Positions 1 through 64,000 of a stretch of DNA of 64,000 nt are shown one piece after another. This DNA is from Candidatus Shapirobacteria bacterium (GTDB taxonomy: Bacteria; Patescibacteriota; Microgenomatia; UBA12405): assembly GCA_022837635.1 (NCBI GenBank), contig JALHFY010000001.1:160136-224135 (forward strand), read 5' to 3'. Position numbers and translations under genes: made by a program. The stretch's first letter is position 1. Each line of letters begins with the position of its first letter. Under the pieces are notes generated by a model. It was given only the letters and a program-made list of their open reading frames with translations, made no database searches and was not told where the DNA came from.

Positions 1-77
1 CAGGGGCGACGACGATACGGAAACTGCGCTGATGAATTTTGCCGGTAGGCTTTAATTTTATTTTAAGCATAGGGCAA

Positions 78-758
78 TTATACAATAAGTGAGGCGGCTT
101 TGGTAGCGGCATCTGACTCGGCTTTTTGTTTGGAATTACCTTGTCCGGTGGCGATTAAGTCTTTGCCTAGAAAAACACCGACTTCAAAAGATTTATGATG
201 ATCGGGGCCGGATTCTTTGAGAGTTTGATAATGAGGAGTGACTCCCCTCTTGGCTTGAGCGATTTCTTGAAAGACACTTTTTGGGTCTTTATAAATTTCT
301 TTTTTAGATAAAGTCATTAAACTTGGGAGTAAAAATTTGTCTAAAAACAGGTCCAAAGCCTGTTGACCGCCGTCCAAGAAAATGGCCCCACAAAGGCTTT
401 CAAAAGTGTCGGCCAAAAGTGAGTGATTTTGGCGACCACCATGAGCTTCCTCACCATGACTTAAAAAAATGTAATCACCTAAATTAAAAGTAGCGCCGAT
501 TTCAGCTAAATTGTTGGTACAAACTAAAAGACTTCTAAGATTGGTGAGAGAACCTTCATTAAAATCAGGAAAGAGAGTGAATAATTTTTGAGAGCTCCAA
601 CTTTCCAAAAGGGCATCACCTAAAAATTCTAATCTTTCGTTACTTTCAGAGAGATGTTTGTTTTCGTTTAAGAAGGAACGATGGGTCAGAGCTAGTTTGA
701 GCAGTGATTCATCTTGAAATTGGTAGTTAATTTTTTTTTGAAGTTGAGAGAGAGGCAT
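78..758 (-). CDS. rnc: Ribonuclease III
   Basis: 226 aa; RNase III signature ERLEFLGDA, N-terminal ALTHRS motif, C-terminal dsRBD-like tail; overlaps nusB end by 32 nt. Confidence 0.85.
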   Translation of the reverse strand: MPLSQLQKKINYQFQDESLLKLALTHRSFLNENKHLSESNERLEFLGDALLESWSSQKLFTLFPDFNEGSLTNLRSLLVCTNNLAEIGATFNLGDYIFLSHGEEAHGGRQNHSLLADTFESLCGAIFLDGGQQALDLFLDKFLLPSLMTLSKKEIYKDPKSVFQEIAQAKRGVTPHYQTLKESGPDHHKSFEVGVFLGKDLIATGQGNSKQKAESDAATKAASLIV

Positions 759-1104
759 GAGTTTTTAAGATTTTACCTAAAACGGCATTGATAAAGGCGG
801 GTGAAGAATTGTCGCCAAATTCTTTGGCAATTTCAATCGCCTCGTCGATAACCACTTTGGGTGGAGTGTCCGGTTGATGTAATAATTCATAAAGAGAATA
901 GCGGAGAATAGCCAACTCGACTTTATTGATTTGGTCCACCGGCCATTTGGGAGCGGCTTTGGAAATCAGTTTGTCGATTTTAGTCACTTGCTGAGTAATC
1001 GGCTCAATTTGGGGATTTTGAATGTCACCGGTGAGGTTCCAAGCAAATAGAGATTGGATTAATTCAATTCTTTTTTGGTGCCGGGGGTCGAGCTTGTTTT
1101 TCAC
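727..1104 (-). CDS. nusB: Transcription antitermination factor NusB
   Basis: 125 aa, NusB-like PRHQKRIELIQSLF start; GTG start overlapping rpmF stop (GTGA). Confidence 0.7.
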   Translation of the reverse strand: MKNKLDPRHQKRIELIQSLFAWNLTGDIQNPQIEPITQQVTKIDKLISKAAPKWPVDQINKVELAILRYSLYELLHQPDTPPKVVIDEAIEIAKEFGDNSSPAFINAVLGKILKTHASLSTSKKN

Positions 1105-1254
1105 TTATTACAATTTTTACAGATAAAACCGGGTATTTTTGGTTGTCCGCAGTTTTTGCAAGTAGTTAGTTTGGTTAATTTGGGAGCTTTGATGGCGGCA
1201 CGGCGTTTGCCTTGACGGCGAGAGCTGGGCCAATGTTTAGGTAAGGCGGTCATA
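1101..1254 (-). CDS. rpmF: 50S ribosomal protein L32 (bL32); not in ORF track because <60 aa
   Basis: Manual translation of minus strand gives MTALPKHWPSSRRQGKRRAAIKAPKLTKLTTCKNCGQPKIPGFICKNCNK; matches bL32 N-terminal consensus and the C-x2-C...C-x2-C knuckle. Confidence 0.7.
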
Positions 1255-1287
1255 TGCGGATATTATACAAGTTTCAGTTCCTAATTT

Positions 1288-1743
1288 TCAATCTTCAATT
1301 GTTTTAGAAGGAAGTAGAGTTTTTATTTGGGGCGGAAGAGGTGTGTTAGATTCCATGTCTGAAGGAGATATTTGAAGAAATTTAATATTGTGTTGTTGAC
1401 ATAAATTGGCTACATCTTGAGCAATACCAGAGGCATTAACATCCACACTTAAGGTTTGATTGAGCCTCATTTCAGGAAAGAGAATAATAGCTGTGGGTAG
1501 TTCTGTAGGATTAGTAAAGATTTGGTGAATATATTCTGAGTGTCGACTCCAGAAAATATTCAAGTTAATAATTTTTTGGGATTTAGCCAATTCATCTAGT
1601 TGTGCGGCTATTTCTTGGGCACGACTACAGCGAGTACCTAAAAAAAGAACATTAATTTGTTGAGAATCAGCGGGAGTTAATTCCTGTTGATTTAGTGGAT
1701 TATTTATATTGAATGTATGTCTGAATCGTTCAATAAGTTTCAT
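1288..1743 (-). CDS. Hypothetical protein (upstream of rpmF; position where YceD/DUF177 usually sits, but no CxxC pairs)
   Basis: 151 aa ORF; weak resemblance of VLFLGTRCSRAQ to LMW-PTP P-loop but nucleophile Cys absent. Confidence 0.3.
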   Translation of the reverse strand: MKLIERFRHTFNINNPLNQQELTPADSQQINVLFLGTRCSRAQEIAAQLDELAKSQKIINLNIFWSRHSEYIHQIFTNPTELPTAIILFPEMRLNQTLSVDVNASGIAQDVANLCQQHNIKFLQISPSDMESNTPLPPQIKTLLPSKTIED

Positions 1744-1801
1744 GTATTTTATTATAACACAATGTGTCTAATGATTACTTTATATAACAGGCTTGATTAT
1801 T

Positions 1802-3745
1802 CTAGTTGAGGGTGGTGATTTTTGGGTGATGGTTTTTGGGAAATTTGATATTGGGGTGTTGTTGGAGGAGTTGGTGATAGAGTTTTTGGGCGGTGGCGAT
1901 TTTAGTAGCAGAGGTAATGTCGGCCAGTTTAACTGAAGGAAAGCCATGCTGGAGAGTGGAAAAAACTTCACCTGGACCTCGGATTTTTAGGTCAAATTCG
2001 GCAATTTTGAAACCGTCGTGATGACGAACAAAGAAATTGAGGCGACGATTGATGGTTTCATTGTCTTCATCATTGAAGAGGTAACAATAACTTTGTTGAC
2101 TCCCCCGCCCGACTCGACCACGAAGTTGGTGAAGTTGAGAGAGGCCAAAACGTTGAGCAGATTGAATAATAATGGTGGTAGCATTGGGAAAATCAATACC
2201 AACTTCGATAATGGGAGTGGTGACTAAAATATGAATTTTGTTGGCGGCAAAATCTTTGAGAATTTTTTGTCGCTCTTCACTTTTAGTTTTGCCATGAATT
2301 AAGGCCAAATTTAGGTCGGGAAAGATTTTTTGAAGAGAACTATATTCTTTGGTGGCGGCTTTGATACTTTGCATACTTTCTGATTCTTCGATAAAGGGGC
2401 AGAGAATAAAGGCTTGAGTTTGGCGACTTTGAATATCTTGATTTAGCCAACGATAACAATCCCTGATTTTGTGTTGAGGCACTAAAAAACTTTTAATTGC
2501 TGGGCTTTTTCGAGGGATTTTTTCTAAGGTAGATAATTGCAAGTGGCCTAAAAGTGTCAGAGAAATGCTTCTAGGAATGGGAGTGGCTGAGAGGGTGAGA
2601 GTGTGAACAGAATCGTTTTCTTTCAAAAAAGCACGTTGTTTAACTCCGAATTTATGCTGCTCATCAATAATTAATAGTCCCAGATAAGGTAAAAGAGAGT
2701 CTTTCTTGAACAAAGCGGCATGAGTGGCAATAATAATGGAGTTTTTGGGGAGTTTTTTGGGTAATTGATGTTGATTGGTGAGTAAATAAACTGGATATTG
2801 GGGTAAAAATTTTTTGAAGGTAGTAAAATGTTGTTGAGCCAAAATAGAGGTGGGGGCCATTAGGAGCGTCTTTTTTTGATTTTTGGAAGTGAGGTGGGCA
2901 GCCAAGAGTGCCAAGATAGTTTTACCGGAGCCGACATCACCGGCCAAAAGTCGGTTCATACTTTGGGTAGGATTTAACAGATCGCTTTTAATTTCTTGCC
3001 AGGCTATTTTTTGACTGGGAGATAGGGAAAAAGGTAGAGATTTAATGAGGGCAGCGGAGGAATAATTTTTAAGAACAAAACGAGGTGGAGAAATGTTTTT
3101 TTGTTGGGAGAGAATAGTAAAATATTCGTCTAGTTCCAGTCTTTTTTTAGCGGCTTGGAGTTGATTGAGGTTTTGAGGAAAATGAATATTTTTGAGGGCA
3201 CTTTTAAGATCCAAAAGAGAATGTGCTTGTAAAAAGTCCTGTGGGAGTGGATCGCGGAGATTTTTAGTGAGATAGTCAAAATGGAGTTTCAAGTGTTTTC
3301 TGAACCAGGTACTGGTTAAGCCTTGAGTTTCCGGATAAATTGGCAGAATTTGATTAGTATTGAAGGGGCCGGAGAGAGGGTTGAAAATGGTGAGTTTGTT
3401 TTTATAAAGAGTGGGGGTGCCGGCAAAGGCAAAAGACTCCCCTACCCTAAATTTAGAAGAGAGATAGCTTTGATTAAAAAAGATAATGTCAATGGAGGCA
3501 GTGTGATCAGTGACAATTAATTTTTGCAGACTCTTGCCACCGCGAAGATAGAGATTTTTGAAATCGGCAACTTGGGCTTTGAAGGAATAATTTTGTCCGG
3601 GATTTAGTTTATTAATGGTGGAAATATGGGAAAAATCAATATAGCGATGAGGCAGATGATAGAGAAGATCGCGATCATGGTGGAGGTTGAGGCGAGAGAG
3701 TTTTTCTAGGGTTTTGGGTCCAAGGCCGGGAAGAGTAAAAGTCAT
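1802..3745 (-). CDS. recG: ATP-dependent DNA helicase RecG
   Basis: 647 aa; Walker A GDVGSGKT, DEQH box, helicase C-terminal motifs (QLRGRVGRG), N-terminal wedge-like domain. Confidence 0.85.
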   Translation of the reverse strand: MTFTLPGLGPKTLEKLSRLNLHHDRDLLYHLPHRYIDFSHISTINKLNPGQNYSFKAQVADFKNLYLRGGKSLQKLIVTDHTASIDIIFFNQSYLSSKFRVGESFAFAGTPTLYKNKLTIFNPLSGPFNTNQILPIYPETQGLTSTWFRKHLKLHFDYLTKNLRDPLPQDFLQAHSLLDLKSALKNIHFPQNLNQLQAAKKRLELDEYFTILSQQKNISPPRFVLKNYSSAALIKSLPFSLSPSQKIAWQEIKSDLLNPTQSMNRLLAGDVGSGKTILALLAAHLTSKNQKKTLLMAPTSILAQQHFTTFKKFLPQYPVYLLTNQHQLPKKLPKNSIIIATHAALFKKDSLLPYLGLLIIDEQHKFGVKQRAFLKENDSVHTLTLSATPIPRSISLTLLGHLQLSTLEKIPRKSPAIKSFLVPQHKIRDCYRWLNQDIQSRQTQAFILCPFIEESESMQSIKAATKEYSSLQKIFPDLNLALIHGKTKSEERQKILKDFAANKIHILVTTPIIEVGIDFPNATTIIIQSAQRFGLSQLHQLRGRVGRGSQQSYCYLFNDEDNETINRRLNFFVRHHDGFKIAEFDLKIRGPGEVFSTLQHGFPSVKLADITSATKIATAQKLYHQLLQQHPNIKFPKNHHPKITTLN

Positions 3746-3881
3746 GGCTTATGTTATCATTATTTATGCGTCTTTTTGGTAAAAAAATTAAGCGGAAGCA
3801 GTGGCAAAGAGTGTTGTTGGTTTTAGCTTCGGTGGGAATATTATTATCAACTTTTTTACCGATGTTAAGTGTGTTTATAAA

Positions 3882-6539
3882 ATGAAAAATTTTTGGGAAA
3901 AAATCAAGTACAAATTGGTGGTATTTTGGCGGAATTTGAAGGCAGCAGTGAGAAGCAAACAATTTTGGTACCGATTTTTTAAGGTCTTTTTAATCCTGAT
4001 GACTTTGGGAGTAATTTTGATAACGATTTTGTTTGCTTATTATTCAAAGGATTTACCGAGTCCAAATAATGTGGTTAGAAGGGAGGGTTTTTCCACTAGA
4101 ATTTATGACCGTAATGGCAAGGTACTTTATGATTTGTTTGCTGATGCCAAGAGACAACCGGTAACTATGGATCAAGTGCCGGAAACTTTGAAAAAAGCGA
4201 CGATTGCAGTTGAGGATAAAGATTTTTATAAACACCGAGGTTTCGATCCATTGACCCCTTTTAGAATTGTGAAAAATTTTTTCTATTTTAGAAAGTTGAC
4301 CGGTGGTTCGACTTTAACTCAGCAGTTAGTTAAGAATGTGTTGCTGACTCCAGAGGTAAGTATCACCAGAAAAATCAAAGAGTTTATTTTGGCGGTTCAA
4401 ATTGAAGCTAAATATAAGAAGGATGATATTTTATTGATGTATCTAAATGAAGCGCCTTATGGAGGCATGGCTTGGGGAGTAGGTTCTGCGGCAGAGCAGT
4501 ATTTTGATAAGTCGGTATCAGAATTGAATTTAGCAGAATCAGTAATTTTGGCCGGTTTACCGCAGCGCCCCAATGTTTATTCGCCATTTTCCAGTACCCC
4601 CAATGCTTATATCAGTCGGAGCGAACACGTGTTGCGACGGATGCAGGAGGATGGTTTTATTGATGAGGAGGTGCGAAAAAGCACTTTAGAAGAAATTAAG
4701 AATTATCAGTTTAGTGAAAACAGATCGTCGATTTCGGCACCCCATTTTGTGTTTTGGATTAAAGAGATTTTGTCGGAGAGATATGGTGAGGAGGTAGCTG
4801 AGGGTGGCGGATTAAAAGTGACTACTACTTTGGATTTGGAGTTACAAAATGAAGTGCAAAAGATTGTAGCTGAGGAAGTGGAGAAGGCGGAAAAACTCAA
4901 AATTACTAATGGTGCAGCGGTGGTAGTTGACCCCCGAGATGGACAGGTGTTGGCGATGGTCGGTTCACGGGGTTATAACAGTGACAAGACCTCAGGAGCT
5001 TTTAATGTAGTCACACAAGGTTTAAGACAGCCGGGTTCATCGATTAAACCAGTGACTTATTTAATGGGACTGAGAGAAGGCATGACGGCAGCTACTTTAT
5101 TAATGGATACGCCAGTTGCTTTTCCAATTCAAGGGAGTCGGGATTATACCCCCAGCAACTATACCGGTAAATTTTTAGGACCGATAAGTTTTCGGGATGC
5201 GTTGGGTAATTCTATTAACACCACGGCGGTGAAAGTGTTAGCTAAAGTAGGAGTGAAAAATTTTTTAACACAGGCTTATGAGATGGGTTTGAAAACTTTG
5301 GAACCGACAGCTGAGAATTTGAAACGTTTTGGATTGGCGGTGACCTTGGGAGGAGCTGAGGTGAGGATGATTGATATGGCTGGAGCTTACAGTGCTTTTG
5401 CTAATGGAGGCTTGAAAGTGGAACCAGTGGGGATTCTTAAAGTGGAAGATAAAAACGGCCGGGTGTTGGAAGAATTCCAACCGGTAAAAGGTAAAAAGGT
5501 GATGACAGAACAAGAAGCTTTTATTATTTCTAATATTTTGATGGACAATAATGCTCGAGCGATTACTTTTGGAGCTCGAAACAGTTTAGTAATTCCTAAT
5601 TATCAGGTGGCAGTGAAGACCGGAACTACCAATGAGAAAAAAGACAACTGGACAGTGGGATGGACACCAAATTTTCTCAGTGTGGTTTGGGTGGGAAATA
5701 ATGATAATACTGAAATGGGGACAATTGCTTCAGGTGTGTCGGGGGCGGCGCCAATTTGGCGACGGATAATGCTTTATGCTTTACCCAAGCGAGATAAACA
5801 AGACTTTCCTATTCCTGACAAAATTGTAAACATTAGTGTCGATAAGGTTTCTGGTTATCCCAGCCATGATGGTTTTGAGAGTAAAAATGAGTACTTTATT
5901 GACGGCACTCAAGCAAGTGTCGCCGATCCAATTCATCTGAAATTAAAGGTTTGTCGGGATAAATTTGGAATGGCTACTCCTGAAGATGTGGCAGGAGGTA
6001 ATTATGACGAAAAAGAATATTTTAATTTCAAGGAAAGCGATCCAGTGAGTCAAGATGGACGCAATCGTTGGCAAGAAGGCATTGATGCTTGGATTAATAC
6101 TTTACCAGATAAGAGTAAATATATAGTTCCCAGTGAATATTGTCGGAATGATGGTACAGTGGGAGTTAGTTTTGCTGAGCCTCAGGATAGACAGCAGGTA
6201 AATAATAAAAATGTTAAAGTGGTAATTAATACCAGTTCGGTAAAAAAGATTGTGGAAGTGAAATTATGGATTGACGGGACCCAGGTTAAAACTTGGACAG
6301 AAAGACCTTTTGAAGATCATTTCCAATTAAACGACGGAGTGCATACACTTAGAGTTAGAGCTGAAGATAGAGATGGAGGTAATGCTGACCGAGAAATTAA
6401 AATTGGAGTGAATGTACCCTGGGATTGGTCCCCGACTCCGACTAAAGCACTAGTAACCAATACTCCAACACTTCTGCTATCACCAACAAAGCCAATATCG
6501 CCGACAGTGGGGGTAACAGCAACACCAACAGGGATTTAG
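3882..6539 (+). CDS. Class A penicillin-binding protein (transglycosylase/transpeptidase) with C-terminal extension domain and PT-rich tail
   Basis: GT51 motifs EDKDFYKHRGFD and GGSTLTQQL; transpeptidase SxxK (GSSIKP), KTGTT; start chosen at MKNFWEKIKYK (ATG 3882) preceding TM helix; the ORF-track start at 3801 is probably too far upstream. Confidence 0.85.
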   Translation: MKNFWEKIKYKLVVFWRNLKAAVRSKQFWYRFFKVFLILMTLGVILITILFAYYSKDLPSPNNVVRREGFSTRIYDRNGKVLYDLFADAKRQPVTMDQVPETLKKATIAVEDKDFYKHRGFDPLTPFRIVKNFFYFRKLTGGSTLTQQLVKNVLLTPEVSITRKIKEFILAVQIEAKYKKDDILLMYLNEAPYGGMAWGVGSAAEQYFDKSVSELNLAESVILAGLPQRPNVYSPFSSTPNAYISRSEHVLRRMQEDGFIDEEVRKSTLEEIKNYQFSENRSSISAPHFVFWIKEILSERYGEEVAEGGGLKVTTTLDLELQNEVQKIVAEEVEKAEKLKITNGAAVVVDPRDGQVLAMVGSRGYNSDKTSGAFNVVTQGLRQPGSSIKPVTYLMGLREGMTAATLLMDTPVAFPIQGSRDYTPSNYTGKFLGPISFRDALGNSINTTAVKVLAKVGVKNFLTQAYEMGLKTLEPTAENLKRFGLAVTLGGAEVRMIDMAGAYSAFANGGLKVEPVGILKVEDKNGRVLEEFQPVKGKKVMTEQEAFIISNILMDNNARAITFGARNSLVIPNYQVAVKTGTTNEKKDNWTVGWTPNFLSVVWVGNNDNTEMGTIASGVSGAAPIWRRIMLYALPKRDKQDFPIPDKIVNISVDKVSGYPSHDGFESKNEYFIDGTQASVADPIHLKLKVCRDKFGMATPEDVAGGNYDEKEYFNFKESDPVSQDGRNRWQEGIDAWINTLPDKSKYIVPSEYCRNDGTVGVSFAEPQDRQQVNNKNVKVVINTSSVKKIVEVKLWIDGTQVKTWTERPFEDHFQLNDGVHTLRVRAEDRDGGNADREIKIGVNVPWDWSPTPTKALVTNTPTLLLSPTKPISPTVGVTATPTGI

Positions 6540-6570
6540 ATAATTAGATAATTAGATAATTAGATAAGTA
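6536..6570. repeat. Tandem TTAGATAA x4 repeat (stop-codon-rich) between convergent PBP and pheT
   Basis: ttagataattagataattagataattagataagtag seen directly; related copies at 9777-9825 and 17607-17648. Confidence 0.6.
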
Positions 6571-6582
6571 GTGAGGAGTGAA

Positions 6583-8358
6583 TTAGAGAAGATTGAAAGC
6601 GGAGAGGTGGGTTTTTTTAGCGATTTTATCGTTGCAGTTGTAATAATTGACTTGAAAAGTGTAGCGATATTTCCCCAATTTTTGGTCGTGATAAATATCA
6701 GTAATAGTGATATTCCAGAGAATTTGGGGACCGATAATTTTTTTATATTTTTCTAAAAGAGTTTGAGGATTAACTTTTGTATCCAAAAGAAGATTGGCAT
6801 CCAAGGTAATGATTTGTGAATTGAGTTCGATGGCTGGAGTTTGAGGTGAAAATTTAGCCTGGTAGAAATCAGGGTGTTTAAGATTGTCAAGAATAATTTG
6901 AGCAAAAGAATTTTCAATTTGACTCTTTAAGCCAAGAGTTCTCAGGTCATTTTTAAGAATTTGTGGATTATGATGATAGAGACCAAGAGCATATTTTTCA
7001 GAATATTTAGAACCTGTCTTAAAATAGATTTTGCCGATTTCAAAAAACTGAGGTTGTGGTAACTTAAGGCGACGATAGTTGTCTAGTTGTAATTTAAGAG
7101 TGTCGATAAGTGAAGTTCGAAGATAGGTGTACTCACTATTGATACTATTTTGAGTTTGGACAGCGTTTTGGTCGCTAGGTTTAGAGACTAGGGGCCAGGT
7201 GAGAACTTCATCATAACCGAGTTGTTTAAGCTGATCTTTGAGGGTGTCAATAGTATAAAGAATTTTAGGGGTAATATCGGTAACTTTTTTATAGCTTAAA
7301 GGTTGGTTGACTGGAATGTTTTGGTAACCCCAAAAACGAAGAATTTCGTTGGCAATTCCTTCTGGATTAGTAATATCAGGACGCAGAGTGGGGATTAGAC
7401 CTTGATGAATATCTAATTTTTTTAAGGTTTTTTTAATAAAAGTATTTGGTACTTTCAAAGCACTAATTTTGAAAACTAAGTCCGGAGAGAAATCAATTTT
7501 CAAGGGTTTTTTAACGTGAGGGTAATAATCAAAAAGTTGAGAACTAATCTGGCCTCCACAGATATCGAGGACTAAATTAACGAGATGAGAAAAGGCTAAA
7601 GGAATGAGATTAGGGTCAAGCTGTTTTTCTAGACGAGTGGCGGCTTCGGTTTGAGAGCGAAGTAAACGATGGTTTTGGCGGACAGTGGTGGGATTGTAGA
7701 TAGCCATTTCTAGAATTACCTCTTGGCTTTGAGAATCAATAGCGGCATTTTGACCGCCCCAAAAAGAAAGACTAAGGGCTTGAGTGGGATTATTAATCAT
7801 CAAAATACTTTTATCGAGAGTTAGCTTACTTTTATCCAGAGTGACAAATTCTTGGTAACCGGGATTGAGTTGCCAAATGAGATGATCACCTGATTTATGA
7901 GTATCGAAAGCGTGAGTGGGAATGGAATAAAGTAGCATAATGTAATTAGTCAAGTCGACTACGGGATTAATAGAGTGAAGACCGTGGAGTTTAAGAAAAT
8001 TTTTAAGCCAGGTGGGAGAAGAAGTGTTTTTAAGGCTGGTAATTTTCAGAGCTTGGATACGAGTGACAGTGTCAGTAGTAACTTGAATAGGTAGAGGAGT
8101 TGAGGTGGTCTGAAGAGGTAAAATATCGGCATTTTTTAACTTAAGATCATAGAGGACAGAGAGGTCTTTAGCTAAACCATAATAACCTAAACAATCACCG
8201 CGATTAACTTTAATATCCAGATCAAAAATAATTTCTTTGCCAATTTTTTCGTAAAAATTACAAAAGTGGCCGATAAGAGTCAGGTCATCTCGAAGTTGAT
8301 GAGGAGGGACTGACAGGTCGGGTAAAAAGTGTTTTAAGTGAGAATAAATTAATTTCAT
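6583..8358 (-). CDS. pheT: Phenylalanine--tRNA ligase beta subunit (short form)
   Basis: 591 aa directly downstream of pheS, PheT-like B3/4 and catalytic-like core; shorter than typical 800 aa bacterial PheT. Confidence 0.75.
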   Translation of the reverse strand: MKLIYSHLKHFLPDLSVPPHQLRDDLTLIGHFCNFYEKIGKEIIFDLDIKVNRGDCLGYYGLAKDLSVLYDLKLKNADILPLQTTSTPLPIQVTTDTVTRIQALKITSLKNTSSPTWLKNFLKLHGLHSINPVVDLTNYIMLLYSIPTHAFDTHKSGDHLIWQLNPGYQEFVTLDKSKLTLDKSILMINNPTQALSLSFWGGQNAAIDSQSQEVILEMAIYNPTTVRQNHRLLRSQTEAATRLEKQLDPNLIPLAFSHLVNLVLDICGGQISSQLFDYYPHVKKPLKIDFSPDLVFKISALKVPNTFIKKTLKKLDIHQGLIPTLRPDITNPEGIANEILRFWGYQNIPVNQPLSYKKVTDITPKILYTIDTLKDQLKQLGYDEVLTWPLVSKPSDQNAVQTQNSINSEYTYLRTSLIDTLKLQLDNYRRLKLPQPQFFEIGKIYFKTGSKYSEKYALGLYHHNPQILKNDLRTLGLKSQIENSFAQIILDNLKHPDFYQAKFSPQTPAIELNSQIITLDANLLLDTKVNPQTLLEKYKKIIGPQILWNITITDIYHDQKLGKYRYTFQVNYYNCNDKIAKKTHLSAFNLL

Positions 8359-9363
8359 TTATTTATAAGGTAAATAAGAGAGGTTTCCACCCATAAGAGT
8401 GCGAATGTCTTGAATATTATTTTGGGCCATGGTCCAACGATCAAGGCCCATACCAAAGGCAAAACCATTCCATTTTTTAGGATCGATACCGGCTTTTTTC
8501 AAAACATTGGGGTGAATCATACCGGAACCACCCATTTCAATCCAACCGGCAAATTTACAAAGTGGACAACCTTGGCCGTGACAACTAAAACATTGCATAT
8601 CAGGACCAATACCTGGTTCCACTTCGGGATAATATTTAGCGCGGTAACGAACAATAACTTTGGATCCGTAAAGGGTCTTGAACATTAAATCCATGGTCCC
8701 GATAAGGTCTTTTAAGGTAACATTTTTATCAACGACGACGGCTTGATATTGACGAAAGGCAAAGTGATTACTGCGATTAACTTTTTCATTGCGGTAAACG
8801 GTACCAGCAAAAGCAGCTCGAAGAGGTAAGGATTTTTTTGCCGTTTCTAAAAGATAACTTTCGATGGTGGAAGTTTGGGTGCGTAAGAGATATTTAGGTT
8901 CTTGGATATAGAGAGTATCTTGCATGTCTCGAGCAGGATGATCGGCGGGAACATTAAGACGATCGAAGTTGTAATCGTCAGTGACAATATCGGGAGCTTC
9001 GTAGAGGGAAAAGCCTAATTTTTGAAAAAGTTGATTGAGTTGGCGTTCAGTTTGGGTTAAGGGGTGGAGATGTCCAACTTTTGCTAAAGTGGCAGCGAGT
9101 AAACTTGTTTTAGGCGAGGTAGGGGTGTTTATAGGAGAGTCTTTAATTTTATGAGATTCGATTAAAGATTCAACTGCTTGTTTGAAAGCGTTTAACTCTT
9201 GACCAAAACTTTTAGGATCGGGATGATTTTTTATTTGTGAAAAAAGAGAATTGACTATCCCCTGTCGGCCTAAGTATTCAATTCGGACTGATTTTAACTC
9301 AGTTTGATTAGCGACTAAATTTAATTTATCTTTAAGTTTTTGTAAAAGTTTTTTGAGGTCCAT
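8359..9363 (-). CDS. pheS: Phenylalanine--tRNA ligase alpha subunit
   Basis: Class II aaRS motifs (FRPSYFPFTEPS-like YPEVEPG, GWIEMGGSGMIHPNVL, GFAFGMGLDRW); start set at MDLKKLL (ATG 9363) by alignment to E. coli PheS N-terminus; the ORF-track TTG at 9384 lies inside the terminator T-run. Confidence 0.85.
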   Translation of the reverse strand: MDLKKLLQKLKDKLNLVANQTELKSVRIEYLGRQGIVNSLFSQIKNHPDPKSFGQELNAFKQAVESLIESHKIKDSPINTPTSPKTSLLAATLAKVGHLHPLTQTERQLNQLFQKLGFSLYEAPDIVTDDYNFDRLNVPADHPARDMQDTLYIQEPKYLLRTQTSTIESYLLETAKKSLPLRAAFAGTVYRNEKVNRSNHFAFRQYQAVVVDKNVTLKDLIGTMDLMFKTLYGSKVIVRYRAKYYPEVEPGIGPDMQCFSCHGQGCPLCKFAGWIEMGGSGMIHPNVLKKAGIDPKKWNGFAFGMGLDRWTMAQNNIQDIRTLMGGNLSYLPYK

Positions 9364-9375
9364 TGCTTTACCTAT

Positions 9376-9406
9376 TATAAACAAAAACCTCCCGTGTTGC
9401 GGGAGG
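9376..9406 (-). terminator. Intrinsic terminator / attenuator-like hairpin between rplT and pheS
   Basis: Minus-strand transcript: CCUCCCG-CAACA-CGGGAGG followed by UUUUUGUUUAU; upstream GCGGGAG (9422-9428) can alternatively pair with the 5' arm. Confidence 0.5.
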
Positions 9407-9434
9407 AATTATTGAAAAATGAGACATCTCCCGC

Positions 9435-9776
9435 CTATTTGAGGGACTCGAAGATGCTTTTAAAGGTGCCAGGATCTTTAATGGCAATTTCGGAGAGCAT
9501 TTTACGATTGAGTTCGACTTGATTGTCTTTCAGTTTTTTGATGAAAGCGGAATAACTGATATCAAAAGGGCGAAGAGCAGCATTAATTCTAACTATCCAG
9601 AGTTTCCTGATATCACGACGACGGAGACGGCGACCGATGTAAGCATATTGGCCGGCGTGAAGTACAGCTTCAGAGGCAACTTTATAACGCTTGCTTCTGG
9701 TCATCCAATAACCTTTAGCGCGTTTAAGCAGTTTTTTGTGAGCTTGGCGACGAACAGTGCCGGTTTTGATTCTCAT
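9435..9776 (-). CDS. rplT: 50S ribosomal protein L20
   Basis: 113 aa, MRIKTGTVRRQAHKKLLKRAKGY... typical bL20. Confidence 0.9.
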   Translation of the reverse strand: MRIKTGTVRRQAHKKLLKRAKGYWMTRSKRYKVASEAVLHAGQYAYIGRRLRRRDIRKLWIVRINAALRPFDISYSAFIKKLKDNQVELNRKMLSEIAIKDPGTFKSIFESLK

Positions 9777-9825
9777 ATAGTTAAATAGTTAGATGAGTAG
9801 ATAATTAGTAAATAGTTATTAATGA
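9777..9825. repeat. AT-rich TAG/TAA-rich spacer related to the TAGATAA repeat family
   Basis: tagttaaatagttagatgagtagataattagtaaatagttattaatg between rpmI and rplT. Confidence 0.3.
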
Positions 9826-10035
9826 TTATTTTTTGCCAAGGAGTTTTTTAACTCTGGTAGCCAAACGACCGGTGACCAGTTTTTTACCTTTAAGTCGGCG
9901 GAGTTGTTTTTTTGATTTTTTGCGACGTAAATGGCGGTTGAAAGCAGATTGACGGAGGACCTTGCCATTTTTAGTCACCGTAAAGCGACTACTGACTGAT
10001 TTTTTGACACGGTGTTTTTTACTCATTTTTTCCAT
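9826..10035 (-). CDS. rpmI: 50S ribosomal protein L35
   Basis: Start moved to MEKMSKKHRVKKSV... (matches MPKMKTK... of bL35); basic 69 aa protein; the ORF-track N-terminal extension is unlikely. Confidence 0.8.
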   Translation of the reverse strand: MEKMSKKHRVKKSVSSRFTVTKNGKVLRQSAFNRHLRRKKSKKQLRRLKGKKLVTGRLATRVKKLLGKK

Positions 10036-10036
10036 A

Positions 10037-10558
10037 TTATTTATGTTTTTTGATAGGGGTAAAAGTGATAAAAAGTCTTTTACCAACAAGTTTGGCCTCT
10101 CCTTCGGGATTACCAACTTCAACTAAATCGTTTTTATACTTTTCGATTAGCTGATAGCCAAATTCAGGTTTTTGAATTTGACGGCCTAGGAATTTTATAC
10201 TTAATTTGACTTTATTTCCAGTAGTTAAATATTCTTTGGTCTTTTTAACTCTGGTTTCATAGTCAGCATCACCGATAAAAGGAGTCATTTGAATTTCTTT
10301 AGTGTCGCCGCCTTTGATACCTTTTTTCTCAGCTTTAGCTTTTTTAGCTTCTTGGTACTTGAATTTAGAAAATTCAATCAGTTTAACTACTGGTGGTTTG
10401 GCATTACCATTGATCTCGACTAAATCTAGACCACTTTCTTGAGCTTGATGAAAAGCTTCGTTTAAGGAAACAATACCGATTTGTTTACCATCTTCGGAAA
10501 GTAAGCGAATTTCCGGGGCAGTAATTTGCCGATTGATTTTGTAAAATTTTTGAGCCAT
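10037..10558 (-). CDS. infC: Translation initiation factor IF-3
   Basis: 173 aa; INRQITAPEIRLLSEDGKQIGIV, conserved IF3 N- and C-domains; classic position between thrS and rpmI. Confidence 0.85.
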   Translation of the reverse strand: MAQKFYKINRQITAPEIRLLSEDGKQIGIVSLNEAFHQAQESGLDLVEINGNAKPPVVKLIEFSKFKYQEAKKAKAEKKGIKGGDTKEIQMTPFIGDADYETRVKKTKEYLTTGNKVKLSIKFLGRQIQKPEFGYQLIEKYKNDLVEVGNPEGEAKLVGKRLFITFTPIKKHK

Positions 10559-10563
10559 GTACT

Positions 10564-12363
10564 TTATTTTATCAAAGTCAGAGACTTGCTTTCAATTTGT
10601 GCCTTGATTTGGGATAAAAATTTATCAAAATCCATAGCGCCAAGGTCTTGTTCATCACGTTGGCGAACAGAGACTTGATGGTTGTCAACTTCTCGAGCAC
10701 CGATAATGAGCATGTAGGGAATTTTTTCCAATTGAGCATCGCGAATTTTAGCTTGCATTTTTTCAGAGCGGTCATCAATTTCAACTCGAATCCCCTCCTC
10801 TAAAAGTTGAGTCTTTAATTGCTGAGCATATTCGTGTTGAGCATCAGTAATAGGAATAAGCTTAACTTGGACCGGAGCAATCCAAAGCGGGAAAGCACCG
10901 GCAAAATGCTCGATAAGGATACCAATAAATCTTTCTAGGGAGCCATAAATGACACGATGGATAACCACGGGAGTTTGCTCTTTGCCATCCTTATCGGTAT
11001 ATTTTAATTTGAAGTTTTTAGGAAGTTGGAAATCGAGCTGGACAGTGCCAGTTTGCCATTGACGACCGAGACAATCATTCATGAGAATATCCAACTTGGG
11101 ACCATAAAAAGCGCCTTCGCCTTCACCGATAAAATAGTCAAATTTATTGTCTTTAAGGATTTTTTCTAATGCTGCTTCGGCTTTGTTCCAAGTATTAACA
11201 TCACCCATAAAATCTGCAGGTCGGGTACCGAGACGAATTTTGAATTTTAATCCAAAGATGGAATAAAACAGATCGGCAATGTCCAAAATTCTTTTATATT
11301 CATCGGCAATCTGATCTTCAGTGACGAAAATATGAGCGTCGTCTTGACTGAATTCTTGAACACGTAAAAGTCCGCTCATTTGACCAGATTTTTCGTGACG
11401 ATGAAGAGTGTCACAATCGGATAGACGCAAGGGTAAATCACGATAACTGTGAATACCTTGTTTGAAAATAGTCATGGCATTGGGACAATTCATCGGTTTG
11501 AGACAGAAAATACCTTCATCACCCATATCAGCGATAAACATGTTTTCACGATAATGTTCCCAATGACCGGAGGTTTCGTAAAGAGCTTTTTTATTAAGGA
11601 GTGGAGTTCTGGTTTCCAAATAACCACGTTTACTGTGTTCTTGGCGCCAGAAATTTAAAAGCTCATTAATAATAACGGTGCCTTTGGGGAGCCAGTAAGG
11701 CATGCCGGGGGCAGTTTCGTCCAGAAAATATAAACCTAACTGTGGACCTAATTTTCGATTATCTCGTTTTTTAGCTTCTTCAATTAAATTGAGATATTCA
11801 TCCAATTCTTTTTGACTGTTAAAAGCGGTGCCATAAATGCGGGTAAGCATTTTATTTTTTTCATCACCATGCCAATAAGCACCGGCAATAGAGAGAAGCT
11901 TAAAAGCTTTGATGTCACCGGTATGGTCAAGATGTGGTCCGGCGCAAAGGTCAACAAAATTATCGCCGGTGTAATAAACAGAGATAATCTCTCCCCTATC
12001 AGTAATCGAATTAAGCCATTCCATTTTATAAGGATTATCGGCAAAGAGTTTTTTAGCTTCATCCAGAGTTAATTCTTTCCTAACTATAGGTAAATTTTTC
12101 TGGATAATTTTTTTCATCTCGGCTTCGATTTTAGGAAAATCAGCTTCAGAGATTTTGAGGTCGCCTAAAGGTTCAAAATCGAAGTAAAAGCCCTCATCAG
12201 TGGCTGGACCCATGGCCATATAAAATTTATCGATACCATAGAGATTTTGCATAGCCTCGGTGAGAACATGCTCGGCGCTATGGCGCATTTTGAAAAGTTG
12301 ATCGTCTAAATGTTTTTGAGCCTCTATTTGTGACATATAAGGATTATAGAATAAATACGGCAA
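10564..12363 (-). CDS. thrS: Threonine--tRNA ligase (short form lacking N-terminal TGS region)
   Basis: 599 aa; class II motifs, ThrRS editing/catalytic core (HRDLPLRLSDCDTLHRHE, FYGPKLD), anticodon-binding C-terminus. Confidence 0.85.
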   Translation of the reverse strand: MPYLFYNPYMSQIEAQKHLDDQLFKMRHSAEHVLTEAMQNLYGIDKFYMAMGPATDEGFYFDFEPLGDLKISEADFPKIEAEMKKIIQKNLPIVRKELTLDEAKKLFADNPYKMEWLNSITDRGEIISVYYTGDNFVDLCAGPHLDHTGDIKAFKLLSIAGAYWHGDEKNKMLTRIYGTAFNSQKELDEYLNLIEEAKKRDNRKLGPQLGLYFLDETAPGMPYWLPKGTVIINELLNFWRQEHSKRGYLETRTPLLNKKALYETSGHWEHYRENMFIADMGDEGIFCLKPMNCPNAMTIFKQGIHSYRDLPLRLSDCDTLHRHEKSGQMSGLLRVQEFSQDDAHIFVTEDQIADEYKRILDIADLFYSIFGLKFKIRLGTRPADFMGDVNTWNKAEAALEKILKDNKFDYFIGEGEGAFYGPKLDILMNDCLGRQWQTGTVQLDFQLPKNFKLKYTDKDGKEQTPVVIHRVIYGSLERFIGILIEHFAGAFPLWIAPVQVKLIPITDAQHEYAQQLKTQLLEEGIRVEIDDRSEKMQAKIRDAQLEKIPYMLIIGAREVDNHQVSVRQRDEQDLGAMDFDKFLSQIKAQIESKSLTLIK

Positions 12364-12403
12364 AAATTCAGCCTAAAAGAATAAATTTTGTTAAGATTAA
12401 AGA

Positions 12404-13816
12404 GTGAGAAAAAAAACTTGGTGGATATTGGTTGTTATTTTATTGTTAGGGATAGGGTTGAGATTGAGAAATTGGAATTTGGGGCCGATAGATGCTCATC
12501 CAATGCGACAGACTGATGTGGAATGTGTGGCATATTTTATGGCACAAGGTGAGGCTTCCCTGCTCTACCCCAAGGCGTGTCTGATGCGACCGGTAACTAA
12601 TACTGAGGGGTATTTTTTCCTAGAGTTTCCGGTCTATGAGGCATTAATTGCTCTGGGTTATAAAATTTTTGGGGTAAAAACGGTCATATTTAGAGTTATC
12701 AATATATGTTTGTATTTGATAGCCAGTGGTGGTTTATATATTTTTGTGAAAAAAATCTGGAATGAAAAAATGGCTTTGGCGAGCGTGTTTCTATTGGCGA
12801 CGGCTCCAGGAGCAATATTTTTTATCGGACATGCTTTGCATCCGGATGTGTTGGCCGTGGCGATGATGATGGTCAGTTTGGCGATATTAAGAGTGAGGAC
12901 CAGAAGTAATTTAGGTAAATTATTGAGTGGAGTATGTTTAGGTTTAAGTGTGGCCACCAGACCTTTTGGATTGATTGTACTGCCAGTTTATATTTACTTT
13001 TTATTAAAGGATAAAAGTAAATGGTGGCAATGGTTATTAATATTGGTGCCGGGGATGGGAATTTATGGATTATGGCGGTGGTGGATCTGGAAAAGTGGAA
13101 TTAGTGCCGATTGGGAAAACTGGGTATTGTCAGGGAGGGAAAAATTTTTTGATTTGAATTATTTAAGGATTTTGATTTGGAAAAATATTTCAGGAGAGGT
13201 AGTGGGGAGGGTAATTACTATTTTGGCGGGGGTGGGATTATTGATAGTAATCATTAAAAAAGAGAAAAAAATGTGGCCGATATTATGGTGGCTTTTTGGG
13301 ATACCGATTTATTGGTACGTGGCTTTTGAGGGTAATTTAATTCATCAGTACTATGCGGATATTTATTTGGTACCGATTTTGATACTGGCTGCTTATGCTT
13401 TGGTATTTATTTGGAATAAATCAAAGATTTTAGCCTTAGTGATGGGATTATTAGTCATTTATAATGGCTATCGGACCAGTGATTATTTTTTTAAGGATGT
13501 AGTTTATCAAGTCAAATTGAAATATGCTGCGGAGATTAGGGAAAATATCGCTTCAGGTAAAAAGATAATTTATATGGTTAAAAGTGATCCGGTGACTTTG
13601 TCATTGTCTCATCGACAGGGATGGATGTTGGGAGAGTGGCCTACCGATGTGGCCCCGACAATCTGGGCTTTTATGGAAATGAAGCATACGGATTTTGATT
13701 ATATTGTGGAGCCAAAAGAAAGTATGGATATGAAAAGAGAAGACGTGGCGATTATTGAAGAGCATTTTCCATTATGGAAAGAAACGGAGAGTTTAAGAAT
13801 CTTGATAAAACCTTAA
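12404..13816 (+). CDS. Polytopic membrane protein, GT-C fold glycosyltransferase (ArnT/PMT family-39-like)
   Basis: 470 aa, ~11 predicted TM helices, N-terminal R/D/E-containing first loop typical of GT39/GT83-type enzymes; no named motifs seen, and hydrophobicity profile only estimated by eye. Confidence 0.4.
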   Translation: MRKKTWWILVVILLLGIGLRLRNWNLGPIDAHPMRQTDVECVAYFMAQGEASLLYPKACLMRPVTNTEGYFFLEFPVYEALIALGYKIFGVKTVIFRVINICLYLIASGGLYIFVKKIWNEKMALASVFLLATAPGAIFFIGHALHPDVLAVAMMMVSLAILRVRTRSNLGKLLSGVCLGLSVATRPFGLIVLPVYIYFLLKDKSKWWQWLLILVPGMGIYGLWRWWIWKSGISADWENWVLSGREKFFDLNYLRILIWKNISGEVVGRVITILAGVGLLIVIIKKEKKMWPILWWLFGIPIYWYVAFEGNLIHQYYADIYLVPILILAAYALVFIWNKSKILALVMGLLVIYNGYRTSDYFFKDVVYQVKLKYAAEIRENIASGKKIIYMVKSDPVTLSLSHRQGWMLGEWPTDVAPTIWAFMEMKHTDFDYIVEPKESMDMKREDVAIIEEHFPLWKETESLRILIKP

Positions 13817-13828
13817 CTTTTTATTGAC

Positions 13829-13862
13829 TTTTATTCAGTTTTAAGGTATTTTAGGCCTAAAT
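13829..13862 (+). promoter_or_regulatory. Candidate sigma70-like promoter upstream of FGE-like gene
   Basis: TTGACT - 17 nt - TATTTT. Confidence 0.3.
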
Positions 13863-13873
13863 TAGATAGAACT

Positions 13874-14614
13874 ATGTATAGAAATATTGAATGGTTGTCA
13901 GAAGTATGGGTAGATATTCCAAAAAAGAAAGAATTGTTGAATAGAATGGATTTTATTTTTGTTTCTGGGGGAGATGTGGTTTTAGGAACCAGAAATCCAT
14001 TACCTGGTGGTGTTGAGGGTTATAGACATAATGAAACACCAGTTCACACTGCAACAGTTGATTCTTTTTGGATTTGTAAATTTAAAGTGGTAAATAAAGA
14101 TTTTGAATTTTTTTTCCCGAAACATAAGAGATCTTTGCATGCACTTTTAGACGATCATCCGGTGGTTGATGTTACTTACAATGAAGCAATGGAGTATTGT
14201 AAAAGATTAAATGAAGTAACAGGAATGGCTTTTCGTCTTCCTACTGAGCTTGAGTGGATGTATGCCGCCGCACCTTATGGTTGGGAATATCCTCACGGAC
14301 AAGATCCAGATATTAATGCTGGACATGTTTTTAATGATGGACATGAATTTGGTTGTGCCCCGGTTGGAGATAATAGATGGAGTCTTAATTATTTAGGATT
14401 AGACCAATTTGGTTATAATGTGATTGAGATGACACAAGGAACTTATGGGATACTTGGAACTAATGGATTTGACTCTGATGGAACTTATTGTATTGCCAAA
14501 GGTGGATCATGGGGTAAATGTAAGTTTTCGCCGGGAATTCATCGTCGACGTGTGTTTGATGTGATAGATCGGAATCCTCGTGTAGGGTTTAGATTGGCAC
14601 ATCCAAAAATATGA
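13874..14614 (+). CDS. FGE-sulfatase / SUMF1-family domain protein (DUF323)
   Basis: 246 aa; FIFVSGGDVVLG, TYNEAMEYCKRL, FRLPTELEWMYAA, KGGSWG, RVGFRLA motifs typical of formylglycine-generating-enzyme fold; AT-rich relative to flanks. Confidence 0.7.
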   Translation: MYRNIEWLSEVWVDIPKKKELLNRMDFIFVSGGDVVLGTRNPLPGGVEGYRHNETPVHTATVDSFWICKFKVVNKDFEFFFPKHKRSLHALLDDHPVVDVTYNEAMEYCKRLNEVTGMAFRLPTELEWMYAAAPYGWEYPHGQDPDINAGHVFNDGHEFGCAPVGDNRWSLNYLGLDQFGYNVIEMTQGTYGILGTNGFDSDGTYCIAKGGSWGKCKFSPGIHRRRVFDVIDRNPRVGFRLAHPKI

Positions 14615-15480
14615 TTAAAATTATCAAGACTGGTAATCATAGAACTATAAGGGGAGCTTTTAGTGTAGAAGGACCAACACCTTATGTACATAATCATACA
14701 ACTAAGATGACAGTTCGTTCAGCCAAATCTGGATTTAGGTTTATTATTGGAGAGGAAGAAATAAAAGTTAATGGTGCTAATACAAAATTTACCAATGGGA
14801 TACATGCTACTTATTTGACTAATAATAAAGGTCAGGATGTGAGATTGACGGAGCATATTTTATCGGCATTGTCTGGTATGGGAGCAACTGCTGCTGATAT
14901 TTATTTGGAAGGAAGTAATCAGGTTCCAGTACCTGACCGTACAGCGCAAATATTTTGCAAGGAAATTAAACGAGTGGGACTGAAGGATACTACAAAATCA
15001 TTGTTATCAGTTAAGGTGATGAAGGATATTTATTTTACTGATAATTTAGGATCATTTGTTGTTATGCGTCCAAGTGATACCACTAAGATTTCGGCATTAA
15101 TACAATTTTCTCATTTATTTGAGGATCAGTATATAAAATTAGAATTATCTCCGGAAAATTACTGGAACGAAGTAATGTGGGCGAGACCATTTATAAGAAT
15201 TGATTGTGCTACAAACGATGATTATCTGGATGCAATTAAGTTATTGAAAGCTTTTCCTAAAAAAATGGAAGATGCACCAGCAATGGTGAGAAGTAATGGT
15301 GTATGGATTACAGGCATTAAACCCTTAGAACCTGTTCGTCACAAGGTGTTGGATATTATTGGAGATTTGGCAACTTTGGGTTTTCCAATCATAGCAGATA
15401 TGAGTTTTGTTAGACCAGGACATGAATTTCATAGAAAATTAATCAAGTACTTATGGAAATTGATTAGTATGAAACAGTGA
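14611..15480 (+). CDS. LpxC-family (UDP-3-O-acyl-N-acetylglucosamine deacetylase-like) zinc deacetylase
   Basis: 289 aa; MIKIIKTG start like E. coli MIKQRTLK; TEHILSALSGMG (EHLNAALAGLG), VPVPDRTAQIF (IPIMDGSAAPF), RHKVLDIIGDL (RHKMLDAIGDL), RPGHEFHRKL (SGHALNNKL); ATGA overlap with upstream gene. Confidence 0.7.
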   Translation: MIKIIKTGNHRTIRGAFSVEGPTPYVHNHTTKMTVRSAKSGFRFIIGEEEIKVNGANTKFTNGIHATYLTNNKGQDVRLTEHILSALSGMGATAADIYLEGSNQVPVPDRTAQIFCKEIKRVGLKDTTKSLLSVKVMKDIYFTDNLGSFVVMRPSDTTKISALIQFSHLFEDQYIKLELSPENYWNEVMWARPFIRIDCATNDDYLDAIKLLKAFPKKMEDAPAMVRSNGVWITGIKPLEPVRHKVLDIIGDLATLGFPIIADMSFVRPGHEFHRKLIKYLWKLISMKQ

Positions 15481-15552
15481 GTCTAAGAGGACTTGAACCT
15501 CTGACCTCTTCAATGTCAATGAAGCGCTCTAAACCAACTGAGCTATAGACTC
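15478..15552 (-). tRNA. tRNA-Val(GAC)
   Basis: Cloverleaf by eye: acceptor GAGTCTA/TAGACTC, anticodon loop TTGACAT, T-loop TTCAAGT; discriminator overlaps the TGA stop of the LpxC-like gene. Confidence 0.8.
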
Positions 15553-15571
15553 GTGAAAGGATTATATCAAA

Positions 15572-16147
15572 TTAATTAACACTTCTTGAGGCACTGTGTT
15601 CACCGCTCATTAGATATTGTTCCCCACCCTGTTTTTTGTTGCGAGCCATAGACCAGAAATAATTTTTCTTTTTCTTTTTAGTATTAAAGGTATCTAGCCA
15701 ATTACTGGCTTCGGAGATGTTTTTACGGAAATTAATGATAAAGTTTTTAATTCTTTCCAAGAAATTAACTTGATACTCAGAGACGTCAGAGGTGCTTTCT
15801 AGAGGAATATTTTGAATATCCATATCCAGATTTTCAGTGGTAGCGACAAGTTTTTTGATTTCCAGGCGGAGAGAATCGATAGCTTCTTTAAGGTGATGTT
15901 CTTGAGCAGAAAAAAGTTGTTTTTCTTGGTTGGTGGCCAGAAACTCAGGATTCCAAGCGGGTTTTTGAGGAGTAGTTTCGGAAGGGTTGATTTCGACGGT
16001 TTGATTGAGACCTAAAATACCGCCAATCAGACCGATTTTTTGGGGAGCCGAAGCAGTTTGAGAATCTTTTAAGACCTCGTTATTATTCCACTTAAAATTT
16101 TTGGCTTGTTTAGGATCGAATTTAGTTGTGTTTTGTCCACCTGCCAT
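15572..16147 (-). CDS. Hypothetical protein with one TM segment (IGLIGGILGL)
   Basis: 191 aa ORF, no recognisable domain. Confidence 0.3.
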   Translation of the reverse strand: MAGGQNTTKFDPKQAKNFKWNNNEVLKDSQTASAPQKIGLIGGILGLNQTVEINPSETTPQKPAWNPEFLATNQEKQLFSAQEHHLKEAIDSLRLEIKKLVATTENLDMDIQNIPLESTSDVSEYQVNFLERIKNFIINFRKNISEASNWLDTFNTKKKKKNYFWSMARNKKQGGEQYLMSGEHSASRSVN

Positions 16148-16165
16148 GGGTGAATTATAGCAGAT

Positions 16166-16951
16166 TTATGCCTGTTTTAGAAATTCTAAGACTTTTTGTT
16201 GGGTGAGAAGGAAGTAGACCAAATTGGGATCTTTTTTGAGCTCGGGATTTTTAGCAAAAACTGTGTCTAATTCTTTATCACTGACAGTGAGTTTTTTGTC
16301 GATGGCAATTTGGTTAATAGCCAAATTTAAGGTCCAATCTTTTTTAATTTGAGCAGTTATATCTTCTCTGAGTTTGGTGAGAGTAGTTTTTTTGTTTTTG
16401 AGGTATTCATCAAGAGTTAATTTAACTTGTTGCAGTTCAGACACCAAACCGGAGAGACGGTGGTTTAAATCGTGAGTAATTAAAACTTGAGGTAATTCAA
16501 CTTGGGTTTTGTTGATAATCAGATCGACTAATTGATCGGTTTTATCTTTATCAATTTTTTTACTTTCAGTGTAAAGAGAAGGTGAAATTTTAACAGGAGG
16601 TAGTTCAGAACTGGTTAATTCTAAGTGCCAGTCAGTATCTAAGCTTAGTTTTTCGTTTTTAATTTTAATGGTCGGTTCAATGATAGGTCGAAGTTGATGG
16701 TCTTTGAGGGCTTGTTGATAGGCAGTGGGTAGAAGATGGTTTAAAACTTCTTCCAAAATGGCTTGGGGGGAAACATTTTTTTCTACCACATCAAGAGGAG
16801 CTTTGCCTTTACGAAAGCCTTTTTGTTCAAATTCTGCCTGAAAATGGCCTAAAACGTGTTGATATTCTTTCTTGAGCAGATTTTTGTCCAAAATGAGCTC
16901 TAAAGTGAAAGAATTGTCCTTATTTTTCTGGAGTTGGCTATTTGTATTCAT
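16166..16951 (-). CDS. tig: Trigger factor, truncated (N-terminal ribosome-binding domain plus C-terminal arm, no PPIase domain)
   Basis: GFRKGKAPLDVVEK matches TF signature GFRxGxxP; 261 aa vs ~430 aa typical. Confidence 0.6.
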   Translation of the reverse strand: MNTNSQLQKNKDNSFTLELILDKNLLKKEYQHVLGHFQAEFEQKGFRKGKAPLDVVEKNVSPQAILEEVLNHLLPTAYQQALKDHQLRPIIEPTIKIKNEKLSLDTDWHLELTSSELPPVKISPSLYTESKKIDKDKTDQLVDLIINKTQVELPQVLITHDLNHRLSGLVSELQQVKLTLDEYLKNKKTTLTKLREDITAQIKKDWTLNLAINQIAIDKKLTVSDKELDTVFAKNPELKKDPNLVYFLLTQQKVLEFLKQA

Positions 16952-16985
16952 AAACTTGGCTATGATAGCATATTAAAAGATTTGC

Positions 16986-17612
16986 ATGGAAAAAAGATTT
17001 GTTAAATATGCTCGGATTTTTTTTATAAGCCTGTTAGGGGTGTTATTGTTGGTGATTGGAGTAATTGAGGCGTGGGTGTTTACTGATGGTTTTAAAGAAA
17101 AGGTTGAGGTGGGTGGTAAATTTGGCAATTTAAAGACGGTGGTGATAGGTGTTGAGGAAACATTAGAGGATAAACAAGAGGTAAAAATGAAGGGAGAGAT
17201 TGTGGCTGAGGCTGATGCTAGACCGATAATAGTGGAGAGATATCTAAAGCGTTATAGGTCTCCTTTAGCTCCTTATGCGAAAAAGATAGTAGAGTTGTCG
17301 GATAGGTATGGTTTTGATTATTATTGGATGGTGGCGATTGCTCAACAGGAATCGAATTTATGCAAAAAAGCACCAGAAGACTCGCATAATTGCTGGGGAT
17401 ATGGAATTCACAGTCAAGGGACTTTGAAATTTGAGAATTATGATTTGGCTTTGGAGTCCTATGCTCAGTACCTAAAGAGTCAATATTTTGATAAAGGCTT
17501 AAATACCGCCGAATTGATGATGCAAAAATACTGTCCTCATTCCAATGGCTCTTGGGCTAGAGGGGTGAATCAGTTTATTGGTGATATGGAGAGTGGTAAG
17601 AGAATTAATTAG
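16986..17612 (+). CDS. Membrane-anchored putative peptidoglycan hydrolase (lysozyme-like fold)
   Basis: N-terminal TM; AIAQQESNL resembles catalytic E-S of SLT/GH73-type muramidases. Confidence 0.3.
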   Translation: MEKRFVKYARIFFISLLGVLLLVIGVIEAWVFTDGFKEKVEVGGKFGNLKTVVIGVEETLEDKQEVKMKGEIVAEADARPIIVERYLKRYRSPLAPYAKKIVELSDRYGFDYYWMVAIAQQESNLCKKAPEDSHNCWGYGIHSQGTLKFENYDLALESYAQYLKSQYFDKGLNTAELMMQKYCPHSNGSWARGVNQFIGDMESGKRIN

Positions 17613-17648
17613 ATAACTAGATAATTAGATAAGTAGATAAGTAGTAGG
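17607..17648. repeat. TAGATAA-type intergenic repeat copy
   Basis: aattagataactagataattagataagtagataagtagtag; shares ATAATTAGATAAGTAGT with copy at 6550. Confidence 0.5.
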
Positions 17649-17779
17649 TACTTGATTTGAGCGAGTTATATTGATATACTATGAGCTAGATCCCTGGGTG
17701 GCTCCTCTAAAAGCATGCTCGGGGATTTTTTTTAGAATTGTTTTTTGACGGTGGGAGTTATAGAATACCCCTTATGGGA

Positions 17780-18340
17780 ATGATTAGTACAGCGCAATTT
17801 AAGAAAGGTATTTATATTTTGTTTCATGATGAACCACACATGGTGATGGATATCACCTTTGTCTCTCCAGGTAAGGGTTCGGCTTTTTATCGGACAAAAT
17901 TAAAAAATTTGTATACCGGTAGAGTTTTGGAATATACCTATAAATCGGGAGAAAAAGTAGAAGAAGTGTTGGTGGAAACTCATGAAGCGGAATATTCTTA
18001 TTTTGATGGTAGTAATTATGTTTTTATTGAACCGAGAACTTTTGAACAGTATTCGGTAGCGGCGGAGATAATTGGAGATGATAAGGTATATCTAAAAGAA
18101 GGTTTGTTGTATCGGATTAAATTTTATGAAGATCAACCAGTGGGGTTGACTTTACCAAAAACCATTGTCTGTACTGTGGTTGAGGCTGAGAATTCAGTTA
18201 AAGGTGATACTGCTACTGCGGCGATGAAAAATGCGGTTTTGGATACTGGAGCTAAGATTTTAGTACCTTTGTTTATTAAAGCGGGAGAAGAAATTTTAGT
18301 TAACACTGAAAACGGTAGCTACGTCTCACGAAAAAATTAA
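17780..18340 (+). CDS. efp: Elongation factor P
   Basis: Start moved to MISTAQFKKG; SPGKGSAF loop (KPGKGQAF in E. coli), conserved C-terminal GEYVSR-like SYVSR. Confidence 0.85.
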   Translation: MISTAQFKKGIYILFHDEPHMVMDITFVSPGKGSAFYRTKLKNLYTGRVLEYTYKSGEKVEEVLVETHEAEYSYFDGSNYVFIEPRTFEQYSVAAEIIGDDKVYLKEGLLYRIKFYEDQPVGLTLPKTIVCTVVEAENSVKGDTATAAMKNAVLDTGAKILVPLFIKAGEEILVNTENGSYVSRKN

Positions 18341-18699
18341 AGACCGACACTGGTATCGATTTCTGGTGGTGGTAAGTTGGGAGAGTAATTAAGTGAAGCG
18401 TCAATTTCCTTGAAATCTGCTTGAAAAATAGTGGGAATTAAAGAGTCGTTTAGAGTTTCAGAAGATATGGGTATTTCAATAGTGGGAGTAGGAGCTAAAT
18501 GATGATTGTCTGATTTTCTTTTGGAATTAACAATGAGAGCGGCTAAGGAGAGAATAAGAATGATGACAGTCAAAACAATAAGGGGAATAAATTTAGGAGG
18601 GATTTTTCTGGTGGTAGTAGATTGAGGTAAATCATTATCTACCGGTTCTAGAGGATTAGTGGTGGGGGTGTCAATATTTTGATAGATTTTTTCGTCCAT
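18337..18699 (-). CDS. Hypothetical single-pass membrane protein
   Basis: 120 aa; TM helix IPLIVLTVIILILSLAALIV. Confidence 0.3.
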   Translation of the reverse strand: MDEKIYQNIDTPTTNPLEPVDNDLPQSTTTRKIPPKFIPLIVLTVIILILSLAALIVNSKRKSDNHHLAPTPTIEIPISSETLNDSLIPTIFQADFKEIDASLNYSPNLPPPEIDTSVGL

Positions 18700-18701
18700 A
18701 T

Positions 18702-19409
18702 TTAGTAGCCTGATTTTTTAATAAGAATTGATTTTAAGTCTAAAGCGATTGATTTAAGAGCATTATCAGCATCAGTTAGATTTTTTTTAGCTTCTTCGTA
18801 GAAAGGTGAAAAACGACCTTCAAATTGACGAGTTTGAGACCAAGAGAGAGCTTCAGTGTTGGCATCAATAAAAATCTGCTCTTTTTTAAGAAAATCTTTA
18901 CTCCAATCAACATTACTCCGAGAGGCAATGTCTTTGAGTTTGAGAAGAATTTTTTGGCGGTGATTAATTTGTTGTTGAATTAAGGATTTATCAATATCCA
19001 CTTGAATGGGAATGTATTTTTTTTGAAAATCTGTGGCCCAAATTTCAAAGTCAGCAGCAGTGGTTAAGTTGTTTAAGGTGGCATTCTGAGACAGAAGCCA
19101 ATTTTCGTGAGTTAAGAGAGAGTCTTGGAGTGCGGGGGTATCATTGAGAGTGGTGCGGAGAGCCATCAAGTAAGAACGAAGCATAATGTTTTGAGAGAGG
19201 AGTGTACTTTTGGTAGCGTCGACTTTATCTTGAAGAGAAGTGGTAGTGCGGTACTGATCAAAAGAGTGTTTTTTATTAAGATACTGTTGGTAGTTTTGTT
19301 GGTAAATATCCCGTTGATGGAAATAGTCGGTACGATATTTGTCTAACAAATTATCAGAATCTTGAGCCAAGACGTTTTTAGTAAAAAAGAGAAAAAGTAG
19401 AGGCCACAT
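18702..19409 (-). CDS. Hypothetical secreted protein
   Basis: Start moved to MWPLLFLFFTKNVLAQ (signal-peptide-like); the longer ORF-track N-terminus overlaps tRNA-Leu. Confidence 0.35.
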   Translation of the reverse strand: MWPLLFLFFTKNVLAQDSDNLLDKYRTDYFHQRDIYQQNYQQYLNKKHSFDQYRTTTSLQDKVDATKSTLLSQNIMLRSYLMALRTTLNDTPALQDSLLTHENWLLSQNATLNNLTTAADFEIWATDFQKKYIPIQVDIDKSLIQQQINHRQKILLKLKDIASRSNVDWSKDFLKKEQIFIDANTEALSWSQTRQFEGRFSPFYEEAKKNLTDADNALKSIALDLKSILIKKSGY

Positions 19410-19432
19410 ACTAAAATAGTGTAGCAAAAAAG

Positions 19433-19513
19433 TGCCGCTGAGAGGACTCGGACCTCCACGGGTTTCCCCATACGCTCCTAAAGCGTACGTGTATACCAAT
19501 TTCACCACAGCGG
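19433..19513 (-). tRNA. tRNA-Leu(TAG)
   Basis: Type II tRNA, acceptor GCCGCTG/CAGCGGC, anticodon loop TTTAGGA, long variable arm. Confidence 0.8.
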
Positions 19514-19584
19514 CTCAAAGCTACAGTGACTTGGGTCTATTTTATCAATAATTTGATAAAATAACGAAGCCTGTCCTTATCATT

Positions 19585-19636
19585 GGGTTGGATAGAGCGG
19601 TCCGATGTTCATCGGACAGGTCGTGGCTCGATTACA
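19585..19636 (+). repeat. Degenerate tRNA-Arg-derived repeat, copy 1 (no acceptor 5' strand)
   Basis: ggttggatagagcggtccgatgttcatcggacaggtcgtggctcgattaca; identical to copy 2 over ~50 nt. Confidence 0.5.
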
Positions 19637-19643
19637 ATTTGAT

Positions 19644-19700
19644 TAGCTCAGCTGGATAGAGCGGTCCGATGTTCATCGGACAGGTCGTGGCTCGATTACA
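19644..19700 (+). pseudogene. tRNA-like pseudogene, copy 2 (tRNA-Arg D-arm retained, anticodon/T arms diverged, no acceptor pairing)
   Basis: tagctcagctggatagagcg + gtccgatgttcatcggac + aggtcgtggctcgattaca vs intact tRNA-Arg tagctcagctggatagagcg...aggtcgttggttcgattcca. Confidence 0.5.
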
Positions 19701-19712
19701 GTCTGAGTTTCT

Positions 19713-19789
19713 GTCCCCATAGCTCAGCTGGATAGAGCGCCTCCCTTCTAAGGAGGAGGTCGTTGGTTCGATTCCAACTGGGGATACCA
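19713..19789 (+). tRNA. tRNA-Arg(TCT), CCA encoded
   Basis: Acceptor GTCCCCA/TGGGGAT (G1-U72), anticodon loop CTTCTAA, T-loop TTCGATT. Confidence 0.8.
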
Positions 19790-19792
19790 GGG

Positions 19793-19864
19793 GCGCCCAT
19801 AGCTCAATGGATAGAGTACTAGTCTTCGGAACTAGTGATGGGGGTTCGATTCCCTCTGGGCGTA
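19793..19864 (+). tRNA. tRNA-Arg(TCG)
   Basis: Anticodon stem CTAGT/ACTAG with loop CTTCGGA. Confidence 0.8.
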
Positions 19865-19875
19865 CTTGACAATTT

Positions 19876-19947
19876 GGGTCCTTAGCTCAGTGGTAGAGCA
19901 GTCGCCTCTTAAGCGATTGGTCGCGAGTCCGAATCTCGCAGGACCCA
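19876..19947 (+). tRNA. tRNA-Lys(CTT)
   Basis: Acceptor GGGTCCT/AGGACCC, anticodon loop CTCTTAA. Confidence 0.85.
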
Positions 19948-19970
19948 CAATATATATGTTATATTTAGTT

Positions 19971-21056
19971 ATGAAGAGTATAAAAAGTTTGATAATGGGA
20001 CTATTGATGATGTTAGTTGTTTCCAGACCGGTTATGGCACTGGGGCCTCAGGTTGAAGAGTTATTCACCGCTGGTGATAATGTGGTGAAGACGGGATTAA
20101 TTGAAGGTAGTGTTTTTAATGCAGGTCGAAATTTGAAGATTGATGCCATAGTAAAAGGCATAATGTTTGCGGCGGGAGAAAATCTGTTGATTGAAGGTGA
20201 AAGTGAATATTTATTTGTCGCTGGTCGAATGCTGAATGTGACTCAAAAAATAGAAAAGGATTTGTTTGCCGCAGGACAAAGTTTAATTTTTGATCAAGAA
20301 GAAGTAGGTAGAGATGCTTATCTGGCAGGAGAAAATGTTAATTTTGACGGAAAAATAAATAGAAATTTGTTTATTGGTGCTAAAAACGCTTCCATTTCCG
20401 GTGTTGTTAAAGGAGATGTAACTTTGGGGGTGGAAAAAGCGACGATTGCTGAAGGAACAGTGATTGAAGGAACTTTGAAATATAATGACAATGCCAGATT
20501 GAATATGGCTGATGGAGTGGAGATTGTCGGAGGTGAAAACACTTACAAGGCTCCAGAAATGGAAAAGAGAGAAGTAACTGAGAGAGAAAAGGTAGTTGGT
20601 AAAATTGGGGGATATTTACTTAAAGTAGTTACCGCTTTAACTTTTGCTTTGATGTTATGGTGGTTATTTCCGCAAATTTTTAAGAGCTTAGAAAAGCAAA
20701 ACTTACCCTTGACCTCGTCTTCTTTTGGAAAAAAAGTTGCTACCGGGTTACTGGTTTTGTTATTAACTCCCCTGCTGGCTTTGTTTATGTTAATAACTGT
20801 TGTTGGAATACCAGTATCATTGCTACTGATAACAGTTTACGGATTTGCGATGTTTGCGGCACAGATTTTTGTGGGTTATTTATTGGGAGCAGTATTGCGT
20901 CAAAATAAAAACAAGAAGTGGTTAAATTTAGTGGCAGGAATCATGTTATTAGTGTTTTTGAAAATGTTACCAATGGTGGGTGGATTTATTTCTATGTTGA
21001 GTTTGTTGTGGGGATTGGGAATTCAATACCGACTGTTATTACCGAAAAAAGCCTAA
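19971..21056 (+). CDS. Bactofilin-like (beta-helix repeat) protein with N-terminal hydrophobic anchor and C-terminal multi-TM region
   Basis: Start moved to MKSIKSL; repeated xAGxNLxIDGxIxGxLFxAG units typical of bactofilin/DUF583 beta-helix; 3-4 C-terminal TM helices. Confidence 0.4.
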   Translation: MKSIKSLIMGLLMMLVVSRPVMALGPQVEELFTAGDNVVKTGLIEGSVFNAGRNLKIDAIVKGIMFAAGENLLIEGESEYLFVAGRMLNVTQKIEKDLFAAGQSLIFDQEEVGRDAYLAGENVNFDGKINRNLFIGAKNASISGVVKGDVTLGVEKATIAEGTVIEGTLKYNDNARLNMADGVEIVGGENTYKAPEMEKREVTEREKVVGKIGGYLLKVVTALTFALMLWWLFPQIFKSLEKQNLPLTSSSFGKKVATGLLVLLLTPLLALFMLITVVGIPVSLLLITVYGFAMFAAQIFVGYLLGAVLRQNKNKKWLNLVAGIMLLVFLKMLPMVGGFISMLSLLWGLGIQYRLLLPKKA

Positions 21057-22409
21057 AATTCGGTTTTTGAGTTGACTAAGAAAACTATCTTTAGGGTGGT
21101 AGAGACTGGAATTAGGATTAAGAGCTTGGATAGGATATTCAGGTGTATCTTGCCATTTGAGGTAGGTGTTTTCTAGATAGGAGTCGATGGTGAAAGTAAA
21201 ATTGAGTTTTTGAATTCTACCCGGTTGGGTTAATTGGGTGTCGGTACAGAGATTTTGGGTGCTAATGTTGGGGGAACTTTCATTGTTGAGACAAAGTTGT
21301 GTTTCACCCCAAATAGATTGACCGGTGTTTTTTAAGTGAATATTGCCGTGTTGAGTTTTTTGACTAAAAATTAACAAAGGGAGATTAAGACGATAAACTT
21401 CAAAAGCGGTAATTTGTTGAGGATGATTTTTCTTTTTAGGGAGGTCAATAATGGCTTGATATTCGGGGTAGAGACTACCGTCTTTTTTCAGCCAGGAAAA
21501 ATGATCAAAAGGGTAATCGGGATAATTATAGATAAAAGGAGTGACAGCTTTGACGCGGGTATCCTGATCCCAAATGTTTAGAGCTTGCTGGAGGAATTCA
21601 GCACTGGTTTTAACAGTGTAATAGCGGTTGTTTTTAGAAACGCCCTCGCGGTGAGGCCAGCCGGTTTCGGTAATAAAAACCGGATAAGTTTTATTAATAC
21701 CTAAATTTTTAATGAAATTTAATTCCCAAGCATAACCTTTGATAGAGTGGGCATGTTGGTCACCGGGTAGACCAACGAAGCCATAATTAGGATAAGAGTG
21801 AGAGGTCAGACCATCAAAACTGTCAAAATATTGAGGATTGTACTGATAGATTTGACGATAAACATTGGCAGCCGAGAGACTGAGAGGTGGGTTTTGAGGA
21901 GCGGCGAGATCCAGAGGTGAAGAAAGAATGAAAAAATTTGGATTAAGACTTTTGAATTTTTGAGAGGTGTAAATAAAAAGGTTGGTAAAAGTTTTAATAT
22001 CAACTTCCCCACCCCATTCCTTGGCATGATTTACTTCATTAAAAGGTATGATATATTGCGGTATCATCGGCCAATTAAGAGAGTTAAGAAAGATAGCCAG
22101 TTGATCGATATTGTCAGTGGTGGGGATTTTCCAGGAGTTATTTTCCATGACAGTGGCCAGACGAATGATAGGAATGATATGAAGTTGACGGCACTTATTA
22201 AAAAAATCTTGCCAAACATTTTTATCCAACTGATCACCTCTGATGGTAATGGTGGCGTAACCCCAATCACCACCGGAACTGTTGATAATGGTGGCGGCTT
22301 GATCAATATCACTGGGTTGGGTTAGGTGAAGTCCGAAGGAATTAAAGTCAGATGCTAAAATAGGCTGAGGAGAGAGAAAAAAAAGCAATAAAAGAATCAG
22401 CCAAAACAT
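21039..22409 (-). CDS. Secreted clan GH-A glycoside hydrolase (GH5/GH26-like)
   Basis: Signal peptide MFWLILLLLFFLSPQPILA; FITETGWP nucleophile motif, upstream NEVN-like acid/base (FNEVNH). Confidence 0.55.
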   Translation of the reverse strand: MFWLILLLLFFLSPQPILASDFNSFGLHLTQPSDIDQAATIINSSGGDWGYATITIRGDQLDKNVWQDFFNKCRQLHIIPIIRLATVMENNSWKIPTTDNIDQLAIFLNSLNWPMIPQYIIPFNEVNHAKEWGGEVDIKTFTNLFIYTSQKFKSLNPNFFILSSPLDLAAPQNPPLSLSAANVYRQIYQYNPQYFDSFDGLTSHSYPNYGFVGLPGDQHAHSIKGYAWELNFIKNLGINKTYPVFITETGWPHREGVSKNNRYYTVKTSAEFLQQALNIWDQDTRVKAVTPFIYNYPDYPFDHFSWLKKDGSLYPEYQAIIDLPKKKNHPQQITAFEVYRLNLPLLIFSQKTQHGNIHLKNTGQSIWGETQLCLNNESSPNISTQNLCTDTQLTQPGRIQKLNFTFTIDSYLENTYLKWQDTPEYPIQALNPNSSLYHPKDSFLSQLKNRILGFFR

Positions 22410-22427
22410 ATCTTTATATTCTAACAA

Positions 22428-23513
22428 ATGAACAAAGAAGAAATTATTAAAATGAAGATAGCCCGGGTAGAAAAAGAGATCCGGGAGACACCTTATGATA
22501 AAAGCAGTGAACATCATCATGGGGTATTGAAAGCAAAGTTGTCAAAATTAAGAGATGAATTGGAAGGAGGAATAAATCGAGGTGGCGGTGGTGGCGGGGT
22601 CGGTTATGCGATTAAACATTCAGGAGATGCATCGGTGGTGTTAGTAGGACTGCCTAGTGTAGGTAAATCAACTTTATTAAATGCTTTGACCAATGCCGAA
22701 TCAAAGGTGGGAAATTATGATTTTACAACTTTGGGAGTGGTTCCGGGAATGATGGAATATAAGGGAGTAAAAATTCAGATTTTAGATTTACCGGGGATTA
22801 TTGAAGGGGCGGCGGGAGGTAAGGGTTTTGGAAAAAAGGTGTTGTCGGTTATCAGAGCTTCGGATTTAGTGGTACTGATGGTGGATGCAAAGAGGACAGA
22901 TTGGTTATCAAAGGTGAAAGAAGAATTGGAAGAATCGGGAATTAGGTTAAACAAGAAACCGCCGAAGATGTTGGTACATCGGACTCATAAAGGCGGTTTA
23001 CAGATTATCGATCCACACCATAGTTTTGATAAGAAAATAATGACGGAAATTGCTGAAGAAATGGGATTGGGAAATGCGGTGATTCAAATTGGAGAGAAAA
23101 TTAATATTGATCAATTCATTGATGCTTTGAGTCGATCCAGAACTTATTTACCAATGGTGGCAGTGGTGACGAAGATAGATGAGAATAAAAAACTTAAAAA
23201 AGAAGCAGGGATTATTTATATGAGTGCCGTCAAAGGTATTGGAATTGAAGAGTTTAAGGAAAAGGTATGGGAAGGTTTAGGGTTGGTGAGGGTTTATCTA
23301 AAAAGAGAAAGAAGTGGTCAGGCGGATAAGAAAAAACCTTTGATTATGAAATCAGGCAAAAATTTAGATGATGTCTTAAAAAGAGTGTCTAAAGAGATGA
23401 GAGACGATGTCAGTCGAGCGTGTATTTGGGGTAAAAAGGCTCGTTTTCCCGGACAGGAGGTTAGTTTTAATTTTGAGGTGTTTGATGAGATGGAAGTGTG
23501 GTTTGGGAGGTAA
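22428..23513 (+). CDS. DRG-family GTPase (developmentally regulated GTP-binding protein / Rbg1-like) with TGS domain
   Basis: N-terminal SSEHHHGVLKAKLSKLRDEL (DRG1: [20 protein letters not shown]), G-rich linker, GLPSVGKSTLL, DLPGIIEGA, C-terminal TGS-like region. Confidence 0.75.
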   Translation: MNKEEIIKMKIARVEKEIRETPYDKSSEHHHGVLKAKLSKLRDELEGGINRGGGGGGVGYAIKHSGDASVVLVGLPSVGKSTLLNALTNAESKVGNYDFTTLGVVPGMMEYKGVKIQILDLPGIIEGAAGGKGFGKKVLSVIRASDLVVLMVDAKRTDWLSKVKEELEESGIRLNKKPPKMLVHRTHKGGLQIIDPHHSFDKKIMTEIAEEMGLGNAVIQIGEKINIDQFIDALSRSRTYLPMVAVVTKIDENKKLKKEAGIIYMSAVKGIGIEEFKEKVWEGLGLVRVYLKRERSGQADKKKPLIMKSGKNLDDVLKRVSKEMRDDVSRACIWGKKARFPGQEVSFNFEVFDEMEVWFGR

Positions 23514-24549
23514 GGGAGCGAATTTTTTGAGAACGGGTTTTAAGAATTTCTTTACTGATTTTAGGTGAGAGGGTGAAGAGTTTTTGGGCGGCAGTGTTGG
23601 GACGGGGAGAATAACGGAAAACATGAATTTTTTGAAAAGAAATTTGTTGACAGAGATTGAAGGTTTCAAGAAAGTTGGTTTCAGTTTCGGTAGGAAAACC
23701 GACGATAATGTCGGTGCCGAAAGTAAACCCTCCCCCATCCCCTCCCTTGACAGGGTGGGGAGCATTAATGGATTTTAAGAGAGTAAATTTATCTAAAATG
23801 ATTTTGCGAGTGTAGGGGCGGCGCATGAGTTTTAGGATTTTGTCAGAACCTGATTGAATAGGGATATGTAAAAAATTGGAAATTCGAGAAGGATATTTTT
23901 TAAGCAAAGTAATGAATTGTTGGTCGATACAATTAACAGGAATCGAACCGAAAGAAATTAATTTAACATCAGTTTCTGTCAAAATTTTTTCTAGGAGATT
24001 GGAGAGACCGGGAGTGTATTGGTCTAAATTGACACCGGTAATAATCACTTCTTGATAACCGTCATTGATAGCTTTTTTAACCGTATTTAAGGCGGTTTTT
24101 ATGGGTAGTGACCAGAGGTAATTACGGGTATAGGGAACAGTACAATAACTGCAAAAATGGGTGCAACCGGATTGGATTTTAAGAAGAAAGCGGTGAGTGT
24201 GAGAAAATTTGTCGGCGATTTGAGGAGTGTAACTGGAGTGAAGTTTTTGGAGTAAAGTTTCTTTTTGAGAATTGGTTAAAATTTTAAGATTTTTTTTATT
24301 TTTTAAGTTTTTTAGAGAAGCACAACCAGAAATAATAATTTGGGCTTGAGGATATTTTTTTTGTAGTCGACGGATGAGACCAAGAGATTCAGTATTGGCT
24401 TTTTTGGTGACAGAACAGGTATTGATAAAAATCAGATCAGGGTTAGTGGTAGTTGGTTGATAATTTTTATCAATGAGTTTTTGGGCAAAAAGATTACTCT
24501 CGGCAGCATTAACTCGGCAACCGAGATTAAAGATTTGAAAGGTTTTCAT
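23467..24549 (-). CDS. Radical SAM methylthiotransferase, MiaB/RimO family
   Basis: N-terminal MTTase domain NLGCRVN, radical SAM CTHFCSYCTVP, C-terminal TRAM-like. Confidence 0.75.
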   Translation of the reverse strand: MKTFQIFNLGCRVNAAESNLFAQKLIDKNYQPTTTNPDLIFINTCSVTKKANTESLGLIRRLQKKYPQAQIIISGCASLKNLKNKKNLKILTNSQKETLLQKLHSSYTPQIADKFSHTHRFLLKIQSGCTHFCSYCTVPYTRNYLWSLPIKTALNTVKKAINDGYQEVIITGVNLDQYTPGLSNLLEKILTETDVKLISFGSIPVNCIDQQFITLLKKYPSRISNFLHIPIQSGSDKILKLMRRPYTRKIILDKFTLLKSINAPHPVKGGDGGGFTFGTDIIVGFPTETETNFLETFNLCQQISFQKIHVFRYSPRPNTAAQKLFTLSPKISKEILKTRSQKIRSLTSQTTLPSHQTPQN

Positions 24550-25418
24550 TTTCGAGGATGGGTATTAACAAAATCACGAATATAGTCTAAGACATTCAAA
24601 GTAGTATTCCAGCCTAATTCTTGTCGAGCTTTATTGGGGCCAGTATCTGATTCTCGACGACCGGGATCGTTATTGATGTATTCAATGGGTCCACCAAAGG
24701 CTTGAGCAATTTCAATAATTGAATAAGTGTGAGGATTGGCTAGAGTGTAGCCGTCCCCATGACCCTTTTGGGCGACTAAAATAGCTCCCTTGGCCAAATC
24801 CTCAACGTAAGTAAAATTTCTTTTTTGAGTTCCAGGTTTAGTGACGGTTAGGGGTTTATTTTGTAAATATAATTCTTGGAAACGGGCAATTAGAGTTGAG
24901 TAAGGACCAGTACCTTTTTCTCGAGGGCCAAAAGCATTGTAAAAATAACAGATAGCATAGGGCAAATTGTACCAACGGCCATAGTTGTTAATTAAATCAA
25001 CGTTGGTGGCTTTAGTAAAAGAGTAAGGAGTTTGGTGGCGACCATCACCTTCGATGGCAAATTTAGTACTGGAAGCGGTATAAAGCAGTTTTTTAACTTT
25101 TCTTTGGCGACAAAACTCAACTACAGCAAAGGTACCTAAAATATTTAAGTCATAAACTAGGGCTGGTTCATTAACTGAAGGGCTAACTCGGGCATATTCA
25201 CCTAAATGAAAGACGAGATCTGGATTTTCCGGGATTAATTTATCAATATCCTTGGTGTGACCACGGCGATAATCGACTCCGGGAAAGTGATTGGCTTCTG
25301 AGCCGTTGAAATAGTTATCAAGTGAGATGATTTTATTGTCACTATCTTTGATTAGTTCTTCGATAATATGGGAAGCAATATGTCCGGCACCACCGGTGAC
25401 TAAAATCAATTTTGACAT
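24546..25418 (-). CDS. NAD-dependent epimerase/dehydratase (UDP-glucuronate decarboxylase / dTDP-glucose dehydratase-like SDR)
   Basis: VTGGAGHIASHIIEEL Rossmann, LDNYFNGS, YxxxK region. Confidence 0.7.
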   Translation of the reverse strand: MSKLILVTGGAGHIASHIIEELIKDSDNKIISLDNYFNGSEANHFPGVDYRRGHTKDIDKLIPENPDLVFHLGEYARVSPSVNEPALVYDLNILGTFAVVEFCRQRKVKKLLYTASSTKFAIEGDGRHQTPYSFTKATNVDLINNYGRWYNLPYAICYFYNAFGPREKGTGPYSTLIARFQELYLQNKPLTVTKPGTQKRNFTYVEDLAKGAILVAQKGHGDGYTLANPHTYSIIEIAQAFGGPIEYINNDPGRRESDTGPNKARQELGWNTTLNVLDYIRDFVNTHPRK

Positions 25419-25425
25419 AGAGTAA

Positions 25426-26511
25426 TTATAACTGAGAGTAGGTGTGACGGAGAGTTTCCATTAACTTTGAATAAAAACGAAGATTGTGGATAGTAGATAA
25501 ACGTAAAGCTGACATTTCTTTGATGCGGAAAAGGTGGGCCAAATAAGAACGGGAGTATTTTTGACATAAAAGACAATCACAAAATTCAGATACAGGACGA
25601 GGATCACGATAGTAAATATTTTTGTCGGGAACAAAGTATTCATAATCACTATAATCTTTGTTTTTGGTTATATAGAGACGTTTATGACGAGCATCACGAG
25701 TGGGTAGAACACAGTCAAAAATATTCCAACCTATTTTAACCAGATTTTCAATTTCATGAGGTTTACCGATACCTAAAGCGTAGAGAAAATAATTTTTGGG
25801 GGTATATTGGGCAATGACTTTGGCGACATCGTAGTTAAAAGTACCATCATTTTTCAGAGGCCAGCCACCATAACCCAGGCCGTCAAAGCCAATTTTGACC
25901 AGCTCTTGGGTGCAATATTGGCGCAGGTCAAGATATGGACCACCTTGAACAACACCCAAAAGATAGGGAGTTTCTTTTTTGGTCAGTTTCTTTTGTTTGA
26001 CTAATTGATTAAAAATTGTTTTACATTCCTGGGCCCATTGGAGGGTTCTCTTGACACTGATTTTGGCTTCATCGTAGGTGCTTTTGGGGTCGGTAAAATC
26101 ATCGAGAACAACGACCATGTCAGTTTTTAATTCTAGTTGAAGCTTGATGGACATTTCCGGAGTAAAGAGGATTTTTTTACTATCAAGTTTAAAAGTAACG
26201 CCTTTATCGGTGACTGAGTTTTTACCACCCAGACTTTTAGCCAGTGACATAACTTGAAAACCGCCAGAATCGGAGATGACTCCCCCACTCCAATTCATGT
26301 AGTTTCTAATTCCCTTAAAAAGTTTAATCACAGCAGTCCCGGGACTGTTATAGAGATGAAAAGTATTAACTAAAATACCTAAAGTATGGGTATTTTTTAT
26401 ATCTTCGGAGTCCAGAGTTTTGAGAACAGCTCGAGTGGCGTCAGGGAAAAATATAGGTAGAGGAATTTTTTGGCCGGTGATGGTTTTGAAAAATTGGGGA
26501 CGATTGGTCAT
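25426..26511 (-). CDS. tgt: Queuine tRNA-ribosyltransferase
   Basis: Start moved to MTNRPQF (ORF-track N-terminus runs over tRNA-Pro); TGT core VVQGG, GYGGWPL, zinc site CDCLLCQKYSRSYLAHL. Confidence 0.8.
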   Translation of the reverse strand: MTNRPQFFKTITGQKIPLPIFFPDATRAVLKTLDSEDIKNTHTLGILVNTFHLYNSPGTAVIKLFKGIRNYMNWSGGVISDSGGFQVMSLAKSLGGKNSVTDKGVTFKLDSKKILFTPEMSIKLQLELKTDMVVVLDDFTDPKSTYDEAKISVKRTLQWAQECKTIFNQLVKQKKLTKKETPYLLGVVQGGPYLDLRQYCTQELVKIGFDGLGYGGWPLKNDGTFNYDVAKVIAQYTPKNYFLYALGIGKPHEIENLVKIGWNIFDCVLPTRDARHKRLYITKNKDYSDYEYFVPDKNIYYRDPRPVSEFCDCLLCQKYSRSYLAHLFRIKEMSALRLSTIHNLRFYSKLMETLRHTYSQL

Positions 26512-26522
26512 AGAATGAAGAG

Positions 26523-26596
26523 TCGGGGATACAGGATTCGAACCTGCAACCTCATGGTCCCAAACCATGCACGCTAGCCAATTGCGCCAATCCCCG
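26523..26596 (-). tRNA. tRNA-Pro(TGG)
   Basis: Acceptor CGGGGAT/ATCCCCG, anticodon stem CATGG/CCATG loop TTTGGGA. Confidence 0.8.
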
Positions 26597-26668
26597 CCTT
26601 TGTCCCGTAGCGACGGGACTTTGGCGGGTAAACCCGCATTAGCTAGTGCCCGAAGCATACGGAAAGGG

Positions 26669-26753
26669 TGCCGCTGGCGGGACTTGAACCCACACGCTTG
26701 TTGAGAGCACAAGATTTTAAGTCTTGCGTGTATACCGATTTCACCACAGCGGC
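26669..26753 (-). tRNA. tRNA-Leu(TAA)
   Basis: Type II, acceptor GCCGCTG/CAGCGGC, anticodon loop CTTAAAA. Confidence 0.8.
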
Positions 26754-26765
26754 TGGTGTAGTTCG

Positions 26766-26839
26766 TGGAGCGGGTAGAGGGAATCGGACCCTCGCCGAAA
26801 GATTGGAAATCTTTAGTTCTACCACTAAACTATACCCGC
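26766..26839 (-). tRNA. tRNA-Gly(TCC), CCA encoded
   Basis: Acceptor GCGGGTA/TACCCGC, anticodon loop TTTCCAA, discriminator U. Confidence 0.8.
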
Positions 26840-26880
26840 GTAGAGTTATTTTAGCAGATTTAAGGTAAAATATGGTGTTT

Positions 26881-26968
26881 GCCGTCGTGTTGGAATTGGT
26901 AGACAAGCACGTCTCAGAAGCGTGTCCCGTTAGACGGGGTGGAGGTTCAAATCCTCTCGACGGCACCA
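26881..26968 (+). tRNA. tRNA-Leu(CAG), CCA encoded
   Basis: Type II, acceptor GCCGTCG/CGACGGC, anticodon loop CTCAGAA. Confidence 0.8.
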
Positions 26969-26998
26969 AGGCTTAAAAATTTGCTAAAATAGCCTTAC

Positions 26999-27071
26999 GC
27001 CGAAGTAGCCAAGGTGGTCACGGCACTGGTCTGAAAAACCTGGGATATTGGTTCGACTCCAATCTTCGGCA
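26999..27071 (+). tRNA. Putative tRNA-Phe(GAA) with weak D and anticodon stems
   Basis: Perfect acceptor GCCGAAG/CTTCGGC and T-arm ATTGG-TTCGACT-CCAAT; loop CTGAAAA typical of tRNA-Phe but anticodon stem has a U-U mismatch. Confidence 0.5.
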
Positions 27072-27073
27072 CT

Positions 27074-27105
27074 AACGTAATGAATGTTGTACAATTCATT
27101 ACGTT
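27074..27105. repeat. Perfect 12-bp inverted repeat hairpin directly after tRNA-Phe candidate
   Basis: aacgtaatgaat-gttgtaca-attcattacgtt. Confidence 0.6.
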
Positions 27106-27149
27106 GCTTCTGATTTAAGACAACGTTAAATTACGAAGCAGTTTTTACG

Positions 27150-27222
<73 letters not shown>

Positions 27223-27268
27223 CTCAGAGATGTTTGATATGAAATAGATGTGTTTGATATAATTTGGT

Positions 27269-27838
27269 ATGAGCAGGACAAGAGAAATATTGGAACGTTA
27301 TGGGTTAAATAAGATACCAATAGAGAGGAAAGTTGGAGAGACAAAATTATGGCCGAGGTTTGAGAAGGTCAGACAGGTGGTATTAGAAACTACAAAGCAT
27401 GATTGTGAAGGTATCAAAAGAACAATCAAGACACAGAGTTGGGATGGAGAGGATCGTGGAATATATGACCATATTGGAACTATTTGTGGTACTTTAAATA
27501 ATATTGATGTCAACCTAAATATCAAAGGTATTACTTATAATAGAAAATTAAATGGAGTGTTTGATGGTGTCAATGATTGGACTATCATGAATTCTTATGG
27601 TCGTGTGTTAAAGATTTGGGGTACTTTTAAGTCAGCTGATGGACGGATTGGTTGTTTAGAAATAAATAAAGAAAATTATCAAGATTATGAAGCTTATTGG
27701 TTGCAAACGGAGGGAAAAGAACTAAGACTAGAACAATTGATTCAGAGTGGAAAGGTTTTTAATGCAGTAGATTTTGGAATAAATCGTAATAAAATTGAGG
27801 TTGAAGGTGTATCATTTCCGTTCATTAAGTCTTTTTGA
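27269..27838 (+). CDS. Orphan hypothetical protein embedded in tRNA array
   Basis: 189 aa, AT-rich, no recognisable domain, flanked on both sides by tRNA genes. Confidence 0.4.
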   Translation: MSRTREILERYGLNKIPIERKVGETKLWPRFEKVRQVVLETTKHDCEGIKRTIKTQSWDGEDRGIYDHIGTICGTLNNIDVNLNIKGITYNRKLNGVFDGVNDWTIMNSYGRVLKIWGTFKSADGRIGCLEINKENYQDYEAYWLQTEGKELRLEQLIQSGKVFNAVDFGINRNKIEVEGVSFPFIKSF

Positions 27839-27866
27839 GAATAAGTTATAATATCTCATTGTTTTT

Positions 27867-27939
27867 GGCTGTTTAGCTCAGTTGGTAGAGCACATCGTTT
27901 ACATCGATGGTGTCGGGGGTCCGAGTCCCTCAACAGCCA
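27867..27939 (+). tRNA. tRNA-Val(TAC)
   Basis: Acceptor GGCTGTT/AACAGCC, anticodon stem CATCG/CGATG loop TTTACAT. Confidence 0.8.
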
Positions 27940-27974
27940 CATCTAGGGTATAATATGGAGCTCTTTGAAAATCT

Positions 27975-28059
27975 GCCGACGTGGTGAAATTGGTATACAC
28001 GTACGCTTGAGGTGCGTATGGAGCAATCCGTGGAGGTTCAAGTCCTCTCGTCGGCACCA
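27975..28059 (+). tRNA. tRNA-Leu(GAG), CCA encoded
   Basis: Paralog of tRNA-Leu(TAG) at 19433; anticodon loop TTGAGGT. Confidence 0.8.
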
Positions 28060-28060
28060 C

Positions 28061-28120
28061 TGCCCTGTCGTCCTGCCTCATCGGCAGGTCGCCGAAGAGG
28101 CGACTAATGGTATTAAGAAT
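28061..28120 (+). pseudogene. Partial duplicate of tRNA-Gln 5' region interrupted by a 32-nt GC-rich double hairpin
   Basis: tgccctgtcgtc[ctgcctcatcggcaggtcgccgaagaggcgac]taatggta vs tRNA-Gln tgccctgtcgtctaatggta; no 3' half. Confidence 0.45.
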
Positions 28121-28172
28121 AAAATGGTAGAGAAGTTTTGAAAGATAAGATAAAATATGGTCTGATGGACTT

Positions 28173-28243
28173 TGCCCTGTCGTCTAATGGTAGGACATCA
28201 GCCTTTGGAGCTGAGTATTGTGGTTCGAATCCATGCAGGGCAA
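28173..28243 (+). tRNA. tRNA-Gln(TTG)
   Basis: U1-A72 acceptor TGCCCTG/CAGGGCA, anticodon stem TCAGC/GCTGA loop CTTTGGA. Confidence 0.75.
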
Positions 28244-28251
28244 CAAAGAAA

Positions 28252-31200
28252 CTACCGACTCTCTTCCCTTTTTCTTCGATAAATTAGGAAAAGGAGAATA
28301 ATTACAACAGGAAGAATCAACCAAGGAGAAAAGTTGAATTTTTGTTTTTTAACGACAATATCTAAACGATGAATTTTAATCTCTGGATTATCTGAAAGGT
28401 TGATGTTTTGTTCACCTTGGTAATTATTGTAACTAATAATGACTTTATGATCTCCGGGTTCAACTTGATTAAATTCAGCAATACCCTCGGTATTGGTTAA
28501 GGCTTCTTGAACTTTGGAGTGAAGAGTAACTTTAGCATTTTCAATTGGATTGTCTTTAGTATCTACGACTTTAACTTGAACTTTGAGACCAGAGCCCGAT
28601 TTCGATGAAGATTCATCTTTATCCCCTGCTGAATGACAATTAATTTTAAGAATCCATCCGGGTTTAATAAAACTATTTTTTATGGAAGGATATTCATCAG
28701 AGTTTTGATCAATAATTTTTTGAAATTGATTACCACTACCAAGTAGTTGTCTGGCAATTGACCAGAGAGTGTCACCTGATTTGGTGATGTAGCTTTGACA
28801 ATCTGATGATGGAGTTTCTAGAGAATCATCATCAATTGCAGTCATATCCAGAGAGACAGTTTCTAGTTGATTAAAACTAAGAAGAGAATGAGTGGTGGCA
28901 GAAATCTCATTAGACCAATCACCAGTGGCACAACCATTGGCAGCCTTAATACGGAAGTAATAAGTGGTATTGGGAGATAAGTGATTAACTAAATAGCTCA
29001 TTGAATCTGAAGAGTTAACTCCAAGATTTTGAGAACCATAGGGATAAGAACCGGATTTAGTGCCATATTGAAGAATGTATTTTTCTACTGGTTTATCAGC
29101 CGGACGGAAAGACAAAAGAATACTGTGGGCACCCTTACTGACAGCACTATAGATGACAGGCGGAGTCTTACCTGGAGCTTGATCATGACATTCTGAAGAA
29201 CTAGAAGAATCTGAATTGGAAGTGGAGTTGGAAGAATCAGGAGTGGTTTCTGCTTGTCGAGATAAATTTTGGATGACAGTAGTGGTATTGAGGTAGTCTG
29301 ATTGAGTTAGGATAACTACGGGTGATTTGTCGATGATATTAGAAAGGTTAAAGCTTTGACTCCATCTACCATTGATACAGCTAGGATTTTCTTTAATAGA
29401 GACGATAGTAATGCTGATTGGATTTAATTCTAGATGAGAGGAGCAAGTTCCACTGAGAGTGTAATTAGATTTATTGCTGGTAGTGATGGGGGGTGGCGTG
29501 TCCAGAGTGAGGATTGGGGCTTGGGTATCGGCTTGTAATCCAAAGGCGCGTTCGGTGATGTTGCCATAGGTATCTAGTTGAGAAGCAGTAACATTGATAT
29601 TGGTGAGGTGAGGATATGAGAGATTGGTGATGGTTTTTTTCCAAGTATTATCAGCTTGACATTCAGTGGTGAAGGTAGAGACGGGATTAATATCATCATT
29701 CCACTTGAGAGTAATAGTGGTAGGTTCGGTGGAGGTGCAGGTGCCAGTGAGAGTGTAAGTACTTTGATTGGCGCTGGTTAGGTTTTTAGGAGTATTGAAA
29801 GTTAGATTGGGACCGGTGGTTTTTTTGAACAAAGTTTTGCTGGCAGTGTCAGTATTGTTAGCAATATCAGTTTGGGTGATTTCTACAGCAATATCTCCAT
29901 CTGAATAGGTAGAAAGATCGGCTAATAAAGTCCATTCACCAGTGGCATTACAAGTGGTAATGTATGGTTGTGTGTTTATGGTAATGGTGGGATTATTATC
30001 ATCGGCAGTGCAGGTACCAGATAGAGCATAATTAATTTGGTTATGACTATTAATGACTGCGGGATTATCTTCTATTGTGACTGTGGGTGGAGTCTTGTCG
30101 ACAATAAAATTTTCTTCTTTTGTAGAAGAATTTCTAGCTTTATCTTTGGCCTCGATGACTAACTTACCTGAGCTGTTGATAGTTAGAGTACAGTTGACTA
30201 TAGATTTATCATCATTGTCTGTATCACAGACTATTTGATTGTTCACTATACCAGCTGTTGTGTCTTGATGTATTGAAATATCGTTTGCAAAAAGATCAAC
30301 ATTATCAGTAATGGTAACAGTGACATCAATATCTTCGTTTTTGATTTTAGTAGGTGCAGAGATGATTATTTTTGGATATTCTGTATCATAAAAATATTTT
30401 TGTAGGTTTTCTCCTCTTTGGTTACCTGTTTCGGTAGCGTAAACTTGAAGCATACCTGTTTTTTGAATACCTGAGATCTCACAGGTGACAGGAGAATTGT
30501 ATGGTGGTCCTTTAACTATATTGTCATTTTGATCTTTACATTGAGTGATTGATGCTCCTATACTAGATTCGCCGGTGAGTCCAATACCAATTACTTGTTT
30601 ACTTGGATCGGATGTAGTAATTTTTACAGTGGTATCATTGATGGGTTCATTACTAATGATAGTGGGAGCATTTATTTCAATTACTGGTGGGAAGATGATT
30701 CTTCGAGAGGTGGTATTACCGGTAGTATCGTATGCTTTAATTTCTACCATATGGGGAGTTTCATCAGGGTCTAAATTAAGTGGATGACTTTGAAGATCAA
30801 GATTGGGATCATCAGGGATTGTGACGGAGGTACCAACACCTAATTCATTTTTGAAGTAAATTTGATATTTATCTACCCCGGTAGGGTCATCAGCCTTAAA
30901 AAGAACGGTTGGGTTATTTACACCAGATGCTCCAATACTAATATTGGCTATGGTAAAGGTAGGACCTAATGTATCTATGATGTATCCAGGTTCTTCAGCG
31001 GTAGAAGAATAACCAGCCTTATCAGTAGCTTTGAGAACTAAGGTACCAGAGGTAGTAACATCGAGTGTACATTCTATTTCTAAGTGAGTTTCGGAAGTAG
31101 GATTTTCATAACTATTTTCATATGGAAAACCGGTTGATGAAGTGTTTTTAATGGCGATACATGTCATGTGTTCTATGTCAGCAGCAGCGACACTTAATGC

Positions 31201-32856
31201 ATCCAATTCCACAGTATTGATGGAGTATCTGTCACTAACTCGAAATTTTATTTCTACGGGGCCTTTGGAAACTTTGTCTCCCGGTGAGGTAATTTGAATT
31301 ACTGGGCCAACATCATCAATGTCTTTGACGGTAATGATAAAGATTTGTTCTGAATAAAGTCCGGTTGGGTCGGTGGCTCGTATCCTGATAGTATATTTGT
31401 TCCTATCATTTGGATCAGCTGAGCCTTGAGGATTTTCAAAGTCAGGTGCTTGAGAGAAAGTTAAAAGACCACTAGTGGTATCGAGAGCAAATTTGAGATT
31501 GTCTCCATCGCCTTCACCGGAGACAAAAGTGTAAACAACAGCATCACTTTCATCAGTTGATGAAATAGTGCCTACTTCGGTGGTATTTTCGTAAATTTCT
31601 GTTTCAGATAAAGTTAGGTCTTGTGGTGGACAATTTGACCCAGCGTCGGTAATTGTCCAGCTGTTTGGTGAATTGGTCAAGGTGTTGTGAGCTGTTTTGG
31701 CGGCGCAATAGTTGATGCCAGCTGCACCAAAAGTAACGTTTGATTTTATAACAGGCTGTCCAGCCCAACTATTTAATAGAGCATCATAATGTTCGGTGTT
31801 TAGACCGGAGTTACTTAGCATGTTATTAGCATTATTGAGAGATGAAATATTAAAATTACTAATATCCTGATTAAATGAACTAGTACCCAAAAACATTCCT
31901 GTCATATTGTTTATACTGCTAGTATTCCAGTTAAGGGCGCCACTACTTTCTCCTGGTTCTTTGCCATTATTAAACTTGGTGGCATCCCAAAACATATAAT
32001 TCGTTCGGAGCACACTAGAAGTGTTCCAACCCCCTATTGGTTGATTAAAAACTTTGGTACGAGCAAACATATATGTCATATCCGTAACTTTTTCAGTATT
32101 CCACTTGCTAATATCTTGATTGAAGGCTTCGGCTACATAGAACATAGCACTCATGTTTGTAACATTTCCAGTCTTCCAATTTTCTATTGGTTGATTAAAA
32201 GCTTTAGCACTTCTAAACATGCCAGACATATTTTTCACATTGTCAGTTTTCCAATTTCCAATTGGAGCATTAAACTTAGGACTATTTAAGAACATATTTG
32301 ACATATCAGTCACATTGATAGTATCCCAAGTATTCATATATTCATTACCAGTAAAGTTAGCCAAACCACTGAAAGCGCCAGACATATTAGTGACGGCTGA
32401 TAAATTGGGTGCATCAGAAGCATTTAGTTGCATATTTCTCATGCCATAAAAAGCTGATTCAAAACTGAACCATGGAATATATCCCCATTGTTTGATTTTT
32501 AAGAGTTTAGCTTTTTCCTCAGTGGTTAAGCCGGGAGCATAGAAAGCTAAAGGAGATCCTGATCTGATACAGACATTAAAAGTGCCAGTTTTTTGATAAT
32601 CATGAGTGTATTTAGCCTCAGTAATTGGTACATAATTACCGTCACATTCCCAGGAAACCAGATAATAAGATGCCTCAATAGCCTTTTGAAAATTTAAGGT
32701 AATGGTGGTCGATCCATCCCCGTTAATATTGGTTTGCCATTGGGTGACAAAGTCTTGAGAGTCGTAGGCATGGGCGGGATGTAGATAAAATAACTGATGG
32801 ATGAAAATTGAGACTAAAAGACCAAGTCCAGTGAGAATAGTTTTGATCTTGGTCAT
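28252..32856 (-). CDS. Giant cell-surface adhesin-like protein (DUF285/BspA-type 26-residue repeats, cadherin/Ig-like repeats, FN3, LysM, C-terminal TM anchor)
   Basis: 1534 aa; signal peptide; 8+ repeats of NMSxMFxxAxxFNQPIxxWxTSxVTNM; cadherin-like DxDxxxP region; FN3 (YYFRIKAANG); LysM (GDTLWSIARQ); terminal hydrophobic anchor + RRKREESR. Confidence 0.7.
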   Translation of the reverse strand: MTKIKTILTGLGLLVSIFIHQLFYLHPAHAYDSQDFVTQWQTNINGDGSTTITLNFQKAIEASYYLVSWECDGNYVPITEAKYTHDYQKTGTFNVCIRSGSPLAFYAPGLTTEEKAKLLKIKQWGYIPWFSFESAFYGMRNMQLNASDAPNLSAVTNMSGAFSGLANFTGNEYMNTWDTINVTDMSNMFLNSPKFNAPIGNWKTDNVKNMSGMFRSAKAFNQPIENWKTGNVTNMSAMFYVAEAFNQDISKWNTEKVTDMTYMFARTKVFNQPIGGWNTSSVLRTNYMFWDATKFNNGKEPGESSGALNWNTSSINNMTGMFLGTSSFNQDISNFNISSLNNANNMLSNSGLNTEHYDALLNSWAGQPVIKSNVTFGAAGINYCAAKTAHNTLTNSPNSWTITDAGSNCPPQDLTLSETEIYENTTEVGTISSTDESDAVVYTFVSGEGDGDNLKFALDTTSGLLTFSQAPDFENPQGSADPNDRNKYTIRIRATDPTGLYSEQIFIITVKDIDDVGPVIQITSPGDKVSKGPVEIKFRVSDRYSINTVELDALSVAAADIEHMTCIAIKNTSSTGFPYENSYENPTSETHLEIECTLDVTTSGTLVLKATDKAGYSSTAEEPGYIIDTLGPTFTIANISIGASGVNNPTVLFKADDPTGVDKYQIYFKNELGVGTSVTIPDDPNLDLQSHPLNLDPDETPHMVEIKAYDTTGNTTSRRIIFPPVIEINAPTIISNEPINDTTVKITTSDPSKQVIGIGLTGESSIGASITQCKDQNDNIVKGPPYNSPVTCEISGIQKTGMLQVYATETGNQRGENLQKYFYDTEYPKIIISAPTKIKNEDIDVTVTITDNVDLFANDISIHQDTTAGIVNNQIVCDTDNDDKSIVNCTLTINSSGKLVIEAKDKARNSSTKEENFIVDKTPPTVTIEDNPAVINSHNQINYALSGTCTADDNNPTITINTQPYITTCNATGEWTLLADLSTYSDGDIAVEITQTDIANNTDTASKTLFKKTTGPNLTFNTPKNLTSANQSTYTLTGTCTSTEPTTITLKWNDDINPVSTFTTECQADNTWKKTITNLSYPHLTNINVTASQLDTYGNITERAFGLQADTQAPILTLDTPPPITTSNKSNYTLSGTCSSHLELNPISITIVSIKENPSCINGRWSQSFNLSNIIDKSPVVILTQSDYLNTTTVIQNLSRQAETTPDSSNSTSNSDSSSSSECHDQAPGKTPPVIYSAVSKGAHSILLSFRPADKPVEKYILQYGTKSGSYPYGSQNLGVNSSDSMSYLVNHLSPNTTYYFRIKAANGCATGDWSNEISATTHSLLSFNQLETVSLDMTAIDDDSLETPSSDCQSYITKSGDTLWSIARQLLGSGNQFQKIIDQNSDEYPSIKNSFIKPGWILKINCHSAGDKDESSSKSGSGLKVQVKVVDTKDNPIENAKVTLHSKVQEALTNTEGIAEFNQVEPGDHKVIISYNNYQGEQNINLSDNPEIKIHRLDIVVKKQKFNFSPWLILPVVIILLFLIYRRKREESR

Positions 32857-32913
32857 AGATAATAAAGATTATATAGAAAAAATAAATTAATGCTATGATA
32901 GTAAGTGAATTAA

Positions 32914-33324
32914 TTGTTAAAAAAAGGAGATTTTATGGACGTAAAAGCATTTGTAGTTAATATCGAAGAAGAAACTTTAGGTAATGATAATTTTAGAAAA
33001 GTACTGTGGACTGGTCAACACAGTCAATTAGTTTTAATGAGTCTGAATCCAGGTGAAGATATTGGGGCGGAGGTACATGAAATTGTGGATCAATTTTTTA
33101 GGGTTGATGAAGGTGAAGGTAAGGTAATAGCAGACGGGCAGGAATATGAGATTAGAGACGGTTATGCAGTCTGTATTCCAGCCGGAACCGAACATAACAT
33201 TGTCAATACTTCAGCTGATAAAAAATTAAAACTTTACACCATCTACAGTCCGGCTCATCACAAAGACAAAGTGATTCATGTCACTAAGGCTGAGGCCATG
33301 GCCGATACTGAAGACCATATCTAA
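32914..33324 (+). CDS. Cupin domain protein
   Basis: 136 aa; two-His cupin motifs GEDIGAEVHE and IPAGTEHNIVN. Confidence 0.55.
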   Translation: MLKKGDFMDVKAFVVNIEEETLGNDNFRKVLWTGQHSQLVLMSLNPGEDIGAEVHEIVDQFFRVDEGEGKVIADGQEYEIRDGYAVCIPAGTEHNIVNTSADKKLKLYTIYSPAHHKDKVIHVTKAEAMADTEDHI

Positions 33325-33476
33325 TTTGGGGCGACAGGCAGAGTCAAGGTGGAGTTTTCCAGGCGGGTTAAAACTTGCCAGTCGATGCTTTGGTAAAAAA
33401 TCCAACCGGCATAACTAAGGAGAATTAAAAAGGTAATAATTAGAAAGTAACCTAGAGGGGTTATTTTGCTTTTCAT
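33321..33476 (-). CDS. Possible small membrane peptide (51 aa)
   Basis: Manual translation MKSKITPLGYFLIITFLILLSYAGWIFYQSIDWQ...; one TM helix; begins 1 nt after SBP stop; below ORF-track cutoff. Confidence 0.2.
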   Translation of the reverse strand: MKSKITPLGYFLIITFLILLSYAGWIFYQSIDWQVLTRLENSTLTLPVAPN

Positions 33477-34802
33477 TTAAGTTTTTCGAGAAATAGTGTA
33501 ATAAGTGGGATATTTAAGAAAAATAGCGGGACACTCTTCCAAAAGAATTTTTTGAAATTCTTGATAGATTCTTTTGCGTTCTTGAACATCAAAACTTTGT
33601 CTCCCCTCCTCTAAGAGTTTGTCTATAGGTGGATGATCCAGGTGAGTTAAATTAGTTTTTTGTTGAGTTGAGTGCCAGAAAACATATTGGTCGGGATCGG
33701 TAGGAATACTGCCGTAGGCCAGGATAACATCATAGTTTTGTAAATCAATTTGAGTATCGATATGGGCATCAACATTAATATTGAGGATTTCACTCCAAGC
33801 TTTTTTAATCTCGTCGGCCAAAGACACCAGACGTTGATCATTATAAACTAAACTAAGATTTTCGATTTCATTATTTTTGAAAAGTTCTTTGGCCCGGGCT
33901 GGGTCATAATTATAAGCTTTAACTTCGGGATTGTAAGCCCAGGATGAGGGAGAGATGGGAGAAATGGCGCGATCATTAAGATCATTAGTTTTAGGGGTGG
34001 CGTAGGCCAGGGCTTGACGAAGTGGTTTAGAGGCCAATTTTTTAGTGTTAATAAAAAGAGCAATATAGCGTTCATCAGTGCGAACATCTTTACTCAGGTT
34101 GGTGTTGGGCCAATTAGTTAATTCTTGAGGGTCATTGGTCAGGGTGATTTGGTTGACTTCTCCAATCTTAAAAGCATTAATTAGATCGTTTTCATTTTGG
34201 TAAAAACGGTAAAGAATAGAATTATCGGTTGATTTAAGAAGAAGAGTTTTAAGATTACCTTCGCTATAGCGATATCTTTTAACGACATGAGTACCTAGAC
34301 CATCAAAGTTTTTCTTAATTAAACTTTTGCTGAGGGTGGATAAAATCGGACTAAAAGTAGTATTACTTTTAACGACAACATGGGTAGAGTCGGGATAGGA
34401 AAATTCTAGGCCGGGAATCTGATAATTTATATCTTTGGCGGTTAGTTTTTTGCCTCGGTGCCAATTGAGCTGAGAATCAATCTCGAAAGTGTATTGATCG
34501 TGATCAGGGCTGATATCTAGGTTTTTAACTAAGGGTGAGGTGGAAAAATGGCCGTTGTTATCGCTTTGAGTCAGACCATAGGAAATTTTTTGAGAAATAT
34601 GTTCAGGAAGATTATTAAGAGAATATAATCCTTCCAGACCTATTTTTTGGATGGGTGGATTTAGTTTAGTGTAAAAAGTCGATAATTGTTGTCTAAAAAT
34701 TACAGAAGCTGAAATTAAAATAATGAAGGTTAGAAAGAGTATCCAATGGCGCTTGAGATAAAGAAGAAGTAGTTCTAATTTAAATCTGAGTTTGGTGGGC
34801 AT
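33477..34802 (-). CDS. ABC-transporter family-5 (DppA/OppA-like) substrate-binding protein homolog
   Basis: Start moved to MPTKLRF (overlaps secG stop); N-terminal TM anchor; SBP_bac_5-like region ALFINTKKLASKPLRQALAYA. Confidence 0.55.
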   Translation of the reverse strand: MPTKLRFKLELLLLYLKRHWILFLTFIILISASVIFRQQLSTFYTKLNPPIQKIGLEGLYSLNNLPEHISQKISYGLTQSDNNGHFSTSPLVKNLDISPDHDQYTFEIDSQLNWHRGKKLTAKDINYQIPGLEFSYPDSTHVVVKSNTTFSPILSTLSKSLIKKNFDGLGTHVVKRYRYSEGNLKTLLLKSTDNSILYRFYQNENDLINAFKIGEVNQITLTNDPQELTNWPNTNLSKDVRTDERYIALFINTKKLASKPLRQALAYATPKTNDLNDRAISPISPSSWAYNPEVKAYNYDPARAKELFKNNEIENLSLVYNDQRLVSLADEIKKAWSEILNINVDAHIDTQIDLQNYDVILAYGSIPTDPDQYVFWHSTQQKTNLTHLDHPPIDKLLEEGRQSFDVQERKRIYQEFQKILLEECPAIFLKYPTYYTISRKT

Positions 34803-35008
34803 TAAATTTGAGCTTGGACGATAGAGGAAATAAGAAAACAAACAATAAGAAAAATAGTCAGATTAAAGGTTAATTTTTCCCAACCTCTTTTTTCAGTGGG
34901 AATATCTGAAAGTGATTGGCTGTCACTGATACCTTTGGATTGCATAAAAATTAAGGTGATTAGGGCGATAGAGATAATGATTTGAATAATAGTTAAGGTT
35001 GATTTCAT
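34802..35008 (-). CDS. secG: Preprotein translocase subunit SecG
   Basis: 68 aa; IALITLIFMQSKG resembles SecG LVGLIMLQQGKG; two TM helices. Confidence 0.55.
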   Translation of the reverse strand: MKSTLTIIQIIISIALITLIFMQSKGISDSQSLSDIPTEKRGWEKLTFNLTIFLIVCFLISSIVQAQI

Positions 35009-35370
35009 AGTTTTCTGAAAATATAAAGTAGGGTACTAATAAAAAAGGAGGTAAACAGATAGGCCCAAAAACCACTAAGGAAGTAATTAAAAACTGTCAG
35101 TGAAGAAACTTCAAAACCACTAATGAGATAGACGGCCAAATAAAGACCTAAAGTTTGAATAATAATTCTAACCAATCCTAGGGTGAGAACAGTGACCGGG
35201 AGGAGTAAGATTTTTAAGACTGGTTTGAGAATTAATTCAAAAATAGCCAGGACTAAAGAAACATAAATAATGGTTGGAAATTTTGGAGAAAAAGTGAGAT
35301 TACCAAAAAGTTCCTGATGAATAACTAGAGCAAAGCCTAGATAAAGACTGTATTTAAGAAATTTTTTCAT
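35005..35370 (-). CDS. Small 4-TM membrane protein (DUF360/holin-family-4-like)
   Basis: 121 aa, four hydrophobic segments. Confidence 0.3.
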   Translation of the reverse strand: MKKFLKYSLYLGFALVIHQELFGNLTFSPKFPTIIYVSLVLAIFELILKPVLKILLLPVTVLTLGLVRIIIQTLGLYLAVYLISGFEVSSLTVFNYFLSGFWAYLFTSFFISTLLYIFRKL

Positions 35371-37099
35371 ATTTTTTACTAGTAATAATTATACCGCCTA
35401 AAGTGAGGATTATCAGACTGAGAATGATAAGTGTCCCTAGATTAATAAAATGAGGTAGATAAAGCAAGTTAGTGTTACTTTGACGATCTTCGCTATTTTT
35501 CAAAATAACTTTGATTTTTTGATAGTCAGGAGATAAGGTTTTCCAAAAACTCATTTTTGGTAGAGGTAGAGAGGAAGTGGAATAAGGGAGGATGGTGTCT
35601 AAATTATGGGTGTAGTTTAGGTTAGGGATGGAAAGATGAAGACCTTTAATGATATTAGGAGTGGGATTTTCTAGAAGGAGTTGATTATTTTTAAGAGAGA
35701 CTTGAGGTAGAGGTTGTTGACTAATAAGTTCTTCTTTAGCAAAAGTAATTTCAATGGATTTAGAGCCGTCAAGGGGAGGATAAGCGCCTGGAGGTAGAGG
35801 TTGTTGACTATCAAGTCCATGAGTAACAAAGGTAATATGATTGAGATCAAGGTTATCAAAATAATCGATACCTTCAGTAGTTTTTCCCCAAGTAGGATCA
35901 ATGGCTACCCATTGTTGTTTGGAAGAATCATAATATTCTGGCCAAGCATGAAGAATGTCGCCTTCGTCACCTACTGGTTTCATTTTAGGGTTGTTGGTAT
36001 AAGCAAAACCTTGGATTTCTCGAGCAGGAATTTTTTGTTGTCGAGCTAGGGTGATAAAAAGATCGGTAAATTCGGTACAAAGTGCGTTTTTAGGGTCATC
36101 AATAGCAGTTAAGGCACCTAAACGTCCGACTGAGGAATTAAAGCGGTCATAATTATAATCTAGAGTGTTGATAACGTAGTCATAGGTGGATTTAGGACCG
36201 GAAAGATTTTGGCTAATGGTAGCAAGTTTTGGATCAGAAACTGGCCAAAAAGTTTGGTCACGAAGATAGGGCTCAGGATTTGCTAAAGAAGAACCTAAAT
36301 TTAGTCCGGTTTTAACCTGTCCTGAGGCGATAATATTTAGTTCTTGACCGGCTTTAAGTTGATAGGTAGCCAACCAATTACCATCGGCATCAGGATAAAT
36401 GTTTTGTGGAGGTGGGTCGATTTGACGATAAAAGACAGCTTGATTATGAGTGTCCGGAATGATGGCGATTTCAGCCATAGCGGGAGAGGAATGGTTGTTT
36501 TTTAGAAAATAGCGGAGCTTAAAGTCAAAGAGCTGATAATTTCCTAAAATAATTAAATTAGTCTTGGTATTAGGGTGTTGGGTAAAAGAAATAAGATTTT
36601 GAGAGGATTCATTTTTGAAGGTAACTGGAATAGAGGCAAAAGAAAGAGGGCCGAAACTATCAGGGGTACTAATGTTAATTTCTGAAGATGAATTATCCGA
36701 AATTTGGGGAACAACTATTTCCCAGGTTTTCCCTTTGTGTTTGGCAAAATCTTTGATATGGTAGTTGAGATTAAGGTTATTTTGTTGATTGAGACCAACT
36801 TTGGGGTGATTGAGTTTTAATTTAATTTGGTGATGATAATCATCAGAGTGAAATTCATCCAAGATGTTATTAGTACCATCCGAAGCACTTAGTTTGTCAA
36901 TTTGATAACCACTAATGCTTAATTCATAACCTTGGAGATAAGTTTCAGAATTTAAGTTGGTAATTTGAATTTGGTGATTGACTGTAGCTTGGCCACTATG
37001 GTCAATATTATAATTAATAATCTCTTTGATTGAGTAATTATCATTGGCCAGTAAAGGTTGGGGAAAAAGCAAACTTAGAAATATTAAAAAAAGAAACAT
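35354..37099 (-). CDS. Secreted/membrane-anchored transglutaminase-like (TGc) cysteine protease superfamily protein
   Basis: ALCTEFTDLFITLARQQKIPAREIQGFAY (Cys), HAWPEYYD (His), WVAIDPTWG (Asp); C-terminal TM helix. Confidence 0.6.
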   Translation of the reverse strand: MFLFLIFLSLLFPQPLLANDNYSIKEIINYNIDHSGQATVNHQIQITNLNSETYLQGYELSISGYQIDKLSASDGTNNILDEFHSDDYHHQIKLKLNHPKVGLNQQNNLNLNYHIKDFAKHKGKTWEIVVPQISDNSSSEINISTPDSFGPLSFASIPVTFKNESSQNLISFTQHPNTKTNLIILGNYQLFDFKLRYFLKNNHSSPAMAEIAIIPDTHNQAVFYRQIDPPPQNIYPDADGNWLATYQLKAGQELNIIASGQVKTGLNLGSSLANPEPYLRDQTFWPVSDPKLATISQNLSGPKSTYDYVINTLDYNYDRFNSSVGRLGALTAIDDPKNALCTEFTDLFITLARQQKIPAREIQGFAYTNNPKMKPVGDEGDILHAWPEYYDSSKQQWVAIDPTWGKTTEGIDYFDNLDLNHITFVTHGLDSQQPLPPGAYPPLDGSKSIEITFAKEELISQQPLPQVSLKNNQLLLENPTPNIIKGLHLSIPNLNYTHNLDTILPYSTSSLPLPKMSFWKTLSPDYQKIKVILKNSEDRQSNTNLLYLPHFINLGTLIILSLIILTLGGIIITSKKYEKIS

Positions 37100-37125
37100 A
37101 ATTTAATATTAGCATTAGAAAAAGA

Positions 37126-37153
37126 TTGACTTCGGGTATTGTTCGTGTATTAT
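37126..37153 (+). promoter_or_regulatory. Candidate promoter of lexA (TTGACT-16-TATTAT), possibly leaderless
   Basis: Seen directly; -10 ends 6 nt before ATG 37160; no convincing LexA-box palindrome recognised. Confidence 0.3.
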
Positions 37154-37159
37154 AAAGAC

Positions 37160-37774
37160 ATGCCAGCAATAGTTTATAAAAGACAAAAAGAAATTTTAGA
37201 TTTAATTACTAAATCTATTGATAAATATGGTTATGCACCGACATTAACTGAAATTGCCCAAGATTTGGGATTATCATCACTAGCTACGGTTCATGAACAT
37301 TTGACGGCTTTGGAAAAGAAAGGTCTAATTAGACGCTATCGAGGAGCGGTTAGAGGTATAGAGCTATTAGAAACTGAAAAGAAACAGGAAGACAATGTCG
37401 AATTGCCAGTATTGGGATTTATTGCTTGTGGAGAGCCGATTGAACCATATACGGATCCGAATGCAACCTTGTTGGTGTCTTCATCTTTAGTGAGACCTGG
37501 AGATAAGTCTTTTGTCTTGCAAGCCAAGGGTGATTCAATGATTGATGATGGGATTTTGAATGGTGATTATGTGGTAATCAGAGAACAGGCAGAAGCTAGA
37601 AATGGAGATATTGTAGTGGCAGTGTTAAAGAATGGTTTTGCTACTTTGAAACGTTATTATCAGGAAGCTAATAGAATTCGTTTACAGCCAGCTAATTCAG
37701 CCATGAGTCCGATGTATGTGACCGATGTCAGTATCAGAGGTAAGGTGGTGGCAGTGATTAGACAGTTTAATTAA
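37160..37774 (+). CDS. lexA: LexA repressor
   Basis: Start set at MPAIVYKRQKEILDLI by alignment to E. coli LexA; HTH TLTEIAQDLG; S24 peptidase GDSMIDDGI and catalytic K (VIRQF-proximal). Confidence 0.85.
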   Translation: MPAIVYKRQKEILDLITKSIDKYGYAPTLTEIAQDLGLSSLATVHEHLTALEKKGLIRRYRGAVRGIELLETEKKQEDNVELPVLGFIACGEPIEPYTDPNATLLVSSSLVRPGDKSFVLQAKGDSMIDDGILNGDYVVIREQAEARNGDIVVAVLKNGFATLKRYYQEANRIRLQPANSAMSPMYVTDVSIRGKVVAVIRQFN

Positions 37775-37777
37775 GCG

Positions 37778-38416
37778 ATGCTATACATCATATCGACGCC
37801 TATCGGTAATTTAAGAGATATAACTCTTAGAGCTATCGATATATTGACATATGTCGATATATTGTTGTGTGAAGATACTAGAAAAAGCGGATTGTTGTTA
37901 AAAGAGTTAGGGATTAAAAATAAACCAGAGTTAGTGTCTTTTTATGATGAAGTGGAGGCTCAAAAAATTCCGGAAATAATTAAATGGTTGGAATCAGGAA
38001 AAAAAGTGGGCCTAGTTTCTGATGCCGGTACTCCCCTACTGTCTGATCCGGGGTGGTTATTATTAAAAAGATGTCAGGAGAAGGGTATTCCTTATACGGC
38101 TGTACCGGGGGCAAGTGCAGTTATAAATGGACTGGTATTGTCGGGTTTGCCAATAGGGAGATTTTCTTATTTAGGTTTTTTACCCAAGAAAAGTGGAGAC
38201 AGAAGAAAAATACTAGAACAATATAAAAATATAGAAGGCAGTAAAGTGGTTTACGAGTCGCCATTAAGAGTAGAAAAATTAATTGAGGAAATTAAGGAGA
38301 TTTATGGAGAGAAAACAGAAATTAGAATTGTTCGGGAGATGACTAAAAAATTTGAGGAAGTGAAAAAAAATTGGGACGGGGATACTAGAGGTGAAGTGGT
38401 GGTAGTGTTTATTTAA
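37778..38416 (+). CDS. rsmI: 16S rRNA (cytidine1402-2'-O)-methyltransferase
   Basis: LYIISTPIGNLRDITLRAIDIL, tetrapyrrole-methylase fold motifs GLVSDAGTPLLSDPG. Confidence 0.8.
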   Translation: MLYIISTPIGNLRDITLRAIDILTYVDILLCEDTRKSGLLLKELGIKNKPELVSFYDEVEAQKIPEIIKWLESGKKVGLVSDAGTPLLSDPGWLLLKRCQEKGIPYTAVPGASAVINGLVLSGLPIGRFSYLGFLPKKSGDRRKILEQYKNIEGSKVVYESPLRVEKLIEEIKEIYGEKTEIRIVREMTKKFEEVKKNWDGDTRGEVVVVFI

Positions 38417-40676
38417 GTTTTTTAGCTTCAGCCCAGGCAATAATTTCTCGAGTGCGATCGATAGCATCAGGAGAAACAGAGATAGAAGTAATCCCCCATT
38501 TAACCAATTTTTCAACTAAATCGGGATGGTTGCTAGGGGCCTGTCCACAGATACCGACCATAATGCCGCGTTTTTTAGATTTAACTACCAGTCTTTTGAG
38601 AGACCATAAGACAGCTGGATCTAATTCGTTGAATTCAGTCGCCACTTCTTCATTGTCTCGATCCAGACCGAGGGTAAGCATGGTCAAGTCGTTGCTACCG
38701 ATAGAGATTCCATCAATACCAACGTCAATAAATTTATCTAAAAGAATGACGTTAGTGGGAATTTCAGCCATCATAAATAACTTGAAAGAAGGTGAACGGA
38801 GAAGACCAGCATCAGTAATCAGTTTTTTAACTTTCATTAGTTCTTGAGGGGAACGACAAAAAGGAATCATCAGCCAGAGATTTTTTAGGTTATATTTATT
38901 ACGAACTTTTTTAATGGCTTCCAGTTCCATATTAAAAACATCTGGAGAGTTAATATAACGTATAGCTCCGCGAAATCCTAATAGAGGATTGGGTTCTTCA
39001 GGCTCATAAAGTTTACCCCACTTGAGATAGCGATATTCATTAGTCTTAAAATCAGTGGCGCGGTAAATAACCGGTCGGGGGTTAAAGTTTTTACAAAATT
39101 TAAGAAGACCATTAGTTAATTGATCGATATATTCTTTTTGACGACCTTCCTGAATCATTCTTTTGGGGTGAAGGCCGATATTGGCAATCATAAATTCAGC
39201 TCGGAGTAAACCGACACCGTCGGTGGGACGTTTAGACATTTCTCGAGCCAATTCTGGTTCACCTAAATTGAGATAAAGTTTAGTAGCAGTTTTTTGGACG
39301 GAAGTGCTTTTTTTAGTATTTTTGGAAATAGTAGTAGCGCCACTGTAAATTTTGCCGCTAGTACCATCAACAGTAACTAAATCCCCTTCTTTAATAATTT
39401 TAGTAGCGGTATTAGTACCGACAACACAGGGAACACCTAATTCTCGACTGACGATGGCAGCATGTGAAGTTTGTCCACCTTGATCGGTAACAATACCTTT
39501 GACTTTTTTCATAGCTGGAACAAAGTCAGGAGTAGTCATTTCGGTAACTAAGATTTGACCACTTCGAACTCGTTTAAGTTCTTTAGGATCTTTAATAATT
39601 ACTGCTGGACCAGAACCGGTACCGGGAGAAGCGGCTTGACCTTCGAGAATGGTTTTGAGATGACTATCGATTTGGGTTTGTGAATCGAGACTTTTTTGAC
39701 TGGTGGCAACAGTAGTAATAGGTCGAGTTTGGACAAAATAGAGTTTATTTTTTTCGATAGCAAATTCAATGTCTTGAGAGCGGCCGTAGTGATTATGTAA
39801 TTTTTGGGCGGTCTTGGCGATTTTCAAAACCATGTTTTTGTCTATTTTAGTGCGATTTTGTTTATACTTAGGGACAGCGGTTTCCTTGTTACCATCTTCA
39901 AAGCGAGTTAGTTGGATTTTTTGAGGAACGTGATTTTCAAATTTTATACTCCAATTGCTTTTATCGACAATGTGTTGGTCGGGGGTGACAATACCTTGGA
40001 CAATATACTCCCCTAGTCCCCAAATAGTTTCAATGACAATTTCATTTTTATTGTTGTTGACTGGATTGATGGTAAAACAAATACCGGAAATTTCGCTTTG
40101 AACCATTTTTTGAACAGGAACGGCAACACCAATTTTGAAGTGATTGTATTTATTTTTGACTTGGTAAAAGAGAGAGCGAGAAGTAAAAAGGCTGGACCAA
40201 CAGGCTCTAACTCGGTCAACAACATTAGTTTCTCCAATTACATTAAGAAAAGTATCACCTTGACCAGCAAAGGAGGCGTCAGGACTATCCTCGGCGGTGG
40301 CGGAGGTACGGACAGCTACAGGCACGTTTTTAAGACCACCATAGTCACAAAGTTTTTTATAAGCAGACATGATGTCGAGAGCAATATCTTCTGGCACTGG
40401 AGCACTTTTAATCATTTTTCTGATTTTGGCTGAGGATTTATTGAGTTCTTCGGGGTTGTCGACATTAGTGATATCTAAAATGGCTTTAATTTTAGGTTTA
40501 AGACCATTACTATCGATAAATTTGAAATAAGCGTGAGTGGTGGTACAAAAACCATTGGGGACCGGAATGCCGTTGTTGTACATTTCCCCCAAGTTTCCAC
40601 CTTTACCTCCAACTATAGGAACATCATCAAAGTGAATATCCTTAAACCATAGAAGATTAACTTTGTTTTTGCTCAT
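38409..40676 (-). CDS. ppsA: Phosphoenolpyruvate synthase (PEP-utilising enzyme family)
   Basis: 755 aa; ATP-grasp N-terminal GGKGGNLGEM, phosphohistidine GGQTSHAAIVSRELGVPCVVG, C-terminal PEP-binding TIM barrel. Confidence 0.75.
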   Translation of the reverse strand: MSKNKVNLLWFKDIHFDDVPIVGGKGGNLGEMYNNGIPVPNGFCTTTHAYFKFIDSNGLKPKIKAILDITNVDNPEELNKSSAKIRKMIKSAPVPEDIALDIMSAYKKLCDYGGLKNVPVAVRTSATAEDSPDASFAGQGDTFLNVIGETNVVDRVRACWSSLFTSRSLFYQVKNKYNHFKIGVAVPVQKMVQSEISGICFTINPVNNNKNEIVIETIWGLGEYIVQGIVTPDQHIVDKSNWSIKFENHVPQKIQLTRFEDGNKETAVPKYKQNRTKIDKNMVLKIAKTAQKLHNHYGRSQDIEFAIEKNKLYFVQTRPITTVATSQKSLDSQTQIDSHLKTILEGQAASPGTGSGPAVIIKDPKELKRVRSGQILVTEMTTPDFVPAMKKVKGIVTDQGGQTSHAAIVSRELGVPCVVGTNTATKIIKEGDLVTVDGTSGKIYSGATTISKNTKKSTSVQKTATKLYLNLGEPELAREMSKRPTDGVGLLRAEFMIANIGLHPKRMIQEGRQKEYIDQLTNGLLKFCKNFNPRPVIYRATDFKTNEYRYLKWGKLYEPEEPNPLLGFRGAIRYINSPDVFNMELEAIKKVRNKYNLKNLWLMIPFCRSPQELMKVKKLITDAGLLRSPSFKLFMMAEIPTNVILLDKFIDVGIDGISIGSNDLTMLTLGLDRDNEEVATEFNELDPAVLWSLKRLVVKSKKRGIMVGICGQAPSNHPDLVEKLVKWGITSISVSPDAIDRTREIIAWAEAKKLK

Positions 40677-41074
40677 TTACTCTCCCAACCCCGATTTGGA
40701 GTATTTCTAAGCGCTTCGTTTTCATCAGGACGTTGACTATCATCTTGAAGTCTATAGGTGGTTCCAGTTTCTGGGGTAGAGGCTTCAAAGAGTTGACAAT
40801 CGGTAACAGCTTGAAAACGATGAACAGTATTAATGGGAATAGTGTAGCCGCGAAGTGGTTGCATGGCTTCGGTTTTAAGCTCATCTTGGTTTGGTCCCCA
40901 AATGATGTTGCATTCGCCGGAAAAGAGACAGAGAGTTTCTAATTTTTGATCGTGGTACTGGAGAGAAACACGTTTACCAGCTTTGATTTCCAGGATTTTG
41001 GCGGCATAAGGGGAATCGGGAGTGGTAAGAATAATTTCCCGACCCCAGGGTTTGTCAATGATTTGGGCAGTCAT
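40673..41074 (-). CDS. Cupin protein, mannose-6-phosphate isomerase type II cupin-like
   Basis: DKPWGREI, SLQYHDQKLETLCLFSGE (cf. sLQyHhhRsEhWiVv). Confidence 0.55.
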   Translation of the reverse strand: MTAQIIDKPWGREIILTTPDSPYAAKILEIKAGKRVSLQYHDQKLETLCLFSGECNIIWGPNQDELKTEAMQPLRGYTIPINTVHRFQAVTDCQLFEASTPETGTTYRLQDDSQRPDENEALRNTPNRGWESK

Positions 41075-41091
41075 ATAAAAATGATAACATT

Positions 41092-41712
41092 TTACTGCAT
41101 GAGTGTGAGCATCAATCTTTCCAGAGCCATTTCTTTAGGTTCAAAGAGGCGACCACTTTTGGATTTGTAATCAATATCGATAAGTTGGAGATAGGCATTT
41201 TTGAGTTTATTTTCAGGGAACTTTGAAAAGGTGGTTAATTGTCGACGGAGAGTGTTTTTGAACCAAAACATGATTAATTCGAAAGGGAGATGTGATAAAA
41301 GTTGTTGATATTTTTGAGAAAAATCTTTGGCATTACCAGGACGAAGGGAGTTAAGACAACTAAAAAGCATTTCCGGGAGGCTAAAGAGCTTGATTTCGGC
41401 GTTGGGGAAAAGTTTAAGTTTGGCGGCTTCAATTTTTTTAGATTGCCAGAAAAGATAGGTAAAATTAGGATATTGATTAATTAATTTAACCGCTTTGTCA
41501 AAATTATTTTTTAAGAGTGAAAAAAAATTTTCAATAATAATGACTTTGTCTTCGGAAAAAAGAGAAGCAGTACTTAAAAAACGATCAAAAGAATCCAGAT
41601 CAAAGGCTTTGGTATCACTCTTAAATTTTTGAGCAGACTTAAACTCGTCGATTTTAAGGCTAAAGTTTTGATAACTGGTAGCCGTATCATCACCGTGGAA
41701 AATGTAAATCAT
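41092..41712 (-). CDS. holA: DNA polymerase III delta subunit-like (short)
   Basis: Start moved to MIYIFHGDD (ORF-track N-terminus runs over tRNA-Glu); delta N-domain-like pattern. Confidence 0.4.
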   Translation of the reverse strand: MIYIFHGDDTATSYQNFSLKIDEFKSAQKFKSDTKAFDLDSFDRFLSTASLFSEDKVIIIENFFSLLKNNFDKAVKLINQYPNFTYLFWQSKKIEAAKLKLFPNAEIKLFSLPEMLFSCLNSLRPGNAKDFSQKYQQLLSHLPFELIMFWFKNTLRRQLTTFSKFPENKLKNAYLQLIDIDYKSKSGRLFEPKEMALERLMLTLMQ

Positions 41713-41714
41713 GG

Positions 41715-41791
41715 TGGTGACCCCGGAGGGAGTCGAACCCTCGATTGCCTGGATGAAAGCCAGGAGTCCTAGGCCACTAGACGACGGGGCC
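41715..41791 (-). tRNA. tRNA-Glu(TTC), CCA encoded
   Basis: Acceptor GGCCCCG/CGGGGTC, anticodon stem CCTGG/CCAGG loop CTTTCAT. Confidence 0.8.
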
Positions 41792-41828
41792 AAATACAAG
41801 GTATTTTACCAAAGATATGTTGATTTGC

Positions 41829-42449
41829 CTATTTGGAGCGTGAGAAGAGCTTAAGAAGAGTAAATCCTGCAAGAATAAAGACCAAAGAGATTATTTGAGC
41901 GATTTTAAGAGAGTTGATTTGCCAAGTATCGGATCTAAAGGATTCAAAGAAAAAACGAATAGTGCCATAACCAATGAGATATAAAGCGGTAGAGCTGTAG
42001 TGTTTGAGAGTTTTAGATTTTAGGATGAAGAATAAAAATAGATTCAGACTGGCCTCAAACCACCAGAGAGAAATTTCACCATTGACAAAATTACCTAAAC
42101 GACCAAGAGCTTGACAGAGGGGTAAAATAGGAGTGATAGAGTCAGTGATTTCTAAAAAAGAAATTTTGTAGTAGCGAGAAAAAAGAAAGATAAACAAGAT
42201 AGCGCCTAAAATGGCACCATAGATTCCCAATCCCCCGTTCCAGGTGGCTAAAATTTGAGAGGGATGTTGAGAATAATAATCCCATTGATCAGTCACGTGA
42301 TAAAGACGAGAACAGAGAATGGCAAAAAACAATAATCCGACAATAAAAAGATTTACCCTGTTTTTCGGGATAACTGTTTGATGACGGGAAAAATAATCAA
42401 TACCAATGATAATGGCGATACCAATAATCAGGCCGTAGAAATGAATCAA
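41829..42449 (-). CDS. lgt: Prolipoprotein diacylglyceryl transferase
   Basis: Lgt signature GRLGNFVNGE; polytopic; TTG start abutting tRNA-Lys. Confidence 0.75.
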   Translation of the reverse strand: MIHFYGLIIGIAIIIGIDYFSRHQTVIPKNRVNLFIVGLLFFAILCSRLYHVTDQWDYYSQHPSQILATWNGGLGIYGAILGAILFIFLFSRYYKISFLEITDSITPILPLCQALGRLGNFVNGEISLWWFEASLNLFLFFILKSKTLKHYSSTALYLIGYGTIRFFFESFRSDTWQINSLKIAQIISLVFILAGFTLLKLFSRSK

Positions 42450-42450
42450 G

Positions 42451-42523
42451 TGGGTCCTGCGGGACTCGAACCCGCGACCAATTGCTTAAAAGGCAACTGC
42501 TCTACCGACTGAGCTAAAGACCC
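42451..42523 (-). tRNA. tRNA-Lys(TTT)
   Basis: Acceptor GGGTCTT/AGGACCC, anticodon loop CTTTTAA. Confidence 0.8.
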
Positions 42524-42546
42524 AAATTGTGAAATCTAATTGTTAA

Positions 42547-42858
42547 TTAGATAGTGCGAGCGTGGGGTTGTCTGAGAAAATAAAGTTTGGCCCGACGTAG
42601 TGTCCTTTTGGGACCTCGCATTTTTTTAATAGAATCAATCCAAGGAGAATTTAGGGGAAAGATTCTTTCAACTCTAACACCGTCGGAAGCTTTTTTGGTT
42701 ACCAGGAAGTTTTTATTATCTCCCCTACCGGTGATAGACATAATGATGCCATCAAAGGCCTGAAGTCGTTCTTTATCTTTTTCTTTGATTTTGTAAAGGA
42801 CTTTGACAGTATCGCCGACATGATATTCGGTGTCCTGGTAGTTGAATTTGATGGCCAT
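42547..42858 (-). CDS. rplS: 50S ribosomal protein L19
   Basis: 103 aa; HVGDTVKV..., RRAKLYFLR. Confidence 0.9.
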   Translation of the reverse strand: MAIKFNYQDTEYHVGDTVKVLYKIKEKDKERLQAFDGIIMSITGRGDNKNFLVTKKASDGVRVERIFPLNSPWIDSIKKMRGPKRTLRRAKLYFLRQPHARTI

Positions 42859-42913
42859 GTGTAATTAAAAGAATGTGTAAACTTTGGTATTTTATATTAA
42901 AACACAATTCTTA

Positions 42914-45900
42914 TCAAGAATGTTTGAGAAGTTTTTGGATTTTAGCTTCTAAATCAGAATTGTAATGCACTCCGTAAGTAAGTTTGATTTCTTTTTTATT
43001 AGGTAGAACAATAAGACCTCGATGGCCGTTGGGATGGTTTTTTAGAAGTCGGTCCAATTCCATAAGAGTGGAGGCAGAGGTGCCTTCCGGAATATCGATA
43101 ATAAAATCATAGGCAGAAACATTTTTAGGTAAAGTTTCTGATAACATATCGACCAGAACCGATATGACATTATCTCTCAGCGAAATTTTACCTTCGACAA
43201 AGAGTCCTTTGTTTTCTTCAAGTAGATTTTTGAAAGCCATATAGGCTTTAGGGAAAACGACAGCTTCGATTTGTTCTTGTCCATCATCAAAGGTAACAAA
43301 GGCCATAGCGGAATTATCTTTTTTAGTATGGATAATTTTGAACTTTTGAACTACAGCAGCAAATTTGACAGTATCATTTTGTTTTTTAGTTTTAATTTCG
43401 GCAATGTTGTCTAAAAGAGCGTGACGGAAGGGTGAAAGAATTTTATGAATAGGATTTTCGGTAATATAAATACCTAAGAGGGTTTTTTCTTGAGCCAGAC
43501 GTTCTTTTTCAGGCATGGCTTCAACTTGAGGAAAGACATCTTCAGGGATTAGATGAGGGGTGTCAGTGGAATCAAAGAGACCAAATTGACCAGAGTTTTT
43601 TTTATCATTTAGTTTACTGGAACGATTTCTAATTTCATCCATACCAGCAAGAATCGCGTTTCTTTCACCGAAACTATCAAAGGCACCGACTTTGATTAGA
43701 CTCTCTAAAACTTTTTTATTAACTTTTTGACCACTGACTCTAAGACAGAAGTCGGTAAAACTTTGAAAGGGGCCATTTTTATTTCTTTCTTCAATAATCA
43801 AATCAATAGCAATATTACCGACATTTTTGATAGCTGAAAGACCGACTCTAATAGCCATAGATTCCAGAGATTGGTCATTTTTTTCAAATTCAAAGCCTTT
43901 TTGAGAAAAATTAATGTCGGGAGGTAGAACAATAATCCCCATTTTTCGGCATTCTTCAACGCCTGCCGCCACTTTTTCGAGATCGTCAGCCTCGGCAGTA
44001 AGTAAGGCACACATGTATTCAACGGGATAATTGGCCTTCATGTAAGCAGTGCGGTAAGCCAACATTCCATAAGAGGCAGCATGGGCTTTATTGAAACCAT
44101 AAGAAGTAAAGGGTTCGATGAGCTTAAAAATTTCTTCGGCTTTTTTTTGAGTGTAGCCGTTAGTGACACAACCGGAAATAAATTTTTCTTTTTGAGCAGC
44201 CATTTCTTCGGGGATTTTCTTACCGATAGCCTTTCTAAATTTGTCAACTTCAACCCAGTTGTAGCCAGCTAATTCAATGGCGGTATATAAACAGTCATCT
44301 TGGTATACCAACAAACCATAAGAGGCTTTAAGAATATCTTTCATTTTAGGGTCAAAATATTCGATTTTACTGGGATCTTTTTTACGGGCGATATATTCAG
44401 GAATAATAGCCATAGGACCAGGACGATAGAGAGCCACCATAGCCATTAAATCTTCAACTCGGTTGGGTTGAAGTTCTTTGAGCCATTTGGTCATGCCCTC
44501 ACCGCTAAGTTGAAAGACTCCCATAGTGTCACCTCGGGATAACATTTCAAAAGTTTTTTTATCGTCCAAAGGGATTTTTTTCAGGTTAACCTCAATACCC
44601 TGATTTTTGCGGACATTAATAACGGCTTGACGCAGGAAGGAAAGATTTCTGATTCCCAAGATATCAAATTTAATTAGACCAATATCTTCACAAGCGTGCA
44701 TTTCGTATTGAGTAATTGGTTTTTCCCCACCGGATTCAGTTTGAATAGGTGAAAAATCTTGAACAGTAGTAGGAGAAATAACGATAGCACAGGCATGAAC
44801 TGAAATATGACGGGCACAACCTTCAATTTGACGGGCAGTATCCATAATTTTTTTGGAGTCTGGGTCAGTGTCGTAGAGTTGTTTTAATTCTGGAGTAATA
44901 TTGAGGGCTTTATCGATACTCATAGGAAAACCTTGAGAGCCAAGAGGAATGAGTTTACTGATTTTGTCGCCAACAGCATATTCATAACCTAAAACACGAG
45001 CGGTATCACGGACGGCACCACGAGCCATCATTCGACCGAAGGTGCAGATTTGAGCAAAAGAATCTTCACCATATTGTTGGATGATATGAAAAAGCATACT
45101 TTGACGCTGGTCGTCAGCAATATCGAGGTCAATATCTGGAGGTGAAGGGCGATCCCGATTAAGGAAACGTTCAAAAGGAAGACCGTAAACTAGAGGGTCA
45201 ACAGAGACGATACCTAAAACATAGGAAACTAGGGAACCACCGGCACTACCCCGAGTGTTGGTGGGAGTGTCATTTTTCTCACACCAAAGGATAAAGTCGT
45301 GCATGATTAAAAAGTAAGCAGCATAGCCTTTGGAGCAAATAATTTCGAGTTCATATTCGAGACGCTCGGTGATTTCAGGGGAAAGTTTTTGACCGTAAAT
45401 TTCTTTGGCACCGGCAAAAACTTTTTGTCTCAAGGCTTCTTCGGCGGTCAAATTGGGAGGTAGTTTGAATTTAGGAAAGTACCATTTACCGAGTTCAATA
45501 TTAAGATCACATTTATCAGCAATTTTTTGTGTATTGTCAATAGCTTCGGGATAATCACTAAAAAGTTTAGTCATTTCCTGAGGTGATTTGACGTAAAAAT
45601 CGGGAGTATTGACCATGGTTAAGCGGTTTTGATCATTGATGGTGGTTTGAGTATTGATCATCATCAATACGTCCTGAGCAAAGGCATCTTCTGGTTTAAG
45701 GTAGTGGCAATCATTGGTGGCGACTAAAGGAATACCTAATTCTCGACTGATTTTGATGATACCGGCGTTGGCTTGTTCTTGTTCTTCAATTCCGGGATGA
45801 CGTTGAATTTCCAGATAATAATCGTCAGCAAATAGTTTTTGAAAACGGGCGGCAGTTTCTTTGGCTTTGTCATACTTATCTTCAAGAATTTCAGCAGCGA

Positions 45901-46321
45901 CTTGTCCTTGAGCGCAGGCAGAGAGACAAACTAGGTCTTGATGGTATTTTTCCAATGATTCCCAATCAATGCGAGGCTTGTAATAAAAACCTTCGCGGTG
46001 ACTGATGCTGACCAGTTTCATCAGGTTTTTATAACCGGTGGTGTTTTTGGCTAATAAAACGAGGTGGTAATTTTTCCGGTTTTGAGAATTTTTTTCATGA
46101 CGGGAACCGGCGGTCATGTACATTTCTGCCCCAATTATCGGTTTAATATCGTTTTTAACGCAGACCTTATAAAATTCAATGGCGCCGTACATATTGCCAT
46201 GGTCGGTAATGGCACAGGCAGTAGCCCCCTGCTCTTTCAATAAAGGAATCAATTTTTTAGTTCTCGAAAGACCATCAAGAAGAGAGTATTCGGTGTGTAA
46301 GTGTAGATTAACAAAAGGCAT
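42914..46321 (-). CDS. dnaE: DNA polymerase III alpha subunit
   Basis: 1135 aa; PHP domain LHLHTEYSLLDG, polymerase core and OB-fold. Confidence 0.9.
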   Translation of the reverse strand: MPFVNLHLHTEYSLLDGLSRTKKLIPLLKEQGATACAITDHGNMYGAIEFYKVCVKNDIKPIIGAEMYMTAGSRHEKNSQNRKNYHLVLLAKNTTGYKNLMKLVSISHREGFYYKPRIDWESLEKYHQDLVCLSACAQGQVAAEILEDKYDKAKETAARFQKLFADDYYLEIQRHPGIEEQEQANAGIIKISRELGIPLVATNDCHYLKPEDAFAQDVLMMINTQTTINDQNRLTMVNTPDFYVKSPQEMTKLFSDYPEAIDNTQKIADKCDLNIELGKWYFPKFKLPPNLTAEEALRQKVFAGAKEIYGQKLSPEITERLEYELEIICSKGYAAYFLIMHDFILWCEKNDTPTNTRGSAGGSLVSYVLGIVSVDPLVYGLPFERFLNRDRPSPPDIDLDIADDQRQSMLFHIIQQYGEDSFAQICTFGRMMARGAVRDTARVLGYEYAVGDKISKLIPLGSQGFPMSIDKALNITPELKQLYDTDPDSKKIMDTARQIEGCARHISVHACAIVISPTTVQDFSPIQTESGGEKPITQYEMHACEDIGLIKFDILGIRNLSFLRQAVINVRKNQGIEVNLKKIPLDDKKTFEMLSRGDTMGVFQLSGEGMTKWLKELQPNRVEDLMAMVALYRPGPMAIIPEYIARKKDPSKIEYFDPKMKDILKASYGLLVYQDDCLYTAIELAGYNWVEVDKFRKAIGKKIPEEMAAQKEKFISGCVTNGYTQKKAEEIFKLIEPFTSYGFNKAHAASYGMLAYRTAYMKANYPVEYMCALLTAEADDLEKVAAGVEECRKMGIIVLPPDINFSQKGFEFEKNDQSLESMAIRVGLSAIKNVGNIAIDLIIEERNKNGPFQSFTDFCLRVSGQKVNKKVLESLIKVGAFDSFGERNAILAGMDEIRNRSSKLNDKKNSGQFGLFDSTDTPHLIPEDVFPQVEAMPEKERLAQEKTLLGIYITENPIHKILSPFRHALLDNIAEIKTKKQNDTVKFAAVVQKFKIIHTKKDNSAMAFVTFDDGQEQIEAVVFPKAYMAFKNLLEENKGLFVEGKISLRDNVISVLVDMLSETLPKNVSAYDFIIDIPEGTSASTLMELDRLLKNHPNGHRGLIVLPNKKEIKLTYGVHYNSDLEAKIQKLLKHS

Positions 46322-46409
46322 CTATTTAATTATCGATGTTTAATCTGCAATCTTCAATTGTAAAAAGTGGGTCAAAAGGAGGCAGTGCCAAGAAAATGCG
46401 GTTATTACA

Positions 46410-47309
46410 TCACATTTTTTTTAGGGCGGCAATACGGTCTGAAATGGGAGGGTGGGTGGAAAAAAGATTGGCCAGTTTTTGACCTTTGAAAGGGTTATTG
46501 ATGTAAAGAGAGTCGGTGGCTTTGGAAGCTTGAAGAAAAGGAGTAGAATCAGAGTCGATTTTTTGGAGAGCGCCAATTAAACCTGAGGGTTGACGGGTGA
46601 GAGACACACTGGAAGCATCGGCAAAAAATTCACGACGACGGGAAATAGCCAATTGAATTAATCGAGAAATGAGTGGAGCAAAAATAAGCAAAAAGATACC
46701 CAAGATTTGAAAAAGGCCTTGATGTTGACGATGGTGTGGAGAGTATTTGTCATCATCATCGTCTTTATAACTAATAAAAGAAGAGCGGTTGGTAAAGTTA
46801 ATTAAAGCTGAGATAGTGCCAATTAAAACGGAGACGACGGTCATAAGTAGAGTGTCGTAGTTTTTAATATGAGACAGTTCATGACCAATAACACCTTCTA
46901 ATTCAGTGCGATTTAATTCGCGTAAAAGTCCGGTAGTGGCGCAGATGGAGGCATGTTGAGGTGAACGGCCGGTGGCAAAGGCGTTCATAGCCGGAGAATC
47001 GATAACGTAGATTTTAGGCATGGGAATGGCGGCGGCTTTGGCTAGATTTTCAGTAACAGTATAAAATTCAAAAAAATTTTTTTTATCAGCGGCCACAGCT
47101 TGGTTCAAAGAAAGAACAATTTTATCACCGAGAAAATAACTGCTAAAAGCTGAAATAGCGGAATAAGTTAGAGCTAGGGGTAAAAAAACCTGACTATCAA
47201 AACTGTAGCTGAGAATGTAGCCGGTAGCAGAGATAAAACAGACAAAAAGGACGATGATGAAAAAGGAGCGCCGTTTATTGTCGGCTACTGCCTGATAAAA
47301 ACTAGCCAT
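46410..47309 (-). CDS. htpX: M48 zinc metalloprotease HtpX-like
   Basis: HELSHIKNYD (HExxH), TM helices. Confidence 0.8.
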   Translation of the reverse strand: MASFYQAVADNKRRSFFIIVLFVCFISATGYILSYSFDSQVFLPLALTYSAISAFSSYFLGDKIVLSLNQAVAADKKNFFEFYTVTENLAKAAAIPMPKIYVIDSPAMNAFATGRSPQHASICATTGLLRELNRTELEGVIGHELSHIKNYDTLLMTVVSVLIGTISALINFTNRSSFISYKDDDDDKYSPHHRQHQGLFQILGIFLLIFAPLISRLIQLAISRRREFFADASSVSLTRQPSGLIGALQKIDSDSTPFLQASKATDSLYINNPFKGQKLANLFSTHPPISDRIAALKKM

Positions 47310-47314
47310 CTAAA

Positions 47315-47893
47315 TTAAAGTTGAACTTTAGGAGTCTTGGTTTCAGTATCGGAGACGGAAGTAACTTCAGGACTATCGGGGGTGCTTAAACCACTCTTTT
47401 TAGTGAAACCGAAAAGTGGTGCAATCCAAACTCCGGGAATAGTGCTGATTTTTAGATTGTAATCGGCGGAAAGATCAATGTAGGTTCGACGAGCGTACAT
47501 AATTTTGTCAGCGGTATCGCGGAGTTCGTTCATCATGTTGTCGACTAATCCGGAAGCTTGAATTTCAGGATTAGATTCGGCGATAACTCGGAGTGAACTG
47601 ACTGTTTTACTGATTAAATCCTGAGCTTTATCAATTTTTTGTGGATCTTTAGAAGAAATAGCTTCGTCTACCATTTTACGGGCATTGGTCAGGGCGGTAA
47701 AAACATCTTTTTCATGTTTCATATAGCCCTTCACAGATTCAATTAGATTGGGAATAAGTTGAGCTTGACGTTTAAGTTGATTACCGATTTCTTGGAGGGA
47801 AGCGCCAATACGGACTTCGGTGGTTTTGAGACTGTTGTAAAAAAAGATGATATAGAAAACTAAGACAGCGAGGATAGCGATTAAAATAGTCAT
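47315..47893 (-). CDS. lemA: LemA family protein
   Basis: N-terminal TM + LemA core; canonical LemA-HtpX pairing. Confidence 0.75.
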   Translation of the reverse strand: MTILIAILAVLVFYIIFFYNSLKTTEVRIGASLQEIGNQLKRQAQLIPNLIESVKGYMKHEKDVFTALTNARKMVDEAISSKDPQKIDKAQDLISKTVSSLRVIAESNPEIQASGLVDNMMNELRDTADKIMYARRTYIDLSADYNLKISTIPGVWIAPLFGFTKKSGLSTPDSPEVTSVSDTETKTPKVQL

Positions 47894-47899
47894 AATTAA

Positions 47900-48913
47900 T
47901 TATAGCATTTTATAAATTTCTAATTCGTTTTTGCCAAGGCGTTTTTGAGGGGGAATGTATTTAAGTTTAAGGAATTTATAAAAGTCCTGTTCATTGTCGA
48001 ATTTATGTAACTTACCGGTTTTTAAGTTTTTGATGCCATATTCGGAGAGAGAAAAACCCATTTTAAGAGCATGTCGACGCAGGATGATATTGTGTTGGCG
48101 AGAACCGGTGAAATGCTGTAAAAGAGCACCGAAACTGGCTTTAGGTTTAACCATGAGATCGACATGAATATCATGAAGGAGACGAAGGCTGGCTTTGTCT
48201 TGACCGCGAATAATGGTTTGGACAGATTTTGGGTATTCTAAAAATTGAGTAATGATTTTTTGGGAATTATCAGAAGCGGCGGCAATATCAATATCGCCAA
48301 CAGTTGATTGTTCTCTGCGCAAAGAGCCTAGAGCGATAAATTCCGTCTTAGGAAAATATTTCTTAAGATAAGTAATAATTTCATTGGCAATTTTTTGAGC
48401 CTTTTTCAGAGGCATTCTTTTACCCCGACCTAAAAAAGACAGAGTATTTTCCAAAATCATCTGTTGAGATTTTTCCCCAAAGCTAGGTAAATCTTTTATT
48501 TTATCTTGTTGAGCGTAGGTAATTAATTGTTCTAAGGCTTTTTCCGGTTGAGGTGAGAATTTGAGACTTTGAGTGAGTTTGTAGGCAATCAGAGGTCCAA
48601 TACTGTTAATTTTTTCAAAGGTAAAGATGGCTGGATGGAGAGAGTTTAAGATTTTTTGTGTAGGAGGATAGATTTTCCCGGTCTTAAAGAGATAATCAAT
48701 TTTTTTAAGAATAGCAGGGCCAATATTGGGAACTAAATCAAGGTTTTGAGGATCTTTAAGCCAGAGGTCATAGAGTGATTCGGGATAAGTGAGGATAGTT
48801 TCGGCGGCGTTTTGATAAGCCATAATGCGGAAGCGATTTTTTCTTTTGATTTCGTAAGCAGTGGCAATATTTTGTAACAATTCAGCAACTTGGGAATTGG
48901 TGAAAATCTCCAT
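47900..48913 (-). CDS. DNA polymerase X family (pol beta-like), no PHP domain
   Basis: Start moved to MEIFTNSQ (ORF-track N-terminus overlaps tRNA-Asp); GSLRREQSTVGDIDI nucleotidyltransferase motif, HhH. Confidence 0.65.
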   Translation of the reverse strand: MEIFTNSQVAELLQNIATAYEIKRKNRFRIMAYQNAAETILTYPESLYDLWLKDPQNLDLVPNIGPAILKKIDYLFKTGKIYPPTQKILNSLHPAIFTFEKINSIGPLIAYKLTQSLKFSPQPEKALEQLITYAQQDKIKDLPSFGEKSQQMILENTLSFLGRGKRMPLKKAQKIANEIITYLKKYFPKTEFIALGSLRREQSTVGDIDIAAASDNSQKIITQFLEYPKSVQTIIRGQDKASLRLLHDIHVDLMVKPKASFGALLQHFTGSRQHNIILRRHALKMGFSLSEYGIKNLKTGKLHKFDNEQDFYKFLKLKYIPPQKRLGKNELEIYKML

Positions 48914-48935
48914 ATATGTTATATTATCAGGACTT

Positions 48936-49009
48936 GGGCTCGTGGTGCAGCGGTCTAGCACATCCGCCTGTCACGCGGAAGATCGTGGGTTCAAATCCCA
49001 TCGGGCCCG
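48936..49009 (+). tRNA. tRNA-Asp(GTC)
   Basis: Anticodon stem TCCGC/GCGGA loop CTGTCAC. Confidence 0.85.
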
Positions 49010-49015
49010 CTTTAT

Positions 49016-49045
49016 CCGCCGTAGTGAAACGAAGGTGGTTTTTTT
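49016..49045 (+). terminator. Candidate intrinsic terminator after tRNA-Asp
   Basis: CCGCC-gtagtgaaacgaa-GGTGG then TTTTTTT. Confidence 0.35.
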
Positions 49046-49200
49046 GCCTATCCAAATAGCAATACGTAATACTACTATGATCAGGATGACATAAATGAGA
49101 TTGTTGATGAGCAATTAAGTGATCAATATTAACTTCTGTAGGAAAAATCTTAGGTAAAAAAAGTGTGTTTGTAGACTTGATTATCTAGTATAATTTCGAT

Positions 49201-49901
49201 GTGAGACGGGTAATAAAGAATTTTTTGGTAAATAAAATGAATAGAACTTTTGAGAGAAGTTGGTGGTTAGTCAATAAAAAAATTTTGGATTTTAGAAAAT
49301 CAAGCGATAAAAAAATTAAAATACTTGATATTGGTTGTGCTGATTTTTCGATTACTGATCAATATTTGAAAGATGTAAAAAATTATGAACTTTATGCAGT
49401 TGATTATTTTGAGAAGGTTAAAAGAAAAGATGTGAAGTATAAGCAAGTTAATTTAGAACGAGGCCAACTCCCCTTTCCTGATAATAAATTTGAAGTGGTG
49501 ATAGCTGGACAAGTGATTGAGCATGTATTAAATAAAGACATTTTTTTGAAAGAATGCCATAGAGTCTTAAAAAAAGGAGCTTTGTTTGTGCTACCGAGAA
49601 TATTGCTTCGTTTGATAATATTTTTAGTTTGATGTTGGGACAAGAACCTTTATCACAACATACGGGATCAAGATTTTACACAAGTTCTTGGTTGTCGCCT
49701 CATTTTATGAAAAGAATTCCAGGAAAAACGGGTAATAGATATTTACATAAAAACGTATGTTCTTATTATGGTCTTCAAAGACTATTAAAAGTTAATGGTT
49801 TTAAGAGTTTTGAAATGATTTCGTTGGGTAATGTTAATGTGATTCTGGAAAAAATATTTAAGCCCTATAATAGGTTATTAGTAATTTCTGCGATTAAATA
49901 A
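49201..49901 (+). pseudogene. Class I SAM-dependent methyltransferase, apparently frameshifted (two ORFs 49201-49632 and 49629-49901)
   Basis: Motif I ILDIGCADF, motif post-I VVIAGQVIEHV in frame 1; continuation LATENIASFDNIFSLM in frame 3; switch near A7 run at 49569-49575. Confidence 0.5.
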
Positions 49902-49922
49902 AAATCAATTTCGAGGGATTTT

Positions 49923-50534
49923 TTATTCTAAAATCCCATCGAGATTGACGTCGTAGAGGATTTCTTCGGAAACCAGTCGGTAGCTGAGAATTTCTTCAGG
50001 CTTAAACCAAATAGCCATTTCAGCTTTGGCTTCCTCTACTGATCCAGAGGCGTGAATGATATTTCGAACAGCTCTTTTGTCGCCATCAGCGGCACTATAA
50101 GAATCGATAGTATAGTCACCTCTAATAGTGCCTGGGACTGAAGTGAGAGGTTCGGTACCACCAGTGATTTTTCGAATAACACCAATGGCATTCATCCCCT
50201 GCCAAAGCATAGCAACCACAGGACCGCTACTTAAAAAGGAAACCAATTGTTTTCGTACAGCTTCAGCCAATTCAACAGGATCTTCGGTAGGAGGGGTTAA
50301 ACCTTTGGCTTTCCAAGATTCAATGGATTTGGTACCGGTTTTAACAGCCCATTCAGGATCAACGGAATAATGGGCTAGAGCTTGTTCTTTAGTAGGAATG
50401 ACAATTTTAAGTGCTACTAATTTGAGTCCACATTGCTCATAACGACGGATACTTTCGCCAATAAGACCTCTTTGGACACCATCGGGTTTGACTAAAACTA
50501 AGCTTTGTTCTTGTTTACTATCGTAATTAATCAT
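49923..50534 (-). CDS. ndk: Nucleoside diphosphate kinase (with internal insertion)
   Basis: LVLVKPDGVQRGLIGE, NIIHASGS (NxxHxSD/GS). Confidence 0.8.
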   Translation of the reverse strand: MINYDSKQEQSLVLVKPDGVQRGLIGESIRRYEQCGLKLVALKIVIPTKEQALAHYSVDPEWAVKTGTKSIESWKAKGLTPPTEDPVELAEAVRKQLVSFLSSGPVVAMLWQGMNAIGVIRKITGGTEPLTSVPGTIRGDYTIDSYSAADGDKRAVRNIIHASGSVEEAKAEMAIWFKPEEILSYRLVSEEILYDVNLDGILE

Positions 50535-50590
50535 GACCTATTGTCATAGATTAAGGACTTTTTTTCAAGACATAAAAAGCTATTGACATA

Positions 50591-50914
50591 TTGATGATTG
50601 TTTATATAATGGCAACAATGGATAAAGTTTACAAATCTTTGGCTGAGGTCAATAGACGAAAAATAATTTTTTGGTTGAGTTTGGGAGAAATGAATGTGGG
50701 AGAAATTGTGAAAAAACTAAATATTTCTCAGGCAACAGTGTCAAGTCACTTAGCCTTATTGAAAAAATCCGGTTTGGTGGAATCTAGAATTTCGGGAAAA
50801 GAAAGAATATATAAGTTAAATTTGGAAAAGGCAAAAGCTTTTGTAAGAGAAATAAATAGGCTAATGTCTTTAGAGAATCAAATAGGTAGTGATGAAATAA
50901 TTATACGGAGATAA
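50591..50914 (+). CDS. ArsR/SmtB-family HTH transcriptional regulator
   Basis: LAEVNRRKIIFWL...ISQATVSSHLALLKKSGLV winged-helix pattern. Confidence 0.6.
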   Translation: MMIVYIMATMDKVYKSLAEVNRRKIIFWLSLGEMNVGEIVKKLNISQATVSSHLALLKKSGLVESRISGKERIYKLNLEKAKAFVREINRLMSLENQIGSDEIIIRR

Positions 50915-50957
50915 TCAAGGTCTGGGAGTTGACTATAGGCCGTTTTTGAGATAAGTT

Positions 50958-51488
50958 GTGTGTATGATAAGAAAAACAAAAAAGCAGGAAAAAAGATCAA
51001 CTGAAGATATTATCAGTATGGTCTTAGGTTTAGTCATTGTATTAGTTTTAGCTTTATCGATTTTCAAGTTTTTTGAGAGAAATAAGGGGAAAATTGATAT
51101 TCCTGGAATCAGTCTGAAAACGGAAGAGATGTTGGAGGAAAAAAGAGAGACTGAAAATATGATTAAAGTGGTTAAAGGACAGACTTTATGGCAGATAGCT
51201 GAGGAAAAATATGGTGATGGTTTTAAGTGGAATGAAATTGCCAAGGCTAATAAGATTGATAATCCCAACAAAATTGAAGTTGGACAAGAATTAGTTTTAC
51301 CTGAAATTGAGGGACAAGAAGCAGAAGAAATTCCTGAAGAATATATAGTGGTAGCTGGCGATAGTCTATGGAAAATTGCGACTAGATTTTATAAAGATGG
51401 CTATCAATGGACAAAAATTTGGCAGAAAAATCAAGATAAACTGAGAAATCCTGATCAGTTGGAAATCGGGATGAAACTGGCTTTGTGA
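50958..51488 (+). CDS. Membrane-anchored protein with two LysM domains
   Basis: VVKGQTLWQIAEEKYG...VGQELVLP and VVAGDSLWKIATRFY...IGMKLAL. Confidence 0.6.
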   Translation: MCMIRKTKKQEKRSTEDIISMVLGLVIVLVLALSIFKFFERNKGKIDIPGISLKTEEMLEEKRETENMIKVVKGQTLWQIAEEKYGDGFKWNEIAKANKIDNPNKIEVGQELVLPEIEGQEAEEIPEEYIVVAGDSLWKIATRFYKDGYQWTKIWQKNQDKLRNPDQLEIGMKLAL

Positions 51489-51504
51489 TAAAATTCTTTT
51501 AGAA

Positions 51505-51575
51505 GCGGCTATGGTTTAGTGGTAAAATGAATCCTTCCCAAGGATTAGTCGAGGGTCCGATTCCCTCTAGCCGCT
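51505..51575 (+). tRNA. tRNA-Gly(CCC)
   Basis: Acceptor GCGGCTA/TAGCCGC, anticodon stem AATCC/GGATT loop TTCCCAA. Confidence 0.8.
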
Positions 51576-51579
51576 CAAA

Positions 51580-51652
51580 GCCGGAGTAGCTCAGTTGGTA
51601 GAGCAGGGCTTTCGTAAAGCCAAGGTCGGGAGTTCAACTCTCCCCTTCGGCT
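51580..51652 (+). tRNA. tRNA-Thr(CGT)
   Basis: Acceptor GCCGGAG/CTTCGGC, anticodon loop TTCGTAA (27-43 mismatch). Confidence 0.75.
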
Positions 51653-51662
51653 CTTAAAAAAA

Positions 51663-52400
51663 ATGAAAAAAACACCAGAATTTTTTAAAAAAAATCCTCG
51701 TTCCCGTTTGGATAGAAAAACAGACGAGGAAATTACTAAAAAGACAGTACTTTTAGGAGGCTTAACTCTTGGGCTACTAGTTATTTTAGTAATTTTTGGG
51801 TTACCACTTTTAATTAGATTATCGGTAATGTTGGGTAATAATCATCGTGATAATACGGCTAATCAGGAAAAACTTTTACCTCCACTACCGCCACGTTTGG
51901 TAACTTCATTAGAGGCGACTAATAGTGCTAATTTTTCAATTTCCGGAGTGGCTGAACCTCAAGTAGAGGTGGAGTTATTTAAGAATGATATAACTGCCGG
52001 TAAGACTAACACCGATGAAAAAGGTGGTTTTACATTTACGGATATTATTTTGGAAAAAGGCGGTAATACTTTTACAGCAATAGCGGCTAAAGAAAAGGAA
52101 GGTAAAAGTGAATTATCTAAAGCGGTGACAATTATGTATGATGATAAACCACCGACTTTAGTGATGACCAATCCGAGTGAGGATAAATTGGAGGTAGATT
52201 ATTCGGATTTTGATATTATCGGAAAGAGTGATTCGGGTGTTAGTGTAACTGTTAATGGTCGAGTAGCTTTAGTTGATGATGAAGGTGGATTTAAGCTCAA
52301 ATACCAATTAAATTCAGGAAAAAATAGTTTAGAGATAGTGGCTAGAAATGTAGCTGGGAATGAAAGTCGAAAAACTATCGAGATAAGTTACGAAATCTAA
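51663..52400 (+). CDS. Membrane-anchored protein with Ig-like beta-sandwich repeats
   Basis: N-terminal TM; repeated GGFTFTD / GGFKLKY beta-rich units. Confidence 0.3.
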   Translation: MKKTPEFFKKNPRSRLDRKTDEEITKKTVLLGGLTLGLLVILVIFGLPLLIRLSVMLGNNHRDNTANQEKLLPPLPPRLVTSLEATNSANFSISGVAEPQVEVELFKNDITAGKTNTDEKGGFTFTDIILEKGGNTFTAIAAKEKEGKSELSKAVTIMYDDKPPTLVMTNPSEDKLEVDYSDFDIIGKSDSGVSVTVNGRVALVDDEGGFKLKYQLNSGKNSLEIVARNVAGNESRKTIEISYEI

Positions 52401-53451
52401 ATTCAAGACTGAGATAAAACAATATCCAGGGATAGAGAAGTGAATTGGCAAAAAGAGAATGGACAAAAGTAGCTAACATTAGAGATTGCCAATAAAGATT
52501 AGTTTTTTTGAGTTCAAAACTGAATGGTTTTATAAATAGATATAAGCCGATAAGACCAGTGGTAACGGCGATAGTGAGTAGACTACTGTCAAAACCGGAA
52601 TGAGAGTGAGAGGTGGAATTGTTGGTAAGTTGGGGAATATTATTGTAACCAATTCCAAGTAGAGGTGAAATGGAAAAACTTTTGAAAGCTGTTTGGTAAT
52701 TGACAATTTTGGCTTTAATTGAGCTGCTTCGTTCTAACTTAGTCCCCTCTCCGGGCATACGAGGCAGGAGTAAGATAGTTAAACAGATAATTAGAAAAGT
52801 AGAGACAAAGATGAGAATTTTTTTGCTTTTGATTGAAATGTAAGTAAAAACTACAAATAAAGATAAAAGAGTGGAACGACTGTAGGTGAGGGCTAGGGCT
52901 AAATAAGCTAGAGAGATGAGTAGAAAATTAGGAAAATAAAAATAAAGTTTTAAAATAATAAACAGAAATAAGAGGGCGGTAAAAGTAGGATCAAGCAAGG
53001 TGCCGACCAGGCGGTAGAGATGGGGATCCCAATTAAGCGAGGAAAAAGCAGTCAAATCCGGCCAAATAAAATATTGGAGAAAAGCAAAAATGATAAAGGC
53101 GGCGAGAGTAGAATGAAAAATTTTTAAGTCTAAAGAATTAAGTTTTAAGGGAAAAATAAAAAAGGATAAAAGAGAACTGAGGCGAAGCCAGTAAAAAAAA
53201 GAGACGGCGGAAAATTTAAAGAAGAGAAGATTGATAACTAAAGTGAAGAAAGAGAAAATAATAAAATTTAAAAAATGTTGGGAGGATTTTTTAAATTTGA
53301 ATCGATGATCAAGTAGGTTGAAAAAAGCGAGAATGACAATAGTTAGGTCAAAGAGAGGAAAGGAAAAATTTAAAAAATTTAAGCGCAGTAATTGACCGAT
53401 AAAAAAAGCAAAGAAAGTTAAATAAAAAGCTATTCTTGTGATAAGTGCCAT
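52375..53451 (-). CDS. O-antigen ligase/polymerase-like (Wzy_C) polytopic membrane protein
   Basis: ~10 TM helices; LALTYSRSTLLSLF resembles Wzy_C SRgaxL loop. Confidence 0.5.
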   Translation of the reverse strand: MALITRIAFYLTFFAFFIGQLLRLNFLNFSFPLFDLTIVILAFFNLLDHRFKFKKSSQHFLNFIIFSFFTLVINLLFFKFSAVSFFYWLRLSSLLSFFIFPLKLNSLDLKIFHSTLAAFIIFAFLQYFIWPDLTAFSSLNWDPHLYRLVGTLLDPTFTALLFLFIILKLYFYFPNFLLISLAYLALALTYSRSTLLSLFVVFTYISIKSKKILIFVSTFLIICLTILLLPRMPGEGTKLERSSSIKAKIVNYQTAFKSFSISPLLGIGYNNIPQLTNNSTSHSHSGFDSSLLTIAVTTGLIGLYLFIKPFSFELKKTNLYWQSLMLATFVHSLFANSLLYPWILFYLSLEFRFRNLSR

Positions 53452-54194
53452 AGTTTGGCGCGGTTTAGAAAGCTATGAAGACTTATGGTTAGAGAGAGAA
53501 TGAGACCAGGAACACCGTCTAAAAAACCGAGTTTAAAAAAATAAAGATATTTGAATTTAAGTAAAGGATAAAAAATGATCTCTAAAAGATTGGTTTTATG
53601 ATGTTGGGAAAAGAGTTCTTGGGCACGGATACTTGAATAGAAATTAACTTTATCTAAAAAAGTATTAAGATTATCGAAAGAATAATGATTCAAAGAGGTG
53701 TGAGTGAAAATATTTTGACAGGATGAAGACCAAACTTCGTGAACTTTACCGGTAAATTTTCCATATTTTTTATTAAAGAGTTTGATGGGTTTATCATTTA
53801 AAACTTGACCATGAGTAATACTTTTTTCAAAATAAATTAGATGGCGTTTGAATGAATAGCATCTGTTGTTTTGAGGAATTAATTTGTTCAGATAATCAAT
53901 CATGTCGGGGTTGGGAATTTCGTCAGCGTCTAAAAACAGTACCCAGTTGTTTTTGGATTGACTGAGACCAAAATTCCTTTGGGCTGAGAAATCACTGTCC
54001 AGAGATCGGGTAAAAAATTTGACCGAAATTTTTTTGTTGGCCCAAGAGAAGGTAATTTTTTTAGTGTCGTCAGTAGAATAATCATCAACGACGATAATTT
54101 CATTGAGAGCTTTAATTTGGTTGAGCCAACTCTCCCACTCTTTGAGTTTTGAAGATTCGTTTTTGGTGAGTAGAAGAAGGGTGAGGTTATACAT
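53430..54194 (-). CDS. Family 2 glycosyltransferase
   Basis: TKNESSKL...EIIVVDDYSTDDT, LFLDADEIP (DxD). Confidence 0.7.
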   Translation of the reverse strand: MYNLTLLLLTKNESSKLKEWESWLNQIKALNEIIVVDDYSTDDTKKITFSWANKKISVKFFTRSLDSDFSAQRNFGLSQSKNNWVLFLDADEIPNPDMIDYLNKLIPQNNRCYSFKRHLIYFEKSITHGQVLNDKPIKLFNKKYGKFTGKVHEVWSSSCQNIFTHTSLNHYSFDNLNTFLDKVNFYSSIRAQELFSQHHKTNLLEIIFYPLLKFKYLYFFKLGFLDGVPGLILSLTISLHSFLNRAKLWHLSQE

Positions 54195-55242
54195 TTAATA
54201 TTTTAATTAGATTTTTTGTTGTGTGATTCCAATCAATTATACAATTTTTGAAGAATTTTATTTTTCGACTATTTATTATACTGTTAATTATTTTTCTACT
54301 AAGAGATATATTGGATATTGGTAATAATATTCCATTAATACCGTTCTGCACAATTTCACAGGTACCCCCTTCATTTGTTCCAATGATAAATAATTTTTTA
54401 TTAGTAGCTTCCAAGGTAGTTAAACCAAATGGTTCATTTATTTGATTTGCCATAAAAATATCGTATTTTTTATATATTGTATTTACTGATTCTGTAAAAT
54501 TTGGAAAAATTTTTGTTTGTGTACTAATAAATTTTTTAATATTATCGTGAGATGTTTTGCCGTATATATGTAGTTTAGGGTATACGTTAGATGAAATATG
54601 GTGACCTTTAAGCATGGATAATAAACCTAAAGAAAGAACTTTTTGATTGTTGATTTTGATTTGGTATATTTTTTTTATTTGTTTAATTGCTGGTATTAAG
54701 ACAATAGAATTCCTTTTATATATCTTTCTAAGATTATTCTGAGTAAAGTATGAATTTGAAATTATATGATGAGCTTTTTGACAGTTACGTTTATCAATAA
54801 TTTTGATAATGCTTCTAATTTTTCTTGATATCCATTTATTAATACAATTGTGTGAAAATGAAGTTGGTTCATAAAATTCTCGTTTTGGTTCCATGAACAT
54901 ATAGAATGTAGATTTATTTTTCAAATATTTTAATAAGTGAGGTGCTTGGGTTCTTTTACACGGGAAAACCAGAACAGCATCATATTTTTTATGATCAATT
55001 TCTCTCGCCATTCTCTTTTGTAATTTGGGTAAAACATAAATAACTTGATAAAGTTCTTGAAATAAGTTTTTTGGATCTGGTACATAGTGGATAAATTGTT
55101 GTGTTGTTTTAATGCTACTGGTTGGACTAAGAGAATAGTAATCTATTTGATAATTAAGATTGAGAAGTTTTTTGGAAATCTCATACATCTGATGCAGAGC
55201 TCCTCCCGGATATAAATTATGATATATTGCAATTTTCTTCAC
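54187..55242 (-). CDS. Family 1/4 glycosyltransferase (GT-B)
   Basis: C-terminal EPFGLTTLEA ... GGTCEIV; very AT-rich gene. Confidence 0.65.
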   Translation of the reverse strand: MKKIAIYHNLYPGGALHQMYEISKKLLNLNYQIDYYSLSPTSSIKTTQQFIHYVPDPKNLFQELYQVIYVLPKLQKRMAREIDHKKYDAVLVFPCKRTQAPHLLKYLKNKSTFYMFMEPKREFYEPTSFSHNCINKWISRKIRSIIKIIDKRNCQKAHHIISNSYFTQNNLRKIYKRNSIVLIPAIKQIKKIYQIKINNQKVLSLGLLSMLKGHHISSNVYPKLHIYGKTSHDNIKKFISTQTKIFPNFTESVNTIYKKYDIFMANQINEPFGLTTLEATNKKLFIIGTNEGGTCEIVQNGINGILLPISNISLSRKIINSIINSRKIKFFKNCIIDWNHTTKNLIKILNV

Positions 55243-55263
55243 AAATATTTAGTATTAATTATT

Positions 55264-57507
55264 ATGAAAATTTTTAGATTGATTTTTTTGTTCTGTGTAT
55301 TATTTTTAGTTAGTGTTTCAAGTGCTTATGCAGCTGATTACTTTATAGATGATTTTAACATTAGGGATGAGAACAAATGGAGTTATGTAGAAAACGGAGG
55401 AACAATTTTATTTGAAAACGGCAAAATGCAATTAAGTAGTTCTTCTCTTAATTTTCCTTATATTACTAATTCTGAAGTAGAGGTATTTAATGATAAGGAT
55501 GAAGTGTTTGTAGAGTTTAACTTTGATTATCTTAGCACTGGTTTTATGGGTAATGGTATAGGTATTGGGTATACAGGAAGTAATGGTTATCCGTATTATC
55601 AAATAAGTGTATGGAATGACTTAACCTCTGGAATAGTTTTACAATATCAAGATGACAATGTTTCAAATGGAGGGAAATGTGATTATTCACAAGGTTTGAA
55701 AAAGAAGAAAATTGGTGAGTATCTTAACGCAAATTCTCTTGGAAATATTTTAAGGATTGAGAAACATGGAACTGCGTATACAGTTTATATAAATTCTGTT
55801 GAGGTACTTCAAACTCCTCAAAATCAATGTGTTCCCAAGAATATTTTTATAGGAAATCCCTTATCGGGAGGTGGAACTAATTGGACAAAGTTGAGTATAG
55901 ATAATATTAAGGTTTCAGACATATTACCTCCGTTAAAAACCAAAATCATTCTTCTACCTGGTTTGGGGGCGAGTTGGAACACAGAGGCAATGACGGTGGG
56001 TAGCACCCATGTCGATTCAAAATGGATAATGACACCTTTTGTAAAAAATTATGACAAACTAATTAGTGCTTTTGAAAGTAATTCTTTGGTACGAGGACAA
56101 GATTATTATGTCTGGAATTATGACTGGCGCAAACCTCTATCTCAAATAGTGGCCGATTTTGACACTTTTGTAACCAGTCTTAATTTAGGTGAAAACGAAA
56201 AATTAAATTTAGTAGGTCATTCTCTAGGTGGTTTGGTAGCCAGACTATGGACGCAGGATCATGGAGAAAAGGTTAACAAGACTGTGACTTTAGGAAGTCC
56301 GCATTATGGTTCAGTAAAAGCTTATTTGGCTTGGAATGGGTTGAAATTTGGGGACAACAGTGCAGCCAATATTGCTTTGAATGTGTTTTTAGGACTGAAA
56401 AATGGTGGGGTGAAGGTAAAGAATCTACGGGAATTTGCCCCGATAGTATTTGATTTAAATCCAACTTTTTCTTTTTTAAGAAAAAATGGTAATTCTATTG
56501 TTTCGGCTTCAAGTCAATATTTACAGGAGATGAATAATGGGGTGAATTTGATTAATCCCCTCTTGGTGACTGTGGATGGAGTGGGGGTGGATACACTCAA
56601 TGGAATTAGTTTAGGAGAGAGAACTATGTTTGATAAAATCTTTGGAGTGTGGGAAGAAGGTCGGCCGGTAGCTTATGAAAAATCGATAGGCGACGGGACA
56701 GTTTTGAAAAAAAGTGCTCTAGTGGAAGGCAGTAAAAATATAGAAAAGATTTCTAATCATGGGGATATTGTGGATAAAACTGTTAACGAAATTATGGATG
56801 AATTTGAATTAAACAGGCCGATAACTTTATTGAAAAGAGGGGTGGTTTTAGCGGCTAATCCGGAAATGTCAATATTCTTTACAGATCTTAATGGGGACAT
56901 GAAGGTAGTTTGTAATGGTGAAGAAAAAAGCGATATTGAAGGTTGGGTTTGGTTTGAAGGAGTTGATAGAGAAAATTGTAAAGCTTATTTTACTGGAGAA
57001 GAGAATTCTGAATACCGATTGGTGGCTGGAGGTGGTGATCAGTGGCAGACATTTAAGGGAGTTTTGGGTTCAGACGGACAATCTGAAATAAATTTGAATT
57101 CAAAAGATTTTTCTTGGCTGTTATTGAGACAAAAAGCTTCTGAGTTGAGAGCGACACAGATGATAGCGGCAATAGATAAAAAGAACATATTGACAACTAT
57201 CAATACCTATATTAATTTCAGGGCCAAGAATAAAAATTCGCAACATAGTGAAGAGATAATTGAATCATTAAAGGTGATTTTAGGATCCGAAAATAAGACC
57301 CAAGCAGAAATTGAAAGGCAGTATAGAGCTGCGAAAAATGCTAAAGTGGTAGCAGAAAGTAATTTGAGATTAATGGTTAGAAAAGGGATTAAGCCGAGTT
57401 TTTATTCATCATTGACCTATAATCAAGCCGAAGGATTAATGATGGAAGGAAAAAACTATGCAGCTAACTATCTGGCGGAGAAATTATATAAAATTATTTG
57501 GAGGTAG
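55264..57507 (+). CDS. Secreted alpha/beta-hydrolase lipase/esterase (family I.4-like GHSLGG) with N-terminal concanavalin/LamG-like domain
   Basis: Signal peptide MKIFRLIFLFCVLFLVSVSSAYA; PGLGASWN, LNLVGHSLGGLVARLW, VTLGSPHYGS (cf. Bacillus LipA AHSMGG / TLGGANRL). Confidence 0.55.
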   Translation: MKIFRLIFLFCVLFLVSVSSAYAADYFIDDFNIRDENKWSYVENGGTILFENGKMQLSSSSLNFPYITNSEVEVFNDKDEVFVEFNFDYLSTGFMGNGIGIGYTGSNGYPYYQISVWNDLTSGIVLQYQDDNVSNGGKCDYSQGLKKKKIGEYLNANSLGNILRIEKHGTAYTVYINSVEVLQTPQNQCVPKNIFIGNPLSGGGTNWTKLSIDNIKVSDILPPLKTKIILLPGLGASWNTEAMTVGSTHVDSKWIMTPFVKNYDKLISAFESNSLVRGQDYYVWNYDWRKPLSQIVADFDTFVTSLNLGENEKLNLVGHSLGGLVARLWTQDHGEKVNKTVTLGSPHYGSVKAYLAWNGLKFGDNSAANIALNVFLGLKNGGVKVKNLREFAPIVFDLNPTFSFLRKNGNSIVSASSQYLQEMNNGVNLINPLLVTVDGVGVDTLNGISLGERTMFDKIFGVWEEGRPVAYEKSIGDGTVLKKSALVEGSKNIEKISNHGDIVDKTVNEIMDEFELNRPITLLKRGVVLAANPEMSIFFTDLNGDMKVVCNGEEKSDIEGWVWFEGVDRENCKAYFTGEENSEYRLVAGGGDQWQTFKGVLGSDGQSEINLNSKDFSWLLLRQKASELRATQMIAAIDKKNILTTINTYINFRAKNKNSQHSEEIIESLKVILGSENKTQAEIERQYRAAKNAKVVAESNLRLMVRKGIKPSFYSSLTYNQAEGLMMEGKNYAANYLAEKLYKIIWR

Positions 57508-57581
57508 TGGTTGTTGCAGGACTTGAACCTGCGACCTCATCAATGTGAATGATGCGCTCTAACCAACTGAGCTAAACAACC
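57508..57581 (-). tRNA. tRNA-Val(CAC)
   Basis: Acceptor GGTTGTT/AACAACC, anticodon stem CATCA/TGATG loop TTCACAT; begins right after stop of upstream gene. Confidence 0.8.
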
Positions 57582-57658
57582 AGGTAGAAACTAATGAGGA
57601 ATTATAACTTAAAATTTAACGATTGTGATAGCGCCTCAAGAGGGGTAAACTGGAAAGT

Positions 57659-58237
57659 ATGAAATTTAGACAAGCTTTTTCTTTAGGTAGTTTTATTTTG
57701 GAGTTTGTACAGTCAATAGTGTTAGCGTTGTCAGTTTTTGTCTTGCTCTATCTCTTTGTAGTCCAGCCTAATGAGGTTAATGGAAATTCGATGGTACCCA
57801 ACTTTCAAAATCGAGAGAGAATTTTAACTGATAAGTTGAGTTATCAATTTGGTGAGCCTAAAAGAGGTGATGTGGTGGTGTTTAAGGCGCCGACCAGTGA
57901 ACCTTGTTCGGAAAATGAATGTGAATATATTAAAAGAATTATCGGTGTACCAGGTGATCGAGTTATGGTTTCCGGTGGACAAGTTTACTTAAATGGAGCC
58001 TTGTTGGAGCAGGATTTTTTGCCTGCTGATTTTGTGACTGAAGCAGGTTCTTTTGCCCAAGAAGGAATGGAGGTTGAGGTGCCGGAGGATAGTTATTTAG
58101 TTTTTGGAGATAATCGATCTCATTCTAGAGATGGACGAGAATTTGGTCCGATTCCGCGGAAATTAATTTTAGGTAAAGCTTTTTTCAGATATTGGCCTTT
58201 GAATGTAATTGGTTTACTGCCGAGTGTCAGTTTGTAG
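57659..58237 (+). CDS. lepB: Signal peptidase I
   Basis: GNSMVPNF (Ser), YIKRIIGVPGDRV (Lys), LVFGDNRSHSRDGR. Confidence 0.8.
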   Translation: MKFRQAFSLGSFILEFVQSIVLALSVFVLLYLFVVQPNEVNGNSMVPNFQNRERILTDKLSYQFGEPKRGDVVVFKAPTSEPCSENECEYIKRIIGVPGDRVMVSGGQVYLNGALLEQDFLPADFVTEAGSFAQEGMEVEVPEDSYLVFGDNRSHSRDGREFGPIPRKLILGKAFFRYWPLNVIGLLPSVSL

Positions 58238-59062
58238 TTCTTTATTACAGATTTGTTTATAGAGTTCACTAAGTTGTTGAAAACGGTCTTCAACTGGGCC
58301 TCGGAACTGAAAAACAACGCGAGTATAAATGTTGGTTTGAGAGACTTTAACTTGAGTAGTTTTATTTTTAAAAATGGAAGCCATATCTGAACCAATACTG
58401 TCGAGGCGCGATTTTAGGAATTGAGGGAGATTGTCTTTGGTAATAGGAATCTGCCCTTCTTCAATTTTTTGACGCATGCGACGGGCAATATCTTCAGCAC
58501 GACGAACTGAGGCATTCTCTTTAAGGACAATTTTATAGGCTTCAATCATGAGTCGAGTATCAAGAATGCTGCTGAGAGCTCGAGCATGACCTTCGGTGAT
58601 GAGGCCTGAGAGTAGACCGTCTTTGATAGCGTCAGGTAGATTCAAAAGCTTTAAGACATTGATAACATAAGGCACACTTTTACTAACTTTTTTAGCAATT
58701 TGATGGTTATTTAGGCCAAATTCTTCTTTAAGTCGAAGAAAGGCTTTAGCTCTTTCAATAGGGTTAAGGTCTTTTCTTTGGACATTTTCAACAATAGCCA
58801 TTTCCAACATTTGTTGAGGAGAAGTTTTTTTAATAATAGCTGGAACATGGGTAAGTTTTAGGAGTCGGGCAGCCCGCCAGCGACGTTCACCGGCGATAAT
58901 TTGAAAACCAGCCGGAGTTTCGGCAATAATCAAAGGTTCGAGGATGCCGTGTTCGCGGATGGATTCGACCAGTTCAGAGAGAGATTCGGGACTGATGATA
59001 CCACGAGGTTGGAGAGGGTTGGGTTCTAGTTGATTGGTAGGGATTTGAGAGACTTGCTTCAT
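58214..59062 (-). CDS. parB: Chromosome partitioning protein ParB/Spo0J
   Basis: ParB box IIAGERRWRAARL, HTH; 24-nt convergent overlap with lepB. Confidence 0.8.
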   Translation of the reverse strand: MKQVSQIPTNQLEPNPLQPRGIISPESLSELVESIREHGILEPLIIAETPAGFQIIAGERRWRAARLLKLTHVPAIIKKTSPQQMLEMAIVENVQRKDLNPIERAKAFLRLKEEFGLNNHQIAKKVSKSVPYVINVLKLLNLPDAIKDGLLSGLITEGHARALSSILDTRLMIEAYKIVLKENASVRRAEDIARRMRQKIEEGQIPITKDNLPQFLKSRLDSIGSDMASIFKNKTTQVKVSQTNIYTRVVFQFRGPVEDRFQQLSELYKQICNKELQTDTRQ

Positions 59063-59117
59063 AGTTAAAGGATACTATGAAAACCCCTGTGAAAAAATGG
59101 GATAAAGTGTATCAATT

Positions 59118-59369
59118 TTAGGCTTTGACGACAGAAACAAATTTTTTGCCTAATTTAGTGAAAAATTTGACGATACCGGGGCGAGTGGCGTAAATAGTGA
59201 AATCACGGCCAGTTTTAGTGCCGGTAGCGCTGTGAAATTTGGAACCGACTTGACGGACGATGATTTGTCCAACATCAATTTTTTGACCGCCGAATTTTTT
59301 AACCCCCCGTCTTTGTCCGGGACGATTAGATTTTTGGTTGGTTTTTCCCTGAGATTTAGTATGTGCCAT
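59118..59369 (-). CDS. rpmA: 50S ribosomal protein L27
   Basis: MAHTKSQGKTNQKSNRPGQRRGVKKFGGQ... Confidence 0.9.
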   Translation of the reverse strand: MAHTKSQGKTNQKSNRPGQRRGVKKFGGQKIDVGQIIVRQVGSKFHSATGTKTGRDFTIYATRPGIVKFFTKLGKKFVSVVKA

Positions 59370-59380
59370 GAAGTAAGTAG

Positions 59381-59686
59381 TTAATAGTTAATTTTAGTAA
59401 TCTTAATGTCAGTGAGTTGAGGACGGAAGCCTTTAGTTTTACGATAGCGAGATTTGGCTTTGTAGGTAGAGACTCTCAGTTTTTTACCTTGATAGTCTTT
59501 GGTAATTTCAAAGTTAACAGAAGCACCTTTGAGATAAGGTTGACCAATTTTGACTTTGTCGCCATCGACAATCAACAAAACTTCTGTACAGGATTTACTT
59601 TTAGGATCCAATTTATCTACAGTAATGAGTTGATCTTCTTGGACCAGATATTGAGTGCCGGAAAGGGCAATAACCGCATATTTCAT
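59381..59686 (-). CDS. rplU: 50S ribosomal protein L21
   Basis: MKYAVIALSGTQYLVQE... Confidence 0.9.
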   Translation of the reverse strand: MKYAVIALSGTQYLVQEDQLITVDKLDPKSKSCTEVLLIVDGDKVKIGQPYLKGASVNFEITKDYQGKKLRVSTYKAKSRYRKTKGFRPQLTDIKITKINY

Positions 59687-59714
59687 ACTTGTCGATTATA
59701 TCACAGGGCGGATT

Positions 59715-60710
59715 TTATGCAGAATAGATAATCCCCAAAGAAAAGAGAAGAGCGATAACAGAAGAACCACCCACAGACATAAAAGGTAGAGGGATACCGG
59801 TGACCGGTAGAATGCCGATATTCATGCCGATATTAATAAAGGTTTGAGCCCAAATTTCAAAAGCAATTCCCAGAGTAAATAAAAAGAGAGCCAAGTTGTT
59901 AGTGGTATTAAAAGCTTTCTTGAAAAGAGTTTCGATGATAATAAAATAAGCTAGGAGAATAATCACTACAGCTAATAATCCTAGTTCTTCAGCAGTGGCT
60001 GAAAAGATAAAATCAGTGTGCTTTTCAGGTAAATAGAGAAGTTGTCCTTGGGTGCCTTTACGGTAGCCTTTACCTAAAATTCCACCTGAACCAATAGCGA
60101 TTTGAGCCTGAATTAAATTATAACCATCACCTAAGGGGTCTGATTGAGGATTAAGAAAACTTTTAATACGGTCCCGTTGATAAGGTTTCAGGACGACACC
60201 ATAGATGAGTGGGGCGGTAAAAATAAGTAGAATTAGTGATAGGATAGCTAGTTTTAATAATTTTTTGTTGTAAAGAACTAGAGGAGTAATGAGAATAAAA
60301 ACGCTCATAGCACTACCTAAATCTGGCTGCATCATGATAATAGCTACCGGTATTAGGTGTAATAAAGGGACAGTAGTAGTTGATAAAAATAACATTAGAG
60401 GTCCTTTGACGATTTCACTAGGTTGAATGGAAAAAGGACCGATATAGAGCCAACGTCGGGATCCTCGAGTGAAGGTACTGATGATAATTGGGGCTAAAAC
60501 TAAAAGACAAGAAACAATAAAGAAAAAGGTGCCGGTAGATCGGTTTTGTTTGGGATTTATCTGAGTACCGACTAAAAACAAAATGATGCCTACTCCCCAA
60601 GAAAGCAGTTGTTTCCAAAAAAGAGTCGGGGCTAGAGAGCTAATCATCAACAAATTAAAAGAAAAGAGTATTAGTAGGGCAAAGGTGAGGCGTTTGGGTA
60701 ACAATCTCAT
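59715..60710 (-). CDS. SEDS family peptidoglycan glycosyltransferase (RodA/FtsW)
   Basis: 331 aa polytopic; conserved periplasmic loop GSGGILGKGYRKGTQGQLLYLPEKHTDFIFS. Confidence 0.75.
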   Translation of the reverse strand: MRLLPKRLTFALLILFSFNLLMISSLAPTLFWKQLLSWGVGIILFLVGTQINPKQNRSTGTFFFIVSCLLVLAPIIISTFTRGSRRWLYIGPFSIQPSEIVKGPLMLFLSTTTVPLLHLIPVAIIMMQPDLGSAMSVFILITPLVLYNKKLLKLAILSLILLIFTAPLIYGVVLKPYQRDRIKSFLNPQSDPLGDGYNLIQAQIAIGSGGILGKGYRKGTQGQLLYLPEKHTDFIFSATAEELGLLAVVIILLAYFIIIETLFKKAFNTTNNLALFLFTLGIAFEIWAQTFINIGMNIGILPVTGIPLPFMSVGGSSVIALLFSLGIIYSA

Positions 60711-63475
60711 GAACTTTTAGTGATAGAGAGAGTCTCTCCTAGAGAAATGGAGTCAGCTAGAGTTTTTTCTAAAATTTGAGATTCAAAAGCTTTTGGCCAA
60801 CTAGGGGCGGTAATGGTAATTCGGTCTGATAATTGAAGATTCTGTTCTTTTCTGAGAACTTGAATGTTTCTGACCAAATCGCGATATTCACCTTCAGCAA
60901 TTAATTCTGGAGTTAAGTTGGTGTCCAAATGTACTGATAAGTTGGTTGATTTTTCTTGAAACTGGACAGTTTTAACATTAACTTCATCGGCAATGATTTG
61001 TAAAAGTGAGGCATCTAGGCTGTGAGGAGCTTGAAAAGTGAGAGTGGCTAAAGGTTGACGGAGTTTGAGATTAGCAAGCTGTCTTTGAGCATGACCCAGT
61101 TGACAAATTTTTCGAACTAGGTCCATATTTGATTCTAAAGTTTCGTCAATTAGATGTTCATCAAATTGTGGCCAAGACAATAAATGGATTGAGTTTTTTT
61201 CACCAAGATTTTGGAAAAAAGTTTCAGCCAAAAAGGGCATGAAAGGGGCCAACACTAAACTGAGAGTTCTGAAAATATAGTAAAGCAAATCGAGATTATC
61301 ATGGCGATCACGGGAACGGCGGATATACCAAGTAGAGAGGTCGGTAACAAAAGTTTCGATGACTGAAGTGGCTTTGGAGGTGTTGAATTTATCTAAAGAT
61401 TGGGTGGTAATTTTGAGAGTTTGGTTAAAACGAGAGAGTAACCAGCGATCTAAAGGTAAGGTGAATTTTTTAGGGTCAAAGGTAGAGGGTTGCCATTGAT
61501 CTTGATTGGCGCGTTGAGTGAAGAAGCGGTAAGAATTCCAGAGAATTAGCAAAAAGTCACGTTTGACTTGGTCGGCGGTGGAATAACCAAAATTAACTTT
61601 AGTAAAAGCTTTTTGTTGACAATAGAGCCAACGCATGGGATCGGCGCCGATTTTAGCGACAGCCTCATAATAAGGGATGCCATTGCCTTTGGTTTTATGA
61701 ATAATTTCCCCTTTGTCATCACGGACTTCACCGTGGGTGACCACATTGAGATAAGGAGCTTGATTTTCTAAAGTGACGCCAAAGAAAAGTAGAGAATAAA
61801 ACCAGAGACGGATTTGTTCGGTCATTTCCAGAACCAGCTCTGCCGGGAACCATTTTTGCCAATAAGCTTTATCTTCAAGATATTTAAGAGTAGAAAAAGG
61901 CACAACTCCGGCATCAAGCCAAACATCGCCAACGTCGGGGATACGTTTAACAGCTTGACCGCATTTAGGACATTTAATTTCGATGGTATCAATCCAAGGG
62001 CGGTGGAGTGATGGGAGCTTGTCAACCAGTTGGGGGTCAACAGCCAGGGATTTTAATTCTTCCTTGGAGCCGATAACAGTTAGTTGACCACAATCACATT
62101 CATAAAAAGGCAAGGCCAGACCATAAAAACGTTTGCGGTTGATAAGCCAATTTTCCATGGTGTCAAGCCAATTTTGCATGCGTCGACCAGCAAATTTGGG
62201 TTGCCAATTAACTTTTTTAGCGGCTTCTTTGAGTAATGGTTTGATTTGATGGGTATCAATGAACCAAGAATCTTCCAGTCGAAAGAGACATTTGGTTTTA
62301 CAGCGCCAGCAGTGGGGATAACGGTGGGTAATTTCCTCACTTTTGAAAAATAAATTTTTCTGTTTTAAGTAATCAATGACTTGTTGGTTAACATCATGAG
62401 CATAAAGTCCACTCAAATCGCCGTAACCCGGTAAGAAGTGACCGGTGCTGTCAAGAGGTGCCAACATAGGTACCTTTAATTTTTTACCTAATTCAAAATC
62501 GGCTTGACCGCAGCCAGGGGCAATGTGAACGACACCTGTCCCCTCTTCTGGGTTGACTTCAGGCCAGGAGGTAATAAAGTGTTTGATGTCTTTTTGAGCG
62601 GGAATATCATAGAGAGATTCATATTCCAGGTTGATTAAATCTTGCCCATTTACAGGTGAATACTGTTTGATACCTAAGCGGTCGGCGGCGATTTTGGCCA
62701 AATAAAGAATTTCATTATCAATTTCGGCTTTGACGTATTCAAACTCAGGATTAATAGCCAAGAGGATGTTGGCAGACAAGGTCCAAGGAGTGGTGGTCCA
62801 GGCCAAAACATATTCATTTTGACGATTTTTTAATTTGAATTTGAGATAAACAGAGGTGTCGGTGTCAGTTTGGTAACCGTCAGCTTCTTCATGTTGGGAG
62901 AGACCGGTTTCGCAACGTGGGCACCAAGTAACAGCACTTTTTTCTTTGACCAACCAACCTTTTTCATGAACTTTTTTAAGGAAATGCCAAATGTAGAGAT
63001 TGTTGGTGGTGGAATTGGTGTAATAGGAATTGGGCCAGTCCATGAACATACCCAAGCGAATTGATTGTTCGGTTTGGATTTTAGAAAACTTGTCCACTCG
63101 AGCCAGACAGGCTTGAGTGAATTTTTCCATACCAAAATCAAGAATATCTTTTTTGGAATTGAAACCAGCTTCTTTTTCCACCTCGACTTCAACCCACAAA
63201 CCTTGACAATCAAAACCGTTTTGGAAGCGTTGAGCAAAACCTTGAGCATTTTTATAACGTTGAAAAACGTCTTTTAAGGTACGGCCACGGGCGTGATGGA
63301 CTCCCATGGGATTGTTGGCGGTTAGAGGGCCGTCAATAAAAGAAAAGTTTTTTTCTGATTGATCATTCTTATGAAGGTATTGATTGAGGATATCGTTTTC
63401 CTGCCACCATTTGAGGACGGCGAGTTCTTGTTCATCAAAATTAGGTTGATTCGGTAGATTCTTAAAGAAAGCCAT
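60707..63475 (-). CDS. ileS: Isoleucine--tRNA ligase (class I aaRS; Ile favoured over Val/Leu)
   Basis: 922 aa; N-terminal KNLPNQPNFDEQELAVLKWW (IleRS LNLPKTxFPMRG...W), HIGH-like PMGVHHARG, CP1 editing region, Zn knuckles CPRC/CWRC, degenerate KMSKS (HKTKGNG). Confidence 0.65.
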   Translation of the reverse strand: MAFFKNLPNQPNFDEQELAVLKWWQENDILNQYLHKNDQSEKNFSFIDGPLTANNPMGVHHARGRTLKDVFQRYKNAQGFAQRFQNGFDCQGLWVEVEVEKEAGFNSKKDILDFGMEKFTQACLARVDKFSKIQTEQSIRLGMFMDWPNSYYTNSTTNNLYIWHFLKKVHEKGWLVKEKSAVTWCPRCETGLSQHEEADGYQTDTDTSVYLKFKLKNRQNEYVLAWTTTPWTLSANILLAINPEFEYVKAEIDNEILYLAKIAADRLGIKQYSPVNGQDLINLEYESLYDIPAQKDIKHFITSWPEVNPEEGTGVVHIAPGCGQADFELGKKLKVPMLAPLDSTGHFLPGYGDLSGLYAHDVNQQVIDYLKQKNLFFKSEEITHRYPHCWRCKTKCLFRLEDSWFIDTHQIKPLLKEAAKKVNWQPKFAGRRMQNWLDTMENWLINRKRFYGLALPFYECDCGQLTVIGSKEELKSLAVDPQLVDKLPSLHRPWIDTIEIKCPKCGQAVKRIPDVGDVWLDAGVVPFSTLKYLEDKAYWQKWFPAELVLEMTEQIRLWFYSLLFFGVTLENQAPYLNVVTHGEVRDDKGEIIHKTKGNGIPYYEAVAKIGADPMRWLYCQQKAFTKVNFGYSTADQVKRDFLLILWNSYRFFTQRANQDQWQPSTFDPKKFTLPLDRWLLSRFNQTLKITTQSLDKFNTSKATSVIETFVTDLSTWYIRRSRDRHDNLDLLYYIFRTLSLVLAPFMPFLAETFFQNLGEKNSIHLLSWPQFDEHLIDETLESNMDLVRKICQLGHAQRQLANLKLRQPLATLTFQAPHSLDASLLQIIADEVNVKTVQFQEKSTNLSVHLDTNLTPELIAEGEYRDLVRNIQVLRKEQNLQLSDRITITAPSWPKAFESQILEKTLADSISLGETLSITKSS

Positions 63476-63493
63476 GCTGTATTTTAATATATC

Positions 63494-64000
63494 TTAGTTG
63501 TTTTTACGAAGGAAGGCGGGGATATCAAATTCAGTTTCAATTTCCACACCTTCGGGAACCTCTTGGTCTTCCATGAGAGTTTTAAGTCCGGGATCAATTT
63601 CGGTTTTAGTTGCTTCAAGGGAAAGATCGGAATTATCTTCAATGAGAGTTTCTTGGAGAGGGGCAGCGGCTTTTTTGAAAGTGTTATAAAAACGAGCTTT
63701 ATTGGGATCAAAACCGGTGGCAATGACAGTGACTTTAATTTTGTCCTTAAGTTCGGGATCAATTGAGGCTCCAAAAATAACATTAGCGTCGGGAGCGACA
63801 TGAGCGGTAATGCTTTTGGCGGATTCTTCAATTTCAGCCATGGTTAAATCAGGTCCACCGGTAATATTGATTAAGACTCCCCTAGCACCATCGATATCGA
63901 CTTCAACCAAAGGCGAATCGATAGCAGCTTCGACGGCAGCTCTGGCTTTGTCGGGACCTTCGGCCTCTCCTACTCCCATTAGGGCTGAGCCAGCATTGGC
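63494..64000 (-). CDS. ftsZ: Cell division protein FtsZ (3' part; gene continues beyond window end)
   Basis: GVLINITGGPDLTMAEIEESA, VTVIATGFD, acidic C-terminal tail DIPAFLRK; reading frame open to position 64000. Confidence 0.8.
   Translation of the reverse strand, partial: ANAGSALMGVGEAEGPDKARAAVEAAIDSPLVEVDIDGARGVLINITGGPDLTMAEIEESAKSITAHVAPDANVIFGASIDPELKDKIKVTVIATGFDPNKARFYNTFKKAAAPLQETLIEDNSDLSLEATKTEIDPGLKTLMEDQEVPEGVEIETEFDIPAFLRKNN

Follow-up and report, generated by a model that had tools for sequence, protein, structure and literature searches.

LpxC, the enzyme of the committed step of lipid A synthesis, is in most cases encoded among related genes: of 79 canonical lpxC loci, 57 carry lpxA, 57 lpxD, 42 lpxB and 61 fabZ. 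Proteins of the FGE family typically bind peptides or amino-acid-derived molecules. LpxC-FabZ fusion proteins have also been reported (bioRxiv 10.1101/2025.10.16.682753). In the window, the whole 64,000-nucleotide stretch of Candidatus Shapirobacteria DNA analyzed here, an LpxC-like gene lies next to genes for an FGE-fold protein and a GT-C glycosyltransferase (Table 1). The real unit is a translationally coupled module of two genes, those of the FGE-fold and LpxC-fold proteins. No description of this pairing was found in the searchable literature, in line with an earlier sequence-only reading of the locus that knew of no such system. We infer that the pair is an undescribed two-part enzyme, in a bacterium without an outer membrane.

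Organization of the locus

All three ORFs are read from the plus strand and contain every motif quoted in the sequence-only reading, which had also correctly placed the ATGA overlap and the abutting tRNA-Val gene. Its family assignments agree with Pfam, which gives PMT_2, FGE-sulfatase and LpxC to the three ORFs. The 3′ end of the tRNA gene overlaps the TGA stop codon (15478-15480) of the LpxC-like gene.

Table 1. Features of the FGE-LpxC locus, with positions in the window
Feature	Position	Strand	Evidence and remarks
GT-C/PMT_2 membrane glycosyltransferase gene	12404-13816	+	470 aa; Pfam PMT_2 4.8e-10; neighbour only
Promoter-like TTGACT-17-TATTTT, upstream of FGE gene	13824-13852	+	consensus scan, 9/12 matches; weak evidence
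FGE-fold (FGE-sulfatase domain) partner gene	13874-14614	+	246 aa; Pfam PF03781 8.1e-29, full length
ATGA stop/start overlap of FGE and LpxC-like genes	14611-14614	+	direct sequence read
LpxC-like (non-canonical LpxC-fold zinc amidase) gene	14611-15480	+	289 aa; Pfam LpxC 1.4e-38, 133 bits, full length
tRNA-Val(GAC), neighbour only	15477-15552	-	ARAGORN and sequence

The three co-directional genes, with spacings of 57 nt (GT-C to FGE) and -4 nt (FGE to LpxC-like) in the window and its near-identical relatives, had been taken for a three-gene surface-glycan system inserted at a tRNA, and glycosyltransferase genes do occur within a few kb of the pair in three other loci (L007, L009, L010). However, the GT-C gene, whose product has at least seven TM-like segments by hydropathy, is found 5′ of the pair only in the near-identical relatives L092-L095. 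It is missing from all remaining pair loci, including the 74%-identical Shapirobacteria locus L001, where the gene downstream of the pair is recG and the placement of the tRNA-Val is not conserved. The GT-C and tRNA-Val genes are neighbours that lie outside the conserved module, and the tRNA, on the minus strand and convergent with the LpxC-like gene, does not close a co-directional unit as had been claimed. The TTGACT/TATTTT site of the sequence-only reading is present; it follows the stop codon of the GT-C gene and precedes the FGE start codon, and thus separates the GT-C gene from the pair. Its position is consistent with an FGE-LpxC transcription unit distinct from GT-C; with 8 found against 13.8 expected from shuffled sequence, the region shows no excess of promoter-like sites.

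The module, supposed to be low in GC, proved ordinary: its GC content of 0.366 ranks at the 26th percentile of same-length windows, the window as a whole having 0.378. The FGE and LpxC-like genes together have a GC of 0.355 (12th percentile of same-length windows), and the tetranucleotide distance falls in the 91st-94th percentile. Because the region is not compositionally deviant, composition makes no case for the horizontal acquisition that had been suggested, and neither does the adjacent tRNA. It is in a Wzy/GT2/GT1 glycan cluster, at ~52-56 kb, that the window is truly low in GC. Hydropathy reveals no signal peptide and no TM segment in either the FGE-fold protein (maximum 0.96) or the LpxC-like protein; both look cytoplasmic, whereas GT-C enzymes work at the external side of the membrane. 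A three-gene glycan system has very little chance of being the right description.

Conservation of the FGE-LpxC pair

In all 16 clade loci with enough flanking sequence (the window, L001, L003, L005, L007, L009, L010 twice, L012, L096/L101, L098, L110, L123, L130, L151 and L213), the FGE gene precedes the LpxC-like gene in the same orientation. The adjacency thus recurs in every relative examined, also as a fusion. The order is inverted, LpxC then FGE, in a distant clade (L166, L149). Among the 13 clade-1 pairs measured, the two genes overlap by 1-53 nt in nine and are 1 nt apart in one; in the other three an M15-like gene (L130 and L151) or four small ORFs (the phage-like L005) lie between them. 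Natural FGE-LpxC fusions are represented by P0160 (612 aa), for which precomputed Pfam matches place both domains on one ORF in L227, and P0202 (608 aa). Since some organisms encode both parts as a single protein, and because the genes overlap in others, the two proteins most likely act as one complex.

The LpxC-like protein and the lipid A question

The AF2 model of the LpxC-like protein (pLDDT 96) matches the LpxC structures of Aquifex, Pseudomonas and E. coli with a TM score of 0.8 (Foldseek), which identifies the LpxC fold. Residues E81, H82, H244, K245, D248, D252 and H271 are invariant and correspond, in this order, to E78, H79, H238, K239, D242, D246 and H265 of E. coli LpxC, so that the zinc ligands are all retained, together with the catalytic Glu and His. 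The sugar-nucleotide-pocket residues K239, F161, F192 and R190 (E. coli numbering) are kept as well. The alignment shows the full catalytic machinery of LpxC, comprising a His/His/Asp zinc site, a Glu general base and a His/Asp pair, and the protein is predicted to be the catalytic subunit. It likewise shows that the substrate-binding elements are remodelled: the GxGLHxG motif (G17/H19/G21), E100 and DGS106-107 are replaced, as are glycines G205 and G209 of insert II, the acyl-tunnel insert. The equivalent of the oxyanion residue T191 is Pro in the window's lineage, which could lower activity, and Ser or Thr in most others.

A full-length Pfam match and an intact active site are what an ordinary LpxC would display, one that catalyzes the committed lipid A step, perhaps on scavenged precursors, towards LPS or a lipid A-like glycolipid. 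The NCBI pipeline names the homolog P0006 a UDP-3-O-acyl-GlcNAc deacetylase, and the distant-clade gene in L229 overlaps a genuine lpxD (328 bits with TIGR01853, whose cut-off is 242.5), for which reason the distant clade at least may still handle UDP-3-O-acyl-GlcNAc-type substrates. The window's protein, however, scores 72 bits against the 187-bit cut-off of the lpxC equivalog TIGR00325, has lost the His19 motif and the tunnel glycines, and falls outside the canonical clade, within a broad group of non-canonical relatives, in a crude NJ tree. In contrast to most canonical loci, none of the 18 loci (240 kb) of its clade contains lpxA, lpxD, lpxB or fabZ, and phage-borne copies exist. CPR cells, moreover, have neither an outer membrane nor fatty-acid synthesis (PMC7906910). 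The window itself encodes a class A PBP and a SEDS protein. Lipid A synthesis by this protein is very unlikely, as the sequence-only reading had argued, and the ordinary-LpxC interpretation is largely refuted; we consider it the least credible of all.

The FGE-fold protein

By sequence profile and fold, the nearest solved relatives of the FGE-fold protein are ToxD (7spq), pFGE/SUMF2 (1y4j) and PvdO (5hha); its own structure model is poor (pLDDT 69). The partner proteins form a distinct subfamily of 28 clusters at E<=1e-49, followed by a gap in scores, with 31 invariant positions that include a single cysteine, Cys216, and many charged residues. An alignment of the subfamily lacks the catalytic Cys pair of FGE. 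Cys216 presumably corresponds to C336 of human FGE, with Ser, Pro or Gly at what we take to be the place of C341. The EgtB-type (DinB) iron domain is also missing. In 14 of 14 pairs, conservation is higher in the FGE partner than in the LpxC-like partner.

Distribution and mobility

At 90% identity, the LpxC-like/FGE family amounts to only ~24-28 clusters in a set of 5.8 billion proteins, from Ca. Shapirobacteria and from other genomes in which the context is similar. Two of the 16 pair loci are phage-like contigs (L096/L101 and L005), L101 being a viral contig from IMG/VR with 99.9% identity to L096. L096 and L005 carry Erf, a Cas4-like exonuclease, YopX and a phosphoesterase, and the pairs lie among replication and recombination genes, a setting also compatible with a function related to nucleotides or DNA. 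Two pairs are present on one 10-kb contig, L010. The module is rare, and its patchy distribution and phage-borne copies support its mobility.

The same features might be expected of a conflict system, whether anti-phage defence, a superinfection-exclusion module or a phage counter-measure, in which the FGE fold would be the sensor and the LpxC-like hydrolase would destroy an essential UDP-sugar or wall precursor upon infection. The duplicated L010 pair lies beside PIN_3, AAA_14/DUF4143 and MerR/HTH_17 genes, and a PIN toxin lies near L003. In the distant clade, L229 is in an island with type I RM, OLD/UvrD (Gabija-like) and recombinase genes, L166 is beside a putative DNA methylase (a 400-aa downstream ORF, judged by eye), and L144 is near an rSAM protein (Pfam) and a putative MNT-type nucleotidyltransferase antitoxin (judged by eye). 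FGE+TIR fusions (P0083, P0089) occur among the remote FGE matches. On the other hand, PADLOC returned zero matches for the three window proteins, an NTPase or other typical sensor-switch component is absent, and in Shapirobacteria the pair has housekeeping genes around it and keeps its linkage to the recG-PBP1a-pheST block at 74% identity. The stronger conservation of the FGE partner and its many invariant charged residues fit an enzyme or a fixed interface better than a fast-evolving sensor. Such a system, in both its general form and this division of labour, is unlikely, if less so than the readings above.

Neighbouring genes and proposed function

One M15 peptidase subfamily recurs at the pair loci (Pfam VanY 5e-8, Peptidase_M15 1.4e-9; NCBIfam VanXY; PDB 4f78), with the motifs SGYR...Q, H-x-T-G-x-A-x-D-x-E and E-Y-W-H. 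Its gene lies between FGE and LpxC-like in L130 and L151, directly 5′ of LpxC-like in L155 and L207, whose contigs stop short of any FGE gene, and 3′ of the pair in L009 and L012; it also adjoins the distant-clade gene in L229. None was found within 64 kb in the window's own lineage. This recurrent D-Ala-D-Ala-type partner points to peptidoglycan precursors rather than to a GT-C-made glycan. FemAB and DegT genes upstream of the pair in L098 add to the peptidoglycan link. Membrane-anchored NUDIX genes adjoin the pair in L098 and L007, and a gene for an NAGPA-like protein precedes it in L010 and L123. The NUDIX and NAGPA-like neighbours suggest other sugar-phosphate substrates.

Other neighbours recall peptide modification, namely a radical-SAM/SPASM/PqqD maturase-like gene beside the LpxC-like gene in L144, an MvdD-type ATP-grasp in the L130 cluster and radical SAM genes within ~5 kb in L007 and L009. 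Together with the peptide or amino-acid-derived ligands typical of the FGE family, to which the nearest relatives here (ToxD, PvdO, pFGE) belong, they would accord with a sugar-free amidase in which the FGE-fold protein binds a peptide, like FGE and PvdO, and the LpxC-like protein cleaves an amide in a ribosomal or non-ribosomal peptide product, for RiPP-type tailoring or removal of a leader. Yet the sugar-nucleotide pocket is retained, no precursor-peptide gene was seen, and the rSAM and ATP-grasp genes are non-recurrent, while M15, NUDIX and glycosyltransferase neighbours suggest sugar or wall metabolism; we consider this amidase improbable.

The pair is probably a mobile, cytoplasmic, two-subunit zinc N-deacylase that acts on an envelope precursor, and not a part of lipid A synthesis. 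The LpxC-like subunit would remove an N-acyl group, probably acetyl, by amide hydrolysis from a sugar-nucleotide-type precursor in the cytoplasm, and the FGE-fold subunit would provide substrate recognition or a second chemical step. The N-deacetylation of a surface glycan or glycolipid, as proposed earlier, stands as one possibility only, given that the proteins look cytoplasmic and the M15 partner points elsewhere. Judging tentatively from the resemblance of folds and from neighbouring genes, we favour UDP-MurNAc-peptide or a similar peptidoglycan precursor as the candidate substrate, because MurNAc, like the natural substrate of LpxC, is a 3-O-substituted GlcNAc, and because the gene of a VanX/VanY-like M15 peptidase repeatedly interrupts or adjoins the pair. 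The lactyl-peptide would then sit where LpxC holds the acyl chain and would extend to the peptide-binding FGE fold, and the reaction would yield an edited cell-wall precursor. If so, the module would confer an accessory, lysogenic-conversion-like or resistance-like trait.

Comparison with known systems

The LpxC-like protein shares with LpxC (PF03331/TIGR00325) the two-domain fold, the zinc ligands, general base, His/Asp pair and pocket residues described above, and presumably the zinc-water amide hydrolysis. It differs in its low identity (20-27%), in the replacement of the signature K-[SAG]-G-H-x-L by [RK]-P-x-H-x-F, in its obligate FGE-fold partner and lack of lpxA/D/B neighbours, and in its occurrence on phages and in organisms that lack an outer membrane. 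The LpxC-FabZ fusions of Bacteroidota, Omnitrophota and the PVC group (PF03331 + PF07977; P0027-P0030 among our remote matches) set a precedent for LpxC joined to a linked enzyme. In those fusions the C-terminal partner is one of fatty-acid/lipid A metabolism, whereas in P0160 and P0202 it is an N-terminal FGE-fold domain.

ToxD, pFGE/SUMF2 and PvdO share the full-length FGE-sulfatase domain with the window's FGE-fold protein, which keeps the calcium-site-type motif G-L-x-x-M-G-x-N-V-x-E of the family. Unlike them, it is always paired or fused with an LpxC-like protein; it also lacks the second catalytic Cys of FGE, the DinB iron domain of EgtB/OvoA and the signal peptide of FGE, pFGE and PvdO.

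The proposed chemistry, metal-dependent removal of N-acetyl from GlcNAc- or MurNAc-type substrates, would be that of PgdA/PdaA (CE4), NagA and MshB/BshB (LmbE). The folds of these enzymes are unrelated to that of LpxC, CE4 enzymes work outside the cell on polymerized peptidoglycan, and to our knowledge none has an FGE-fold partner. Finally, the recurrent M15 gene best matches the VanXY/VanX models, with all scores far below the equivalog cut-offs; neither a VanH nor a VanA ligase was seen, and the window itself has no M15 gene. As with VanX, the M15 partner is cytoplasmic and part of a small mobile cassette, from which we infer a possible analogy to the reprogramming of precursors by van systems.

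Gene Content and Composition of the Window Locus

The three co-directional ORFs described in the sequence-only reading, with all the peptide motifs quoted for them, are present in the translations, and Pfam assigns them as predicted to the PMT_2, FGE-sulfatase and LpxC families. The ATGA overlap of the FGE-fold and LpxC-like genes is likewise confirmed. The same reading let the module end on a tRNA-Val gene; the overlap with the LpxC-like stop codon is real, but the tRNA lies on the minus strand and is thus convergent with the LpxC-like gene. The TTGACT/TATTTT site read as the promoter of the module is also present, but it is located between the GT-C glycosyltransferase and FGE genes, and promoter-like sites in this region do not exceed the frequency seen in shuffled sequence.

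Features of the window and of selected homologous loci
Locus	Feature	Position	Strand	Remarks
Window	GT-C membrane glycosyltransferase	12404-13816	+	470 aa; Pfam PMT_2, 4.8e-10, 40.3 bits (GA 26.1); at least 7 TM-like segments
Window	TTGACT-17-TATTTT promoter-like site	13824-13852		Between GT-C and FGE genes
Window	FGE-fold protein	13874-14614	+	246 aa, FGE domain alone; Pfam PF03781 FGE-sulfatase, 8.1e-29, full length; 101.5 bits (GA 23.3), residues 26-242
Window	ATGA stop/start overlap (-4 nt)	14611-14614	+	FGE stop shared with LpxC-like start
Window	LpxC-like protein	14611-15480	+	289 aa; Pfam PF03331 LpxC, 1.4e-38, full length; 133.4 bits (GA 27), residues 11-282
Window	tRNA-Val(GAC)	15477-15552	-	3' end overlaps LpxC-like TGA stop, 15478-15480
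Window	208-aa ORF	16986-17612	+	N-terminal TM segment; 'AIAQQESNLC' motif; no Pfam match
Window	First main tRNA cluster	19432-19948		
Window	TGT (queuine tRNA-ribosyltransferase) gene	25426-26712		Overlaps start of second tRNA cluster (ORF-lister call)
Window	Second main tRNA cluster	26522-28244		
Window	Ig-like domain ORF	51663-52400		Big_6/Big_13 and Glucodextran_B domains; adjoins glycan cluster
Window	Surface-glycan cluster	52375-55242	-	Wzy_C O-antigen ligase/polymerase-like, GT2 and GT1 genes
Window	Alpha/beta-hydrolase	55219-57507		762 aa; adjoins glycan cluster
L010	Two divergent FGE-LpxC pairs	284-6085		Opposite orientation, GT1 glycosyltransferase between; 10-kb contig
L096	221-aa protein	9694-10359		About 200 nt 3' of FGE-LpxC pair
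L130	MvdD-type ATP-grasp	12399-13343		In cluster
L144	Radical-SAM/SPASM protein with PqqD domain	2578-3888		Adjoins distant LpxC-like gene
L229	VanY/M15-like, distant LpxC-like and lpxD genes	9149-12002		Tight operon; 5.1-Mb genome

The description of the module as low in GC was not borne out. Its GC content is 0.366 (window mean 0.378), which places it at the 26th percentile among windows of the same length; the FGE and LpxC-like genes taken together have a GC content of 0.355 (12th percentile), and the tetranucleotide distance, at the 91st-94th percentile, was judged unremarkable. An argument for horizontal transfer based on composition was rejected on these grounds. The truly AT-rich stretch of the window is the surface-glycan cluster, with a GC minimum at 53-56 kb (0.27-0.32 against the mean of 0.378). 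GC skew is positive in all 1-kb bins of positions 1-64000 and the cumulative skew climbs steadily, while most long ORFs lie on the minus strand. The 64 kb carry 20 tRNA genes on both strands, mainly in two clusters, and encode RecG, a class A PBP, PheST, ThrRS, trigger factor, EF-P and a SEDS protein. The source is a small CPR-type genome equipped with peptidoglycan machinery.

The FGE-LpxC Gene Pair Is the Conserved Unit

Genomic contexts were gathered from the FGE side, from the LpxC side and by a scan with a clade-specific DNA pattern, the clade being the window-type LpxC-like proteins as distinct from canonical (lipid A) LpxC and from a remoter, distant clade of non-canonical relatives. 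The adjacency that the earlier reading proposed to look for in relatives was found in all 16 clade loci with enough flanking sequence, the FGE-clade gene preceding the LpxC-like gene in the same orientation in each (the window, L001, L003, L007, L009, L010 with two pairs, L012, L098, L110, L123, L213, L130, L151, and the phage-like L096/L101 and L005). Five loci with a contig end too near the gene (L100, L120, L153, L167 and L207) were left out of this count. Among the 13 clade-1 pairs for which spacing was measured, nine have overlaps of 1-53 nt and a tenth has a gap of 1 nt; the remaining three are separated by one inserted gene (L130 and L151) or by four small ORFs (L005). The FGE partner is more conserved than the LpxC-like partner in 14 of 14 pairs compared. 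Both subfamilies are sharply delimited: 24 LpxC-like clusters are found at E<=1e-41 before a jump to canonical LpxC at 1e-13, and 28 FGE-like clusters at E<=1e-49 before a jump to 1e-25.

The genes around the pair are entirely different from locus to locus. In L001, a Shapirobacteria locus 74% identical to the window, nusB and recG flank the pair in place of the GT-C gene and the tRNA, and the pair directly adjoins the recG-PBP1a-pheTS block that lies 5-10 kb from it in the window. These unlike neighbours imply that the pair moves as a unit to which neither the GT-C gene nor tRNA-Val belongs. The three-gene module ending on a tRNA thus does not hold: GT-C has the PMT_2 domain and polytopic topology expected of it, it occurs 5' of the pair only in the near-identical contigs L092-L095, and a functional linkage to the pair was not found. 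Integration at tRNA-Val was rejected as well, since the tRNA adjacency is not conserved. The two pairs of L010 have PIN_3, AAA_14/DUF4143 and MerR/HTH_17 genes close by.

The pair is also found as a single polypeptide. A clade profile was run exhaustively on 1.84 billion cluster representatives and returned a continuum of LpxC-like proteins; in 83 of the 147 top representatives, the clade HMM outscores the canonical HMM (both built in this analysis). Two of the proteins, P0160 (612 aa) and P0202 (608 aa), carry an LpxC-like domain with every catalytic motif intact behind an N-terminal FGE-clade domain (124-126 bits), in the same order as the genes of the pair. P0160 is one ORF on contig L227, and precomputed Pfam matches give both of its domains. 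The gene pair is conserved, coupled and sometimes fused. Taken together, the fusions and the conservation of translational coupling argue strongly that the predicted FGE-fold and LpxC-like proteins act together physically.

The LpxC-like Protein Combines an Intact Active Site with Altered Substrate Elements

The AlphaFold2 model of the LpxC-like protein has a pLDDT of 96, and Foldseek matches it to LpxC structures only (TM 0.78-0.82, 20-26% identity). An alignment to the E. coli LpxC reference, comparing 25 sequences from the clade with 66 canonical ones, answers the question of the metal ligands and catalytic residues raised from the sequence: all are retained. The zinc ligands H79/H238/D242 and the catalytic E78, H265 and D246 (E. 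coli numbering) are common to both groups, and K239, F161, F192 and R190 are likewise universally conserved. The corresponding residues E81, H82, H244, D248, D252 and H271 never vary in sets of 17 and of 28 sequences, nor in any of the non-canonical groups. As the catalytic set is kept, the zinc-dependent amide hydrolysis of LpxC is very likely retained.

By the same comparison, the elements that contact the substrate are altered. Positions at least 91% conserved in the 66 canonical sequences are changed in the clade (G17-L18-H19-x-G21, E100, G106-S107, T191 and G205/G209); the motifs G-x-G-L-H19-x-G and D-G106-S107 are absent from the window protein, which has T23, P24, Y25, Q104, R110, T111, P193, A214 and K218 at canonical substrate positions. 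The equivalent of T191 is Ser in most clade members and Pro in the window lineage, and G205/G209, both replaced in the clade, sit in the insert forming the acyl-chain tunnel. The UDP-pocket residues of LpxC named in a published study are F192 and D197. The clade has its own invariants (H65, P216, P223, P269 and F273). It is likely, judging from these replacements, that the substrate, at least in its 3-O-acyl part, differs from that of canonical LpxC.

A [RK]-P-x-H-x-F signature is common to all non-canonical groups. A large rumen/gut-metagenome lineage of canonical LpxC (L107-L226) also has K-P-x-H-x-F, so that the motif alone fails to separate non-canonical from canonical proteins. We define the pair as an FGE-clade gene adjacent or fused to a non-canonical LpxC gene with [RK]-P-x-H-x-F; in the window, the genes overlap by 4 nt and the signature reads R268-P-G-H-E-F273. 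A genome-contig scan on EPVRHK[ILV]LD returned mostly canonical LpxC and a single clade locus (L012), as the pattern is common to both groups, and the metagenome pattern scan yielded at least 120 loci, about 12 of them informative and most from the rumen lineage of canonical LpxC. A crude neighbour-joining (NJ) tree unites the canonical enzymes in one clade and leaves the non-canonical groups outside it.

Independence from the Lipid A Pathway

LpxC is taken to be specific to lipid A synthesis and to mark diderm (LPS) bacteria, and it is treated as an antibiotic target. The closest named homologs of the window protein are from Candidatus Shapirobacteria MAGs. The protein scores below the cut-off of the NCBIfam lpxC equivalog TIGR00325 (72.2 against 187.25 bits) and of the other NCBIfam lpxC models (76 against 423 and 88 against 465 bits). 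A tblastn search with E. coli queries gave no match to lpxA, lpxD, fabZ or lpxB in the 240 kb covered by 18 clade loci, the 64-kb window among them, whereas the same search of 79 canonical lpxC loci was positive for lpxA in 57, lpxD in 57, fabZ in 61 and lpxB in 42. According to cryo-EM and genomics, CPR cells have no outer membrane and no fatty-acid synthesis (PMC7906910). Within these 18 loci, the pair stands apart from the lipid A pathway. The absence of lpx neighbours and of an outer membrane, the altered substrate residues and the phage copies make ordinary lipid A synthesis by the window protein very unlikely, as the sequence-only reading had supposed.

A residual activity of the UDP-3-O-acyl-GlcNAc type is suggested by one locus of the distant clade, L229, where a genuine lpxD (TIGR01853 score 328 bits, cut-off 242.5) overlaps the LpxC-like gene. 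The operon of L229 lies inside an island that contains type I restriction-modification genes, an OLD-family ATPase with a UvrD helicase (Gabija-like), a TrwB-like coupling protein and a serine recombinase.

The FGE-Fold Partner

The nearest solved relatives of the FGE-fold protein are members of the fold other than FGE itself, namely ToxD, pFGE/SUMF2 and PvdO. FGE of the SUMF1 type has a copper-binding catalytic pair, C336/C341. The window partner, in contrast, has no second catalytic cysteine: the only one in the segment that probably corresponds to human C336/C341, which the PDB profile alignments did not reach, is the invariant C216 ('GGSWGKC'); five residues on, there is Gly, Pro or Ser. 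The alternative of an EgtB- or OvoA-type enzyme was not supported either, as the N-terminal DinB-like iron (His-triad) domain is missing and the scores are 31 bits against 360 (TIGR03440) and 26 bits against 400 (OvoA). The partner has 31 invariant positions, many of them charged. Its AlphaFold2 model is poor in the C-terminal half (pLDDT 69), and a literature search on the mechanism of ToxD yielded nothing usable. Hydropathy gives no signal peptide or TM segment in the FGE-fold or the LpxC-like protein, and both should be cytoplasmic.

Recurrent Companions of the Pair

The most frequent companion is one subfamily of M15 peptidases (Pfam VanY 5e-8 and Peptidase_M15 1.4e-9), with VanXY and VanX as best NCBIfam models, the VanXYg structure 4f78 as best PDB match, and the motifs SGYR, H-x-T-G-A-A-x-D-x-E and E-Y-W-H. 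Its gene lies between the FGE and LpxC-like genes in L130 and L151, directly 5' of LpxC in L155 and L207 (contigs that break off ahead of any FGE gene) and directly 3' in L009 and L012; it also adjoins the distant LpxC-like gene of L229 (247 bits against an M15 HMM built here). An NAGPA-like protein of about 400 aa (a weak match, below the gathering score) is encoded 5' of FGE in L010 and L123, the 394-aa L010 protein being 35% identical to its L123 homolog. Genes for membrane-anchored NUDIX proteins adjoin the pair in L098 and L007; NUDIX was rejected as an obligatory partner, being only nearby in L100, a fragment in L003 and absent from the window. L098 also has FemAB and DegT genes on the upstream side. 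None of the M15, NAGPA-like, NUDIX, FemAB or DegT companions is present in the 64-kb window.

Radical-SAM/SPASM/PqqD proteins and MvdD-type ATP-grasp enzymes, seen in L144 and L130 respectively, are typical components of RiPP biosynthesis. The 208-aa ORF of the window is homologous to the 221-aa protein of the phage-like L096 (23% identity, 1.4e-9); the two may represent a wall-lytic or wall-remodelling enzyme common to host and phage.

Distribution and Mobility

The pair has a patchy distribution that includes phage-borne copies. L096 shares 99.9% identity with the IMG/VR viral contig L101 and surrounds the pair with genes for Erf, DNA methylases, HNH nucleases and an M23 peptidase, and L005, from an 84-kb contig, encodes YopX, a Cas4-like exonuclease and a phosphoesterase. 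The phage copies nest inside the clade in the NJ tree; close homologs of either protein were not found in GenBank phages. The distant clade is 27-30% identical to the window LpxC-like protein and occurs in diderm lineages, with members in Planctomycetes, Aminicenantes, Nitrosomonas and Balneolaceae. Two of its loci (L166 and L149) have the LpxC-like gene followed by an FGE-like gene, in reversed order with respect to the pair, and others lie in islands with restriction-modification genes, Gabija-like genes and recombinases.

Proposed Function and Comparison with Known Systems

We infer that the two apparently cytoplasmic proteins would form a two-subunit zinc N-deacylase. A peptidoglycan precursor is our preferred substrate, tentatively and by analogy: MurNAc and the natural substrate of LpxC are both 3-O-substituted GlcNAc, the FGE fold is a peptide-binding fold, and a D-Ala-D-Ala-type peptidase is the commonest third partner. 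The enzyme would N-deacylate the MurNAc moiety of a UDP-MurNAc-peptide while the FGE fold grips the stem peptide. With its frequent VanX/VanY-like companion, the pair might conceivably be a mobile cassette that edits cytoplasmic peptidoglycan precursors in this way. Such a cassette would let CPR bacteria and their phages alter the chemistry of the wall, and the benefit could be resistance to lysozyme and lysins together with receptor alteration, or a shutdown of wall synthesis triggered by infection.

A conflict or defence system, with the FGE-fold protein as sensor and the LpxC-like protein as precursor-destroying effector, seems improbable to us; PADLOC-DB v2 (2023 library) has no match at E<=0.01 for the GT-C, FGE-fold or LpxC-like protein. 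A peptide-tailoring amidase we consider quite improbable. PHROGs has no model for the pair, and full-text literature searches found no description of the FGE-LpxC pairing or of LpxC relatives outside lipid A synthesis, in keeping with the initial impression that the pairing is not a described system.

Both folds are already known. New are the obligate pairing or fusion and the altered substrate elements, as well as the presence of the pair in phages and in organisms that lack an outer membrane. Such organisms and phages carry a broad group of LpxC relatives whose active site is intact, and the automatic label 'UDP-3-O-acyl-GlcNAc deacetylase' on these proteins can lead astray when envelope type is inferred from genomes. 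The fixed FGE partnership and the natural fusions offer a cloneable two-protein system in which to look for a new substrate of the LpxC fold and a new role of the FGE fold. Should a peptidoglycan precursor be the substrate, the pair would reveal an unknown layer of CPR wall chemistry and a new type of phage-carried envelope-modifying function; it would also be the first LpxC-fold enzyme outside lipid A synthesis. If the editing of peptidoglycan precursors proves true, the pair would represent a new kind of precursor reprogramming that bears comparison with the van system.
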